Virus record (IMG/VR): IMGVR_UViG_3300027749_000141
Span: 1 to 53,506 of that record
Source of the DNA: a virus
Taxonomy: Duplodnaviria; Caudoviricetes
Length of the DNA: 53,506 bases
Strand: one strand, 5' to 3'
Each line of letters opens with the position of its first letter. Positions within the stretch are counted from its first letter, which is position 1. A program made the translations under genes and the position numbers. Below, one piece after another: positions 1-53,506 of the stretch. The notes beneath the pieces are model-generated. The model was not told where the DNA came from. It searched no databases and saw only the letters and a list, made by a program, of their open reading frames with translations.

Positions 1-694
1 AGATGAAAGTTGGGACGATGATGATGACGTAAGTCGTGCTGATCGCGAATTGAAAAAATTAGGTAAAAAACCAATTCCTGCTGCAAAAATCAATACTGAC
101 AAAGACAAAATCAAACGTACTAAAAAAGATAGTTCTGAAGAACAAGAAGTCGATGAAACTTATGGACAAGGTATCTACGAATCACAAGACGATGATGACG
201 TAAGTCGTGCTGATCGCGAATTGAAAAAATTAGGTAAAAAACCAATTCCTGCTGCAAAAATCAATACTGACAAAGACAAAATCAAACGTACTAAAAAAGA
301 TCGTGAAGAAGAATTAGATGAATCAGTAACACCTGTTAAAAAACCAAGTGCAGTTGCTGATAAAAAAGGTGGAAATCCTTTTGCTAAAAAGGACGACGCT
401 AAAAAAGGTAACGGTGATGCATTTAAAGCAGCCCTTGATAAAGAAAAAATGAAAGAGTCGACTAGCAAAAGAATTGCTGCTGCACTCTGGAATCAAGTCA
501 AAGAAAGTGCAAAAGCCAAAGACGAAAAAGAAGCAGATAAAGATTACGACGGCGACGGTGAAGTTGAATCAGGTAAAGAAGAACATAAAGGTTCAGTCGA
601 TAAAGCCATTAAAGCATCTAAAGAAAAAGAATGCATGAACGAATCAGCTGATTTAGCTCGTTTAATGTCAATTACTTCGCGAGTTCTTAGATAA
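1..694 (+). CDS. Highly charged K/D/E-rich protein, 5'-truncated; putative internal head/scaffold-like protein
   Basis: Frame of ORF 50..694 stays open to the window edge (DESWDDDDDVSRADREL...). Low complexity, internal duplication, several hydrophobic-x-E-S sites (LDES, MKES, VKES, MNES) resembling T4-type prohead protease sites. Confidence 0.55.
   Translation, partial: DESWDDDDDVSRADRELKKLGKKPIPAAKINTDKDKIKRTKKDSSEEQEVDETYGQGIYESQDDDDVSRADRELKKLGKKPIPAAKINTDKDKIKRTKKDREEELDESVTPVKKPSAVADKKGGNPFAKKDDAKKGNGDAFKAALDKEKMKESTSKRIAAALWNQVKESAKAKDEKEADKDYDGDGEVESGKEEHKGSVDKAIKASKEKECMNESADLARLMSITSRVLR
20..301 (+). repeat. Perfect 111 bp direct repeat, two copies (20-130 and 191-301), period 171 bp, in frame
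   Basis: gatgatgacgtaagtcgtgct...cgtactaaaaaagat occurs identically twice; encodes DDDVSRADRELKKLGKKPIPAAKINTDKDKIKRTKKD. Confidence 0.95.
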
Positions 695-1419
695 TGGATA
701 TGAAGAAAATTTTACAGGCAATTGATAACGTGTCTACGTTGCCTGTAGAAGGATCAAACGATATGAAAAAATTCATGTCAATTGTTACAGAAGGGGCTAA
801 TCCACATAAGGTTAGCCTACCTGTTCAAATGGCAATGCAGCATTTTTCAGAACCTGTAGAACAAATATCTGCAAGACCGTCGTTGCTAAAACAGTATGTT
901 GCCGAAGCCGAACAAGAGCAACAATTTAAACATGACGAACAAAAGCAATTAATTAGACAGTACTCGCGTATTATTGCAGAACGTGTCAAAATGAAAGAGA
1001 GTAAAACTATAAACGAACTTTCTAAAGACACGTTATCGAAATATATTCCGGCCAGTGCAGAAGATCAAGTACAACGTGCTAGTAGCCGTAGTTTTAAATC
1101 AGGAAAAGCAGGCGACAACTACAATACATCAGATGTTAATCATCAAGATAACATGCGAAAACGTGGTATCGACCGTGCTGTTAAGAAACTGTCAGCGATG
1201 GAATCTATTGAAAATCCAAAAGATATAGTTTCTATGGATATTCCGTTATTAATTCGCTTATTAGAGTATGCTCGCGAAGATGCAAAAACAGACATGGTGT
1301 TACATGACGTTACTGAAAAACTAATCGAATTGAGTAACCGAGGTGATGTACTAACAATGCACGATTACGATGCAATTGTAGGCGAACAACCTCTGATAGG
1401 ACCCCCCGAGGAAGATTAA
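694..1419 (+). CDS. Hypothetical protein, putative protease-processed internal head protein
   Basis: 241 aa, stop/start overlap (TAATG) with both neighbours; N-terminal MDMKKILQAIDNV; VTEG, VAEA, MKES, AMES motifs. Confidence 0.55.
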   Translation: MDMKKILQAIDNVSTLPVEGSNDMKKFMSIVTEGANPHKVSLPVQMAMQHFSEPVEQISARPSLLKQYVAEAEQEQQFKHDEQKQLIRQYSRIIAERVKMKESKTINELSKDTLSKYIPASAEDQVQRASSRSFKSGKAGDNYNTSDVNHQDNMRKRGIDRAVKKLSAMESIENPKDIVSMDIPLLIRLLEYAREDAKTDMVLHDVTEKLIELSNRGDVLTMHDYDAIVGEQPLIGPPEED

Positions 1420-2912
1420 TGGATTTAAGAGACTTAATTTCAAAATTAGAAAACATTGAAAACAATGTGCTTGCAGAAGCAATTACATTAAAAACTGTAA
1501 TTTCTGCAATTATGGGGCACGAGCACACTGATTCGGTACGTTTTCCATTATTGGCTGATCTTGCAAAGAAAAATAACTTACCGGGTTTATATGATCCAAC
1601 ATCTGGCCAGTTTGTAAGCAGCGACGGCGATGTCGACGAAACTTCAGGCGATGACGCGATCGATCAACAACTATCAAAGTTAGGTTTGATTCCGCAAAAT
1701 GCAAAATTAGGCACAGCAGGTTGGTTTGATAATGAAAAAGTGCAACAAGGTTATAATCAAGATTTGCGCACTACTAGTGCAAATGCAATGGCAGATCAAG
1801 ACAAAGCCGAAACCACGCAAGTCAAGTTATCACAATTAAAAACCTTATTTGCAAAATTTCTTGAATTAAAAAAGAAAATCGGAACAGCACCTGCTACACT
1901 ACCTGCTGCTTCGACTGCACCGGTTAAAGAGTCTAAAGGATTTGCACAATCATTAGTAGAAAGCTTTGGCTACGACTTTATTATCGAAGAACCAATTTCT
2001 GATTTCGGACAAGCAGGTCAAAATGTACAACAAGGTCGGGCCAATGCACAAGCCGAAAAAGCTGCAGCTAAACGAGCAGCACAAACACAGGCGCTCAATA
2101 AAGCAGCAAAATATACACCACCAGTATCTAATGTTGCAGCAGGAGCCGAAGCCGCTGCAGGTGCTGCAGGTGAATCGGGTTTAGCAGCAGGAATTGGTGC
2201 AATCGGCAAGAAACTTGCGTTACCTCTTACAGCAGCGTACGAAATATGGGATGCGTATAAACAAATTTCTGCTATCCCATCATCTATGCCAAAAGATCAG
2301 TACCGAAAAGAAGTTGCAAAAGCAATTACTCGGGTCGTGGCAGATTTTGGATTAATGGTAGTTGGCGCAGTAATTGGCGCTGCGATTACTGGTGCAGTTG
2401 CCGGACCTGCTGCATTTGTAGGTGGGATAGCCGGCGGTCTTGCTGCAGAGTTTACCTTTGGCAACGACGTCGAAGCATTGATTAATTGGGTTGTTGAAAA
2501 ATTATACAACGGTGTTGTTACTCCGCAAGGGGATAATGCCGCCAAAACAACGCAGCAACCTGTTGCAAAAACACCGCGTACTATTAATCCAGAAATTGCA
2601 AAACTGCAACAAGATTTAAAAGCCAAAGGCGCTAATTTAGGAACGACTGGCCCTAACCATGACGGCATCGACGGTGTCATGGGACCATTAACAAGAACTG
2701 CAATTGAAAAATTCGGTTCCGGTATGGCTAACTCTAAAGAAGCAACCGAACTTAAAGATATACAAACACAAATGGATGCGTTAATTAAAGATTTGGCACA
2801 ATCAGCAGATCCGACAATTAAACAAGCAGTATCTGATATTTCTGCACAATTAGGTACTACTGCGTTACGCGAGTCAGCCGAATTACTAAATATTCTTCGA
2901 TTGATTAAGTAA
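1419..2912 (+). CDS. Putative virion ejection/internal protein with glycine-zipper hydrophobic segment and peptidoglycan-binding (PG_binding_1-like) domain
   Basis: FGLMVVGAVIGAAITGAVAGPAAFVGGIAGGLAA hydrophobic G/A-rich segment; IAKLQQDLKAKG...DGIDGVMGPLTRTAIEKF matches the PG-binding signature DGxxGxxT. Confidence 0.6.
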   Translation: MDLRDLISKLENIENNVLAEAITLKTVISAIMGHEHTDSVRFPLLADLAKKNNLPGLYDPTSGQFVSSDGDVDETSGDDAIDQQLSKLGLIPQNAKLGTAGWFDNEKVQQGYNQDLRTTSANAMADQDKAETTQVKLSQLKTLFAKFLELKKKIGTAPATLPAASTAPVKESKGFAQSLVESFGYDFIIEEPISDFGQAGQNVQQGRANAQAEKAAAKRAAQTQALNKAAKYTPPVSNVAAGAEAAAGAAGESGLAAGIGAIGKKLALPLTAAYEIWDAYKQISAIPSSMPKDQYRKEVAKAITRVVADFGLMVVGAVIGAAITGAVAGPAAFVGGIAGGLAAEFTFGNDVEALINWVVEKLYNGVVTPQGDNAAKTTQQPVAKTPRTINPEIAKLQQDLKAKGANLGTTGPNHDGIDGVMGPLTRTAIEKFGSGMANSKEATELKDIQTQMDALIKDLAQSADPTIKQAVSDISAQLGTTALRESAELLNILRLIK

Positions 2913-2925
2913 CTTATCATCAACC

Positions 2926-2951
2926 AATGGCAGATTTATTTCTGCCATTTT
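2926..2951 (+). terminator. Intrinsic terminator hairpin
   Basis: AATGGCAGA-tttatt-TCTGCCATT 9 bp stem running into a short T tract, just after the stop at 2912. Confidence 0.7.
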
Positions 2952-2973
2952 CATCTCTAATTTATCAAACGTG

Positions 2974-3002
2974 TTGACAAAAACACATATATAATATACA
3001 AT
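2974..3002 (+). promoter_or_regulatory. Sigma70-type promoter for the dsDNA-binding protein/polymerase genes
   Basis: TTGACA (2974-2979), 17 bp spacer, TACAAT (2997-3002); AAGGAG SD before ATG 3040. Confidence 0.8.
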
Positions 3003-3039
3003 ATAACATTACTAACAACAGGCAAACTAAGGAGAAAAC

Positions 3040-3294
3040 ATGAGTAGAGCATACGGCCCAGAAGAAAAGGCTAAACTTGAAAGGCTAATCAGCGAAGGTT
3101 CAACCGTCCTTCACGAGATTGAAGATTTACAAGCAGGCTTAAAGGATACGGTTAAAGCAGTAGCAGAAGAACTAGGCGTTAAACCTTCGGTTATAACTAA
3201 AGCAATTAAAATTGCACATAAAGGTAACTGGCAAGATCATAACGAAGATTGGGAAGAAATTGAAGCTATCCTCGATATTACAAAACGTATCTAA
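3040..3294 (+). CDS. T4 DsbA-like (GapR-like) double-stranded DNA-binding protein
   Basis: 84 aa helical protein; LISEG..LHEIEDL...LKDTVKAVAEELGVKPSVITKAIKIAHK pattern typical of the phage DsbA family; strong SD. Confidence 0.7.
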   Translation: MSRAYGPEEKAKLERLISEGSTVLHEIEDLQAGLKDTVKAVAEELGVKPSVITKAIKIAHKGNWQDHNEDWEEIEAILDITKRI

Positions 3295-3316
3295 TTTAGC
3301 TAGTTAAGGACGGTAG

Positions 3317-3361
3317 GCAGGCCATAATCTGCAAAAGGGTGTTTGCGAGCCACAAATCGCA
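3317..3361 (+). promoter_or_regulatory. Twin stem-loops in the DNA polymerase leader, putative translational operator
   Basis: GCAG-gccataat-CTGC (3317-3332) and TGCGA-gccacaaa-TCGCA (3344-3361); both loops are 8 nt, GCCAYAAW. Confidence 0.5.
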
Positions 3362-3378
3362 TAGTTTAAGAGTAAAAT

Positions 3379-6045
3379 ATGTCATATGTAGACGCATGGT
3401 TCGACCGCGACAACGATATTATCAAAGTTGTCGAGCGAAACGCTAAAGGCGAAAGGGAATTTAAAGATATAGCAGTTAAACACACGTTATACTATAAAGA
3501 TCCAAAAGGCAAGTACCAATCTATTTACGGAGACCCTGTTTCAAGAGTCATTTGTAAAAATACCAAAGAGTTCCGCAAAGAACAAGCAATTAATAGTGGA
3601 AAACAACTGTTTGAATCAGATATTAATCCATTATTTGTTTGCTTATCAGAAAATTATCTAAACATCGATGCACCGAAATTAAACGTTGCGTTTTTTGATA
3701 TCGAGGTGGACTTTGATCCAGAACGTGGTTATGCATCACCGGATGATGCATTTATGCCAATTACTGCAATCGCTGTCCACTTACAGTGGCTAGACACATT
3801 AATATGTCTTGCAATTCCTCCAAAGACATTAACCATGGAAGAAGCACAAGAACAAGTCAAGGAATTTCCAAATACAATACTGTTTAAAAAAGAAGCCGAT
3901 TTATTAGATGCATTCTTAGATCTAATTAAAGATGCTGATATATTGAGCGGCTGGAACAGCGAAGGGTTCGATATTCCGTATACAGTAAATCGTGTTATTA
4001 AAGTGTTATCAAAAGACGACACTCGCAGATTCTGCTTGTATAATCAGTTACCAAAACGCAGAGAATACGAAAAATACGGTAAAGATGCTGTTACCTATGA
4101 CTTAGTCGGTCGTGTACATTTAGATAGTTTGCAACTGTACCAAAAATACACCTACGAAGAACGGCATAGCTATCGATTAGATGCTATTGCAGAATATGAA
4201 TTAGGTGATCACAAAACGCAATACGAAGGCACTCTTGATCAATTATACAACAATGACTTTAAAACATTTATTGAATATAATAGACAAGATACTATGCTAT
4301 TAGATAGATTAGACAAAAAGTTAAAATTTATTGATCTAGCTAATGCTATTGCACACGAAAACACAGTATTACTGCAAACTACCATGGGTGCAGTGGCGGT
4401 GACAGAACAAGCTATCATCAACGAATCGCATCGTAGAGGTTTTGTAGTCCCAAACCGTACTAAAAAAAGTGATCGTGAAGATACTGCTGCTGCAGGTGCG
4501 TATGTTGCATACCCAAAGGAAGGTATCCATGACTGGATAGGCTCACTCGATATTAACTCACTGTATCCTAGTGTGATTCGTGCATTGAACATGGGACCAG
4601 AAAGTGTGATCGGCCAGTTAAGACCAATCAAAACTGATGCATATATCCAAGGACAGATGGCTAAGGGTAAATCGTTTGCTGCTGCATGGGAAGGATTGTT
4701 TGGTACCTTTGAATACGAATCCGTGATGAAACAAGAAATAGGCACAGATTTGACCATTGATTGGGAAAACGGCGAAAGTGATGTAGTTAGTGCTGCAGAA
4801 GTGTATAGGCTAATGTTTGAAAGCAATCAACCGTGGATGCTTAGTGCGAACGGGACGATATTTACCTGGGAGAAAGAGGCAGTCATTCCAGGATTATTAA
4901 AACGTTGGTATGCAGAACGTAAAGAAATGCAAGTCAAATTAAAAGAAGCAATTAATGCAGGTAATAAAATTGAAGAAGAATACTGGGACAAACGACAGTT
5001 AGTTAAGAAAATTAATTTGAACAGTCTATACGGTGCTATTCTTAATCCAGGATGTAGATTTTTTGATAAACGTATCGGACAATCAACTACGTTAACTGGC
5101 AGGCAGATTGCTAAACATATGGCTGCTAAGGTAAATGAGATAGTAACCGGTGAGTATGATCATTTAGGTAAATCGATTATCTACGGTGATACTGATTCGT
5201 GTTATTTTAGTGCGTATCGGACACTAAGAGTAGATATTGAAAACGGTAGTCTACCTTGGACTAAAGAAACCGTAACTCAACTTTATGATCAGATCAGTGA
5301 TGAAGTTAACGGAACATTCCAGCAGTTTATGTTAGATGCGTTTCATTGTCCTAAAACACGCGGTGAAGTTATCAAAGCAGGGCGTGAGATTGTTGGCAGT
5401 AAGAGCTTATTCATTACTAAAAAGCGGTATGCAGTGTTAGTATACGATAAAGAAGGTAAACGTAAAGACAAGGACGGCAAACCTGGTGAAATTAAAGCCA
5501 TGGGCTTAGATTTAAAGCGCAGTGATACTCCAGAATTTATTCAAGACTTTTTAAGCAACATATTAGAAATGGTACTTACTGGACACTTAGAACAAGAAGT
5601 TTTAGATTTTATCTCTGAATTTAGGTCGCGATTTAAATTAAGACCTGGGTGGGAAAAAGGTACACCAAAACGTGCAAACAACATTACTAAGTTTCTCAAT
5701 AAAGAAACAAAAGAAGGTAAGGCAAATATGCCAGGCCATGTTCGAGCAAGTCTAAACTGGAATACATTGAAACGAATATACGACGACAAGTATTCTATGA
5801 GCGTAACAGATGGTGCAAAAGTTATCGTTTGTAAACTTAAACCAAATCCATTAGGGTACACAAGTGTTGCATACCCGGTGGATGAATTAAGATTGCCACA
5901 ATGGTTTAAAGACTTACCATTTGACCATGCAGAGATGGAAGCCACAATTATCGACAATAAATTATCAAATTTAATCGGTGTATTAAATTGGAGATTAGTC
6001 GATACTGAAGAAAAAACTACATTTAATAGCTTGTTTGAGTTTTAA
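3379..6045 (+). CDS. polB: Family B DNA polymerase with 3'-5' exonuclease (T4 gp43-like)
   Basis: Exo motifs FFDIEVD, GWNSEGFDIPY, YNRQD; polymerase motifs DINSLYPS, KINLNSLYG, YGDTDS, KKRYA; 888 aa with no intein-sized insert. Confidence 0.97.
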   Translation: MSYVDAWFDRDNDIIKVVERNAKGEREFKDIAVKHTLYYKDPKGKYQSIYGDPVSRVICKNTKEFRKEQAINSGKQLFESDINPLFVCLSENYLNIDAPKLNVAFFDIEVDFDPERGYASPDDAFMPITAIAVHLQWLDTLICLAIPPKTLTMEEAQEQVKEFPNTILFKKEADLLDAFLDLIKDADILSGWNSEGFDIPYTVNRVIKVLSKDDTRRFCLYNQLPKRREYEKYGKDAVTYDLVGRVHLDSLQLYQKYTYEERHSYRLDAIAEYELGDHKTQYEGTLDQLYNNDFKTFIEYNRQDTMLLDRLDKKLKFIDLANAIAHENTVLLQTTMGAVAVTEQAIINESHRRGFVVPNRTKKSDREDTAAAGAYVAYPKEGIHDWIGSLDINSLYPSVIRALNMGPESVIGQLRPIKTDAYIQGQMAKGKSFAAAWEGLFGTFEYESVMKQEIGTDLTIDWENGESDVVSAAEVYRLMFESNQPWMLSANGTIFTWEKEAVIPGLLKRWYAERKEMQVKLKEAINAGNKIEEEYWDKRQLVKKINLNSLYGAILNPGCRFFDKRIGQSTTLTGRQIAKHMAAKVNEIVTGEYDHLGKSIIYGDTDSCYFSAYRTLRVDIENGSLPWTKETVTQLYDQISDEVNGTFQQFMLDAFHCPKTRGEVIKAGREIVGSKSLFITKKRYAVLVYDKEGKRKDKDGKPGEIKAMGLDLKRSDTPEFIQDFLSNILEMVLTGHLEQEVLDFISEFRSRFKLRPGWEKGTPKRANNITKFLNKETKEGKANMPGHVRASLNWNTLKRIYDDKYSMSVTDGAKVIVCKLKPNPLGYTSVAYPVDELRLPQWFKDLPFDHAEMEATIIDNKLSNLIGVLNWRLVDTEEKTTFNSLFEF

Positions 6046-6050
6046 TTTAC

Positions 6051-6079
6051 TTGACAAATCTACAAAACCTAAATATAAT
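6051..6079 (+). promoter_or_regulatory. Consensus sigma70 promoter overlapping a TAAATA late-type motif
   Basis: TTGACA (6051-6056), 17 bp, TATAAT (6074-6079); ACCTAAATA at 6067-6075. Confidence 0.85.
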
Positions 6080-6098
6080 ATATAACACGGAGAATATT

Positions 6099-6830
6099 AT
6101 GAAAAGCATTTTACAAGACTTAGTAGCACATACACACGCATTAGGATTTATTTCATTAGTTAAAGTAACCGCCAACGAAGATGAAACATTAATCGAATCG
6201 ATCTCAGATACAAGAAGTGTAGTAATACAAGGAAAATCTAAACAGCCAATTAAAGAATTTACAGGTGTATTTGGCATGCCAAATTTAAACAAACTGCAAA
6301 TTCATTTAAATTGTCCAGAATATAAAGAAAACGCAAAAATTAAAATTGTTTCAAGCGAACGCAACGGAGAAGTAGTACCGACCGGAATTCACTTTGAAAA
6401 CCTAGCAGGTGATTTTAAAAATGATTATCGTTTTATGGCTCCTGAAGTCATAAATGAAAAATTAAAATCAGCAAAATTTAAAGGTGCAAACTGGGATATC
6501 GTATTTGAACCAAGTGCCGCTGCTATACAAAGATTAAAGTTGCAAGCAAATGCACATAGTGAAGAAAACGTGTTACAAGTATCAATAGTCGACACTAATC
6601 TTATAGTTAGTTTCGGCGACGAAAGCACTCATGCAGGATCATATATTTTTGAACCTGGCGTTACTGGTAAATTAAAAAATGTTTGGTCATGGCCTATTGC
6701 AGAGTTAATTGGAATTTTAAATTTAAACGGAGACAAAACAGTGAATATTTCCGACGGAGGTGCTATGAAAATTTCAATAGATAGCGGCATTGCAGAATAT
6801 GATTACATTTTACCGGCACAAACAAAATAG
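6099..6830 (+). CDS. DNA polymerase sliding clamp (gp45/PCNA-like)
   Basis: 243 aa from ATG 6099 with GGAG SD (the track's TTG start at 6051 is the -35 box); follows polB; clamp-like size and C-terminal YDYILPA strand. Confidence 0.65.
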   Translation: MKSILQDLVAHTHALGFISLVKVTANEDETLIESISDTRSVVIQGKSKQPIKEFTGVFGMPNLNKLQIHLNCPEYKENAKIKIVSSERNGEVVPTGIHFENLAGDFKNDYRFMAPEVINEKLKSAKFKGANWDIVFEPSAAAIQRLKLQANAHSEENVLQVSIVDTNLIVSFGDESTHAGSYIFEPGVTGKLKNVWSWPIAELIGILNLNGDKTVNISDGGAMKISIDSGIAEYDYILPAQTK

Positions 6831-7039
6831 TGGAAACCCATAAACGCACTATTGCAAGAATGATAAGTTACCGCATTACTGCATGGTTGTTTACAATCCT
6901 GTGGACATACTTGTTCACAGGAGACTTAGGCAAAAGCACAAGTTTTGCAACATTGTTACACTTATTGTTATGTGTTGATTACTATATTCACGAAAGGGTA
7001 TGGTTAAAAATAAAATGGGGATTAACTAATGGAAGATAA
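6830..7039 (+). CDS. DUF2061-like small membrane protein
   Basis: ETHKRTIARMISYRI...YYIHERVWLKIKWG matches the recalled DUF2061 pattern; two hydrophobic segments. Confidence 0.7.
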   Translation: METHKRTIARMISYRITAWLFTILWTYLFTGDLGKSTSFATLLHLLLCVDYYIHERVWLKIKWGLTNGR

Positions 7040-7376
7040 CAGTTTAAAAATATTAATCGAACTATTTGATGTTGCACTAGAATCAGATAATCCTGCTGTT
7101 AAAAAAGCATTGAAAAATCTGTTGCTAGTTGCAACGTTAGTTCACAGTGAAAACGAAAAACCTCTACGTGGCCCGTTGTATGCACTTGTTAATGAAGTCG
7201 AAACGCTAAAGAAGAATTTTACTATATTGTCAATGGAGTTCAAGCAAGCAGAACACGACCGCAAAATTGGCAAACTTCCGGTATCTAGTGGCAACGGGAG
7301 TGGGCAATCCTATCAATATCCTTATTTACAACAAAGTAGTTATTTAAAAGAATTAACCAGCTGGGGTTTAAAGTGA
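7029..7376 (+). CDS. Hypothetical protein
   Basis: 115 aa ORF overlapping both neighbours in operon orientation. Confidence 0.6.
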   Translation: MEDNSLKILIELFDVALESDNPAVKKALKNLLLVATLVHSENEKPLRGPLYALVNEVETLKKNFTILSMEFKQAEHDRKIGKLPVSSGNGSGQSYQYPYLQQSSYLKELTSWGLK

Positions 7377-9106
7377 ATAGAGACTTAACTACTGCGCAGA
7401 AAGATTATGCAATTTTTTTGCCAGCAACATCAGGGTTTTACTCGACATTTATCGGTAAACAACGATATAGCAATTATGTCGATCCTGCCCGCATACCAAC
7501 TTCATTTAAAAGCGGTATGGCAAGTCTTAACTACTTAGAACCAGATAAGGGTGCATTTTACTACAACTGGTGTTTATACTCTGCAGGACACGCTAACTTA
7601 GACCTTAACAAGTATGACGAAAGCGAAGATATGTTCCGTAATAGAGATAGAAGTACTAGTTGGGTGCTAGGCGACTCAGGAGGGTTCCAGATTGGTAAAG
7701 GTGTATGGGAAGGCGAGTGGCGCGATCCGACTAGTGCAGTTGTGCAAACAAAAATGGCTGAGTGTATTGCAAAAGGAATAGAAACTGTTCCTGTACTTGA
7801 CAAAGACGGTAATCCCATTGTTAATAAAAAAGGTATTGCCAGGACTACTAAAATCGATCATGTTAAAGTCTATCAGGCACGTTTAGATGCTGCTCAAAAG
7901 AAAAGAGAGCAAGTGTTAACGTGGATGGATGCGTTAATGGATTATGGCATGGTACTTGATATTCCAGCGTGGGTTGAAAGAAGCCCTGCAGGAAGATTAG
8001 CAACAGGAATTACAAGCTACGACGAAGCAGTCGAAGCAACGATTTATAATAATGAATACTTTATGAAACATCGTAACGGAAACTGCAAGTTCTTAAACGT
8101 ACTACAAGGCGAAACACACGCACAAGCCGATGACTGGTACAGTAAGATGAAAGATTTTTGCGATCCTGCAAAATATCCAGACAATCATTTTAACGGATGG
8201 TCGATGGGTGGACAAAATATGTGTGATGTTCACCTTGTCCTTAAAAGACTAGTAGCATTACGCTTTGACGGTTTATTAGAAACAGGACTGCATGATTGGA
8301 TGCACTTTTTAGGCACGAGTAAATTAGAATGGGCATGCTTGTTAACTGACATCCAACGTGCTGTTAGAAAATATCATAATCCTAACTTTACTATTAGCTT
8401 CGACTGTGCAAGTCCGTTCTTAGCAACTGCTAACGGGCAAATATACATTCAGACAGAAACCGAAGATAGGAAAAAATGGGTCTATCGAATGGTACCAAGT
8501 GTTGACAATAAAAAGTATGCACTTGACACTAGGTTGTTTAAAGATGCTGTTATACAAGATGGAATTTTTAAGAATTTTGAATCAAGTCCGTTGATTGACC
8601 AAGTGCAAATCAAAGATGTCTGCATATATGCACCAGGTGATTTAAATAAAATTGGCAAAGAAGGTAAAACTTCTTGGGATAGTTTTAGTTATGCAATTCA
8701 AATGGGGCACAATGTGTGGAGCCATCTTAATGCAGTGCAAGAAGCAAATCGTCAGTACGACAATGGTAAATATCCTGCCATGATGGTTGCAAGCAAAGTC
8801 GAAGGAAAAAAGTTTCGGCAGTACAGTAGAAACTTCTTTAAAGATATAGTCGATGACATATTTGCAGCAGATACTCGAGATAAAGCAAACGCAATTATCG
8901 AACAGTATAACAGATATTGGATGGATATTCCAGGAACACGCGGTGCAATTGGTGCAAAGACTGTTAATTCGTCAACACAATTTGCCGTTTTCTTTGACGA
9001 AGAAGAGGATGATAGTGTACACTTAGAACACGGGGGCGAGCTTGAAGACAACATCGAACAAGCTGAAGCTATTTTAGATGAACTTGAACAGAGTGTAAAG
9101 GCATGA
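7373..9106 (+). CDS. dpdA: DpdA/TGT-family guanine transglycosylase (7-deazaguanine insertion into DNA)
   Basis: TGT-fold motifs GDSGGFQ, MVLDIP, FLNVLQG, GWSMGG, HFLG, ISFDCASP; clustered with folE, queE and a T-fold gene next to replication genes. Confidence 0.85.
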   Translation: MNRDLTTAQKDYAIFLPATSGFYSTFIGKQRYSNYVDPARIPTSFKSGMASLNYLEPDKGAFYYNWCLYSAGHANLDLNKYDESEDMFRNRDRSTSWVLGDSGGFQIGKGVWEGEWRDPTSAVVQTKMAECIAKGIETVPVLDKDGNPIVNKKGIARTTKIDHVKVYQARLDAAQKKREQVLTWMDALMDYGMVLDIPAWVERSPAGRLATGITSYDEAVEATIYNNEYFMKHRNGNCKFLNVLQGETHAQADDWYSKMKDFCDPAKYPDNHFNGWSMGGQNMCDVHLVLKRLVALRFDGLLETGLHDWMHFLGTSKLEWACLLTDIQRAVRKYHNPNFTISFDCASPFLATANGQIYIQTETEDRKKWVYRMVPSVDNKKYALDTRLFKDAVIQDGIFKNFESSPLIDQVQIKDVCIYAPGDLNKIGKEGKTSWDSFSYAIQMGHNVWSHLNAVQEANRQYDNGKYPAMMVASKVEGKKFRQYSRNFFKDIVDDIFAADTRDKANAIIEQYNRYWMDIPGTRGAIGAKTVNSSTQFAVFFDEEEDDSVHLEHGGELEDNIEQAEAILDELEQSVKA

Positions 9107-9624
9107 ATAGAGACTATACTGGTGTAACAACAGACGATGCTACTTTTTTTATAGGTAAAGAAATAGAACATACACCCGCATACGGAAAGAAAACGTTGTT
9201 TATAGTAGGCAGACATTCGGTAGGAGACATTGAACATCACATCGACAGCACCATTGAACATTTGTTCTTTGGTGCGAACCATAGCTTTAATCCAGAACGA
9301 CAAGATTATGCAGCATGGGCCGAATGGGAAGACATGATTACATATTTTCTCAACCTTGGCTATCTGTGTAGTTTAGATATTCCACTAAGTGCAACTGAAG
9401 AATTTCACGACGGCAGCTTTAACGAGTATAACAACTTTATACCGCAAATCCGAGTTCCGATTCCTTATATTAGATTTTGGAACTACAACACCATGATTAA
9501 AATCGACGATATCGGTTTTAACTCGACTAATCCGGGTGTATGGACTCACAGTTTGCACGATTTACAAGATCGTGCAAAATTTACTAACTGGGCTGAATAT
9601 AAAAAAGACGAGATCTTAAAATGA
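9103..9624 (+). CDS. Hypothetical protein translationally coupled to dpdA
   Basis: 173 aa, ATGA overlap with the dpdA stop; enzyme-like motifs (GKEIEHTP, HLFFGANHSF, KIDD, NPGVW). Confidence 0.7.
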   Translation: MNRDYTGVTTDDATFFIGKEIEHTPAYGKKTLFIVGRHSVGDIEHHIDSTIEHLFFGANHSFNPERQDYAAWAEWEDMITYFLNLGYLCSLDIPLSATEEFHDGSFNEYNNFIPQIRVPIPYIRFWNYNTMIKIDDIGFNSTNPGVWTHSLHDLQDRAKFTNWAEYKKDEILK

Positions 9625-10049
9625 CAAGAAAAAGAAGTATCTATGCACCCTATGCGCCTACGTGTGTACTACCTGGTTGTGATAACAGAGTTAGTTATCA
9701 TGACATTGTTACAAAAAGTGACGGTACTCCGGGAATCCACTGGAAAGCATGCTGTGAACTGCACCGCAATGAAAACAAAGACGAGTCCGACACATACAAA
9801 CTTTCAAGAGGTTGTGAAAATAAAGACGGTAGGTTAGGTTTAGGTTTTTCATGTGAAAGTACAGCTATTACAGAATCAAGTAAATTAGATTACGATCACT
9901 GGAACGGTAATAGATTTGATCAATCAGAGGATAATATTGTTGTATTATGCAAAGACTGTCATTCAAAAAAATCAGTAATATGCAAAGACAACTTGAACAG
10001 GTATTCCTATGTTAATCCTAATTTTAATGACTTTTTTGAGTTAGTATAA
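9621..10049 (+). CDS. Zinc-binding HNH endonuclease-like protein
   Basis: LDYDHWNGNRFDQSEDNIVVLCKDCHSKK HNH signature; N-terminal CxxxxC...CCxxH putative zinc site. Confidence 0.75.
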   Translation: MTRKRSIYAPYAPTCVLPGCDNRVSYHDIVTKSDGTPGIHWKACCELHRNENKDESDTYKLSRGCENKDGRLGLGFSCESTAITESSKLDYDHWNGNRFDQSEDNIVVLCKDCHSKKSVICKDNLNRYSYVNPNFNDFFELV

Positions 10050-10402
10050 TGACAAATAAAATGATATTTGTCACTTTTAAGAAAGAAGGAATACATCATT
10101 ACCCTGATGCGTTATCTAACCCAGCGTTAGCAGATGTGTCATTTTTAGGTCTTCCGCACCGACACATGTTTCACTTCAAAGTTTGGATTAGTGTAGTACA
10201 CAATGATCGAGATATTGAATTTATATTGTTTAAAAGATGGTTGACTTCATTATACAATGATGCTATACTTGAACTTAACAACAAAAGTTGTGAGATGATC
10301 AGCGACGATTTACATGATGTTATATATCAAAAATACCCAGATCGCAAGATTTGGATTGAAGTCTCCGAGGACGGAGAAAATGGTTCTTTCATTCAATACT
10401 AA
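10049..10402 (+). CDS. dpdL: QueD-like T-fold protein of the DpdL type (proposed CDG decarboxylase)
   Basis: LGLPHRHMF fits LxxxHRHxF (recalled DpdL signature) in place of QueD CxxxHGH; T-fold features SCEMI and IEVSEDGENG. Confidence 0.65.
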   Translation: MTNKMIFVTFKKEGIHHYPDALSNPALADVSFLGLPHRHMFHFKVWISVVHNDRDIEFILFKRWLTSLYNDAILELNNKSCEMISDDLHDVIYQKYPDRKIWIEVSEDGENGSFIQY

Positions 10403-10416
10403 AAGGAAAACACAAA

Positions 10417-10653
10417 ATGGCTAAAAACTACAAAACATTTTCATACTTAGAATCACGCCCAGATGTTGTTAAGATTTTTGAAGATCTTGAAGCATTTCAT
10501 GATTTTTGTAGAATTGAGTTACGTAAGTTTGATCCAGCAGATTTGTATCGCAAGGATACAAAATCATACGGGGCATACTTAGCAAGCAAACGCCCACGTA
10601 AACCGTACCAAGGTAGCAAACCTTGGAACAAAAACAAGTTTAACAAATCGTAA
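10417..10653 (+). CDS. Small basic hypothetical protein
   Basis: 78 aa, AAGGA SD, K/R-rich C-terminus. Confidence 0.65.
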   Translation: MAKNYKTFSYLESRPDVVKIFEDLEAFHDFCRIELRKFDPADLYRKDTKSYGAYLASKRPRKPYQGSKPWNKNKFNKS

Positions 10654-10657
10654 GACA

Positions 10658-11740
10658 ATGAGTAGAATCTTTCTTGTTGATTTAGAAGCAGTTGAGACAA
10701 GATACACAGGTGAGTGGAAAGACCACTTGCCTGCGGTTCTCACTAACCAAGGACATCATGTTACTATTATTTCTGGACCTAATGACATCCCTAGTGCAAC
10801 TACTCCAGGTGCCTTTCTTAATTTTGGTGGGACTAACATTTATAAGGCCAACCAAGTTGAACAAATCGGCCGATTATTTTGCAATGGTGACATCCAGCCA
10901 AATGATCATTTTATTTTTACTGATGCATGGCACCCCGGTATCATTAACTTAAAATACATGAGTGAGTTACTGGGTATTCCAGTAACTATACATGGCTTAT
11001 GGCATGCTGGCAGTTATGATCCACAAGATTTTTTAGGACGACTTTGTGGCCATCAGCCCTGGGTTGATAGTGCCGAACGCAGTTTCTTTTATGCGTTTGA
11101 TTATAACTACTTTGCTACAGATTTTCATATTGACATGTTCGCAGAGAATCTGCTTAGACTACAACCAGCTACTGTAAGAGCATGTTATATGAATGAAGAA
11201 AATCAAAAGTTTGTACGCACAGGTTGGCCTATGGAATATATGGCTACTGTGTTAGACCCATATAAAGGCACAGAGAAACGTGATCTTATATTATTTCCAC
11301 ATAGAATTGCACCCGAAAAACAAGTTGAAATTTTTAAAGACTTGCAATCACGGTTACCGCAATATGATTTTGTAATTTGTCAGGAACAACAGCTAACCAA
11401 AAGTGAATATCACAAATTACTAAGCGAAGCAAAAATTGTGTTTAGTGCAAACTTACAAGAAACATTAGGTATTAGTTGTTACGAAGGTGCATTACTTAAT
11501 GCAATACCAATGGTTCCTGATAGATTAAGTTATGTTGAAATGTACAATCTACATTTTAGATACCCGTCAGAATGGACTGAAAGTTTCGAATCATATCAAA
11601 CACACAGCGTTAAATTGTGCAATACTATTATTAACTATATAGAAACATATGACGAATTAGTTCCTGCTATAGAACATCAGGCACACTTCTTAACACAGCA
11701 GTTCTTTTCAGCAAATAAATTATATGACAACATCAAATGA
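10658..11740 (+). CDS. GT-B (GT4-like) glycosyltransferase resembling GTDC1/QTMAN (DUF3524) proteins
   Basis: LILFPHRIAPEKQ and FSANLQETLGISCYEGALLNAIPMVPDRLSYVEMY; E-x7-E donor-binding motif. Confidence 0.8.
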   Translation: MSRIFLVDLEAVETRYTGEWKDHLPAVLTNQGHHVTIISGPNDIPSATTPGAFLNFGGTNIYKANQVEQIGRLFCNGDIQPNDHFIFTDAWHPGIINLKYMSELLGIPVTIHGLWHAGSYDPQDFLGRLCGHQPWVDSAERSFFYAFDYNYFATDFHIDMFAENLLRLQPATVRACYMNEENQKFVRTGWPMEYMATVLDPYKGTEKRDLILFPHRIAPEKQVEIFKDLQSRLPQYDFVICQEQQLTKSEYHKLLSEAKIVFSANLQETLGISCYEGALLNAIPMVPDRLSYVEMYNLHFRYPSEWTESFESYQTHSVKLCNTIINYIETYDELVPAIEHQAHFLTQQFFSANKLYDNIK

Positions 11741-12098
11741 TAATTCAATAACAATTACCGGAATAAGTGGAAATAGCATAACATCTACTCCGTATACTAT
11801 ATCAACTATGGCTTCAGATACAATTACATTTCCTTACACTAACTCTAACTCGGGTACATTTACTATTAACAGCGGATCTGGATATGGTACAATATCATCA
11901 TCTTCTTCTATGTATGATTCTATTCATAGCGACTGGTCGTTTGTTCCGTTTAGTAACTCTTGGCCAGAATATGTTGATTTTCAAAAAATGGCTAAAGAGT
12001 ACCCCGGACTTGAAATTGCCTACGAAAAGTTAAAAACTACATACAAACTATGCATCGATGACTGGGAAGAACAGAAAAGGAATAAAAATGGCAAATAA
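11724..12098 (+). CDS. Hypothetical protein with S/T-rich N-terminus
   Basis: 124 aa; low-complexity N-half and C-terminal KMAKEYPGLEIAYEKLKTTYKL helix. Confidence 0.6.
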   Translation: MTTSNDNSITITGISGNSITSTPYTISTMASDTITFPYTNSNSGTFTINSGSGYGTISSSSSMYDSIHSDWSFVPFSNSWPEYVDFQKMAKEYPGLEIAYEKLKTTYKLCIDDWEEQKRNKNGK

Positions 12099-12591
12099 AC
12101 TATATTACAGCTGGTCACAAATAGAAGGAGCATGTTTAGAAATTGTTAGACAGCTTGCTGCCGATAATTGGAAACCTGATTACATCGTTGGTATAACACG
12201 CGGTGGTGCAGTTCCTGCAGTGTTAATTAGCCAATACACCGGAATTCAAATGAAACCGTTAGAAGTTAGTCTACGAGACAATGGCGACTGTACAACTGAT
12301 TGCGGAATGGCCGAAGATGCGTTTAATCGAAAACAAATTCTCGTAGTTGATGATATTAATGACTCGGGCGCAACTATTGCTTGGATTAAAGATGACTGGA
12401 TGCAGTCTACGATGCCAGATCATGTATCCTGGGAAACAATTTTTGGCAGCAATGTTAGATTTGCTACAGTGTTTACAAAAGCATCTAGCAAAGAAACTGT
12501 TGAATATTCAGTAGAGGAAGTTGAAGACAGCACTTGGGTCGTGTTTCCTTGGGAAGACTTTTGGAGGAATGATGTCAGATTTAACAATTAG
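12088..12591 (+). CDS. Type I purine phosphoribosyltransferase (xanthine/guanine PRT-like)
   Basis: IVGITRGG, PRPP-binding motif ILVVDDINDSGAT, C-terminal WVVFPWE; start moved to ATG 12088 (AAGGA SD). Confidence 0.85.
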   Translation: MANKLYYSWSQIEGACLEIVRQLAADNWKPDYIVGITRGGAVPAVLISQYTGIQMKPLEVSLRDNGDCTTDCGMAEDAFNRKQILVVDDINDSGATIAWIKDDWMQSTMPDHVSWETIFGSNVRFATVFTKASSKETVEYSVEEVEDSTWVVFPWEDFWRNDVRFNN

Positions 12592-12742
12592 AGAACTAAA
12601 AGAAAAACTAAAAATGGTAACTCAGGATCTGCAAAATTTATCCGCAACCGGTGAAAGTATTCGCAAGATTGATGTGCTAACGCAGTACAAAGAATACATC
12701 GAAGATGAGATAAAATTTCTCTCTTCGGTTGACAAGACCTAA
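12572..12742 (+). CDS. Small coiled-coil hypothetical protein
   Basis: GGAGG SD at 12563-12567 before ATG 12572; heptad-like sequence. Confidence 0.5.
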   Translation: MSDLTIRELKEKLKMVTQDLQNLSATGESIRKIDVLTQYKEYIEDEIKFLSSVDKT

Positions 12743-12757
12743 ATAATGTTGTACAAT
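12729..12757 (+). promoter_or_regulatory. Sigma70-type promoter upstream of folE with embedded TAAATA motif
   Basis: TTGACA (12729-12734), 17 bp, TACAAT (12752-12757); ACCTAAATA at 12737-12745. Confidence 0.8.
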
Positions 12758-12780
12758 TAAAAACAATTTAAGGAATATTA

Positions 12781-13452
12781 ATGGCACACAATTCATCAAA
12801 AACAGATCCAGTATTAGGCAAATTAGTTCACGAGCATTTAGTTAAATTAGGTGTAGAAACGCCAGTAACAGAAAAACTGTTAACATCATCAGAAAAAGTT
12901 AATATCATTCAAGATAAGTTTTATGATATTATGGTAGCGTTAGGATTAGATTTATCCGACGACAGTCTAGCAGACACGCCTAAACGTGTTGCAAAAATGT
13001 TTGTCAACGAAATATTTTGGGGACTCGATTATGACGCATTTCCGAAATGTACTACTATTCAAAATAAAATGGGATACAATGAAATGTTGATTGAACGCAA
13101 CATTAACGTGCAAAGTAACTGCGAACATCACTTTGTAATAATCGACGGGCTAGCAACAGTTGGGTATATTCCAAAAGATGTTGTACTTGGTCTAAGCAAG
13201 ATTAATCGGGTAGTTGAATACTTTTCAAAACGTCCGCAAGTACAAGAAAGATTAACAGAACAAGTATTCCATGCATTAGAATATATTTTAGATACTGATA
13301 ATATTGCAGTAGTTATTGATGCAAAACATTATTGTGTTGCTGCAAGAGGTGTAGAAGATACTGGCAGCTCTACTGTTACCAGTAAACTAGGCGGTGCATT
13401 TAAAAACGATCCAACTACTCGTGCAGAATTTATGAGTATTGTTAACAAGTAA
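12781..13452 (+). CDS. folE: GTP cyclohydrolase I
   Basis: DTPKRVAKM, SNCEHHF, GLSKINRVV, RPQVQERLT, HYCVAARGV. Confidence 0.97.
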   Translation: MAHNSSKTDPVLGKLVHEHLVKLGVETPVTEKLLTSSEKVNIIQDKFYDIMVALGLDLSDDSLADTPKRVAKMFVNEIFWGLDYDAFPKCTTIQNKMGYNEMLIERNINVQSNCEHHFVIIDGLATVGYIPKDVVLGLSKINRVVEYFSKRPQVQERLTEQVFHALEYILDTDNIAVVIDAKHYCVAARGVEDTGSSTVTSKLGGAFKNDPTTRAEFMSIVNK

Positions 13453-13460
13453 GGAACTTT

Positions 13461-13901
13461 ATGAAACTAGAACCACAAATTCCAGCAGTAGGCATTACAC
13501 AAACGCACGACTGGGGCAAAAGTAAAATGTATGCGATTCGATGCGAATGCGGCAACACCGACGATGAAATTGAATTCATAGTAGAAGCCGACGAGTACAA
13601 TGTCACTGTTACTACATGGACGACTCAGAAAACTGTATATTGGGATAGACCAATCGATCTGCAAACTGCATATAAAATTAAAAATTCATTTCTAAGCAGT
13701 GCAACTTATGAAGTATTAAGTTTTCTAAACGGATTCCATCACCGACTTAAAATGTCTTGGAACTTGTGGTTCAATGGTTATCTTAAATATCAGCAATCGA
13801 CTATAATGTCTACACAACAAGCATTAAACTATGCAGAGGCACTGAAGTCTGCAGTTGAAGATTGCCAAGAATTTCGTAAACAGGATAAAGAATGTCAATA
13901 A
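13461..13901 (+). CDS. Hypothetical protein between folE and queE
   Basis: 146 aa, AAGGA SD, CECG motif; no QueD signature. Confidence 0.6.
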   Translation: MKLEPQIPAVGITQTHDWGKSKMYAIRCECGNTDDEIEFIVEADEYNVTVTTWTTQKTVYWDRPIDLQTAYKIKNSFLSSATYEVLSFLNGFHHRLKMSWNLWFNGYLKYQQSTIMSTQQALNYAEALKSAVEDCQEFRKQDKECQ

Positions 13902-14746
13902 AAGTATCAGAATTATTTTACTCAATACAAGGCGAAGGACGCTACATGGGCGTCCCGTCTGTGTTTTTGCGAACGTTCGGCTGTAATTTTAAATGCCAAG
14001 GCTTTGGTGTGCCTAAAGGCAGTTTAAGTGGCGAAGCAGATGTTATTGCCGAAAAACAAGTAAAATATAACAAGTGGAAATCCTATGAAGAATTACCACT
14101 TGTATCTACCGGTTGCGATAGCTATGCAAGCTGGCATCCAAAGTTTAAGGATTTATCACCTACTATCAGGATTACCGACTTAGCTGCTAAAATTTTAGAC
14201 TTACTGCCAACTAAAGATTGGCAAGGTGAACATCTTGTTATTACAGGTGGCGAGCCATTGTTAGGCTGGCAGCGTAACTATCCGGATTTATTATCGCACA
14301 CATTGATGAGTAAATTAAAAGAGATTACGTTTGAAACAAATGGCACGCAACCACTAACTCCGGATTTCAAAAGCTATTTACAGAATTGGGGCATGCGACA
14401 CGGAAAAGATTCAATTACTTTTTCTGTTAGTGCTAAATTGAGTTGTTCAGGTGAACCTGCACACCTTGCAATCAAACCTGAAGTGGTGTGTGAATACGAA
14501 GAAGTCGGTTATGCATATTTAAAATTTGTAATTTCAACAGAAGAAGATGCAGAAGAAGCAATCGAGACTGCCGACATATATCGTGCTGCGGGATTTACAG
14601 GGCCGGTGTATTTAATGCCAGTAGGCGGTGTAACCGATGTGTATAATCTAAACTGCAAACGTGTCGCAGATATTGCATTAAAAAATGGGCTAAGGTACAG
14701 TGATAGGTTACACTTGCCACTATTTGGAAATAGTTGGGGAACATGA
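13892..14746 (+). CDS. queE: 7-carboxy-7-deazaguanine synthase (radical SAM)
   Basis: ELFYSIQGEG, FLRTFGCNFKC...GCDS, VITGGEPLL, FETNGT, YLMP, SDRLH. Confidence 0.92.
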   Translation: MSIKVSELFYSIQGEGRYMGVPSVFLRTFGCNFKCQGFGVPKGSLSGEADVIAEKQVKYNKWKSYEELPLVSTGCDSYASWHPKFKDLSPTIRITDLAAKILDLLPTKDWQGEHLVITGGEPLLGWQRNYPDLLSHTLMSKLKEITFETNGTQPLTPDFKSYLQNWGMRHGKDSITFSVSAKLSCSGEPAHLAIKPEVVCEYEEVGYAYLKFVISTEEDAEEAIETADIYRAAGFTGPVYLMPVGGVTDVYNLNCKRVADIALKNGLRYSDRLHLPLFGNSWGT

Positions 14747-15249
14747 TGTTTGAAAAAATAATAAAAGCAGTATTTGGTACAGGAGAATTTACGGAAGACC
14801 AAAGAATTGCACAACTCGAGCAAGAACTTGCAGATGCTGATAATTTAATCGAACAGGCAAAACTCCTCGAAGAAAAACGAGCAAAAAAAGAAGCTAAAAC
14901 GTTAGCTGCTGTTGAAAGGCGTCGAGCTAAAAAAGAATTCACAGGTTTGACACCAAAGGAAATTGCAAATAAACGCAAGGAGCCATGGGTAGATGTACTT
15001 TCATTTAAAGTTAATCAGGATAATATTCGAAATGGTTTTTATGAACTTGATTGGAACGATTACTTTATTTTAGAACTTAAACGCGAAGGGTACGGCTACG
15101 ACGGCGATCCTGACGAAGAAATCGTCGATCGTTGGTTTAGAGACATTTGCTTAAATGCTGCTGCAGAAACAGGTGTTGATCTAACTAATAGATCAGCAGG
15201 ATACATTAACTTAACAAAATTAACCGGCGGCAACGCTGAGGTACAATGA
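14743..15249 (+). CDS. Hypothetical phage protein
   Basis: ORF overlapping the queE stop; coiled-coil N-half, EPWV...NGFYELDWN C-domain. Confidence 0.65.
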   Translation: MMFEKIIKAVFGTGEFTEDQRIAQLEQELADADNLIEQAKLLEEKRAKKEAKTLAAVERRRAKKEFTGLTPKEIANKRKEPWVDVLSFKVNQDNIRNGFYELDWNDYFILELKREGYGYDGDPDEEIVDRWFRDICLNAAAETGVDLTNRSAGYINLTKLTGGNAEVQ

Positions 15250-16265
15250 CATATATTATAGTTGATACAGCAAATACTTTTTTTAGAGCAAGACATGCTG
15301 TGCAAGGAAACGCCGACATTAAATTAGGCATGGCATTACATATAACATTTAATAGTATTAAGAAAGCATGGCAAGATTTTGGAGGGCAACATGTTGTGTT
15401 TTGTCTCGAGGGTAGAAGCTGGCGTAAAGATTACTACGAGCCTTATAAACGCAACCGAGCAGTAACCCGTGCTGCAATGACTGTCAAAGAACAAGAAGAA
15501 GACAAATTGTTTTGGGAAGCCTTTGACGAATTTAAAAACTTTGTAACTGATAAATCAAATTGTACAGTAATGCAGCATCCGCAACTAGAAGCTGACGATT
15601 TGATAGCAGGTTGGATTCAAGCTCATCCAAATAGTAAGCATGTAATTATTAGCACCGATAGTGATTTCCAACAACTAATTAGTCCAACAGTGAGTCAATA
15701 TAACGGAGTTGCAGATGTTCTTATAACACATGAAGGTTATTATGATGCAAAAGGAAAACCTGTCAAGGACAAGAAAACTGGTGAGATTAAAATGCCGTTA
15801 GATCCCGAGTGGATGTTGTTTGAAAAATGTATGCGCGGCGACACAAGCGACAATGTATTTTCAGCATTTCCCGGTGTTCGAACTAAAGGGACTAAAAATA
15901 AAACAGGATTAACAGAGGCGTTTGCAGATCGCAACTCAAAAGGATATGCATGGAATAACTTAATGTTACAGCGTTGGACTGACCATAACGGACAAGAACA
16001 TCGCGTGTTAGACGATTACGATCGTAATCGTAAACTAATCGATTTAACTGCGCAGCCGGAACATATTAGATCTGTGATTAATGAAACTATTAGTACCAAT
16101 GCAGTACCAAAAGAAATAACACAAGTTGGGATTAGAATGTTAAAATTCTGTCAATCATACGAAATGAAACGAATGATTGACAATATTCAACAATTTGCTG
16201 AACCCTTCCAAGCAAAATATCAGGATTCAGCAGTAACATTGCGTAAATTAACACAGGATATTTAA
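15246..16265 (+). CDS. rnh: 5'-3' exonuclease/flap endonuclease (T4 RNase H-like)
   Basis: YIIVD, SWRK..Y.PYK.NR, LEADD, ISTDSD, GDTSDNV acidic motifs of the FEN family. Confidence 0.9.
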   Translation: MTYIIVDTANTFFRARHAVQGNADIKLGMALHITFNSIKKAWQDFGGQHVVFCLEGRSWRKDYYEPYKRNRAVTRAAMTVKEQEEDKLFWEAFDEFKNFVTDKSNCTVMQHPQLEADDLIAGWIQAHPNSKHVIISTDSDFQQLISPTVSQYNGVADVLITHEGYYDAKGKPVKDKKTGEIKMPLDPEWMLFEKCMRGDTSDNVFSAFPGVRTKGTKNKTGLTEAFADRNSKGYAWNNLMLQRWTDHNGQEHRVLDDYDRNRKLIDLTAQPEHIRSVINETISTNAVPKEITQVGIRMLKFCQSYEMKRMIDNIQQFAEPFQAKYQDSAVTLRKLTQDI

Positions 16266-16744
16266 TGTCAGAGATACATGCCAAACCTATTGTAGACGGC
16301 GAATTTTGGATAGTCGAAGAAGACGGAGCTAAAATTGCAACTCTACATAAAAAAGAAAATAACAGGTTTTTATTAAGTAGCAAAGCCGGCGAAGTAATGT
16401 TTAATAAAAAAGAGGATCTTACTAATCAGTTTGGAAAAAGTTTCTTTTTACCTGATCATAAGGTTAAAGTAACAGTTGCCGAACCAAACAAGTGTTACGG
16501 ATATCCTACAAGTTGCAAGCCATTTAATGCAATGTATGATGTCCAACGAAAGTTACCATTGTTTACAAAAAGTGACCAAAGCAAAAGTTTATATTGTGCA
16601 GGTTACTATATTATTAAATTTGACAAAGGATGGGTTAAGAGTTTTTGTCCAAAAGCAATTACAATTGAACGGTATGCTAGCAAAGGCCCGTTTAAAACAG
16701 AATTAGAAATGAAAACGGTGTTATCAAATGCAAAATTCGATTAA
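16265..16744 (+). CDS. Hypothetical phage protein
   Basis: 159 aa, TAATG overlap with upstream stop. Confidence 0.65.
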   Translation: MSEIHAKPIVDGEFWIVEEDGAKIATLHKKENNRFLLSSKAGEVMFNKKEDLTNQFGKSFFLPDHKVKVTVAEPNKCYGYPTSCKPFNAMYDVQRKLPLFTKSDQSKSLYCAGYYIIKFDKGWVKSFCPKAITIERYASKGPFKTELEMKTVLSNAKFD

Positions 16745-16976
16745 TACAACTCCAATCTCGCAATATGTTCAATTACTGCGTGCTGCTGAACAGAGTCGGC
16801 AAACCGAAGTTAAGATTCCGATCCAACAAGCTAGGCTATTGAATCTAGCACTTGCAGAAATAATGGATAAAATGAATCAAGACTACGAAACTATGTTTAA
16901 CCAGTTAAAACAAAGTGTCGAAACAGATGTAGTTAACATCCAGTTAGATGGCGGCAACTTGTCAGAAGAAAATTAA
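16728..16976 (+). CDS. Hypothetical protein
   Basis: 82 aa helical ORF in operon orientation. Confidence 0.55.
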   Translation: MQNSINTTPISQYVQLLRAAEQSRQTEVKIPIQQARLLNLALAEIMDKMNQDYETMFNQLKQSVETDVVNIQLDGGNLSEEN

Positions 16977-16984
16977 GATAAATA
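16977..16984 (+). promoter_or_regulatory. Putative late promoter motif GATAAATA
   Basis: TAAATA core in a short intergenic gap upstream of a GGAGGA SD; resembles the T4 late promoter TATAAATA. Confidence 0.45.
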
Positions 16985-17006
16985 CGTGGATAATGGAGGA
17001 TTGCAA

Positions 17007-17291
17007 TTGTCGCGACCAAAACCACGTATACTTTTAGAATACACTGATACTAAAACTTATAAGACTGATCAGATTTTAGAAGCTGACGCAATATGGGCAG
17101 TTTTTTATAAAGATGAACCGTTTAATTTAAAAAGTGCAAGCAGCATTTCGAATTATCCAGGTCCGAAATATAAAAAAGTCAGTTTCTCGAATCCCGGTCA
17201 TGCACATAATCTAGCTAATAAATTAAATCGTCAATTTAACAGCAACGATTTTACAGTTATTAAACTCACCGAAGGTATTATAGTTAAATGA
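17007..17291 (+). CDS. Hypothetical phage protein
   Basis: TTG start at 17007 lies 6 nt after GGAGGA, giving MSRPKP...; KYKKVSFSNPGHAHNLA motif. Confidence 0.65.
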   Translation: MSRPKPRILLEYTDTKTYKTDQILEADAIWAVFYKDEPFNLKSASSISNYPGPKYKKVSFSNPGHAHNLANKLNRQFNSNDFTVIKLTEGIIVK

Positions 17292-17680
17292 TCCCAAGAG
17301 ATGCCCTAACTAAAATTTTTTTAAATCAATGGGGCAAAAGCACAGACGATGCCAACGTAAAATTGTATTCGCGCAAATGGTGGCAATCAAATCGAGTAGG
17401 CAAGCAATTTGCATATCGATTGAGTCTAGATGGTTTGGATTTTTTAACTAAAGAGCTCGATTTAAGAGGATACGAAATTCCTTTTACCGAATCAATTGAC
17501 GCAAGCCCGCAAACTATAGTATTCTTAGAACGCTACATAGATTGCCCTTACTACTTAACTAATAAAAGTATTACAGTGTTTTCAGAACGTAAAAGTTTTG
17601 AACTTTATTTGTTTTCAGATGACATTAGAAAGTACGGAATAATTAAGGCACTGAATGCACGCGAAAATGAAAATAATTAG
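17288..17680 (+). CDS. Hypothetical phage protein
   Basis: 130 aa, ATGA overlap with the upstream gene. Confidence 0.65.
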   Translation: MIPRDALTKIFLNQWGKSTDDANVKLYSRKWWQSNRVGKQFAYRLSLDGLDFLTKELDLRGYEIPFTESIDASPQTIVFLERYIDCPYYLTNKSITVFSERKSFELYLFSDDIRKYGIIKALNARENENN

Positions 17681-17709
17681 TTGACAACTGCGTAATTTGA
17701 AACTATAAT
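17681..17709 (+). promoter_or_regulatory. Consensus sigma70 promoter for the MoxR ATPase
   Basis: TTGACA (17681-17686), 17 bp, TATAAT (17704-17709). Confidence 0.85.
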
Positions 17710-17793
17710 ATATACATACTTTTTAAGTATGCCTGCTTTACTTAATTACAAAACTTTTAATCTTCCTTACAACACACTACAAAGGTAATACAA

Positions 17794-18882
17794 ATGAGTG
17801 AAATTTCAAATCGTACTATTGGCCCAAGCAGCACTAAAAAAGCGTTACGTAAAGCGTTTTCTAGCAAACGTCCTGTATTTATTTGGGGTCCTCCAGGTAT
17901 TGGTAAATCAGACATTATTAAACAATTAGGCAAAGAAATGCCTAACACATTAGTTAAAGATGTGCGTTTAAGTTTGTGGGAGCCAACTGATATTAAAGGT
18001 ATTCCATTTTTTGATTCAAACAGCGGCACTATGCGTTGGGCTCCTCCTGCAGAATTACCAGATGACGAATTAGCAAGTCAATATGACAGTATCATTTTGT
18101 TTTTAGACGAGATGAACTCTGCGGCGCCAAGTGTACAAGCGGCATCATATCAATTAATTTTAGATCGTCGTGTTGGCACTTACCAATTGCCAGATAATGT
18201 GTTAGTCGTTGCCGCAGGTAACAGAGAAGCAGACAAAGGTGTTACTTATCGTATGCCAACTGCGTTATCAAATCGTTTTGTGCATTTGGAAATGGCAGTT
18301 GATTGGAATGACTACTTTGACTGGGCAACCGAAAACAAAGTTCACAAAGATGTTGTCGGTTTCTTAACTGGAAACAAACGTGATTTACACGACTTTAACC
18401 CAAAAACAAGTGGCCGTTCGTTTGCAACGCCTCGTTCATGGTCATTTGTTAGTGAGTTATTAGCAGATGACGACTGTGACGAGGAAACATTGCTTAACTT
18501 AATGTCAGGTGCAGTTGGCGAAGGATTAGCTATTAAATTTAACGCACACCGCAAGATTTCAAGCAAATTGCCAGACCCAACTGATATTTTGTCAGGACGT
18601 GTAAAGAAAATGGAGTCTAAAGAAATTTCTGCAATGTACTCTTTAACTATTAGCTTATGTTACGAGCTAAAAGATGCATGCGATAAAAAAGCCAAAGACT
18701 TTAATGCACAAGTTAACAACTTTTTTGACTTTATGATGACAAACTTTGAAACTGAGTTAGTTATTATGGGTTCAAAAATTGCGTTATCGTCGTACAAACT
18801 GCCATTAGATGTTGACGAGATTGCATGCTTTGAAGAATTTCACACTAAATATGGCAAATATATTTCGGCTGCAACTGGCTAA
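17794..18882 (+). CDS. MoxR-like AAA+ ATPase
   Basis: Walker A GPPGIGKS, Walker B ILFLDEMN, AAGNR, ALSNRF, TPRSW. Confidence 0.92.
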   Translation: MSEISNRTIGPSSTKKALRKAFSSKRPVFIWGPPGIGKSDIIKQLGKEMPNTLVKDVRLSLWEPTDIKGIPFFDSNSGTMRWAPPAELPDDELASQYDSIILFLDEMNSAAPSVQAASYQLILDRRVGTYQLPDNVLVVAAGNREADKGVTYRMPTALSNRFVHLEMAVDWNDYFDWATENKVHKDVVGFLTGNKRDLHDFNPKTSGRSFATPRSWSFVSELLADDDCDEETLLNLMSGAVGEGLAIKFNAHRKISSKLPDPTDILSGRVKKMESKEISAMYSLTISLCYELKDACDKKAKDFNAQVNNFFDFMMTNFETELVIMGSKIALSSYKLPLDVDEIACFEEFHTKYGKYISAATG

Positions 18883-18895
18883 AATGTAAAATAGA

Positions 18896-18924
18896 TTGAC
18901 ACCGCCTACGGGCGGTGTTATACT
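18896..18924 (+). promoter_or_regulatory. Sigma70-type promoter whose spacer is a GC-rich hairpin
   Basis: TTGACA (18896-18901), 17 bp, TATACT (18919-18924); ACACCGCC-TACG-GGCGGTGT at 18899-18918. Confidence 0.7.
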
Positions 18925-18957
18925 TTATACATATTAACAACATTAGGAAATAAAATC

Positions 18958-20142
18958 ATGTCAAGTTTAGACCCAATCGTAGATAAAATTATTGTTGCTC
19001 GCGTAGGCCTGTTGTTGCGTCATCCATTTTTTGGTAATATGGCAACACGTCTTAAAATTCAAGAAGGATCAGAATGGTGCAAAACTGCAGCCACTGACGG
19101 TCGTTCTGTATTTTTTAATCGCGAGTTTTTTCAAAAATTAACAATTAAAGAAATTGAGTTTGTACTTGCTCACGAGATTCTGCACAACGTATTTGATCAT
19201 ATGGGTCGAAGAGAAGGCCGCCATCCAAAAATTTTTAATATTGCCGCTGACTTCTGTGTAAATGGGCAATTAATACGTGATAAAATCGGTGACGCAGTAA
19301 CAAGTATCCAAATTTATCACAATCCGGATTATTACGGTATGGGTGCTGAAGAAATCTATGATAAGATTTTTGATGAGATGGATGAACAAGAGTTAGATGC
19401 ACTTGGCCAAATGCTTGACGACCATATTGATTGGGAAAAAGAGGACGACAAAGACGGTAAGCCGTGTTACTCAAAAGAAGAATTGCGTGCAATACGAGAC
19501 GAAATACGTGAAGCAACTATGCAGGCAGCACAGGCAGCTGGCTCAGGTAAAACGCCAGCAAGCATTGCACGTTTAATCGGCGATCTTACACAGCCAAAAA
19601 TGAATTGGCGTGAAATCCTACAACAACAAATTCAAAGTGTAATTAAAAATGACTATTCATTTTTACGTCCAAATCGAAAAGGCTGGCACATGAATGCAAT
19701 ATTGCCTGGCTTAAAATTTGACAACACAATTGACATTTGTGTTGCAATTGACATGTCTGGCTCAATCAGTGATGCGCAAGGTAAGGACTTCTTATCTGAA
19801 ATTAAAGGCATTATGCAAGAGTATCAAGATTTTAGAATAAAATTATGGTGTTTTGATACTAAAGTGTACAACGAACAAGACTATGACAGTTACACAATGG
19901 ATGAGTTCGACGAGTACGAACTAATGGGCGGTGGCGGCACTGACTTTGATGCTAATTGGGAATATATGAAAGAGCACGACATTAATCCTAAAAAGTTTAT
20001 CATGTTTACAGACGGCATGCCATGGGATTCATGGGGCGACGAACAATACTGCGATACTATATTCATTATTCATGGCTCTGAAACAATTGTTCCGCCATGG
20101 GGCGAATATGCGTATTATGAAGCAGTCAAGGAAACAGCATAA
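18958..20142 (+). CDS. Metallopeptidase-like plus vWA domain protein (DUF2201-type), MoxR partner
   Basis: TAATDG, HEILH (HExxH), MIDAS IDMSGS, GGGTDF, FTDG. Confidence 0.88.
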   Translation: MSSLDPIVDKIIVARVGLLLRHPFFGNMATRLKIQEGSEWCKTAATDGRSVFFNREFFQKLTIKEIEFVLAHEILHNVFDHMGRREGRHPKIFNIAADFCVNGQLIRDKIGDAVTSIQIYHNPDYYGMGAEEIYDKIFDEMDEQELDALGQMLDDHIDWEKEDDKDGKPCYSKEELRAIRDEIREATMQAAQAAGSGKTPASIARLIGDLTQPKMNWREILQQQIQSVIKNDYSFLRPNRKGWHMNAILPGLKFDNTIDICVAIDMSGSISDAQGKDFLSEIKGIMQEYQDFRIKLWCFDTKVYNEQDYDSYTMDEFDEYELMGGGGTDFDANWEYMKEHDINPKKFIMFTDGMPWDSWGDEQYCDTIFIIHGSETIVPPWGEYAYYEAVKETA

Positions 20143-20430
20143 ATGGCGTTAAAAAATGGCAAACCCAATCCTTTAAACTTTTTTAAATTAAGAAGGGTTG
20201 AGTTTGCTTGTCCTCATTTTAAATACATGACCATTGATCGATATCATCCTGCACAAGTCAGAAATATCGATCAATGGATTAAATCAAATTTAAATAATAG
20301 ATATTATTTAGGCAAACACGTTGTATTAGATTCACAAAATACAATCGTATATCATCTTAGAATTGGGTTTGAATCAGAAAAAGAGATTAGCTTTTTCACA
20401 ATTGCATGCCCGCATATACATACAAGATAA
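20143..20430 (+). CDS. Hypothetical phage protein
   Basis: 95 aa ORF directly abutting the upstream stop. Confidence 0.6.
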   Translation: MALKNGKPNPLNFFKLRRVEFACPHFKYMTIDRYHPAQVRNIDQWIKSNLNNRYYLGKHVVLDSQNTIVYHLRIGFESEKEISFFTIACPHIHTR

Positions 20431-20458
20431 TTATTGTAAACACACAAGGAGAAACAAT

Positions 20459-20689
20459 ATGACTGAAAATACACAAGAAGCAGTACAAGAAACCGCAGTA
20501 GAAGAACAATCAGGTGCAGATCTTACTATTAATGATTTAAACGCATTAAAAACTATTATCGATATTGCAAGTTCACGCGGGGCATTTAAACCAAATGAAA
20601 TGGTTGCAGTTGGTCAAACGTACACTAAATTATCATCTTTCTTAGAGCAAGTTGCTAAACAAGCAGAAGCAGCCGGAGCAGCAAAGTAA
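20459..20689 (+). CDS. Small hypothetical protein
   Basis: ATG 20459 with AAGGAG SD and upstream GATAATTA; LTINDL...IIDIASSRGAFKPNEM motif. Confidence 0.7.
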   Translation: MTENTQEAVQETAVEEQSGADLTINDLNALKTIIDIASSRGAFKPNEMVAVGQTYTKLSSFLEQVAKQAEAAGAAK

Positions 20690-21330
20690 TGGCAGCACTA
20701 AAACATGTCGGTCGTGTTAAAGCAACAGGCAAAAAATGTATTGTTGCGTATAGAACATTGCCAGGTGATGCGTACAACTGTTTAATTGTACCAACAGAAA
20801 ACTTACCTGACAGCTATCATGATGCAATTATTAACTTAGTAGAAAGTAATGCCGGCCAATCTGCATACGAGTTTGCAGAAACAATGGCTCGAACTAACTT
20901 TCCAGATGGTAGTATAATGCTTGCTGCACTACACACCCAAAATAGAATGGTCAAAGTATCAACCGATCAAATTGAAATGTTACCAACTAATTCATACGCT
21001 ATTTTGCTGTCTGAATTGAACCAGGTAATTGCCGAACAACGTGGGGTAGCAGTCGATAACTTAGCGTTAAGATCAGCTGATGTCGAAAAAGCCGAAGTGT
21101 TAGATGTAGCTAAAGTTAGCAAAGTTCCGCCTTCGACTGAAGATTTTTCTAAAACAACCTCTGCAAGTATTAATGAAGCCGAAGTTGTAATTACCGAATA
21201 TACAGATCCAGTTGATGCTGCAAAGCATTATCGATCGCAAGCAGATAAACTTGCAAAACAAGCAGCAAATTTTCGAAGACTTGCTGAAGAGTTAGTCCCT
21301 GCACCAAAGAAGAAAGTAAAGAGTGATTAA
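20689..21330 (+). CDS. Hypothetical phage protein
   Basis: 213 aa, TAATG overlap; LKHVGR N-terminus. Confidence 0.7.
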   Translation: MAALKHVGRVKATGKKCIVAYRTLPGDAYNCLIVPTENLPDSYHDAIINLVESNAGQSAYEFAETMARTNFPDGSIMLAALHTQNRMVKVSTDQIEMLPTNSYAILLSELNQVIAEQRGVAVDNLALRSADVEKAEVLDVAKVSKVPPSTEDFSKTTSASINEAEVVITEYTDPVDAAKHYRSQADKLAKQAANFRRLAEELVPAPKKKVKSD

Positions 21331-21643
21331 TCAAGGAAAGATTTTACCACAGGAAGTGGTAGACCTTTGGCCTGAAGTATTTGAGGGGATTAAGATTAAA
21401 TCTTTACCCCTCAAATATTTAGAATCAGTTTCGATAAATTTTAAAGATGGAAAAAGTTGGGAAGTTAAACTAACAGCTAAAGCAAAAAAAGACGGATGGG
21501 ATGTTTTTTGTAATAGTTTATCCGAATTGCTTTTATCCTACGAAGATCGAATTGATGATATTGACTTCAAGCTAAACACAGTTAGAGTTAAAAAAGACAT
21601 CGAACGATCTACTTCTAAATTCCTAAAAAAACAAAAACTATGA
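21323..21643 (+). CDS. Hypothetical phage protein
   Basis: 106 aa ORF overlapping both neighbours. Confidence 0.6.
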   Translation: MINQGKILPQEVVDLWPEVFEGIKIKSLPLKYLESVSINFKDGKSWEVKLTAKAKKDGWDVFCNSLSELLLSYEDRIDDIDFKLNTVRVKKDIERSTSKFLKKQKL

Positions 21644-22341
21644 CAGTAAAAATAGTATCATACTCGCAACCAACAGAAGAATTTGCAAACCAAGGTATTG
21701 CAGATGCACAGGATTTAATTGCATTTTGTGCAAGAGTTTCTAATCCATCAAATCAATTTAACACCGAAACTTCAGATAAATTGATTCGATATTTAATTAA
21801 CCATAAACATTGGTCACCACTTGAAATGGTAAACATTTGTTTAGAAGTTGAAACTACCCGTGATATCGGTAGACAAATTTTAAGACATGTTAGTTTTCGT
21901 TACCAAGAATTTAGTCAACGATATGCAGATCCAACAAAGGATCTTAATTTTGTAATTAGAGAAGCACGATTACAAGATACTAAAAATAGACAAAACTCAG
22001 TCGAGCTTGATATGACCAATGCAGATCATAGAGAAATCTCAAAGATCTGGATTGAAAAACAACATACTGTAATTAAGGCTGCAAAGGATGCGTATGCATG
22101 GGCAATTGCAAATAACATTGCAAAAGAACAGGCTAGAGTAGTGTTGCCCGAAGGCAACACTGAAAGTAGAATGTATATTAGTGGATCGTTGCGTTCATGG
22201 ATACACTTTATTCAAGTACGCACAGACGCATCAACTCAGAAAGAACATAGATTAATAGCGTTAGAATGCGCTAAAGTTATTTCTAAAATATTTCCAATGG
22301 CTGAAGAGTTTGTACACAAAGAATCAGAAACAACTAGTTGA
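21640..22341 (+). CDS. thyX: FAD-dependent thymidylate synthase
   Basis: ARVS, HWSPLE, RQILRHVSFRYQEFSQRY (RHx7-8SxR signature), KEQARVVLP, TQKEHR. Confidence 0.95.
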   Translation: MTVKIVSYSQPTEEFANQGIADAQDLIAFCARVSNPSNQFNTETSDKLIRYLINHKHWSPLEMVNICLEVETTRDIGRQILRHVSFRYQEFSQRYADPTKDLNFVIREARLQDTKNRQNSVELDMTNADHREISKIWIEKQHTVIKAAKDAYAWAIANNIAKEQARVVLPEGNTESRMYISGSLRSWIHFIQVRTDASTQKEHRLIALECAKVISKIFPMAEEFVHKESETTS

Positions 22342-22348
22342 AAAATTA

Positions 22349-25303
22349 TTAATTAACAAATTCTTTAATATATTTAGATGATTCGAATTGTATTCGAAGC
22401 CAATCAAAATCATTAATCATTGCAAGTGCCAAAATATTTTTGGCATTTTTTTGACCGTAATCTTTGCCTGCGACAGCTCCGGCAATTGCAAAATTTCCAA
22501 ATTGTGTATCAACACCTACAGTACACCAGATATCTAATCGAATTTTTGATTCTTGATTAATCTGACCATCAATTAATCTACTGCTTAGTTTTACACATTC
22601 TCTAAATGCAGATTTCCAGGTATCGAATGGGCTAGTATCAAATGCAGTAATATTTGAAATTTCGGGCATAACTTTAAATTCTGAACTAATTGCAGTTGTC
22701 ATATCCGGAGAATATACATCAACATTTAATGTTAACTCTTTTGGAAGCAATTTGACGCCACCGTAACCGTAGACTAAATCGTTAATAGGGTTTTTACTAC
22801 TCCAGGTATACACAATGTTCATTTCATTTTTTGATATTATCATATCAAAATTAAAAGTTTCTTCAATAACTGCATCACCGTCTACTACCCAAAACATTGG
22901 CGATGATGCAAGTTTTGCTGCTGCGATATGTGCTTGATGAATACCTTTAACTCCGTGTACACGTTGAGCATACGGAAACCGTTTAACTAACTTGTCAAAA
23001 TTGGCATCGGCATTTGATTCGTTATAGCTAATAAAGACAATGTCGTACCAACCAGTTTTACTTGCAACAACTGGCCATTCCTTTCTATCAACTGGAAATC
23101 GGTGTTCAATTTCTTTTTGTGATAAAACTGCATGCGTCGAACATAAAAATACGCCATTATATGTATCGGAATTATGAACGAATGCGTGGTTTTGATATCT
23201 ATCAAAATCATACTTAGCGTTCTTTTTAGAAAAGAAAAGATCGAATTTAAAATCATCAACTGCTTTAATATTGCAAGATTCCATCCAAAACATTTCAGTA
23301 GTTGTATGATCAAGAGCATACAGGTATTCATCATACGAATCTATTACAAACCTATCATAGGATTTATATGTGCTTGCAACAACTGGCCATTCCTTTCTAT
23401 CAACTGGAAATCGGTGTTCAATTTCTTTTTGTGAAATGAAAGTATGTATCGAACATAAAAATATGCCATTATATGTTTGTTCGTCATCTTCTAAATGTAA
23501 AAATGCGTGATTTTGTTTTCTGTCATACTCGTATTTTGCGTTCTTTTTAGAAAAATACAAATCAAATTTAAAATCATCAACTGCGACAATATCTTTTGAT
23601 TCCATCCAAAATAATTCAGTAGTTGTATGTTCTAGTGCATACAGGTATTCATCATACGAATCTATTACAAACCTATCATAGGATTTATATGTGCTTGCTA
23701 CAATATCCCATTCCTTTCTATCAACTGGAAATCGGTGTTCAATTTCTTTTTGTGATAAAACTGCATGCGTCGAACATAAAAATATGCCATTATATGTTTG
23801 TTCGTCATCTTCTAAATGTAAAAATGCGTGGTTTTGATATCTATCAAAATCATACTTAGCGTTCTTTTTAGAAAAGAAAAGATCAAATTTAAAATCATCA
23901 ACTGCTTTAATATTGCAAGATTCCATCCAAAACATTTCAGTAGTTGCGGTAGCTAATGCCGAAAGATATCCATCATACGAGTCAATAACAAATCTATCAT
24001 AGGATTTATATGTGCTTGCTACAATATCCCATTCCTTTCTATCAACTGGAAATCGGTGTTCAATTTCTTTTTGTAATAATACTTCGTAGGTCGAACATAA
24101 AAATATGCCATTATATGTTTGTTCGTCATCTTCTAAATGTAAAAATGCGTGATTTTGTTTTCTGTCAAAATCATACTTAGCGTTCTTTTTAGAAAAATAC
24201 AAATCAAATTTAAAATCATCAACTGCGACAATATCTTTTGATTCCATCCAAAATAATTCAGTAGTTGTATGTTCTAGTGCATACAGGTATTCATCATACG
24301 AGTCAATAACAAATCTATCATAGGATTTATATGTGCTTGCTACAACTGGCCATTCCTTTCTATCAACTGGAAACCGATGTTCTATTTCTTTTTGTGATAA
24401 TACTTCGTAGGTCGAACATAAAAATATGCCATTATATGTTTGTTCGTCATCTTCTAAATGTAAAAATGCGTGATTTTGTTTTCTGTCGTAAAAATTGTTA
24501 AATTTAAAATGTAAATCAAATTTAAAATCATCAACTGCGACAATATCTTTTGATTCCATCCAAAATAATTCAGTAGTTGTATGTTCTAGTGCATACAGGT
24601 ATCCATCATACGAGTCAATAACAAATCTATCATAGGATTTATATGTACTTGCAACAATATCCCATTCCTTTCTATTAACTAGAAATCGATGTTCTATTTC
24701 GTTTTGTGTCGAAAAGGCATGCGTCGAACATAAAAATATGCCATTATATGTTTGTTCGTCATCTTCTAAATGTAAAAATGCGTGATTTTTGTCTCGATCA
24801 TAAAAATTGTTAAATTTAAAATGTAAATCAAATTTAAAATCATCAACTGCTTTAATATTGCGAGATTCCATCCAAAACATTTCAGTAGTTGTATGATCAA
24901 GAGCATACAGGTATTCATCATACGAGTCAATAACAAACCTATCATATTGCACAACTGTTGATGCGTTAATATTAACTTCATTGCTATTAAGATAAAACCT
25001 ATGATCTATTTCGTTTGTCGAAAGAAATCTTATCTTTGAAATTAAAATAACTCCAGTATATTCATTATCATTTTTAAATATATGAACATAATCTTTAGCC
25101 CATTCTTGGACTGTATAATCAAAGGAAAATGTATCTAAGATTGTAAGGTCCGAATATACAATCCAGAGAAATTTAGTAAACGAGTGGTGTTGTGCTGTAT
25201 TAATAGAAGCTGCACGTTTTGCTAACGGGTATTTTAACTTTAATTGTGCAAATTTATTAGTAGCATATTTTGAATCATCTGAAATAAAAAATATATCGTA
25301 CAT
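22349..25303 (-). CDS. Repeat-expanded glycosyltransferase-like protein: diverged N-terminal unit, six ~105 aa repeats, C-terminal GT-A domain
   Basis: C-terminal domain YDIVFISYNE...RVHGVKG...FWVVDGD (DxD) is paralogous to the 299 aa neighbour; six tandem YDRFVIDSYD repeats. Confidence 0.8.
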   Translation of the reverse strand: MYDIFFISDDSKYATNKFAQLKLKYPLAKRAASINTAQHHSFTKFLWIVYSDLTILDTFSFDYTVQEWAKDYVHIFKNDNEYTGVILISKIRFLSTNEIDHRFYLNSNEVNINASTVVQYDRFVIDSYDEYLYALDHTTTEMFWMESRNIKAVDDFKFDLHFKFNNFYDRDKNHAFLHLEDDEQTYNGIFLCSTHAFSTQNEIEHRFLVNRKEWDIVASTYKSYDRFVIDSYDGYLYALEHTTTELFWMESKDIVAVDDFKFDLHFKFNNFYDRKQNHAFLHLEDDEQTYNGIFLCSTYEVLSQKEIEHRFPVDRKEWPVVASTYKSYDRFVIDSYDEYLYALEHTTTELFWMESKDIVAVDDFKFDLYFSKKNAKYDFDRKQNHAFLHLEDDEQTYNGIFLCSTYEVLLQKEIEHRFPVDRKEWDIVASTYKSYDRFVIDSYDGYLSALATATTEMFWMESCNIKAVDDFKFDLFFSKKNAKYDFDRYQNHAFLHLEDDEQTYNGIFLCSTHAVLSQKEIEHRFPVDRKEWDIVASTYKSYDRFVIDSYDEYLYALEHTTTELFWMESKDIVAVDDFKFDLYFSKKNAKYEYDRKQNHAFLHLEDDEQTYNGIFLCSIHTFISQKEIEHRFPVDRKEWPVVASTYKSYDRFVIDSYDEYLYALDHTTTEMFWMESCNIKAVDDFKFDLFFSKKNAKYDFDRYQNHAFVHNSDTYNGVFLCSTHAVLSQKEIEHRFPVDRKEWPVVASKTGWYDIVFISYNESNADANFDKLVKRFPYAQRVHGVKGIHQAHIAAAKLASSPMFWVVDGDAVIEETFNFDMIISKNEMNIVYTWSSKNPINDLVYGYGGVKLLPKELTLNVDVYSPDMTTAISSEFKVMPEISNITAFDTSPFDTWKSAFRECVKLSSRLIDGQINQESKIRLDIWCTVGVDTQFGNFAIAGAVAGKDYGQKNAKNILALAMINDFDWLRIQFESSKYIKEFVN
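23048..24946 (-). repeat. Six in-frame tandem repeats of 312-321 bp (104, 104, 107, 107, 107, 104 aa)
   Basis: Each unit begins YDRFVIDSYD and ends RKEW(D/P)(I/V)VAS; long stretches are identical at DNA level. Confidence 0.95.
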
Positions 25304-26202
25304 TAGTGTTTGATCCTATAACGTGGCGAATTATTGTAGACTGTTTTAAAAAATTTACTACCTTCGCTGTCAAGATACGAAACTGGTAATCCTAATTTTT
25401 CTCGTATTTCGTCACCAAGCAGTTCTCGACGTTTGCAAATTTGCACATTCCTCCAATCTTTATAGGTGTCTTCCCAGTAAGTTGTTAACCATTCAAAATC
25501 TCTAACATTTGCATAATCCCACGTTGAGTTAGCTGTTAGTAAACAACCTTCCCTTGCACCTATAATCGACCATTCACCGTTTTCAACATCGTTACCGACA
25601 TTACACCACACTAGCAATCTATGATAGTTTTGCCACCACACTGTAGTAAGATCATTAACTTTTGCACCTTGATCAAGACACATTTTAACACCTTCGCGAA
25701 ATCCTGCTCGCCATGCTTGAAACGGAGTTGCATTCGTATAACTAACAGAATAGTTTTCAGGAAACTGATAATAACGATCGTCAAAACAAAATTCAACTTT
25801 ACTTTTAATATCATTAGGATCTGCATTTTCGTGTGTTTGCATCTCATTAACAAATTTGCGAGTCCACATTTTTAACCCGCCATTACCATACATTAACCCG
25901 TTAACATGAATTTTCCCGCACCAACTAAATACGTGTTCAGATGTTAATCCTAATTTATCTAAATCAATTTCTAATCTTAAAAATGCAGGATCAATGATGT
26001 TATCAGCATCAACGGTTACAAAGTATTCAGTGTCACTTAACGCTGCGCATGCTTTATGGGCAGCGTCGCTGCCTTTTACACCGTGAACCCGTTTAGCCCA
26101 CGGAATTTTTTTAAGTAAATCGGCATAATTTTTTTCAGCATTTGGTTCATCGTAACTTAAGAATATAACATCTTGTTCAATAATTTTTATAATATTACTC
26201 AT
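25303..26202 (-). CDS. GT-A fold glycosyltransferase-like protein
   Basis: VIFLSYDEPNA, RVHGVKG, YFVTVDADN (DxD), YGNGGLK, AWRAGFREGVK. Confidence 0.7.
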   Translation of the reverse strand: MSNIIKIIEQDVIFLSYDEPNAEKNYADLLKKIPWAKRVHGVKGSDAAHKACAALSDTEYFVTVDADNIIDPAFLRLEIDLDKLGLTSEHVFSWCGKIHVNGLMYGNGGLKMWTRKFVNEMQTHENADPNDIKSKVEFCFDDRYYQFPENYSVSYTNATPFQAWRAGFREGVKMCLDQGAKVNDLTTVWWQNYHRLLVWCNVGNDVENGEWSIIGAREGCLLTANSTWDYANVRDFEWLTTYWEDTYKDWRNVQICKRRELLGDEIREKLGLPVSYLDSEGSKFFKTVYNNSPRYRIKH

Positions 26203-26794
26203 GGGTAATTACTAATCCGTATGATTTTAACACTTTACTTGTTATCAATGTTATTTTATCAATATTTGTTTCGAACTTGCTTTCAAATGGGATATAAACA
26301 GAAGACGCTAACAGATCTGCTGGTTTAATTTTTATTGTTCGTATTAAAAAATCAAAATCATTTTCTAATGTAACAAAAAACACTAATACCTGCGAATATG
26401 ATTGCACGAACGGTCGACCTTCCTCTGCTACATTAAATACCCAATATTTGATTTTGTTATTCCATTCGACGATCAATCTAGTATCACTATCAGGTGAGTC
26501 ACATACCCAGGCCAATAAATCATTTTTAAATGAAATCGTCGGATTAAGTAACGAATATAATGAAATTTTATCACTGTCTTTATAACCAACTCTATAATTA
26601 GATAACGGTTCGATTCCGGATACTAGTGTGTAGTACTCGTCGTAATTTATTTCTAAAAAATTATCAAACGCAGTAGTAAACTCATTTGATACTAAAAATA
26701 TGCAGCCGGCATCATCATAATATACATAGTATTTTGGATCAACGGGCATCAATGCGGCGTTGGTTTTTTTAGATTTAGATTTACGTTTTGCCAT
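26195..26794 (-). CDS. Hypothetical protein within the glycosyltransferase cluster
   Basis: 199 aa ORF overlapping both GT neighbours. Confidence 0.65.
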   Translation of the reverse strand: MAKRKSKSKKTNAALMPVDPKYYVYYDDAGCIFLVSNEFTTAFDNFLEINYDEYYTLVSGIEPLSNYRVGYKDSDKISLYSLLNPTISFKNDLLAWVCDSPDSDTRLIVEWNNKIKYWVFNVAEEGRPFVQSYSQVLVFFVTLENDFDFLIRTIKIKPADLLASSVYIPFESKFETNIDKITLITSKVLKSYGLVITHE

Positions 26795-27626
26795 GTGCTA
26801 ACTCTTTTAGTTGTGTTAATAATTTGTCATTTATAAAATCTTTTTCAACATAATGAAATAATTTTGATTGTTTAATATTGCCAACTACTAGGTCACCTTT
26901 TGAATTTAACATTGCAGGAACTACATCTTGCCATTTTTCCGGAGTCTCGTGCCATCCTTGCAATGCAGGTTTCATATGAATAAATTCCAACGGTGAAATT
27001 CGATCTACTGCAGTTTCTTGTAAACCTAGTAGTTCGATTGCAACAGCAACCGCAAGATCTATACTTAACCATTTTTGATAGTATGCCGGAGCAACTGTTG
27101 TCCATGCCCATTCCCAATTATAACAAACAAATTCGAGAACTTTATAAAAAGTGTATGCGCTGTCTGACTTTTTAAAATAGTGCAATGCCGAATATGGGTT
27201 TTGAAGGTGATTATAAGAAAACGCATTTCTATATACATTATCAATTACTGGTTCGAGTTTATAATTTTTAATTCTTGAACAAAATTTAAGATCATAGTTA
27301 CTACAGTATTGCCACCATTTACTAATGTCTTCTAATAGCAACATATCAGCGTCTAACACAATTGTTTCATCATACGGAGTAATATGAAAAACCTTCCATC
27401 TATTTTCAACCTTCCACTCTGAGTCTACTGCAGCATCATTCCACGGTATTGCTATAATTTTATCAAAGACTGCGCTATACTCATCGCTAACTAAATCATT
27501 AGTCATTATTGATATCTTATTATACGTATTTTGACTAAATTTTATCGATAGTGCAAGTGCATACGCCTGCTTGATATAATCAACCGATGGTGTATTTTGT
27601 GCAACTACTAAAAATCCTTTAGACAT
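26781..27626 (-). CDS. GT-A glycosyltransferase-like protein (GT8-like)
   Basis: DYIKQAYALALS, FDKII, TPYDETIVLDADML (DxD), FIHMK, FHY. Confidence 0.75.
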   Translation of the reverse strand: MSKGFLVVAQNTPSVDYIKQAYALALSIKFSQNTYNKISIMTNDLVSDEYSAVFDKIIAIPWNDAAVDSEWKVENRWKVFHITPYDETIVLDADMLLLEDISKWWQYCSNYDLKFCSRIKNYKLEPVIDNVYRNAFSYNHLQNPYSALHYFKKSDSAYTFYKVLEFVCYNWEWAWTTVAPAYYQKWLSIDLAVAVAIELLGLQETAVDRISPLEFIHMKPALQGWHETPEKWQDVVPAMLNSKGDLVVGNIKQSKLFHYVEKDFINDKLLTQLKELAHGKT

Positions 27627-28464
27627 TACTCACCTCATCAATATATCGATTTAGACTTATCTTATTCATTACATGTACATCAATACCAGTTGTTTTTGCA
27701 GCTATATATTCACCTAGACAATTCTCTTTTTCTACTAAAAATTGCATTTTGTTATCTTTTGCATTAATTAATAGATCTTTATCTGTAATATATGTCATTG
27801 TTCCCGGTAATTCAACTGCGAACTCTCCATTAGTCTTACCGTTCATTATATGAATTGCAATGCTAAATGCAAAATCGTTTCTAAATAACTTAGTTTCAAT
27901 GCTGTACAACACTCTAAAATATTCCCAATTTTCTCTAATATAAAAAATTAAATTAAAAAAAGACTCAATAATTGCTGATTTTTTAAACACAAACACAGTT
28001 GCCCAATAAAATGGAATAGAATATTGATTAATCCTTTCAAATTCAAATGTTGGTCGCCATTCTGCAAGATCAAAACTTTTTTTATAAATTTGAAAATCGT
28101 AATCTTGGTCTAAAGACATGTTTAGTATTGGCGAATTTAATATATAATCGCAGTCTAACACTATAGTAGTGTCGTACGGTGTTAACTCGTAAGCCAGGTA
28201 TCTTGAAAAATTTTTCCATTCTGATAAAATAGATGACAGTGTGCCATCGAACATAACTCTCTTTTGTTCAGTACTTTGGTCGATTTCAATTATTTGATCA
28301 AAATTATGATCAGGATACGAAGTTTCTAACCAATTTTTAGAATCAGTCACGATCGACACTGGGATATTTAAATATAATCGAACACGCGCTGCGCAAAAAA
28401 TTGCCATTTTAACATAATCTATATCAGTGTTATTTTGTGCAAATATCAAAGCACCGGTAGTCAT
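27619..28464 (-). CDS. GT-A glycosyltransferase-like protein, paralog of 26781-27626
   Basis: DYVKMA, FDQII, TPYDTTIVLDCDY (DxD), FRNDFAFSIA, VHVMNK. Confidence 0.75.
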   Translation of the reverse strand: MTTGALIFAQNNTDIDYVKMAIFCAARVRLYLNIPVSIVTDSKNWLETSYPDHNFDQIIEIDQSTEQKRVMFDGTLSSILSEWKNFSRYLAYELTPYDTTIVLDCDYILNSPILNMSLDQDYDFQIYKKSFDLAEWRPTFEFERINQYSIPFYWATVFVFKKSAIIESFFNLIFYIRENWEYFRVLYSIETKLFRNDFAFSIAIHIMNGKTNGEFAVELPGTMTYITDKDLLINAKDNKMQFLVEKENCLGEYIAAKTTGIDVHVMNKISLNRYIDEVSNV

Positions 28465-28811
28465 AATTCGACCATATCTTTAAGTTTTCGTTTCGATGAT
28501 ATATCACTAAATTTTGCTGCATAATCGTTTACTGCTTCAAAATATATTGAAAAAATATCATCAAAAAATGATTGCAAATCAGAAATTATTACAGGTAAAT
28601 TGTTAGTATCTACAATTGCAATATCAGTAGTATGTCCTAAATCTAACATAGTTTTGATAATACTAATTAATTCTGGTCCAATCTTAAAAGTTGCACCATT
28701 AGTATAATATACTAACTGCTGATCAAATTCTTCTAAGATAATGCGGCGTTGATTGGATAAAGTTGCCATATAATTTGCAACTTCAAATGCGGTTTCTATT
28801 CGGGTGTCCAT
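28461..28811 (-). CDS. Hypothetical protein, possibly tail fibre assembly-like
   Basis: 116 aa with AAGGAG SD; lies between tail genes and the GT cluster. Confidence 0.55.
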   Translation of the reverse strand: MDTRIETAFEVANYMATLSNQRRIILEEFDQQLVYYTNGATFKIGPELISIIKTMLDLGHTTDIAIVDTNNLPVIISDLQSFFDDIFSIYFEAVNDYAAKFSDISSKRKLKDMVEL

Positions 28812-28860
28812 TGTATCTCCTTAAATCTACTAATTTTAATTAGCATTTAAGGAGATACAA
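28811..28860 (-). promoter_or_regulatory. 16 bp perfect inverted repeat sequestering the SD of the gene starting at 28811
   Basis: TTGTATCTCCTTAAAT (28811-28826) / ATTTAAGGAGATACAA (28845-28860); inner stem CTAATT/AATTAG. Confidence 0.75.
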
Positions 28861-28876
28861 ATAGACAAATATTGAT

Positions 28877-29758
28877 TTACGGGAATGATGCCGTTGCAGA
28901 CGGTGCAGTAACTGAAACATTTGTTCCAGATGCATAATACCCTTCGACTGTACTTGATATGACACCAGTGACATTTTCGTCGATTCCGTACCCTCCGGGC
29001 GCATAGCTATCGTTAAACTGAATTGTAAATATTATCTGAGCTGTACTCGATCCGGTTCTTGCATATATTCTGTATGCGTTAGGATTATACGTCGGAGCTT
29101 CTGTAGTTTTTTGAAAAACTAGCTGATCCGTCGATGTCAATGAAGAGTAACCTATACTTGATCCGGTTCCGGACCCTGATGCAAATGTCGACGCTAATAC
29201 AAAAGAGATTTTACCCATATTGCGCAATAATAAGTACCAAGAATTATTTTTTGTAGCAGTTGTGCCGTCATCAGGTAAACTTGCTGTAAATTCAATCACG
29301 CCGCCTGCATTAAAATACCACCTTGCTGCATTTAAACTTGCAAATGTTAATGTAATAGTGTGTGTGATTAACGTATTCCATGCAGTAGTTCTAGTCAACG
29401 CAGATAACGATAGTCGCGAACCTTGCCCTGTTGGCGGTACTACATTCCTATTTGTAGCTACGGTATTAGCAAACGTATCGTACTGAGTACGAATCGTTTC
29501 GGAAATTTTTGTACTAGTTGTAGCTGCTGTAAGATTAGTGCTTTCATCTACTCCAGTTTGGTGTTGTCTTGCTCGTAGCAAATCAGCTCTTAAATTGTCC
29601 CATTGGGCAACAGTTGCAATTAACGAATTAGTAACCTGACTACTATTAATAGTCTGGCCGTACCCGTATGTGTCTGTTCCTGTTGTCATGACATCTGATA
29701 TTTTTGTTTGAATAGCATTATAATCAGCTGCTGTTATGTTAGTTCCTACTCCGGCCAT
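28877..29758 (-). CDS. Virion structural (tail-associated) protein
   Basis: 293 aa, T/S/G-rich; paralogous over its length to the N-terminus of the 1815 aa protein (DYN.IQ.KI...GYGQ, ARWYFN.G). Confidence 0.7.
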   Translation of the reverse strand: MAGVGTNITAADYNAIQTKISDVMTTGTDTYGYGQTINSSQVTNSLIATVAQWDNLRADLLRARQHQTGVDESTNLTAATTSTKISETIRTQYDTFANTVATNRNVVPPTGQGSRLSLSALTRTTAWNTLITHTITLTFASLNAARWYFNAGGVIEFTASLPDDGTTATKNNSWYLLLRNMGKISFVLASTFASGSGTGSSIGYSSLTSTDQLVFQKTTEAPTYNPNAYRIYARTGSSTAQIIFTIQFNDSYAPGGYGIDENVTGVISSTVEGYYASGTNVSVTAPSATASFP

Positions 29759-29798
29759 TTACTTTCCTATATTCTTTAATTAATGTTTTTAATGTATG

Positions 29799-29806
29799 TA
29801 TTTAAC
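29799..29806 (-). promoter_or_regulatory. Putative late promoter motif GTTAAATA
   Basis: TAAATA core on the - strand about 40 nt upstream of ATG 29758. Confidence 0.45.
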
Positions 29807-29819
29807 GATTTTGATATCG

Positions 29820-32800
29820 TTATCCCCATTTTAATGTAATGCTTCCGGTACCGCCAGGAAAATGATACGTACCACCGTTTGTCGCAACTGCAGCAATGCA
29901 TCCGCCCGGAACAAGCGATTGTCCAGTTTGTCCAGAATATGCGCCAGTGTCACCACTATTATACGTACCACCCATGCCACCGAATGGGTGGCCGGCGCCA
30001 CCGCCACCTGGTCCACCACCATCGCCTATTCTAAATGGTCCAGGGCCGCCATTTACACTAGCAGAATATACTGCAGGTACGATTGAATCAAGCCCGCTAC
30101 CGTTTAATCCTGCGCCACCGCCACCGCCACCGCCTGCAGCAACTACAATAGGTACACCGTCTCTTAATATAAACGATGCTGCGCCGCCGCCGCCACCTGC
30201 TCCAGAACTACCTGTAGGCCCGGCATTTCCGCCGATCCCGCCAGCATACAACCCGCCTGCACCAAGTCCGCCGACTCCGGCTCCTTTATTTGTTACTTGA
30301 TTAGAACCAAAATTTCCGCCTCCGCCAACTCCGATTGTTAAAACTTCGCTCGGCGTAACAGCTAGTGTACCTGACACACGAGCACCTGAATACCCGCCAT
30401 GACCTGCTTTATTATCATCTTTTCCGCCTGATCCGCCGCCTGCGCCATCTACTGTTATTTGAATTGAAGTAATACCGCGCGGTACGGTCCAACTATATTG
30501 ATTAGGCTGGGCAAATACTTGTGCCCCTGCCGGAGTTTTTGACGTGTCGCTAATTGTAATAGTATTACTAGTTCTAACTTTGTTAGTGTACATACTATCA
30601 GTGTATAATTCGACTTTAAAACTTTCAGGTCCTTCAGTGTCTTTATCTTCTGCAATTGGTAAAATTATTAATCCGTTACCTAAACTGTCAATAGTAACCG
30701 TGTCATCTAAAGATGTAAGTCCTGAAAAATCTGCAAGATTAATTTCGGTTCCGCTATCATTTACAATTCTCCAATATAAAACAGTATCCATATCAATCGT
30801 AGTAGTTGCAATATTAAATGTAACTGTAGGTTGAGTAGTAGTATACGAAGTAGTCGATGCAGTAGTGTCGTAAATAACAAGTGCAACACCGTCGCTACCG
30901 TGCCCGTCACCTGCATAAGTAACCGTAACAGTGTGTTCACCTGCAGATAAAGTTACACTAGTTTGAACTCCAGATCCGCCGTAGGTAAAACCAGTATGCG
31001 CAACCTGCGTGCTATCAACTAAAAACGTACCTGATTGGTCAGATCCATGTTGGAAAATATATTCTCCTGTATGAGGGAATTTTACTTTCCAATTTGCAGT
31101 ACTTCCACCTTTAAAATATACTGCATTTGCATTCATAAATTTACCCCACACATCGCCCGTAAGTCCGTGTACCGTAATTCCGGCAAGATCTGAACCTGCG
31201 GTTTTCATGTTCCATATTTGTTCACGAACAACTGTCGTTGTTACATGCGCAGTTGTAGTTGCTTCGTCTACATTGTTCGGAGATGATGAAACCCCGGTTG
31301 TTCCTAAAATTGCATACGTTGGATAATCCTTAGATGTATCATTAATAGTAATTGATTGGGTCGAAGCAATTATATTACTAGCAGCTGGCAATGCGTTAGC
31401 AACATCGACTGTAAATAACTCTGTACCTTCTGTCAAATGATCAGTTAACACATTAAATGCCCAAACCATAGAAGCACCACTTGTTAAAAACCCGTAATTA
31501 CTGTCAAGTGTTGGTCCAGAAACATACGCTAAATCACTCCAGCCAGCAAGACCGCTAATATTAAGATAGCGTTGTACCCCGTTATACGCATTTGTTATAG
31601 ATAATGTAACAGTAATCGTCGTAGTCGTAGTTTCGTTAACAATCAACGGAGTTGCAGAGATTGAATAGACAGGATCTCTAGAGGTATCTAACACAATCAA
31701 AGACGGATTAGATGCAAGCAACGATCCTGTTTTTGACCCACTTCTTATTTGCATAGCAAAGGTTTCAGTTGTTTCAGAAATATGATCTTCTACTATTTGC
31801 CATTGCCATACCATCGTCGGACCACTAACGATAAAAGATTGTTCTGTTTCGTTTAACGTCGGTCCACTAAATTTAGTCACATCAGCAAACGAAATTTTTC
31901 CTGGTCCAGTAGCTAACGAATAATATAATTTTGTTCCGATTGGTACTCCAATATTAGTAAACGTTACTAAAATTAATCTATTCGTTGTTTCATTAATCGA
32001 TGCTGAAGGTATAGTAACTGCCGATGCTGTTAACGAGTAGTTCGGATCTTGTGACAAATCTAAGATAGTCGTAGGCGGTTCGTCGTTGTTATCTCCGAGG
32101 CTAGATGCAACTACCTGCCCAGTATAACTTTTAGTTCGTAATTCAATTGCAAATACTTCAGTGTCTTCAGATTTTTGATCAGCACGTAATGCTCTGACAA
32201 TTTTAGGATCAGGTTGAGTACTATCAACTGTTACTGTTCCGCGCATGTCAGGGTTAGTAAGGTAATCAATAAAATCAGCTGCTTCGACACCATTTGTTTC
32301 ATATAATTTTGTTGTCCAGTATAATACGGTCCCATTCGGAATACCAGTTGTATGCACTGTATAATTAACTTGGCTAATGCCCTCACCGACGATATTTGCA
32401 TCAGGCGTAATACTGAACGTGCTTGCTGAATCTAGTATCGAAATAGTTTTACTTGTTTTAACTACATCACCCGAATATCGATTAGTTCGCAATGCAATCG
32501 CAAATTTTTTATTTTCAACGTTTTTATCAAATTGGGCAGCTCTGACGATTAAATCTAACGCTTCGCCCGTTGGTCCGATATACACCCTACCGCGCATATC
32601 TGGATTCGTATCGTAATCTGTAAAGTCAGCAGCAGTTACTTCATTAATATCGCTAGACACTGACACAGTAGTCCAGTATAATACAGTATCCACTGGAACA
32701 TTTTCTGTTGAAACTTTAAAAGAAATACCATTCGCGCCCTCTGTTATTGAACTAACAGATTCATCTGGAAACGGTACAATTGAATAAGTAGCAGTCGGGT

Positions 32801-35267
32801 TCGGTTGTGAATTAACAGGTAAATTTGCCTCGATTTTAATAAATGGGCTATTTTGTTCAAATTTACTGTTACCTTCTTCCGGATACCCTCCGGAATAAAA
32901 TTTAATTTGAAAATACTCTGCATCTTCGTATACATTGTCTTGTCTAATCGTGCGTTCAAAACTGTAAACTCCAGACGAATTGAGATTAAATGACCCTCGC
33001 ATTAACGGATTTGTAGCATAATCAGAAAAATCTTCATTAGAAATTCCTGTACCGAATGCGTCTGTTTTCCAGTATAACTTATTTCCGGCTGCAGATGTAC
33101 CGCCATTAATTGTAAAAGTTACAATTTTAGTCTCCGCCACAACTAACGGATCTGCGATAACAGTATAAACACTAGCAGGCACCGTAGTATCGATCGGAGC
33201 AGTAGGCGGTGGGTCAGAAATTGTAACATAAGGACTGTTCTGTACAAGTTTACTAGTCGAAACTGCTTCGTCTGGGAATCCTCCAGTATATAACTTAATT
33301 CGAAAATATTCATCACCTTCTAATGATTTGTCAGTATTAATTGTTCGAGTTAAATCATAAGTACCGTTTGAATTAAGAACAACGGTGCCGCGCATGAGTG
33401 GATTTGTTGCATAGTCAAAGAAGTCTTCTTTAGTTAATTCAGTACCATATGATTCGGTGGTCCAATAAACTCGGACTCCGGCTGCAGATGTACCGCCATC
33501 TATGCTAAATGTAACAGTATCTCCTTCGATTAATTTAGAAGGAGCTGCACTTATTGTATAGTTACTAGTAATAACCGGATCAGCAGTTAAATTAATAATT
33601 TGAACATCAGTACTAGTTTTTACCAATTTACTTGTCGATGCAGCCGGATACCCACCAGTATATAAATTAATCCGAAAATATTCTTTACTTTCAACTACAG
33701 TATCAAGTCGTGCAGTTCTCAATAATTCATAACTTCCCAATGCATTAAGATCAAAATACCCTTGCATATCTGGATTAGTTTGATAATCAGTAAAATCTTC
33801 AAAGGTAATACCTGCACCTTCAGTTGTCCAGTACAATCTGGTACCAACAGGGGCATTTGTAGAAGTAATTTTAAAAGTTACCGGTGTTTGCCCTTCTGAT
33901 ATTATAGTCGGTATTGGTTCAATATTAAACGTCGGTAAAAATGCATCAGTAATAGCTATATCCTGGCTTTCAATAAGAAACTTACTGTTAACATTAACGT
34001 CATCAGGGTATCCGTTACTATATAATTTAATTCGAAATTTTTCAGTTCCTTCTGGAATCGTACCATCTATTCTTGCAGAACGGCTAATATACCCTTTTCC
34101 TTGATTGTCAATCTGAACAGTGCCGCGCATTAATAAATTCGTAGCGTAATCAGAAAAATCTTCAGGTGTTATGTTTGCACCAGTGGTTGTCCAGTATAAA
34201 ATTGTACCGTTGTAAACAAACGTCGTAGCAATTGTAAAATTAACCGGTACACTACCTTCAGTTATTACTAGTGGTGAAATTGATTCAAAACTATATGTAG
34301 GAGTAGGTTCAACCGGTGGGACAGTAATAATGACCGATGACCCCGGAGCCGGTGCTGAAATTGTTGCAGTTATATCGTTCCCGTCGGCTACTGCTCCGTC
34401 TACTAGCGCACTTTTAGCTGCAGGAATCGGTACTTCTACATTCGATCCAGATGCATGATACGATTTTAATATACTAGTTAACGTTCCGTCAATGTTAACA
34501 TCTCCGCCGATCGTCGATAAATCGCGAAACTCAATAGTAAAAATTATTTGAGCAAGCGATGTTCCGGTTTTTGCAAGAATTCTGTAATCATTAGGAGTGT
34601 AAGAGTCAGTAGTAACCGATTGAAAAATCACTTGGTTAGATGCAGTTAATGTCAAATATCCGATTGCTGATCCAATACCTGCACCAGTTGCTGCAGTTAT
34701 GACATGATTAAAGGTTACGGTACCTATAGAACTTAAAAGATTTGTCCACGACGCATTCTTAATATCTGCAGTACCGCTAGTACGAGAAGAAGTAAACTCA
34801 AAGGTACTTCCGGTATTAAAATACCACCTTGCTGCAGATACACTACTAAATGTAACTACTATTAAGTGGGTAGCAACGCCGTTCCACGCCGACGTGCGCG
34901 TACCAACTACTAAATTTTCTCGTGTCGCTTGCGAACTAGGCGGGGTAATAAGCCGATTAGTTTCTGCAGCAGTTAACACTGATGATAATGTTAGAAAGTA
35001 ATTGTTTACTACTGTAGTTGACGCAGGTGTTAACAGCGGAATACTAGCCGATTCGTTAACACCTGTTTGATGTTGGCGAATTTTTAACAAATCAAGTCTA
35101 AGATTATTCCAATCATTGGCAAGAATTGTCGTGCGTGGTAAAATTTGACTACTGTATACGTTTTGGCCGTAACCGTAGGTATCTTCACCTGTTCCTAAAA
35201 TCTGAGAAATTTTTGACTGGATAACATTATAATCGTTATGAACAACCGGGGTATTTTGACCAGACAT
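29820..35267 (-). CDS. Large tail fibre/adhesin: virion-anchor domain, nine Calx-beta/Ig-like repeats, PA14-like insert, glycine-rich C-terminal domain
   Basis: Repeating EG..V.F.I....GT.LYW....DF....G......D...EG.E.F.I.L units; C-terminal WTVP.G.TSI.I.V.GAGGG...GGGG domain. Confidence 0.8.
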   Translation of the reverse strand: MSGQNTPVVHNDYNVIQSKISQILGTGEDTYGYGQNVYSSQILPRTTILANDWNNLRLDLLKIRQHQTGVNESASIPLLTPASTTVVNNYFLTLSSVLTAAETNRLITPPSSQATRENLVVGTRTSAWNGVATHLIVVTFSSVSAARWYFNTGSTFEFTSSRTSGTADIKNASWTNLLSSIGTVTFNHVITAATGAGIGSAIGYLTLTASNQVIFQSVTTDSYTPNDYRILAKTGTSLAQIIFTIEFRDLSTIGGDVNIDGTLTSILKSYHASGSNVEVPIPAAKSALVDGAVADGNDITATISAPAPGSSVIITVPPVEPTPTYSFESISPLVITEGSVPVNFTIATTFVYNGTILYWTTTGANITPEDFSDYATNLLMRGTVQIDNQGKGYISRSARIDGTIPEGTEKFRIKLYSNGYPDDVNVNSKFLIESQDIAITDAFLPTFNIEPIPTIISEGQTPVTFKITSTNAPVGTRLYWTTEGAGITFEDFTDYQTNPDMQGYFDLNALGSYELLRTARLDTVVESKEYFRINLYTGGYPAASTSKLVKTSTDVQIINLTADPVITSNYTISAAPSKLIEGDTVTFSIDGGTSAAGVRVYWTTESYGTELTKEDFFDYATNPLMRGTVVLNSNGTYDLTRTINTDKSLEGDEYFRIKLYTGGFPDEAVSTSKLVQNSPYVTISDPPPTAPIDTTVPASVYTVIADPLVVAETKIVTFTINGGTSAAGNKLYWKTDAFGTGISNEDFSDYATNPLMRGSFNLNSSGVYSFERTIRQDNVYEDAEYFQIKFYSGGYPEEGNSKFEQNSPFIKIEANLPVNSQPNPTATYSIVPFPDESVSSITEGANGISFKVSTENVPVDTVLYWTTVSVSSDINEVTAADFTDYDTNPDMRGRVYIGPTGEALDLIVRAAQFDKNVENKKFAIALRTNRYSGDVVKTSKTISILDSASTFSITPDANIVGEGISQVNYTVHTTGIPNGTVLYWTTKLYETNGVEAADFIDYLTNPDMRGTVTVDSTQPDPKIVRALRADQKSEDTEVFAIELRTKSYTGQVVASSLGDNNDEPPTTILDLSQDPNYSLTASAVTIPSASINETTNRLILVTFTNIGVPIGTKLYYSLATGPGKISFADVTKFSGPTLNETEQSFIVSGPTMVWQWQIVEDHISETTETFAMQIRSGSKTGSLLASNPSLIVLDTSRDPVYSISATPLIVNETTTTTITVTLSITNAYNGVQRYLNISGLAGWSDLAYVSGPTLDSNYGFLTSGASMVWAFNVLTDHLTEGTELFTVDVANALPAASNIIASTQSITINDTSKDYPTYAILGTTGVSSSPNNVDEATTTAHVTTTVVREQIWNMKTAGSDLAGITVHGLTGDVWGKFMNANAVYFKGGSTANWKVKFPHTGEYIFQHGSDQSGTFLVDSTQVAHTGFTYGGSGVQTSVTLSAGEHTVTVTYAGDGHGSDGVALVIYDTTASTTSYTTTQPTVTFNIATTTIDMDTVLYWRIVNDSGTEINLADFSGLTSLDDTVTIDSLGNGLIILPIAEDKDTEGPESFKVELYTDSMYTNKVRTSNTITISDTSKTPAGAQVFAQPNQYSWTVPRGITSIQITVDGAGGGSGGKDDNKAGHGGYSGARVSGTLAVTPSEVLTIGVGGGGNFGSNQVTNKGAGVGGLGAGGLYAGGIGGNAGPTGSSGAGGGGGAASFILRDGVPIVVAAGGGGGGGAGLNGSGLDSIVPAVYSASVNGGPGPFRIGDGGGPGGGGAGHPFGGMGGTYNSGDTGAYSGQTGQSLVPGGCIAAVATNGGTYHFPGGTGSITLKWG

Positions 35268-35277
35268 GTAAATCCTC

Positions 35278-36798
35278 TTATAGTATTACTGCTTCGACAA
35301 TTTTAACTTCTAAGTCTTCACTAGATTCAAGCGCAATTGCAAATATAAAATTAGTGTGTGCCGAAACATAAGTAGTCGATTCTGCAACACCAGGAATTGT
35401 CGATGCAATTAAATAATCTCCTTTGTTAACAGCGCCTGTTACCTTAACTGGCACTCTGCCTTTTAATGCAATATATGTTCCACCTACTAATCCAGTATTC
35501 ATCATATATGCAGGATTTTCGGATATCGTTCCTAGTGGTCTAGAACCAAATGTTGCAGCAGTGACTTCTTTATCGCCTCCGACTTTAACTACGGTGCCAA
35601 CTTCATAATCTTCATCTGCTAGATATTTTTCCGCTAAGTCAGCATAATACGCAGCAGTTGCAGTTCCTACAAAAAAGTTTGCCTTAATAGATCCTGCAGT
35701 TATATTAACACCACTAATTGTTTCATCTGCTGATGTTCTTGCAACAATTGTACCTGATGATGCAGCAGTACTTGCTATTCGGAAAGTTCCGCCTACGTTT
35801 AGGGAATTTGCTTGATCAGCAGTTCCGGACATTGAATCTGCAAATATTCGATTATATTTTAAAGTTGAAGAGCCAATGTTTGATGTAAGATGAATGCCAG
35901 GAAGTAAGTCTAAACCAACTAACTTTAACGGGGTATTCGTAGTAACGCCTATTGTTGTTTTAAATACTATAGTATCACTTAACTTATTGTGAATAGTCGG
36001 AACTAAGCTACTGTCGTTATAAACCCACAACCGCCGATTCGGTAACCCAACAGAAAAACCAACATCACCAAATTTAACTAAAGTATCAAATTCCAAATCA
36101 CTATTTAACACGAAATCACCCGCAACATATCCGCCTAATCTGTCTGCATTAGTTGCAGTTCCCCAAAATCTATGAGAACTCTGTGTTTGCCCTGGAAATG
36201 TATCAGTATGAGTATTGTATAAAGTTATACCCTGTCTAATAACGGTAAATCCGGTAATACTACTATTTGAATCTAATTCATACGCATCGTCGGCACTAAT
36301 AACAAAAATCGTTGCATCATTTACAATTGCTTCGATTATTGCATGGGTCGCTCCGCCGGTTCCGATAGTAGCAGTTACTGTTCGTGAACGCATTTGAGTT
36401 AAATGTGAACCGGTACCTTGTGGTCCAACTAAAACAAAACTAGAACCATCATATGCTTTTAATTGTTTATTGATCGAGTCCCACCACAAATCGCCCTCGG
36501 TTAAATTTGCAGGAGATATATTACTAACTTCTGATCCGCCCGCAATACGCCACCGCACGCTATCAAAAAATTTTAATTTCTTTGTCGCAGTGTCAAACCA
36601 TAGCTGGCCAGTAACTGCCCTCGAAGGTGCTGTCGAATTTGCAAAATTTTCAAGTAGCCATACAAAATTTTCATTTTGAGCTTCGCCGTAACCTGCATAA
36701 TTTTTACCGATTAGTTTAATATCTAAACTAGTGTTTATTGTACCGTCTTCTACTATTGCAACTTGTTCTCTATTATAATTGTTGATGATATATGACAT
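35278..36798 (-). CDS. Tail fibre protein with C-terminal intramolecular chaperone/peptidase G2-like domain
   Basis: Shared N-terminus LIGKNYAGYGE..NENF..LLENFA; C-terminal YADLAEKY...ISENPAY...IALKGRVPVKV.G.V.KGD. Confidence 0.75.
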   Translation of the reverse strand: MSYIINNYNREQVAIVEDGTINTSLDIKLIGKNYAGYGEAQNENFVWLLENFANSTAPSRAVTGQLWFDTATKKLKFFDSVRWRIAGGSEVSNISPANLTEGDLWWDSINKQLKAYDGSSFVLVGPQGTGSHLTQMRSRTVTATIGTGGATHAIIEAIVNDATIFVISADDAYELDSNSSITGFTVIRQGITLYNTHTDTFPGQTQSSHRFWGTATNADRLGGYVAGDFVLNSDLEFDTLVKFGDVGFSVGLPNRRLWVYNDSSLVPTIHNKLSDTIVFKTTIGVTTNTPLKLVGLDLLPGIHLTSNIGSSTLKYNRIFADSMSGTADQANSLNVGGTFRIASTAASSGTIVARTSADETISGVNITAGSIKANFFVGTATAAYYADLAEKYLADEDYEVGTVVKVGGDKEVTAATFGSRPLGTISENPAYMMNTGLVGGTYIALKGRVPVKVTGAVNKGDYLIASTIPGVAESTTYVSAHTNFIFAIALESSEDLEVKIVEAVIL

Positions 36799-36821
36799 CT
36801 CAGTTATTCCTCAGTATCTAG

Positions 36822-36829
36822 TATTTATA
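36822..36829 (-). promoter_or_regulatory. T4-type late promoter TATAAATA
   Basis: Exact TATAAATA on the - strand in the intergenic gap upstream of a GAGGA SD and ATG 36798. Confidence 0.6.
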
Positions 36830-36831
36830 TG

Positions 36832-38502
36832 TTATAGATCGTTTTGATAAACCCAAACGCCACTACGCAATTCATAGGCTCGGATTGTTAGTACTCCACT
36901 TGCTGTGCAACATGCTCGGCAAATTGGACCATTAACACCTGCAACCGAATGCTCTGCAGGCGGAAATAATTTATTTAAATATATCGAAGCAATTTGAAGA
37001 ATTGTTAGGCCAGTAGTATCCAATGAAACTACTAACGCTTGTTGTTTAACTGTATTATATAATGTAAGAAAATTAACTGCGTCATTATCATCTGTAGGAG
37101 TTGCAAGATTTGTAATTTTTTTACTACTCACATCCACAGTGCCTGTACCTTTTGGTTCTAATATAATAGTGCCGTTTGCTTGCGAATTATTAACATAACT
37201 AATTGTTGTATCGTTGACATTTAAATTGTCAACTTGTAACGAAGTTAGCGTGCCTATACTAGAAAGACCAGGAGCCGATGTAATTGTCGATCCTAATGCA
37301 GAAGAAGTTAATACTGCAGTGTTGTTAATTTTATATGTTTTACCCGTAACTAGATTAAACGATTCTGACGAAGTCCAACTTAGTGATAATAAGTCCCAAG
37401 TTAACGTTTTATTGATATCAGTACCTGCAGCAATACTAATCCCTGATCCGTCTGCAGTAGTGTTAGTTGGGGTTGTAGTTTTTGCTAACAGGATAACTTT
37501 ATCTGAAATTTCTAAATTAGTAGTGTTAATTGAGGTCAATGCACCGATAACGTTTAAACTTCCTTGAATAACAACATCTCCATTAACATCCAATGTTGCT
37601 GTGGGATTATTTTTAAATATGCCCACTCTTTGATTAACAGTGTTAACATGTATACTAGGTAATAATTGATTATTATGTAACACATTAATTTGAAAATTTT
37701 GATCAGCTGAATTTGAATTAATTTTACATATTAAATCATCAACTACAATTTCAGTATTACTATTTGTCCCTAAAATTAACGGGGTTCTTTTTTGTATAGA
37801 CAATGTGCCAACAATTGCTGAATCTGCGTTATTTGCAACAACTGCATCAGCAGTTACAACTGTGCCCGACGAGTCGACTAATGATTCTGCACGAGTTGCA
37901 GTAGTGTTAAATTTAATACCTGCGTATTCGCTCGCGTTAAAACCAATTTTAATAATTCCAGAATACCCTGAAATATTAACAGAAGGGGTAAACATAGTTT
38001 TACTAAATATACCAATTAACGAAGTCGAAATATACAATAATAATATAGTATGATTAATGTTACTAGTGTCCAGCACATCAACAGTTTTAAATCCTGAGGT
38101 ACCTTGTTGTGCGTTATATTGCGGTCCGATTAATACCGGCGAAATACCATTGTAAAAATAAAGCTGTTGGCGGACACTGTCAATCCAAAAATCGCCTGCA
38201 GATATTGAACTCGGTGGGGTATTTTGATAAAACGCGCCACCGCTAACTCTAAAAGTCAACCCGTCATACACTTTTAATCGGTTATCAGTTAGGTCAAACC
38301 AAAGCTGCCCAGTAATTGGTTTATTAGGCTGCGCAGTACTTGAAAAATTCTCTAATAAATGAATAAAATTTTCATTTAAAAATTCTCCATACGAGCTAAA
38401 ATTTTTACCAATTAATGTCAAATCTGTTGTTGTCTGATCAATTACCCCGTCGATAATCTCTGTTATTTTTGACCCATCGGTCTTATTTAAAATGTAACTC
38501 AT
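36832..38502 (-). CDS. Tail fibre/baseplate-associated protein
   Basis: Shared N-terminus LIGKNFSSYGE..NENF..LLENF; fibre motifs VGI...NPTATLDVNG and KKITNLATPT...DAVN. Confidence 0.75.
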   Translation of the reverse strand: MSYILNKTDGSKITEIIDGVIDQTTTDLTLIGKNFSSYGEFLNENFIHLLENFSSTAQPNKPITGQLWFDLTDNRLKVYDGLTFRVSGGAFYQNTPPSSISAGDFWIDSVRQQLYFYNGISPVLIGPQYNAQQGTSGFKTVDVLDTSNINHTILLLYISTSLIGIFSKTMFTPSVNISGYSGIIKIGFNASEYAGIKFNTTATRAESLVDSSGTVVTADAVVANNADSAIVGTLSIQKRTPLILGTNSNTEIVVDDLICKINSNSADQNFQINVLHNNQLLPSIHVNTVNQRVGIFKNNPTATLDVNGDVVIQGSLNVIGALTSINTTNLEISDKVILLAKTTTPTNTTADGSGISIAAGTDINKTLTWDLLSLSWTSSESFNLVTGKTYKINNTAVLTSSALGSTITSAPGLSSIGTLTSLQVDNLNVNDTTISYVNNSQANGTIILEPKGTGTVDVSSKKITNLATPTDDNDAVNFLTLYNTVKQQALVVSLDTTGLTILQIASIYLNKLFPPAEHSVAGVNGPICRACCTASGVLTIRAYELRSGVWVYQNDL

Positions 38503-40676
38503 TATAATACACCAGTAAAAATTATATAATTAATAGTTTGATATGGATTCATCGTAGTAAAAGATGTACCTAACGAAGGCGTATCAACTCCACCTGTACG
38601 GCTAACGCCGCGCCCTGCAGCACCTGCTGCAAAACTTGCGCCAACAACACCATTTACATCAGTAAGTGACCCACCTGCAATACTACCTGCATAATAGTCA
38701 GCAGTGTCGTTTGATAATTTGTGACCATGTTCAGGAAGATTTGAAATCGATAACGAACTCGAATCAGCACCAGATCCTGCACCTGTTATATCTGCCGATG
38801 CGTCTGATACTCGATTTGCCGAATCAGATGAATTAAAACCGCCATTTCGTCGACCGCCTGCATTAATTTCTGTACCGTCGCCAGTGGTTACAGTTAAATT
38901 ATTATCCATGTTGTCACGCCCTAAAGGGAAACGACCTCTTAGATCAGGTAATGCAAACGTACCTGCACCTAATAATAAAGTAATATCGCGATATTTGATG
39001 CCAATCACATTAAATAATTCAATGTATGTTGATTGCTTTACTTCGCTGCCGTCACACAACAAATAACCTGCTGGAATAGTATCACCGGCAAATGGAAAAA
39101 TTGCACCAACCGGAACAAACGGAACTTGCGATAATAATGCTGATTTAGTTGTTCGCTTCAGCCCGCCATTTGTACCGCTTCGATATATTAAAAGCTGGTC
39201 GGTCAACGAGGTTGTAGACACCAAGTCTTTTTCAGTAATAATAGATTGGCTGATTGTAGTAACAAATGTTTCAGTCCCTGTTTGCGATTGGCCGTTAAAA
39301 CTAATGCTGTTACTTTCTACGTCGCCTGTTAAATTAAAAACTGTTGGACTTGCCAGTGCGCTTGCGGTTCCACTAAGTGATCCTAAAAAATTTCCAGTAA
39401 ATGTTCCTTGAAATGTAGATGTTGCATCACCGACTGATTGTGCGTAGATGTTTCTAAATTTACGAGTTGCAGAGCCGATATCGTATAAGGGCAAAAGTGA
39501 TGCTGAATTAGTATACCCCGGAAGGATTACGCTACCGCCAATTGGATCATTATTAGAATTTAAATTATTAAGAATTACATTACCGGAAAAAGTAACCGAT
39601 CCATTAAATCTCGATTGTTTTGCAACCGACAAGCCGCCTGCTGTTATAATACTGCCAGTACCTGTTGAAGTTGCATCAGTAGTCCCTGAAACAATAATAT
39701 TACTGCTAACTGCAATGTTTCCGATAACGTCTAACACTTCCTGTGGATCGTTATTATTTGGTCCTACTCCGATGTATGTATTTGATTTTATATACATTGC
39801 AGTTGTAACTACTGAATTATCATTAACCCTAATATCAATACTTTTTCCGGACGTTTTTGAAAATAAACTAGTACTAGTAGTGTCATTCGAAATATTAAAA
39901 CTTAAATCACTACCTAGACTAATACCTGCGTCTGCCCTGACACTAAGAGGAACGTCAAGAGGAGTAGTAACATCAGTCCTCACAAAGTTTGTAGACTTAA
40001 CTGATACATTATTAACTATCAATGCGTCTGCATTAGTTGATGTTCCCCAAAATTTTGTCGGTGTTATTAGCGAATCACTATCAACTGTGCTTAGGTTAAT
40101 CCCTTGATTAATAATCGGAAATCCAATAATTACGGTTTTTGGTGTAAAAGAAGTTTTACTTACAATTGCAATTCGATTATTTTGTGAAAACAGCGTTATT
40201 ACCGAATATTCATTGTTGTTAATGTCTGTAATAATTTCAATATCGGGACCTGTTTTTAACCCTGCACTATATTGAGGACCGACCAATAGCCAAGTCGATC
40301 CTGAAAATATATATAATTGTTGATTAACAGTGTCGACCCACAAATCACCACTGTTACTATTTGCAACTAGTGGTGCAGTTGTTGCTTTCTTTACAGAGCC
40401 AGCAGGTGACCAGGTAGTACCGTCGTACACTTTAAGAAGATTAATACCTGCAGAATTATCATACCATAGCTGGCCTTCAATAGGATTTGCCGGTGGAACA
40501 TTTTTTGCAAAATTTTCAAGAATATGTAAAAAATTTTCTGCAAAAACAGTGCCGTATCCTGCATAATTTTTTCCAACAAAAGTCAAACTAGTTTGGGTGT
40601 TAAGCGATTGGTCGTCAACTGTTAATGCTGGTTTTGCAGGGTTAGTTAATTCAGTAAATTTAACTTGATATGACAT
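38502..40676 (-). CDS. Tail fibre protein with phage tail collar domain
   Basis: PVGAIFPFAG..IPAGYLLCDGS...LF.VIG...FALPDLRGRFPLG collar motif; C-terminal MNPYQTINYII; same N-terminal module as its neighbours. Confidence 0.85.
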   Translation of the reverse strand: MSYQVKFTELTNPAKPALTVDDQSLNTQTSLTFVGKNYAGYGTVFAENFLHILENFAKNVPPANPIEGQLWYDNSAGINLLKVYDGTTWSPAGSVKKATTAPLVANSNSGDLWVDTVNQQLYIFSGSTWLLVGPQYSAGLKTGPDIEIITDINNNEYSVITLFSQNNRIAIVSKTSFTPKTVIIGFPIINQGINLSTVDSDSLITPTKFWGTSTNADALIVNNVSVKSTNFVRTDVTTPLDVPLSVRADAGISLGSDLSFNISNDTTSTSLFSKTSGKSIDIRVNDNSVVTTAMYIKSNTYIGVGPNNNDPQEVLDVIGNIAVSSNIIVSGTTDATSTGTGSIITAGGLSVAKQSRFNGSVTFSGNVILNNLNSNNDPIGGSVILPGYTNSASLLPLYDIGSATRKFRNIYAQSVGDATSTFQGTFTGNFLGSLSGTASALASPTVFNLTGDVESNSISFNGQSQTGTETFVTTISQSIITEKDLVSTTSLTDQLLIYRSGTNGGLKRTTKSALLSQVPFVPVGAIFPFAGDTIPAGYLLCDGSEVKQSTYIELFNVIGIKYRDITLLLGAGTFALPDLRGRFPLGRDNMDNNLTVTTGDGTEINAGGRRNGGFNSSDSANRVSDASADITGAGSGADSSSLSISNLPEHGHKLSNDTADYYAGSIAGGSLTDVNGVVGASFAAGAAGRGVSRTGGVDTPSLGTSFTTMNPYQTINYIIFTGVL

Positions 40677-40677
40677 T

Positions 40678-41286
40678 TTAAACTCCCGCTAAGCCAGTAA
40701 GACTTTGAATACGAACTGTATAATCAATCTGTATCAATCTATTCAATGATTTTTGAACTGGGTGAAAAATAACATGAGTAATTAGCATACTATCACCAGT
40801 AGTGCTATATGATTTTAACCCAAGTTCGTCAAAAATAAACAAACTACTACCATCAGTAGCAGTATCGTATGCATCTTGACCAGTAGGTTCGCCGTAATCT
40901 AGTAAACACGTAACAAATACATCTGTATAATTAGTACCAGTTACATGCCGTGTTTCAATAAAATTTCTAGTAGGATCAATGTTGTTACTCGAACGATCAT
41001 CAACGACTTTTGCAAATGTTTGATTATACAAACTTGCATTTGACCCTGCGCTGTTCGGAGTTAAGTACGTGATAATTCCTGTCGGGTCAATAGCAGTGCC
41101 GCCATTTCCGAACCCCATCTCGTAAATAAAACCTTGTCCACTGTTAGCTAAACTTTGTGCCAATGCAATGCTTATATTTTCATAATGAATTGCATTGCGT
41201 TTATTCACAAAAATTTCTTTTGTATTAGGATCAAATATTTTAAGGTGCCCCTCAACATGAATCCCTGTTAACTCTTTACTTTGCAT
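40678..41286 (-). CDS. Putative baseplate/tail structural protein
   Basis: 202 aa beta-rich ORF between the giant structural gene and the fibres; FGNGG, FDELGL, HPVQKSLNR motifs. Confidence 0.6.
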   Translation of the reverse strand: MQSKELTGIHVEGHLKIFDPNTKEIFVNKRNAIHYENISIALAQSLANSGQGFIYEMGFGNGGTAIDPTGIITYLTPNSAGSNASLYNQTFAKVVDDRSSNNIDPTRNFIETRHVTGTNYTDVFVTCLLDYGEPTGQDAYDTATDGSSLFIFDELGLKSYSTTGDSMLITHVIFHPVQKSLNRLIQIDYTVRIQSLTGLAGV

Positions 41287-41306
41287 AGTGATCTCTCTTT
41301 ATCGTA

Positions 41307-41314
41307 TATTTATC
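41307..41314 (-). promoter_or_regulatory. Putative late promoter motif GATAAATA
   Basis: TAAATA core on the - strand about 20 nt upstream of ATG 41286. Confidence 0.5.
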
Positions 41315-41334
41315 ATGTTCTATTATCTGCTAGT

Positions 41335-44300
41335 TTAATTAACATTTGTGTTAACAGCGCCATGTGTGTACCACGATCCAGGAACTGCTTTTATAAAATT
41401 AGCAATTTTACTTTCTTCATCTGATATCGATGTTGTACTATCCCATGATTTTCCTACCCGTTTGACTACTGTAATTCTTGTACCTACTTCTAGTTTATTT
41501 GTCAATCTAAGTTGTTTTAAATTGCCATCAACTGCAAAATCTGCATCAAACTGTATATCACCCTCTGGACTTTCTAAATGAGTGTTAACATTATGAACAG
41601 AATACGGTATTTTCTTTAAACGAATATTCCCAATAAAAAATACCCAATTTAATTTGTCAGTATCGAATGAAAGTCCGCTAGTGTGTGCAATACTGCAACG
41701 GTAAGAATAACTTCCAAAAATAACCACATCATCAATGCTATAACTAACACCTGATACCCATTCGGTATTACTATAACCGCCCACAAATACTTCTATGTCA
41801 TTTGCCTGTCCGTAACTAAGAGGAATTGAAGAAACAAAATTTGAGCTGTAAGTCCAAATGTCTGTAGATTTTGTCGGTGCAAATGTCAAATTAACAATGT
41901 TTGTTCCATCTGAAATATGTTGTTCAACAATTACACTGTCGGTGTACGGTATAGTTTCACTTGCACTAATTTCTTGAACAAATTCGCCCACAGGATGAAC
42001 TTTAGGAGTACCAGTTCCTAACGTACCTCTACGTAATTGTCCTAACACATTACCATTGACTGTAAAAAATTCAATTCGTTCACCGTTAATTTCAATAATT
42101 CCAGGTTTATTTAACGAAATCGTTGGTTGGTCAAAATTGCTAGCATCATTAACAGTTATTGTTATATCTCTAAACGACAACTCTTTAACTAACCATGTTT
42201 GCTTGCTGAGATTTAAACGTTTAAAATGTGTTCTGTTTAGCATGTCTTTAAACTGCATATAAGAAATTGCAGGTCTGTCAACATTACTACTAAAGGTTAT
42301 CAGTGAAATATTATCAGTTAATTCTGGTAATTTAAATATCCTGACACTGGTCTTATCGTCGTTAAGTTTAAAATCAATGCTTGGAATTAACAGCGTACCA
42401 TTATGAATAACCCACACATATCGATCGTCAATAACTGCGCGGTCTAAATTAATCGTACCTGTCTTAACATCAGTACATTGATAATACTCGAGCGAGTCAA
42501 AAGCAAAGGTTGCCGACGGGATAACTGTTAAATTTGATCGGTGCATGTCTAATACATCGTGTTTAAAGAATGTAGTAACTTCAATCACTGACGGAATATC
42601 ATAAATTTGTGACAATCTAAGCGTTGCGACTGTTGTACTTGTTGCAGGTATATAAACATAGCCCGTGTCATCGGCAACCGAAACAGTTAATGTTTTACCC
42701 ACAAACCTTGAATACGTATTTTTATTAATTTTAATAGTAATACCACTAAGATCAACAATATAATCGATCCCAATTTCAAGCAGTATTCCGTTTGCAAACA
42801 CTGACAAGTGTTCAATATTTGCCGAGTACGGCGGAATTATTATCTTGTCTAATGAATAATTTAACTTATTATTTTTAATTTCAAAATACGAATTATTAGG
42901 TGAATTTAAAATATTTTGGCCAATTTTAACAATCATACTCGATTCAAGCGGTAGCGAGTTGCCAACTAAATTTGTCAACGGATACTCAATTACACCAGTT
43001 GCAGGAAACTTCTGAGTTTTAACAGTCGAAAATGTTTGTTCAGTGCCTTCAACAATAACATAATTAATTACATCACCAACTTTGGGAAGTTCTACTAATC
43101 TAAAACCTATCATAGACGACGATGGTATTTTAAACAATTCAGCATTAACTGCTTCTCCGTTAACGTATATTAATGATGAAACTTGCGGTTCCCATAATGC
43201 ATTTGTACTGAATTCACGCAAGGTTCCGTCACTGACTTTATAATTAATATCTAAAATATGCTCACCGCTAAACCCAAAGCTTATTATTGTAATAGTATCA
43301 GTTGCAGTAGGAGGTGTTATAAATTCTATAATTCTATTTTTATAATCAACAACATAATCAGCAGTCGCAGTTTTTACAGTCGATGTTAATGCATTTGATT
43401 GTTTTACTATGATTGCATCGGTGCTATTAGCAAATTGAGAAATTTCAAATTGTGTTAATGCCCCATCTGCAATATACGCATCGATATTAATATTTGCAGA
43501 ACTGTTTCTAGCTTTGTCAAATACTTTAATAGCAACTGCATCTACTATCTGACCAGGAACAACTTCGTCTGGTGCAAAACTTGTCATAGGGGTTATAAAT
43601 CCATCGCCGTCGACTACAATATCTTCTGCAGCAATACCAGATGCCGTTGTATATGCTAGATTGCCACCGCTTAATGCAGTATCATAATCGTCAAATTTAA
43701 TATCAGTAGCACCGTCACTTGTACTTTTACGAATGATAAACTTGTCACCGTCTGCTACAGTTAAAGAATTTGGTATTGTAACGATATCAGATGTTCCAGA
43801 TGCAGATATAGTTTGCATTATTGCATTATCATTTGTTTGCAACGGTGTGTTATAGTTAGGGTCGTCTAATCTAATCGCAGGACGATATCCAGAAATAATA
43901 ATATCACTTGCTAACGTTACCGGGACCTTTAATTCAATTTGGCCATCGTTAATCATAAAGATGTTGTTCGCGGTAGTTAACACTCGTGTAAATTTAATAG
44001 TAGTAGCAGTTGCAATATCTGCATATATCATTTGGTTTAATGTTACATCAGTATCGTTATCAATCGATACTACTGTTGTATTCGAATTAAATGTTCCAAA
44101 TACAATCCCCATTGCACCAACTGATACAGTAGTGTTGTCGACCCCAGGTTGAATATCAAACACTGCACCACCGATTGATGAACTAATTGTCAACGAAGTT
44201 TCACTAACTATAGTTTTAACATAATATACACCGCTTACTATCCCGCCAAAACCTTTTCCTGAAAACAAAAGTGGAGTGTTGATTGACATATTTTCAGTGC

Positions 44301-47300
44301 TAGAAACAAAGATAACATTTGAAACACTGTTTGTGTGTGTCATTGTAACCTTAGTGGTCCAAAATGCTTGATTACTGTCCGAAACAACATCACCTATTTC
44401 AATGCCAACGGTTGTGTTTACAGATAACGTAGTTACCCCCACGACATTTTTAGTAGCTATTACTTTCGGAAGAGTAACTGTCGATTTAACAACAGTTACA
44501 GTTGGTGTAGCAATTTCGTTACTAAAATAATAAATTAAATCAGCGCCGTTTGAATTAAAGGTCTCTGTTGCTGATTGAACATGATACACGTTTAAATATG
44601 TACCTTGTGCAGGAATATAAGGAAGTGTCATTGTATAAGTGTCAGCAGCAACAGTAACTGAATAATCATCAAATGATTGATCAACACTATCCCAGTTATC
44701 TGAAAAATACGGCGAGCCGTCCCATCCTTGATTAAATTCAAAACCTAGCCCATTAACAATAACACCGCCGTAATCAATTCCGCCCATGAGTTGAGCAAGA
44801 TCGTTTCCTAGCTGGCCCGACGTCGGATTGTAATAAAAATGCGCACGATCTGCTGCATTTAATAAATTCCAATTTTTTAAATACGTAATAGAGATTTTCG
44901 AATTAATTGCAGGCGGGGTATTAAATATCAATGAGCCTTGATAGCTAGTATACCCGCGTGATGTTAGTTTTATAATTTTTAAAACATATGAATCTTTTAA
45001 CACCGCCAATCCATTAACCATAACAGTCGACGTGCCAACTCGTATGTCAGGTGCCCAAGTTAAAGAAAATTGCGCACGCGATCCTGATCCAACAAATGTT
45101 TCAGTTTCTTGAAGTTGTGTAATAAAATATGTCTGCGTTAATCGGTCAAACTTCATTTTAATTAAATTTGATCGTATAACACTGTCACCGATAATTGCAA
45201 CTGCTCGAGCAGGTGATCCTCCGATATTAAGGCCACCGTCTAAAGTTACAGTCGGTGCAGATCGATACCCTTTACCTTTAGTTAATAGTATGATACGACT
45301 AACTTTTCCGTTCGTAATAAATGCTCGAGCAGTTGCACTTGTACCATGCTGGTTTAAAATTGTAACAATCGGTGCTGAAATATATCCTGAGCCCGAATCG
45401 ACTATTTCTAACGACATGATTGAAAATCCAAGGTTGTCTAACCAAAATTTCCAAGGATACTCATTAATTGCAGAATTACTAGTAACTAACTCATCGTTTT
45501 CTACTAGTTTAGTAGCAATCGGCGCAATTTGTTTTGATGCTGCGTTATATACTACCGGTAAATCAAAATCAGAAATTGCAGATTGTGTATTTTCAACTTT
45601 TGAAAATACACTAACATATTCGCGTATCTGTGTTCGATACGGTTTAACTTCCGAAACATAATCTTCAAAATTTTGAAGATTATCATTTTTATATGTTACT
45701 AGTTGTCGAAGACTACCAACGTTGTGATTTGCTTTTACAAAACTTGTTTTAAAAATCCAATCAACATACGCTTGTTCGCTTAGTACATACCGCACAGTCG
45801 AAAAGAATAGATTTAAGTATTCCGATTTAAGCTCATTAATTAAGATATTTTTCTTAATCGTGTCTAAAATAAGTCTAAGTTCAACTGCTGCACTGTTATC
45901 GTATACTCCACCGTCAAATCGTATGCCGTCAAATCCAACATCGGTGCTAGTGTATTTGTACAGAGTCGAGCTTAATTGAATAGTACCATTTTGACTTCCT
46001 ATGACTTTATACGATTGTGTCCAGTTAATCGAATCAGTATTTGCAAATTTTTCTAATAGTACCCAGTTACCCGAACTCGTTGTACGAATTTTAACAGTTT
46101 CACCGACTAATGCAGAAACTGAATTTAAATCAGCATACGTGTCAACAACATGAGTAATTTGATTAAATTGATTATAACCCGATGCATACCAATCAACTGT
46201 ATTCCAGTATTTTCTAACATCGTATGATTGCGAGATAACTTTTGACCAGCTAAGTGTCTCAGGTTGATATGAATATATGCTCCACACATTATTTGATTGT
46301 GAATCGGTTAAAAGCAGCACTGAATAATTTCTAACTATCAAAGTAGTGTTATCGTTATACCCTTCGCCACTGTTAACAACCTCACAACTAATAATTCTAC
46401 CAGCAGCATTAATAGTAGTTCCAACAACTGCATTTATCCCGTTGCCGACTACTTCGATTGTCGGAGCTACTAGGTAACCTCGACCCGAGTCAATTATTTC
46501 TACACCTGTAATTTTTCCGTCTACAATTATTGGTAATAATTCTGGTTTTTTATAAGATTTAATTAAAATAAATCGTAATTCTTCATATGTATCTATAATT
46601 TGATCATATTTTCCGTGGATAACATTCGGTACTTGATCATACAAATATAAGGAGGTTATATCGCACGAATCAACTATTAAATTTTTTCCTAGTACAATGT
46701 TAACTTGTTCTATATATTGCTTCAATGCCTCGAATCGATTAACAAACATTCCCTGGCGAGGTCTTGATTCTATTCCATATCGAAGTTTAATAGGAAGTGA
46801 CATGTCCGGAACATCTCGATTGTTTACATCTTTGCCACATAAGCTATCTATCCATTTTTGTTCGATAGTTGCCGGAATAGACGTCGACGAATCTGAATTA
46901 ATTAATTTCCATTCTGTATGAATATTTTGGTCAGTTTTGTCTACAGTCCAATATTCAATCGACAACGCTACATTATCATCATCTAATAAATCTTTGACAT
47001 TGATTAAACTAAATGAATTTGTTCCTGTTAACGCAAGAAATTTATACCCATTCCCGCGCGGATTACTAATTAACGACGAAACTTCGTATGCAGATATGCG
47101 TCGACTGTTATTATCTGGAACTGTTTTTTTGTTTTTGACCCAGTAATAGTAAGTAAATTTTTTAGTTTTACTGATTGTATCAAACCGAGTTTTAACACTG
47201 TATGCAGTATCTCCGTATAAAGTAGTCCCGCTTATATCTAGTGCAAGGCCTTCTTCGGTGTCTGCTAGCAAATCCCAATCAGACGGTTTATACTTTGATT

Positions 47301-50300
47301 CTACCCATTCGTATATGTCAATCGATGCGCCAACTGCAAGCGTGCACCAAGTATTATTTCTATACACCACATCAGTATCGTAGCTATCAATAAATTTTGC
47401 AGTTGTTAAATCCCACCATAGCTGGCCAACTTGCACAGTCGTCCATGCAATTCCTTCATCGATATTAACTGAAGCTGCAGTGCCTGTTGAATAAATTGCA
47501 GGATCATAGTATAATCTATATTTTACCTCTTGATCTGCAGTTCCGGGATTTTTACCCTGGATCGGATCAAGAATATCCAAATATGTTAGCAATTTTAAAG
47601 TGCGGGTGTTGTATAAAAATGCTTGTTTAATTTTAAAAACATCCGGGTTGTCGCTTTCTTCGTGAATCTTAACCCAACTTTTTAATTTTGAAATATTAAT
47701 AAACTCATATACGTTTCCACTCCTTTCGTATCCATTAGTCGAATACGGTGCACCTACTAACACGCTATGATTGTTAACTGCAATTGCACGTCCGTAGCCG
47801 TCATTAATGTGTGCAGGTGTTGTTATACTTTCGCTAAATGTCCAAGTAGCATCGTACCGATCGTAAATATCAACTCTACCGCAATCAAAATTTAAATCTC
47901 TAAATAAAGTTGACTGTAAATCAAATGTTGTTGTATCAAGATCAAAAGTTTGATCGTCGTAACTATCAGCATTTTCACTATAAACTACAAGCGTGGTAAA
48001 ATCATTTGTAAAATATAGTTTACTGCCAAATGCCTGAAATGCTTCCGGAGAAACATTAGTTAAAGTTTGAAAATATTCAAAGGACCCTGCAGTGCCGCTA
48101 TTTTTATAAATTAAAACTGTACCAGCAGTTGGTAAAATTGCAGTCTCATTGTTATACATTGCCGATATTGCAAGATATGTACCTGTATTTGAAATAGTAA
48201 CACCTGTTCCAAATCGGTTTATATTTTCAGCAGTACCGAGCGTCTGTACTAAGGTAAAGCCTGTCCCTCCGGCTGCATAAATGTAAACATTACCAGTTGA
48301 TCCTGCAGGTGTAGGAGCCGACACTGCTAACACTCTGCCGTCGATCGTTGAGACAATAGTTTCACCGAAATGACTAAGACTTATATCGTCAGTGAGCGTA
48401 TTTTGTAAATTAAATTTCCATTCTGTTTTAGTAAATTGATATGTACCTAGCAACTCCTCAGTCGGTGCTGCACTTAAATTAATTGTGCTATTTGCTAATA
48501 TTTCAGTAACGGTCTGGCCATCTACAAAGCCTATGCCAACAATTGCCATCCCAACTTCAATGTTTGCAATTGATGTTAAAACTAATTTAGTCCCAATCGA
48601 TCCGTTAGGGTCAAATGACGAAGTTGCAACAAATGATGTACCATATGTAAGATTATATAACTTTGTTTTACCGTCCTGGCCATCTGCTTTAATTAATAAT
48701 GAATTTCCTGCAAAAGCAATGTTTGACCCAAAATGTTCAAAATTAACAGGTTGCGGACTTACGATAGAATCAACTAGTTGGTAAATGTTATTTGAATCCT
48801 TTTCATATAACGAAATAACACCTTGTTCTAAAAGCGACGAGGTTTGTGCAGCTAAATCAACAGGAATATATGGAACTTTTTTCCATTTATCAAGATGCAT
48901 CGAAGGGTATTGTTTAGCAGAAACAGTAGTTACAATTGCTTGATAATGTAAATTGTTATATAATACTATGTTGTTAAGTGAGTATGCTGTAAATTCACTA
49001 AAGACTCCGACATAATTCGAAAATGCTGCAGATGCAAACGGTGAGCTAGTAACTAGCCAACGGCCGTCATTTGACATCGTAACATTATTTGCAAGCTGGG
49101 TGTTAATATTGTTTCCATCAATATCATTAGGATAGATAAACGGTTTAAAGATTTGTTGTCTATAAACCCATTCAGTTGTAGGATTTGATCTATCAAAAAT
49201 GTATGTGAATCCCGCAGCAGTAGAAACGGCAATAATATCACCTGCAGTACTTGTTGCAATACCTCGACCGTACTCTAAATTAAACGCAGGATCTGGGTTA
49301 AAAAATTGCCCCGGTTGGTAAACTGTATTATATTTCCAAGTTGCCCAATTATTATTTTCCGAATTATCGGTCCATAATAATTCACCGTTACCGATGTGTC
49401 GAGGTAAAATAGCATCAGCAGTATTAATTGAACTAGCTTTACGGCTATTAAACGTATATAAGATTGTAGATGATAGGTCAGCTACTGGATCTTCAATTGC
49501 CACGGTTGTTGGTACTTTGATTGTAATAGTGTTTAATTTAGCTAAAATTACTTTAAAAAATCCATTCAAGGTTGATTGGTGTTTGATTCCGATGTACGAG
49601 CCTGAAGGTAAGCTAATTGATCGATTAATTGTAAGAACCACAGTTTGGCCAACTTGAACAATGTTTTTAACTTTAATTTTAGGATCAGTGTATCTATACA
49701 CATTCCAGCTCATTCCTTCAAACGTACACCAAACATAATCACCTTCAGTAAAAGAATTAATATCTGCAGTTGCTATGTCATCGATAGCTTTTACTGTTAA
49801 TTGCACTTCGTCTGCCCTAACATGCCCGGCTGATCTTAAAAATTGAGAAGAATTAGCAACTGGCCACGGATTTGATGAATACCCTACAGGTTTAATGTAT
49901 AGGTCCGACGGTGTTTGTCGAATAATAAAATCATCAGTTTTTGGATTTATAGAGTTAACTAATTCAACACCTTGTGGATTAGTAATAAACTTATCTTCAT
50001 TAAGAATAATTTCAATATTTTCAAACGCTGCGTTTGCGCCATATTGGCCCATCCTAATCGCCCACTCTTCAAAAAATGTTAGACTTTCTTGATTATCTGC
50101 ACTAAGGACATCGAATAACTTGTTAAAGACATTTTGAGTGCCTTTTTCGATAATCATACCTTGATAAAATTTATATTCACTTACATCATCTTGAATAATA
50201 TTTTCAAGATATTGTCGTTTTTGATACCCGATCAAATGCTGCGCCATTTTTTGTTGGGTAGAATCAAAGGTGCCGGTATCTAAACTATAAAAATCTTCAA

Positions 50301-53300
50301 ACTGGCTTGCTTTATAAGTCCAATTTGCCAGCAATGCAGATTTTGGTTTTGAATCCAATTTAATCCATTGCGAAGAATCAAATTTTTCAGTTCCTGCAAT
50401 TGCAACATTTGCACTATAATAAAATTCTTTGTGCTTAACTACATCACCGATCGCATAATCAGACCATGCATTCCATTCTTTTACAATACCTTGATCAACA
50501 ATAAAACCCGGAACATTCAACGATCCATTCCAATTAGAACTAACATACCCCGAAACTTTAATCCTATCTTGTTTATATCCGCTTTCGGGATTAAAAATAG
50601 TGTCGTTAAACATTGTTAAATTATTAATCAAAATTACATGTTCTGTTTGTACAAGGTAAAATGCTGCACCGTAAATTGCAGAATTATCTTTAGGAGAATA
50701 AGAAACTGATTGATCGGCCCTAAATGAATTTAAAAAATTAAACATTACAGGACGGCCATCGACTCCACATATTTCATAATCATTAAATGTATTTGATATA
50801 TCATCAACTGTACTTAAATGGGTGCTAAACGCAACTTTTTCTGCAGCAGGACTTAACGAAATCACTGAACTTCCGACAATACTCAGCCCGTCTAATTTTT
50901 CAAAAAATGAAGGGTCAAACACAAGTGACGGTTGAACAATTCTGATTGCTCTATAATACTCACCTTTCCATCGAACAATTGAATTAAATTTAATTAATAA
51001 CCCCGGACTCCATTCGGTCCATTTATCGTTGCTCGACGACCAGTTTTGCGATGTCCAAAATAGAAATTCTCGTGCGCTTGTTCCCCAATTTGCTACACGA
51101 TTTAATTCAGAATTAAATTCATCGAAGATAAATCCTTGGCTTTTTAGATATTCCCCGTATCCGATTAAAAAATCAACAACTCCTTGAATATCAAAAAATA
51201 TCGATCCGTACGAATAAGTAACTACCTCTTTTTTATTCCACGATGTTCTAAATATTGCAGACCTGCCACCGACAACCGGAAGAGAAGACAGTTTTGCATA
51301 ATATTTTACGTCAAAAACAGAAGTTGTGTCATGCGTTTCTAAAACTCTAAAAAAATTATTTTTAAATTGTACAACTTTATCTTTAGAGTAAGTATTAAAT
51401 TCAGACCACACCATATAACTTTCCGAAATTCCGCCAACTGTAACAGTATTCCCTGAATTTAATGGTGAAAATACTTTAAAGTAAGGTTGTGTTTTACTAT
51501 AGCCCTTGACTGAAAATCCATTATTAATTTTAGTAATGATCACACCGCTATAACTAAGTTTTTTAATCGGTGACGATGTATTTAAAATTACTTCGTAGTC
51601 TTCTTGGGGGACAAATACACTACCTGCAGAAATTGGATTTTTCGAATCAAGTAATAAATTAAATTTCTCTTTGCTAGTAAATGCACCTACACGATAACAA
51701 AGCTGGCTAGTAATGTTTGTAAGATCGTATCGATATTCAGTTAAAGATTTTAATGTATCACTTAAAATATAATTAACAATGTAATTAATTAAACCTGCAG
51801 TTTGTACCCTAGTATTATCAGACAATGTACTTGGTATTACAATGTCCGCAGGTGAAATTCTAAGACCCGATGCTTTATAAATTATTTGGCCTGATAAATC
51901 TCGAACAATTTGCGATCTATCAAGTAACACACCGATAGTACGTGCAGGTGTTAATAACATCGATGCAATAAGAACACTAAACGGATAATAAGAGCTGCGA
52001 CGCCATGCACTTTCGACCGGACTAACGTCACCAAATTTAAAGTTAGTGTCCGTTAAGTATACGTTTGTACCGAATGCTAGGCCCGAAGCTTGCGGGCTAA
52101 TTACGTTTCCACTACTATCAACAGGAATATGATTAATTAAAAAAGGTTTTGCATATTTTTCAAGTTTAACTGCCGGCTTGCCAAGCTCTTTTAGTAAGCC
52201 TTTGCTGATATCATCCCACATTACTAGATTGTCAGCAGTATACGGTGCTGGTCCGTACAAAGTTACCCACCACGCTGGTTCTTCAGATAGACCTAGCATC
52301 TCCCACGGGCAAAGATTTGGTCGATCAGTGTCTAACATCCATCGATAAACACCTCGCCAATATCCAGGGACTAATCTGTTGTCTAAGGCGCGTTGACCGA
52401 TATAGTTGTATGTTAACGGATTGCTGTTGTTAAAATTTAATGGCATTGTAAAATCTTGATCAACATGCGATAACCATTTATAAAAACTCGGAGCTAGTAC
52501 TTCGTTAAATTCAGTTAAGCTGTAATCATTTGATCTATTATAACTCGGAACCACGTCTCCGATATCAAAAATTGTAGGATCATATTTAACCTTAATATTA
52601 TTGTAAATACGTTTTTCTAACTCTAAAATTAAATTGTCTCGATAATCGCCGTATGCAAGTATTTGGCTGCCGTCATGGCCTTGTATCATAAGACAAGGTG
52701 TTATTAGGGTAGTATCTAAATAAATTTTTGGTTCATATTTTGGCCATATTCCTAACTTAGTCGGAGTTTCAGGTACAAAGTTTCCGTCGGTACTCTCGTA
52801 TTCATATATTGTTATAACATCATCATTATGCTTAGTTGCAGTTATAATAACAAAACCTTGGCTATCAAACGTGTAATCTTTGCCGTGCAAAAGTTGTTCG
52901 TCGTTTAAATAAACACCAACTGCTTTATTTGATAATTCTGATAAATCAAACACATTCGCTAACGAATACCGTTGAATTCTGTAATCTAACACAGTAAATG
53001 ATGTTTTTAAACTTGCGCCATATGGTACCATGTCACTGAAATAGAACGAAGAATTTTTCGGAATGTCTTTATTAATTTCTCTCATTATTTGGTTAACAAA
53101 AGAAATAGGGTCAGTATGGATTCCTAATGACGTTGCTGTTATAATAAAACCACGCTTAAATTCATTATATCGATCACGTGAATATTCTAATGCTCGAACA
53201 ATATTTTTAGTACTAGAAGTAACATGATAAAGAGATAGACCAATAGGTCCGCTATGCTGCACAAATTTTGTACCAAATTGTGATATGTTCCCTAAATCTC

Positions 53301-53506
53301 TAATGTTACTTGCACCTGGGAAATTTCCCCTAAAACTGTCCAAATTATCAACGATCGAAGTTACATGATCGATCACTTCACCTAATGTAAATTCAGAAAT
53401 TAATTTATTAAACGGATTACTTTGAAGATTAACTGGAATTTCATAATACCCATTTGCGTTAATTGATTGCGAAGAAAATGTCCTTATTGATAAGACATCA
53501 GCCGGT
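41335..53506 (-). CDS. Giant virion structural protein (>4050 aa, probable baseplate wedge/hub), 5'-truncated
   Basis: Frame is open from 53376 to the window edge; FG-GAP-like propeller repeats, G.GY..AP repeats, short W..Y....V...Y modules, VKPYRTQIREY motif. Confidence 0.8.
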   Translation of the reverse strand, partial: PADVLSIRTFSSQSINANGYYEIPVNLQSNPFNKLISEFTLGEVIDHVTSIVDNLDSFRGNFPGASNIRDLGNISQFGTKFVQHSGPIGLSLYHVTSSTKNIVRALEYSRDRYNEFKRGFIITATSLGIHTDPISFVNQIMREINKDIPKNSSFYFSDMVPYGASLKTSFTVLDYRIQRYSLANVFDLSELSNKAVGVYLNDEQLLHGKDYTFDSQGFVIITATKHNDDVITIYEYESTDGNFVPETPTKLGIWPKYEPKIYLDTTLITPCLMIQGHDGSQILAYGDYRDNLILELEKRIYNNIKVKYDPTIFDIGDVVPSYNRSNDYSLTEFNEVLAPSFYKWLSHVDQDFTMPLNFNNSNPLTYNYIGQRALDNRLVPGYWRGVYRWMLDTDRPNLCPWEMLGLSEEPAWWVTLYGPAPYTADNLVMWDDISKGLLKELGKPAVKLEKYAKPFLINHIPVDSSGNVISPQASGLAFGTNVYLTDTNFKFGDVSPVESAWRRSSYYPFSVLIASMLLTPARTIGVLLDRSQIVRDLSGQIIYKASGLRISPADIVIPSTLSDNTRVQTAGLINYIVNYILSDTLKSLTEYRYDLTNITSQLCYRVGAFTSKEKFNLLLDSKNPISAGSVFVPQEDYEVILNTSSPIKKLSYSGVIITKINNGFSVKGYSKTQPYFKVFSPLNSGNTVTVGGISESYMVWSEFNTYSKDKVVQFKNNFFRVLETHDTTSVFDVKYYAKLSSLPVVGGRSAIFRTSWNKKEVVTYSYGSIFFDIQGVVDFLIGYGEYLKSQGFIFDEFNSELNRVANWGTSAREFLFWTSQNWSSSNDKWTEWSPGLLIKFNSIVRWKGEYYRAIRIVQPSLVFDPSFFEKLDGLSIVGSSVISLSPAAEKVAFSTHLSTVDDISNTFNDYEICGVDGRPVMFNFLNSFRADQSVSYSPKDNSAIYGAAFYLVQTEHVILINNLTMFNDTIFNPESGYKQDRIKVSGYVSSNWNGSLNVPGFIVDQGIVKEWNAWSDYAIGDVVKHKEFYYSANVAIAGTEKFDSSQWIKLDSKPKSALLANWTYKASQFEDFYSLDTGTFDSTQQKMAQHLIGYQKRQYLENIIQDDVSEYKFYQGMIIEKGTQNVFNKLFDVLSADNQESLTFFEEWAIRMGQYGANAAFENIEIILNEDKFITNPQGVELVNSINPKTDDFIIRQTPSDLYIKPVGYSSNPWPVANSSQFLRSAGHVRADEVQLTVKAIDDIATADINSFTEGDYVWCTFEGMSWNVYRYTDPKIKVKNIVQVGQTVVLTINRSISLPSGSYIGIKHQSTLNGFFKVILAKLNTITIKVPTTVAIEDPVADLSSTILYTFNSRKASSINTADAILPRHIGNGELLWTDNSENNNWATWKYNTVYQPGQFFNPDPAFNLEYGRGIATSTAGDIIAVSTAAGFTYIFDRSNPTTEWVYRQQIFKPFIYPNDIDGNNINTQLANNVTMSNDGRWLVTSSPFASAAFSNYVGVFSEFTAYSLNNIVLYNNLHYQAIVTTVSAKQYPSMHLDKWKKVPYIPVDLAAQTSSLLEQGVISLYEKDSNNIYQLVDSIVSPQPVNFEHFGSNIAFAGNSLLIKADGQDGKTKLYNLTYGTSFVATSSFDPNGSIGTKLVLTSIANIEVGMAIVGIGFVDGQTVTEILANSTINLSAAPTEELLGTYQFTKTEWKFNLQNTLTDDISLSHFGETIVSTIDGRVLAVSAPTPAGSTGNVYIYAAGGTGFTLVQTLGTAENINRFGTGVTISNTGTYLAISAMYNNETAILPTAGTVLIYKNSGTAGSFEYFQTLTNVSPEAFQAFGSKLYFTNDFTTLVVYSENADSYDDQTFDLDTTTFDLQSTLFRDLNFDCGRVDIYDRYDATWTFSESITTPAHINDGYGRAIAVNNHSVLVGAPYSTNGYERSGNVYEFINISKLKSWVKIHEESDNPDVFKIKQAFLYNTRTLKLLTYLDILDPIQGKNPGTADQEVKYRLYYDPAIYSTGTAASVNIDEGIAWTTVQVGQLWWDLTTAKFIDSYDTDVVYRNNTWCTLAVGASIDIYEWVESKYKPSDWDLLADTEEGLALDISGTTLYGDTAYSVKTRFDTISKTKKFTYYYWVKNKKTVPDNNSRRISAYEVSSLISNPRGNGYKFLALTGTNSFSLINVKDLLDDDNVALSIEYWTVDKTDQNIHTEWKLINSDSSTSIPATIEQKWIDSLCGKDVNNRDVPDMSLPIKLRYGIESRPRQGMFVNRFEALKQYIEQVNIVLGKNLIVDSCDITSLYLYDQVPNVIHGKYDQIIDTYEELRFILIKSYKKPELLPIIVDGKITGVEIIDSGRGYLVAPTIEVVGNGINAVVGTTINAAGRIISCEVVNSGEGYNDNTTLIVRNYSVLLLTDSQSNNVWSIYSYQPETLSWSKVISQSYDVRKYWNTVDWYASGYNQFNQITHVVDTYADLNSVSALVGETVKIRTTSSGNWVLLEKFANTDSINWTQSYKVIGSQNGTIQLSSTLYKYTSTDVGFDGIRFDGGVYDNSAAVELRLILDTIKKNILINELKSEYLNLFFSTVRYVLSEQAYVDWIFKTSFVKANHNVGSLRQLVTYKNDNLQNFEDYVSEVKPYRTQIREYVSVFSKVENTQSAISDFDLPVVYNAASKQIAPIATKLVENDELVTSNSAINEYPWKFWLDNLGFSIMSLEIVDSGSGYISAPIVTILNQHGTSATARAFITNGKVSRIILLTKGKGYRSAPTVTLDGGLNIGGSPARAVAIIGDSVIRSNLIKMKFDRLTQTYFITQLQETETFVGSGSRAQFSLTWAPDIRVGTSTVMVNGLAVLKDSYVLKIIKLTSRGYTSYQGSLIFNTPPAINSKISITYLKNWNLLNAADRAHFYYNPTSGQLGNDLAQLMGGIDYGGVIVNGLGFEFNQGWDGSPYFSDNWDSVDQSFDDYSVTVAADTYTMTLPYIPAQGTYLNVYHVQSATETFNSNGADLIYYFSNEIATPTVTVVKSTVTLPKVIATKNVVGVTTLSVNTTVGIEIGDVVSDSNQAFWTTKVTMTHTNSVSNVIFVSSTENMSINTPLLFSGKGFGGIVSGVYYVKTIVSETSLTISSSIGGAVFDIQPGVDNTTVSVGAMGIVFGTFNSNTTVVSIDNDTDVTLNQMIYADIATATTIKFTRVLTTANNIFMINDGQIELKVPVTLASDIIISGYRPAIRLDDPNYNTPLQTNDNAIMQTISASGTSDIVTIPNSLTVADGDKFIIRKSTSDGATDIKFDDYDTALSGGNLAYTTASGIAAEDIVVDGDGFITPMTSFAPDEVVPGQIVDAVAIKVFDKARNSSANINIDAYIADGALTQFEISQFANSTDAIIVKQSNALTSTVKTATADYVVDYKNRIIEFITPPTATDTITIISFGFSGEHILDINYKVSDGTLREFSTNALWEPQVSSLIYVNGEAVNAELFKIPSSSMIGFRLVELPKVGDVINYVIVEGTEQTFSTVKTQKFPATGVIEYPLTNLVGNSLPLESSMIVKIGQNILNSPNNSYFEIKNNKLNYSLDKIIIPPYSANIEHLSVFANGILLEIGIDYIVDLSGITIKINKNTYSRFVGKTLTVSVADDTGYVYIPATSTTVATLRLSQIYDIPSVIEVTTFFKHDVLDMHRSNLTVIPSATFAFDSLEYYQCTDVKTGTINLDRAVIDDRYVWVIHNGTLLIPSIDFKLNDDKTSVRIFKLPELTDNISLITFSSNVDRPAISYMQFKDMLNRTHFKRLNLSKQTWLVKELSFRDITITVNDASNFDQPTISLNKPGIIEINGERIEFFTVNGNVLGQLRRGTLGTGTPKVHPVGEFVQEISASETIPYTDSVIVEQHISDGTNIVNLTFAPTKSTDIWTYSSNFVSSIPLSYGQANDIEVFVGGYSNTEWVSGVSYSIDDVVIFGSYSYRCSIAHTSGLSFDTDKLNWVFFIGNIRLKKIPYSVHNVNTHLESPEGDIQFDADFAVDGNLKQLRLTNKLEVGTRITVVKRVGKSWDSTTSISDEESKIANFIKAVPGSWYTHGAVNTNVN

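Follow-up and report, generated by a model that had tools for sequence, protein, structure and literature searches.

A described system with which the locus reported here can be compared is that of Cellulophaga phage phiST, whose DNA is listed as plain and fully dDG in Table 1 of Cui et al. 2023 (PMC10516641). PhiST encodes FolE, QueD, QueE, DpdL and DpdA (DpdA3) without QueC, and beside its dpdL lie MazG-like and kinase-like genes, one of each. Cui et al. define DpdL by an LxxxHRHxF motif, report that E. coli given only the DpdA and DpdL of phiST or ACP17 made no dDG, allow that further enzymes may be needed there, and argue that insertion is post-replicative in all known cases (PMC10516641). 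Published work puts DpdL forward as a putative decarboxylase of 7-carboxy-7-deazaguanine (CDG).

Three further systems bear on this locus: (i) HuiG, a glycosyltransferase (PF13439), is described as adding GlcNAc to a 7-deazapurine at its 2-amino group (PMC7439116; bioRxiv 10.64898/2026.04.15.718813); (ii) tubercidin clusters are described as lacking QueC and combining CDG synthesis with a PF00156 phosphoribosyltransferase (PRTase), a decarboxylase and a GMP reductase (bioRxiv 10.64898/2026.04.15.718813); and (iii) the T4 glucosyltransferases, one candidate analogue for a phage glycosyltransferase, transfer sugar to hmC already in DNA. The DNA of phage PA5oct is reported to resist several restriction enzymes with G-containing sites, to be hit by hypermodified-DNA sensors, and to be suspected of containing modified G (PMC12191111). 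In the literature that we searched, we did not find the identity of the modified nucleoside in PA5oct or ACP17. Nor did we find a glycosylated deazaguanine in DNA described there, in agreement with an earlier note on the DNA studied here.

Results

Deazaguanine genes surround a glycosyltransferase in a jumbo-phage fragment

We analyzed a 53.5-kb stretch of viral DNA (the window), a jumbo-phage fragment with a completeness estimate of 14% of the genome. A tightly packed run of + strand genes occupies positions 7373-14746, downstream of polB and a gene for a 259-aa protein (Table 1). The layout and gene identities given in the earlier note were confirmed, although dpdA and the glycosyltransferase (GT) needed profile-profile support. 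PolB is context for the cluster and stands outside the pathway; it lies upstream in those lineage loci that are long enough to show that side. The 259-aa protein found no match in Pfam; it shares 33% identity with a Phosso gene whose annotation reads sliding clamp beta, and 37% with its positional counterpart in PA5oct.

Table 1. Predicted features of the cluster and its upstream context, in window coordinates.
Feature	Size (aa)	Position	Strand	Basis
polB, family B DNA polymerase		3379..6045	+	PF00136 E 6.7e-38; PF03104 E 8.8e-19
Sliding-clamp-like protein (context)	259	6051..6830	+	Phosso/PA5oct homologues
Long DpdA-like enzyme	577	7373..9106	+	hhalign to TGT superfamily; invariant Asp motifs
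Conserved protein	173	9103..9624	+	travels with DpdA-like gene
HNH homing-endonuclease-like insertion	142	9621..10049	+	weak HNH matches
DpdL, QueD-paralogous T-fold protein	117	10049..10402	+	LxxxHRHxF; phrog_17812 E 1.1e-33
Small basic-tailed protein	78	10417..10653	+	immediately upstream of GT
Divergent Glycos_transf_1-type (GT4-like) glycosyltransferase	360	10658..11740	+	hhalign to BUDD homologue; EX7E
Ser/Thr-rich protein	124	11724..12098	+	variable presence
Gpt-type 6-oxopurine PRTase	177	12058..12591	+	PF00156 E 1.9e-12
FolE, GTP cyclohydrolase I	223	12781..13452	+	PF01227 E 2.5e-60; phrog_2197 E 1.4e-73
Protein	146	13461..13901	+	variable presence
QueE-like radical-SAM enzyme (7-carboxy-7-deazaguanine synthase family)	284	13892..14746	+	NCBIfam; motifs

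The DpdA-like enzyme, DpdL and the supply of CDG

Searches with the 577-aa protein returned no match in Pfam, PHROGs or NCBIfam, a six-frame scan of the window returned none to the TGT family PF01702, and bacterial relatives of the enzyme likewise fail PF01702. We compared a profile of 66 sequences against single target sequences with hhalign, which gave probabilities of 96% for ACP17 DpdA, 94.5% for the BUDD 'queuine tRNA-ribosyltransferase', 88% for E. coli Tgt (E 2.9e-6, 202 columns) and 83% for phiST DpdA3 (a partial alignment). Residues D101, D196 and D344 are invariant in all 66 sequences and line up with the Tgt motifs DSGGFQ, DEC and FDC. Based on these 83-96% probabilities and the Asp motifs, we place the protein as a putative member of the tRNA-guanine transglycosylase/DpdA superfamily, and presume that it exchanges guanine and 7-deazaguanine in DNA. 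Vibrio phage 2.275.O, in which a member of this long TGT-like family lies near QueF, a YhhQ-type transporter, QueC, GATase and FolE, ties the family independently to deazaguanine genes.

The 117-aa T-fold protein bears the LxxxHRHxF motif and aligns with 37% identity to phiST DpdL and 52% to ACP17 DpdL; its sole family match in Pfam, PHROGs and NCBIfam is phrog_17812, a family of unknown function. FolE is firmly predicted from its family matches. Five QueE models of NCBIfam match the 284-aa protein (E 5e-10 to 6e-14) at 39-52 bits against cut-offs of 200-300, and Radical_SAM matches at 25.3 bits, short of its 29.5-bit cut-off. Its C31, C35, C75, TGGEP and ETN motifs are invariant in eight phage QueE-like sequences, and it is about 30% identical to the annotated QueE of PA5oct, BUDD and ACP17, which makes it a likely QueE.

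A six-frame scan of the window found no PTPS/QueD or QueC, and the only QueF match was sub-threshold (13.5 bits) and inside folE, as expected from the reported lack of queC and queF. That no canonical queD is present likewise holds within the window but not genome-wide among relatives: in three of the five long relatives, PTPS/QueD is encoded at another place in the genome. Absences in the window say little about the whole phage, because the window covers only about 14% of it. QueC is also missing from all five long relatives. Without QueC the pathway would stop before preQ0, which fits the CDG-derived base proposed earlier.

The glycosyltransferase tracks DpdA and DpdL

By itself, the GT has a non-significant match to Glycos_transf_1 in Pfam (E 0.19) and none in PHROGs or NCBIfam, and GT profiles found no significant match to E. 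coli WaaG or to PDB sequences. Its homologues in BUDD and BCSR5 score 45.7 and 42 bits against Glycos_transf_1, whose cut-off is 26.4, and hhalign of the GT to the BUDD homologue gave 99.8% probability (E 1.5e-28, 285 columns). H215, R216 and K221, and E268 and E276 of the EX7E motif, do not vary among the 38 sequences aligned, and N-terminal motifs on the acceptor side are kept across the lineages. We conclude that the protein is, by prediction, a glycosyltransferase with an intact EX7E sugar-nucleotide donor motif.

Of the lineage loci, 46 extend 5 kb or more downstream of the DpdA-like gene and could be assessed; all of them have the GT, DpdL and the 173-aa protein. A tblastn search of 50,697 phage records with the GT gave 22 matches. 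Seventeen were strong (PA5oct-like, 11; ACP17, 2; BUDD, X1, BCSR5 and Phosso), and all 17 fall among the 28 DpdL-positive records. The other 11 of these 28 lack the GT, so it is dispensable for deazaguanine in DNA as such; phiST, with DpdL and DpdA3, has no GT match, in contrast to the window lineage. Gene orders are rearranged, with the GT one or two genes from DpdA, DpdL or QueE. In bacterial genome assemblies a DpdA homologue adjoins the GT in all 18 non-lineage GT loci, and DpdL is also present in 10; none has FolE or QueD nearby, and a weak QueE-like match occurs only in L131. In Magnetospirillum, the neighbor of the GT is another member of the long TGT-like family described above (hhalign 100%, E 3.7e-47).

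Thus, in phage lineages and bacterial loci alike the GT keeps company with DpdA and DpdL, the co-occurrence that the earlier note had asked about. It follows these genes rather than pyrimidine hydroxymethylases; the window encodes ThyX and no ThyA-family gene. This association is new here. The module is not unique to this phage; it is already present, unremarked, in the cultured phages PA5oct, ACP17, BUDD/X1, BCSR5 and Phosso, which the supplement of Cui et al. 2023 may list.

We note that distant GT relatives in PhiXhv-type Xanthomonas/Erwinia phages are surrounded by amino-sugar genes and have no deazaguanine gene within 7 kb, and that JGI labels some GT homologues 'glycosyltransferase involved in cell wall biosynthesis'. 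The PA5oct cluster contains a PF01370 epimerase-like ORF, and in six lineage loci a UDP-glucose/GDP-mannose-dehydrogenase-like ORF follows the GT. Gene neighborhood cannot place the sugar in DNA or elsewhere.

Variable and accessory genes

The PRTase had been listed with the cluster; by its distribution it is not a core member. The family call is firm on the predicted protein; the NCBIfam xanthine PRTase model scores 62.5 bits where its cut-off is 138, and among solved structures the best matches are purine PRTases from archaea and XGPRT from bacteria (1vdm, E 3.7e-12). Of the 28 lineage loci that extend 10 kb or more downstream, 23 carry the gene; it was detected neither in the loci of ACP17, BUDD, BCSR5 and Phosso nor in any of the 18 bacterial GT-DpdA loci. 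A GMP-reductase-like gene directly follows it in L009, L007 and L008, and a small MazG-like gene lies just upstream of QueE in seven lineage contigs.

The HNH gene, also listed as a member, is a mobile insertion outside the pathway: it scores 20.2 bits against a Pfam cut-off of 21.4 (PHROG HNH families, 2e-5) and recurs in one of the 46 assessable loci, that of a near-identical relative (L002). ACP17 encodes a homologue of the 173-aa protein directly upstream of its DpdA (33% identity, E 1.3e-19); Pfam, PDB sequences and Atlas gave no lead to the 173-aa protein. Among the 46 loci, the 78-aa protein is found in 45, always directly 5' of the GT, the 124-aa protein in 17 and the 146-aa protein in 11. 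None of these three has a match in Pfam, PHROGs or NCBIfam.

Discussion

We give about an even chance to the reading that the locus encodes a 7-deazaguanine DNA-modification module of the DpdL type, supplemented by an obligate glycosyltransferase, and we infer that the product of the module bears a sugar. The earlier note had proposed a sugar-decorated, CDG-derived base. The linkage of the GT to dpdA and dpdL speaks for this proposal, but the sugar on a DNA base is a step beyond that linkage, and neither DG nor CDG has an obvious hydroxyl acceptor; a sugar would need N2, the carboxylate, or a not-yet-known side chain.

It is unlikely, in our estimate, that the DNA carries plain dDG (or dCDG) as in phiST while the GT acts on something else, be it a protein of phage or host, the cell envelope, or a pterin derived from the FolE product, and is a neighbor conserved only for regulatory or historical reasons. 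The gene set without QueC does match that of the fully dDG phiST (PMC10516641), deazaguanine bases lack an obvious sugar acceptor, and the amino-sugar surroundings of the PhiXhv-type relatives and the cell-wall label would suit another target. However, the GT stays beside DpdA/DpdL despite shuffled gene order in at least six phage lineages and in all 18 bacterial loci, where FolE and QueD are not nearby. Such adjacency, hard to explain otherwise, points to a shared substrate. The acceptor-side motifs kept in all lineages also argue against plain dDG, as does the reported failure of DpdA and DpdL alone to make dDG in E. coli (PMC10516641).

A tubercidin-like nucleotide route seems decidedly improbable. 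Here the PRTase would add ribose-5-phosphate to CDG, DpdL would decarboxylate the product, 7-deaza-GMP would be converted to the dNTP and incorporated by polB, and the TGT-like enzyme and GT would be accessory or proofreading factors. Tubercidin clusters share the lack of QueC, CDG synthesis, the PF00156 PRTase, a decarboxylase and GMP reductase, as described (bioRxiv 10.64898/2026.04.15.718813); the PRTase sits beside FolE and QueE in the window, polB abuts the cluster, and the GMP-reductase-like and MazG-like genes of relatives, like the MazG-like and kinase-like genes of phiST, would fit. Yet insertion has been argued to be post-replicative in all known cases (PMC10516641), and the PRTase is missing from five of the 28 lineage loci and undetected in the four other phages and the 18 bacterial loci, where the DpdA-like enzyme and GT are constant. 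Its nearest solved relatives are ordinary guanine/xanthine salvage enzymes, and PRTase plus GMP reductase would equally fit the recycling of excised guanine.

We consider it very improbable that the GT product is a soluble glycosylated deazapurine or pterin, akin to huimycin or a pterin glycoside, that serves as an inhibitor or cofactor in infection and never enters DNA. Pterin-glycoside pathways may resemble the combination of FolE, a PTPS-like T-fold protein and a GT. HuiG-type N-glycosylation of a free 7-deazapurine is also described (PMC7439116; bioRxiv 10.64898/2026.04.15.718813). Against this, the obligate partner of the GT is a homologue of DNA/RNA transglycosylases, not a transporter or tailoring set; the bacterial loci retain only the GT, DpdL and DpdA; and PA5oct DNA itself is reported to behave as modified (PMC12191111).

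Under the preferred reading of a deazaguanine module with an obligate GT, FolE and the QueE-like enzyme would convert GTP to CDG, with QueD supplied from elsewhere in the genome, as seen in relatives. DpdL would convert CDG, by the published proposal through decarboxylation to 7-deazaguanine, and the DpdA-like enzyme would insert the deazapurine into phage DNA in exchange for guanine. The GT would glycosylate the deazapurine, with an NDP-sugar as donor, either (i) on the free base before insertion, in the manner of HuiG and huimycin, or (ii) on the base once in DNA, as T4 glucosyltransferases do with hmC. Both options would yield virion DNA with glycosylated 7-deazaguanine. The Gpt-type PRTase would most likely salvage excised guanine, together with the GMP-reductase-like gene next to it in some relatives. 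The genes thus suggest, by their predicted chemistry, a sugar-decorated purine in phage DNA, and the likely gain would be a shield against restriction and other DNA-targeting defenses.

A gene cluster behind the replication genes

The record is a linear IMG/VR virus sequence of 53,506 bases with a CheckV completeness estimate of 14%, and we therefore take it to be a piece of a jumbo-phage genome. Contigs of up to ~375 kb carry homologues of its genes. The cluster is a single run of co-directional, overlapping genes behind polB, which encodes a family B polymerase, and the gene for a clamp-like protein, and it contains the gene set that the earlier note had named. A promoter and terminator scan gave no surplus over shuffled sequence. 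Across the stretch holding dpdL, the glycosyltransferase (GT) gene and the gene for a 124-amino acid (aa) protein, GC skew falls to 0.001 and AT skew to 0.042, compared with ~0.10-0.15 in neighbouring plus-strand genes. Features of the window and of related loci are collected in the table below; the two long minus-strand genes towards the end of the window are probably giant tail-fibre or adhesin genes.

Location of features in the window and in related loci (L-numbers; blank cells, nothing recorded)
Feature	Location	Strand	Remarks
polB	window 3379-6045		family B polymerase
Gene cluster	window 7373-14746	+	
DpdA-like gene	window 7373-9106	+	577 aa
Acidic tail of DpdA-like protein	window 8900-9106	+	C-terminus
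173-aa gene	window 9103-9624	+	
HNH gene	window 9621-10049	+	between 173-aa gene and dpdL
Skew drop	window 10001-12000		
dpdL	window 10049-10402	+	117 aa, T-fold
78-aa gene	window 10417-10653	+	
GT gene	window 10658-11740	+	360 aa
124-aa gene	window 11724-12098	+	
PRTase gene	window 12058-12591	+	177 aa
folE	window 12781-13452	+	
QueE-like gene	window 13892-14746	+	284 aa
MoxR-like AAA ATPase gene, then gene with DUF2201 metallopeptidase-like and VWA-like domains	window 17794-20142		just downstream of the replication/modification block
thyX	window 21640-22341		PF02511, E 1.2e-42
724-aa protein gene	window 38502-40676	-	phage tail collar domain; adjoins 4,013-aa ORF
4,013-aa ORF	window 41335-53376	-	CBM_5_12 and FG-GAP matches; frame open to window end, possibly longer
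GMP-reductase/IMPDH-family gene	L009:17272-18303 (lineage relative); also L007, L008		directly behind PRTase gene; not in window; PF00478 E 1.3e-69
UDP-glucose/GDP-mannose-dehydrogenase-like gene, 258 aa	L038:15473-16249 (lineage relative)		after GT (6 loci) or between polB and clamp; N-terminal and central domains only; not in window
MazG-like gene, ~90 aa	L038:20422-20703; L009:18628-18894		just before queE, 7 contigs; not in window
EST35_0320, 172 aa	L001:11419-11937 (PA5oct)		in PA5oct cluster; PF01370 epimerase/dehydratase, 29.6 bits vs cut-off 20.9, N-terminal half of profile only
Stretch with a 577-aa-family member	L093:5905-8835 (Vibrio phage 2.275.O)		
Compact GT-(DpdL)-DpdA unit	L129:7977-11088 (bacterial contig)		example among L114-L131

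A putative long DpdA-like transglycosylase

The 577-aa protein that opens the cluster gave no match in Pfam (E <= 0.01), PHROGs, NCBIfam, or PDB sequences. A six-frame scan of the window with the tRNA-guanine transglycosylase (TGT) model PF01702 likewise returned 0 matches, and the same scan was positive in 14 of 14 control genomes. More sensitive comparisons by hhalign, using a profile of 66 family members, connected the protein to ACP17 DpdA (96%, E 2.9e-9), to a BUDD protein annotated as queuine tRNA-ribosyltransferase (94.5%), to E. coli Tgt (88%, E 2.9e-6, 202 columns), and, as a partial match over 85 columns, to phiST DpdA3 (83%). Nine residues are invariant in the 66-sequence alignment, including D101, S102, and G104 of a DSGGFQ motif, D196, and D344. 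The three aspartates, identical in 66/66 members, line up with those of DSGGFQ, DEC, and FDC in E. coli Tgt; in TGT enzymes, DSGGFQ, (F/L)D(E/x)(C/P), and FDC each hold an active-site aspartate.

In the window, PA5oct, and Vibrio phage 2.275.O alike, members of this family have deazaguanine-synthesis genes as neighbours. The 2.275.O member (29% identity) is encoded near QueF, a YhhQ-type transporter, QueC, GATase, and FolE, and this phage has a different deazaguanine pathway with the same inserter family. Because of the profile matches to Tgt and DpdA together with the 2.275.O context, we take the 577-aa protein as DpdA-like and accept it as a putative long, divergent transglycosylase of the TGT/DpdA superfamily; the dpdA call made from the sequence alone thus stands, on remote homology and the three retained aspartate motifs. 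The family is large, with 938 cluster representatives in an exhaustive search and 7,762 of 8,000 scored candidate proteins at E <= 0.001.

Two side observations concern this family. In Vibrio phage 2.275.O, the 370-aa protein encoded beside the TGT-like gene was considered as a GT and ruled out (hhalign 0.3%); it has a weak amidoligase match. The last ~40 residues of the window protein form a strongly acidic tail, and as pure conjecture this tail, together with the position of the gene right behind polB and the clamp, might serve docking on replication proteins.

The DpdL protein

The 117-aa T-fold protein carries the sequence LxxxHRHxF, which in place of CxxxHGH is the change that separates DpdL from QueD, according to Cui et al. 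(2023, PMC10516641). In alignment, it is 37% identical to phiST DpdL and 52% to ACP17 DpdL, with SCE and SEDGEN blocks in common. The published motif and this alignment both bear out its designation as DpdL-like. The same authors put forward decarboxylation by DpdL as a proposal only, and they obtained no 7-deazaguanine deoxynucleoside (dDG) when DpdL and DpdA of phiST or ACP17 were produced together in E. coli (Cui et al. 2023, PMC10516641).

A putative, divergent glycosyltransferase that travels with DpdA and DpdL

The 360-aa protein falls below the cut-off of Pfam Glycos_transf_1 (own match E 0.19), and searches of PHROGs, NCBIfam, and PDB sequences returned nothing. Eleven of its 38 lineage members match Glycos_transf_1 at E <= 1 (best E 0.0021). 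The homologues of BUDD and BCSR5 lie above the cut-off (45.7 and 42 bits vs 26.4), and hhalign of the lineage GT profile against the BUDD protein gave 99.8% (E 1.5e-28). Glycos_transf_1/GT4-like enzymes are defined by EX7E at the donor site together with a basic pair, R/K. The EX7E motif and a preceding HR..PEK block (R216, K221, E268, E276) are invariant in 38/38 lineage sequences; among 14 sequences drawn from all lineages, R216, K221, and E268 are invariant, E276 is nearly so, and several residues of the N-terminal domain are also conserved. Comparison with E. coli WaaG was not significant (hhalign probabilities 0.7% and 3.8%) and aligned only the EX7E stretch. In the Atlas, the GT falls in viral clusters, one auto-named family 1 glycosyltransferase and another with Glycos_transf_1 in 29% of its members. 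A search for GT fusions found no longer forms, itself weak evidence. Through homologues that pass the family cut-off, the assignment of the 360-aa protein as a divergent, putative Glycos_transf_1/GT4-like glycosyltransferase is supported, and the original call is upheld by this homology and the intact EX7E motif.

We assessed linkage of the GT at three levels: (i) the lineage of the window, (ii) a phage collection, and (iii) bacterial and archaeal genome assemblies. The lineage set comprised 80 IMG/VR loci; the sequence downstream of the DpdA-like gene reached 5 kb or more in 46 of them and 10 kb or more in 28. GT, DpdL, and the 173-aa protein are encoded in all 46 of the former, and the 78-aa protein in 45; among the 28 longer loci, FolE was found in 27, QueE in 23, and PRTase in 23. 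In the phage collection, the GT matched 22 records, 17 of them strongly (PA5oct-like, 11; ACP17, 2; BUDD, X1, BCSR5, and Phosso). Each of the 17 also encodes DpdL, which is present in 28 records in total, and in cultured phages the GT is no more than a gene or two away from DpdA, DpdL, FolE, or QueE, with a gene order that varies by lineage. The other five matches (PhiXhv-type) are partial, and in PhiXhv-12, the one inspected, the gene sits among amino-sugar genes. Eleven DpdL-positive records, the phiST group included, have no GT.

Scanning the assemblies with the 38-sequence GT alignment gave 27 loci, nine of which are binned contigs of the same phage lineage. A DpdA homologue adjoins the GT at each of the other 18, DpdL is also present at 10, and a QueE-like gene lies within 8 kb at one at most; Pelagibacterium, Azospirillum, Shimia, Sulfitobacter, and Magnetospirillum are among the names in the record titles. 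DpdA was found at 23 of the full set of 27 loci, and at the remaining four the contig breaks off less than 2 kb upstream of the GT. The gene next to the GT in Magnetospirillum aberrantis codes for a 536-aa protein that clearly belongs with the long TGT-like proteins (hhalign 100%, E 3.7e-47). A Pfam TGT search of five of these genomes found only the housekeeping tgt. On the alphaproteobacterial chromosomal contigs, the genes form compact GT-(DpdL)-DpdA units that have no FolE or QueE close by. An ordinary sensor histidine kinase gene lies ~2.3 kb upstream of the Magnetospirillum aberrantis unit, and another neighbour gene at that locus had no relatives in our search.

This co-occurrence across lineage, phage, and bacterial loci defines a conserved core of DpdA-like protein and GT, usually with DpdL; the precursor genes and PRTase are add-ons. 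It also agrees with the expectation in the earlier note that the GT would track dpdA and dpdL and not pyrimidine hydroxymethylases: the window has ThyX, and a scan with the ThyA-family model (PF00303) gave 0 matches. A ThyA-family gene (338-360 bits) is present in three of five long relatives, 5-15 kb off the cluster. From their scores these genes look like ordinary ThyA, and the alternation of ThyX and ThyA within the lineage looks like a swap of non-orthologous thymidylate synthases.

Precursor synthesis and accessory genes

FolE is a firm assignment (PF01227, E 2.5e-60). The 284-aa protein is below threshold for five QueE NCBIfam models (best 52.1 bits vs a cut-off of 260). Eight aligned sequences, including the annotated QueE of phiST, ACP17, BUDD, BCSR5, and PA5oct, agree without exception at C31, C35, C75, TGGEP, and ETN; in the window protein, an insertion of ~39 residues sets the third cysteine further from the second. 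On the basis of the sub-threshold matches and the phage QueE alignment, it is likely QueE. As the earlier note had observed, scans of the window found no PTPS/QueD, QueC, or above-threshold QueF. Among five long related records (31-70% complete), PTPS/QueD is encoded in three, tens of kb from the cluster, and QueC in none. The resulting gene set is the phiST dDG set plus the GT.

The window FolE is 31-41% identical to most FolE of the lineage, but 85-98% identical to those of two relatives (L021 and L002). It is 61% identical to ACP17 FolE, and its DNA is a ~65% match to PA5oct-like folE. These values suggest that the sub-lineage of the window exchanged its folE for one of foreign origin. The HNH protein has weak family matches, and its gene is present in only one (L002) of 46 assessable related loci; it therefore looks like a recent mobile insertion of a homing endonuclease. 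The 173-aa protein gave no lead in the Atlas, in a PDB profile search, or in Pfam searches with 19 members, and no match came from hhalign comparisons with the small ORFs nearby in PA5oct, BUDD, and BCSR5. A Phosso "glycosylase" considered as its counterpart was rejected as non-homologous.

The PRTase is a firm type I enzyme (PF00156, E 1.9e-12, 47.2 bits vs a cut-off of 26.3). Its closest solved relatives among PDB sequences are archaeal purine and bacterial xanthine-guanine PRTases, and it does not reach the NCBIfam xanthine PRTase equivalog (62.5 bits vs 138).

Discussion

The association of the GT with DpdA and DpdL is the strong part of the original interpretation, a sugar-decorated base derived from 7-carboxy-7-deazaguanine (CDG); the modified product is still hypothetical. 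In the pathway we envisage, FolE, QueD, and QueE would make CDG, which DpdL would convert. The DpdA-like enzyme would then swap guanine in DNA for the DpdL product, and the GT would add a sugar to the deazapurine, either before or after insertion. We consider a sugar-bearing deazaguanine in the DNA of these phages to be nearly an even bet.

The closest characterized system is that of phiST, which encodes FolE, QueD, QueE, DpdL, and DpdA3 (PMC10516641). Both follow the GTP-to-CDG logic without QueC, and both have a DpdL with LxxxHRHxF, a divergent inserter of the TGT superfamily, and adjacent replication genes. In contrast, phiST has no homologue of the GT, the 173-aa protein, or the PRTase, and its DpdA3 has 259 aa. 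Its product is established as dDG, which replaces all G (302,000 per 10^6 nucleotides; PMC10516641 Table 1), whereas the product in the window is our proposal. The cultured phages PA5oct, ACP17, BUDD, X1, BCSR5, and Phosso are nearer in content, with a homologous GT (21-50% identity), DpdL (46-56%), QueE, and FolE, but differ among themselves in gene order. PA5oct and Phosso have the long type of DpdA (28-34% identity), and PA5oct also the order polB-clamp-DpdA, whereas ACP17 and BUDD have a shorter DpdA of the Vibrio nt-1/KVP40 type. Among cultured carriers, the PRTase was detected only in PA5oct, and weakly (22% identity).

The T4 alpha- and beta-glucosyltransferases have GT-B folds. Like the proposed GT, they are phage enzymes that use sugar nucleotides to decorate an already modified DNA base against restriction; their target, however, is a pyrimidine, and they require a dCMP hydroxymethylase, whereas the window has thyX and no ThyA-family gene. 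The main weakness of our reading is chemical: 7-deazaguanine and CDG have no hydroxyl, and a sugar would need N2, the carboxylate, or a not-yet-known side chain. There is precedent for N2 in huimycin and dapiramicin (PMC7439116). The huimycin enzyme HuiG (PF13439) is encoded with FolE, QueD, and QueE homologues and glycosylates the 2-amino group of a 7-deazaguanine-type base, but its substrate is free O-methylated preQ0, and its actinomycete secondary-metabolite cluster, as described there, has no DpdA or TGT (PMC7439116).

The PRTase admits two roles. Most simply, it recycles the guanine excised from DNA, together with the GMP-reductase-like gene where one is present. Alternatively, it may phosphoribosylate CDG, as in tubercidin biosynthesis (bioRxiv 10.64898/2026.04.15.718813). 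The published account of that pathway shares the CDG branch point without QueC, a PF00156 PRTase, and a GMP reductase, and some relatives of the window have a GMP-reductase-like gene directly after the PRTase gene, which fits either role. The tubercidin pathway differs in using a UbiD-type decarboxylase in place of a T-fold protein, in having no transglycosylase or GT in that account, and in yielding a free adenosine analogue.

For PA5oct, the authors infer a modified G and mention QueE and PTPS genes; the available part of the paper names no GT, DpdL, or DpdA and gives no chemical identity (PMC12191111). In a limited literature collection without supplements, we found no paper on a glycosylated 7-deazaguanine in DNA or on this GT, in line with the earlier note, no paper on phage Phosso, and only Cui et al. 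(2023) on DpdL together with deazaguanine.

Replacement of guanine in DNA by 7-deazaguanines is under active study, and to our knowledge none of the eight bases described so far bears a sugar. The close tie of a conserved sugar transferase to DpdA and DpdL points to a further, ninth base of different chemistry, and a requirement for the GT may account for the published failure of DpdA and DpdL to yield dDG in E. coli. More broadly, and with rather less than even confidence, we propose that a glycosylated 7-deazaguanine is present in virion DNA of these phages. It would be the first purine in DNA known to bear a sugar, and three proteins would form the core that makes it: a long DpdA, DpdL, and a transferase of the GT4-like kind. 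We would expect it in a globally abundant jumbo-phage lineage with thousands of metagenomic homologues and in PA5oct, ACP17, BUDD/X1, BCSR5, and Phosso, and the same core in alphaproteobacterial chromosomes may there mark self DNA. The system is widespread, with more than 7,700 DpdA-like and 8,000 GT homologues among metagenome proteins, and carriers in culture make it testable. One of them, PA5oct, is studied for therapy, and its DNA modification affects sensitivity to host defences. If true, a sugar-bearing purine would probably have a bearing on evasion of restriction and CRISPR and on how such DNA behaves in nanopores and with enzymes, and would probably be of interest as a new enzymatic DNA-labelling chemistry.
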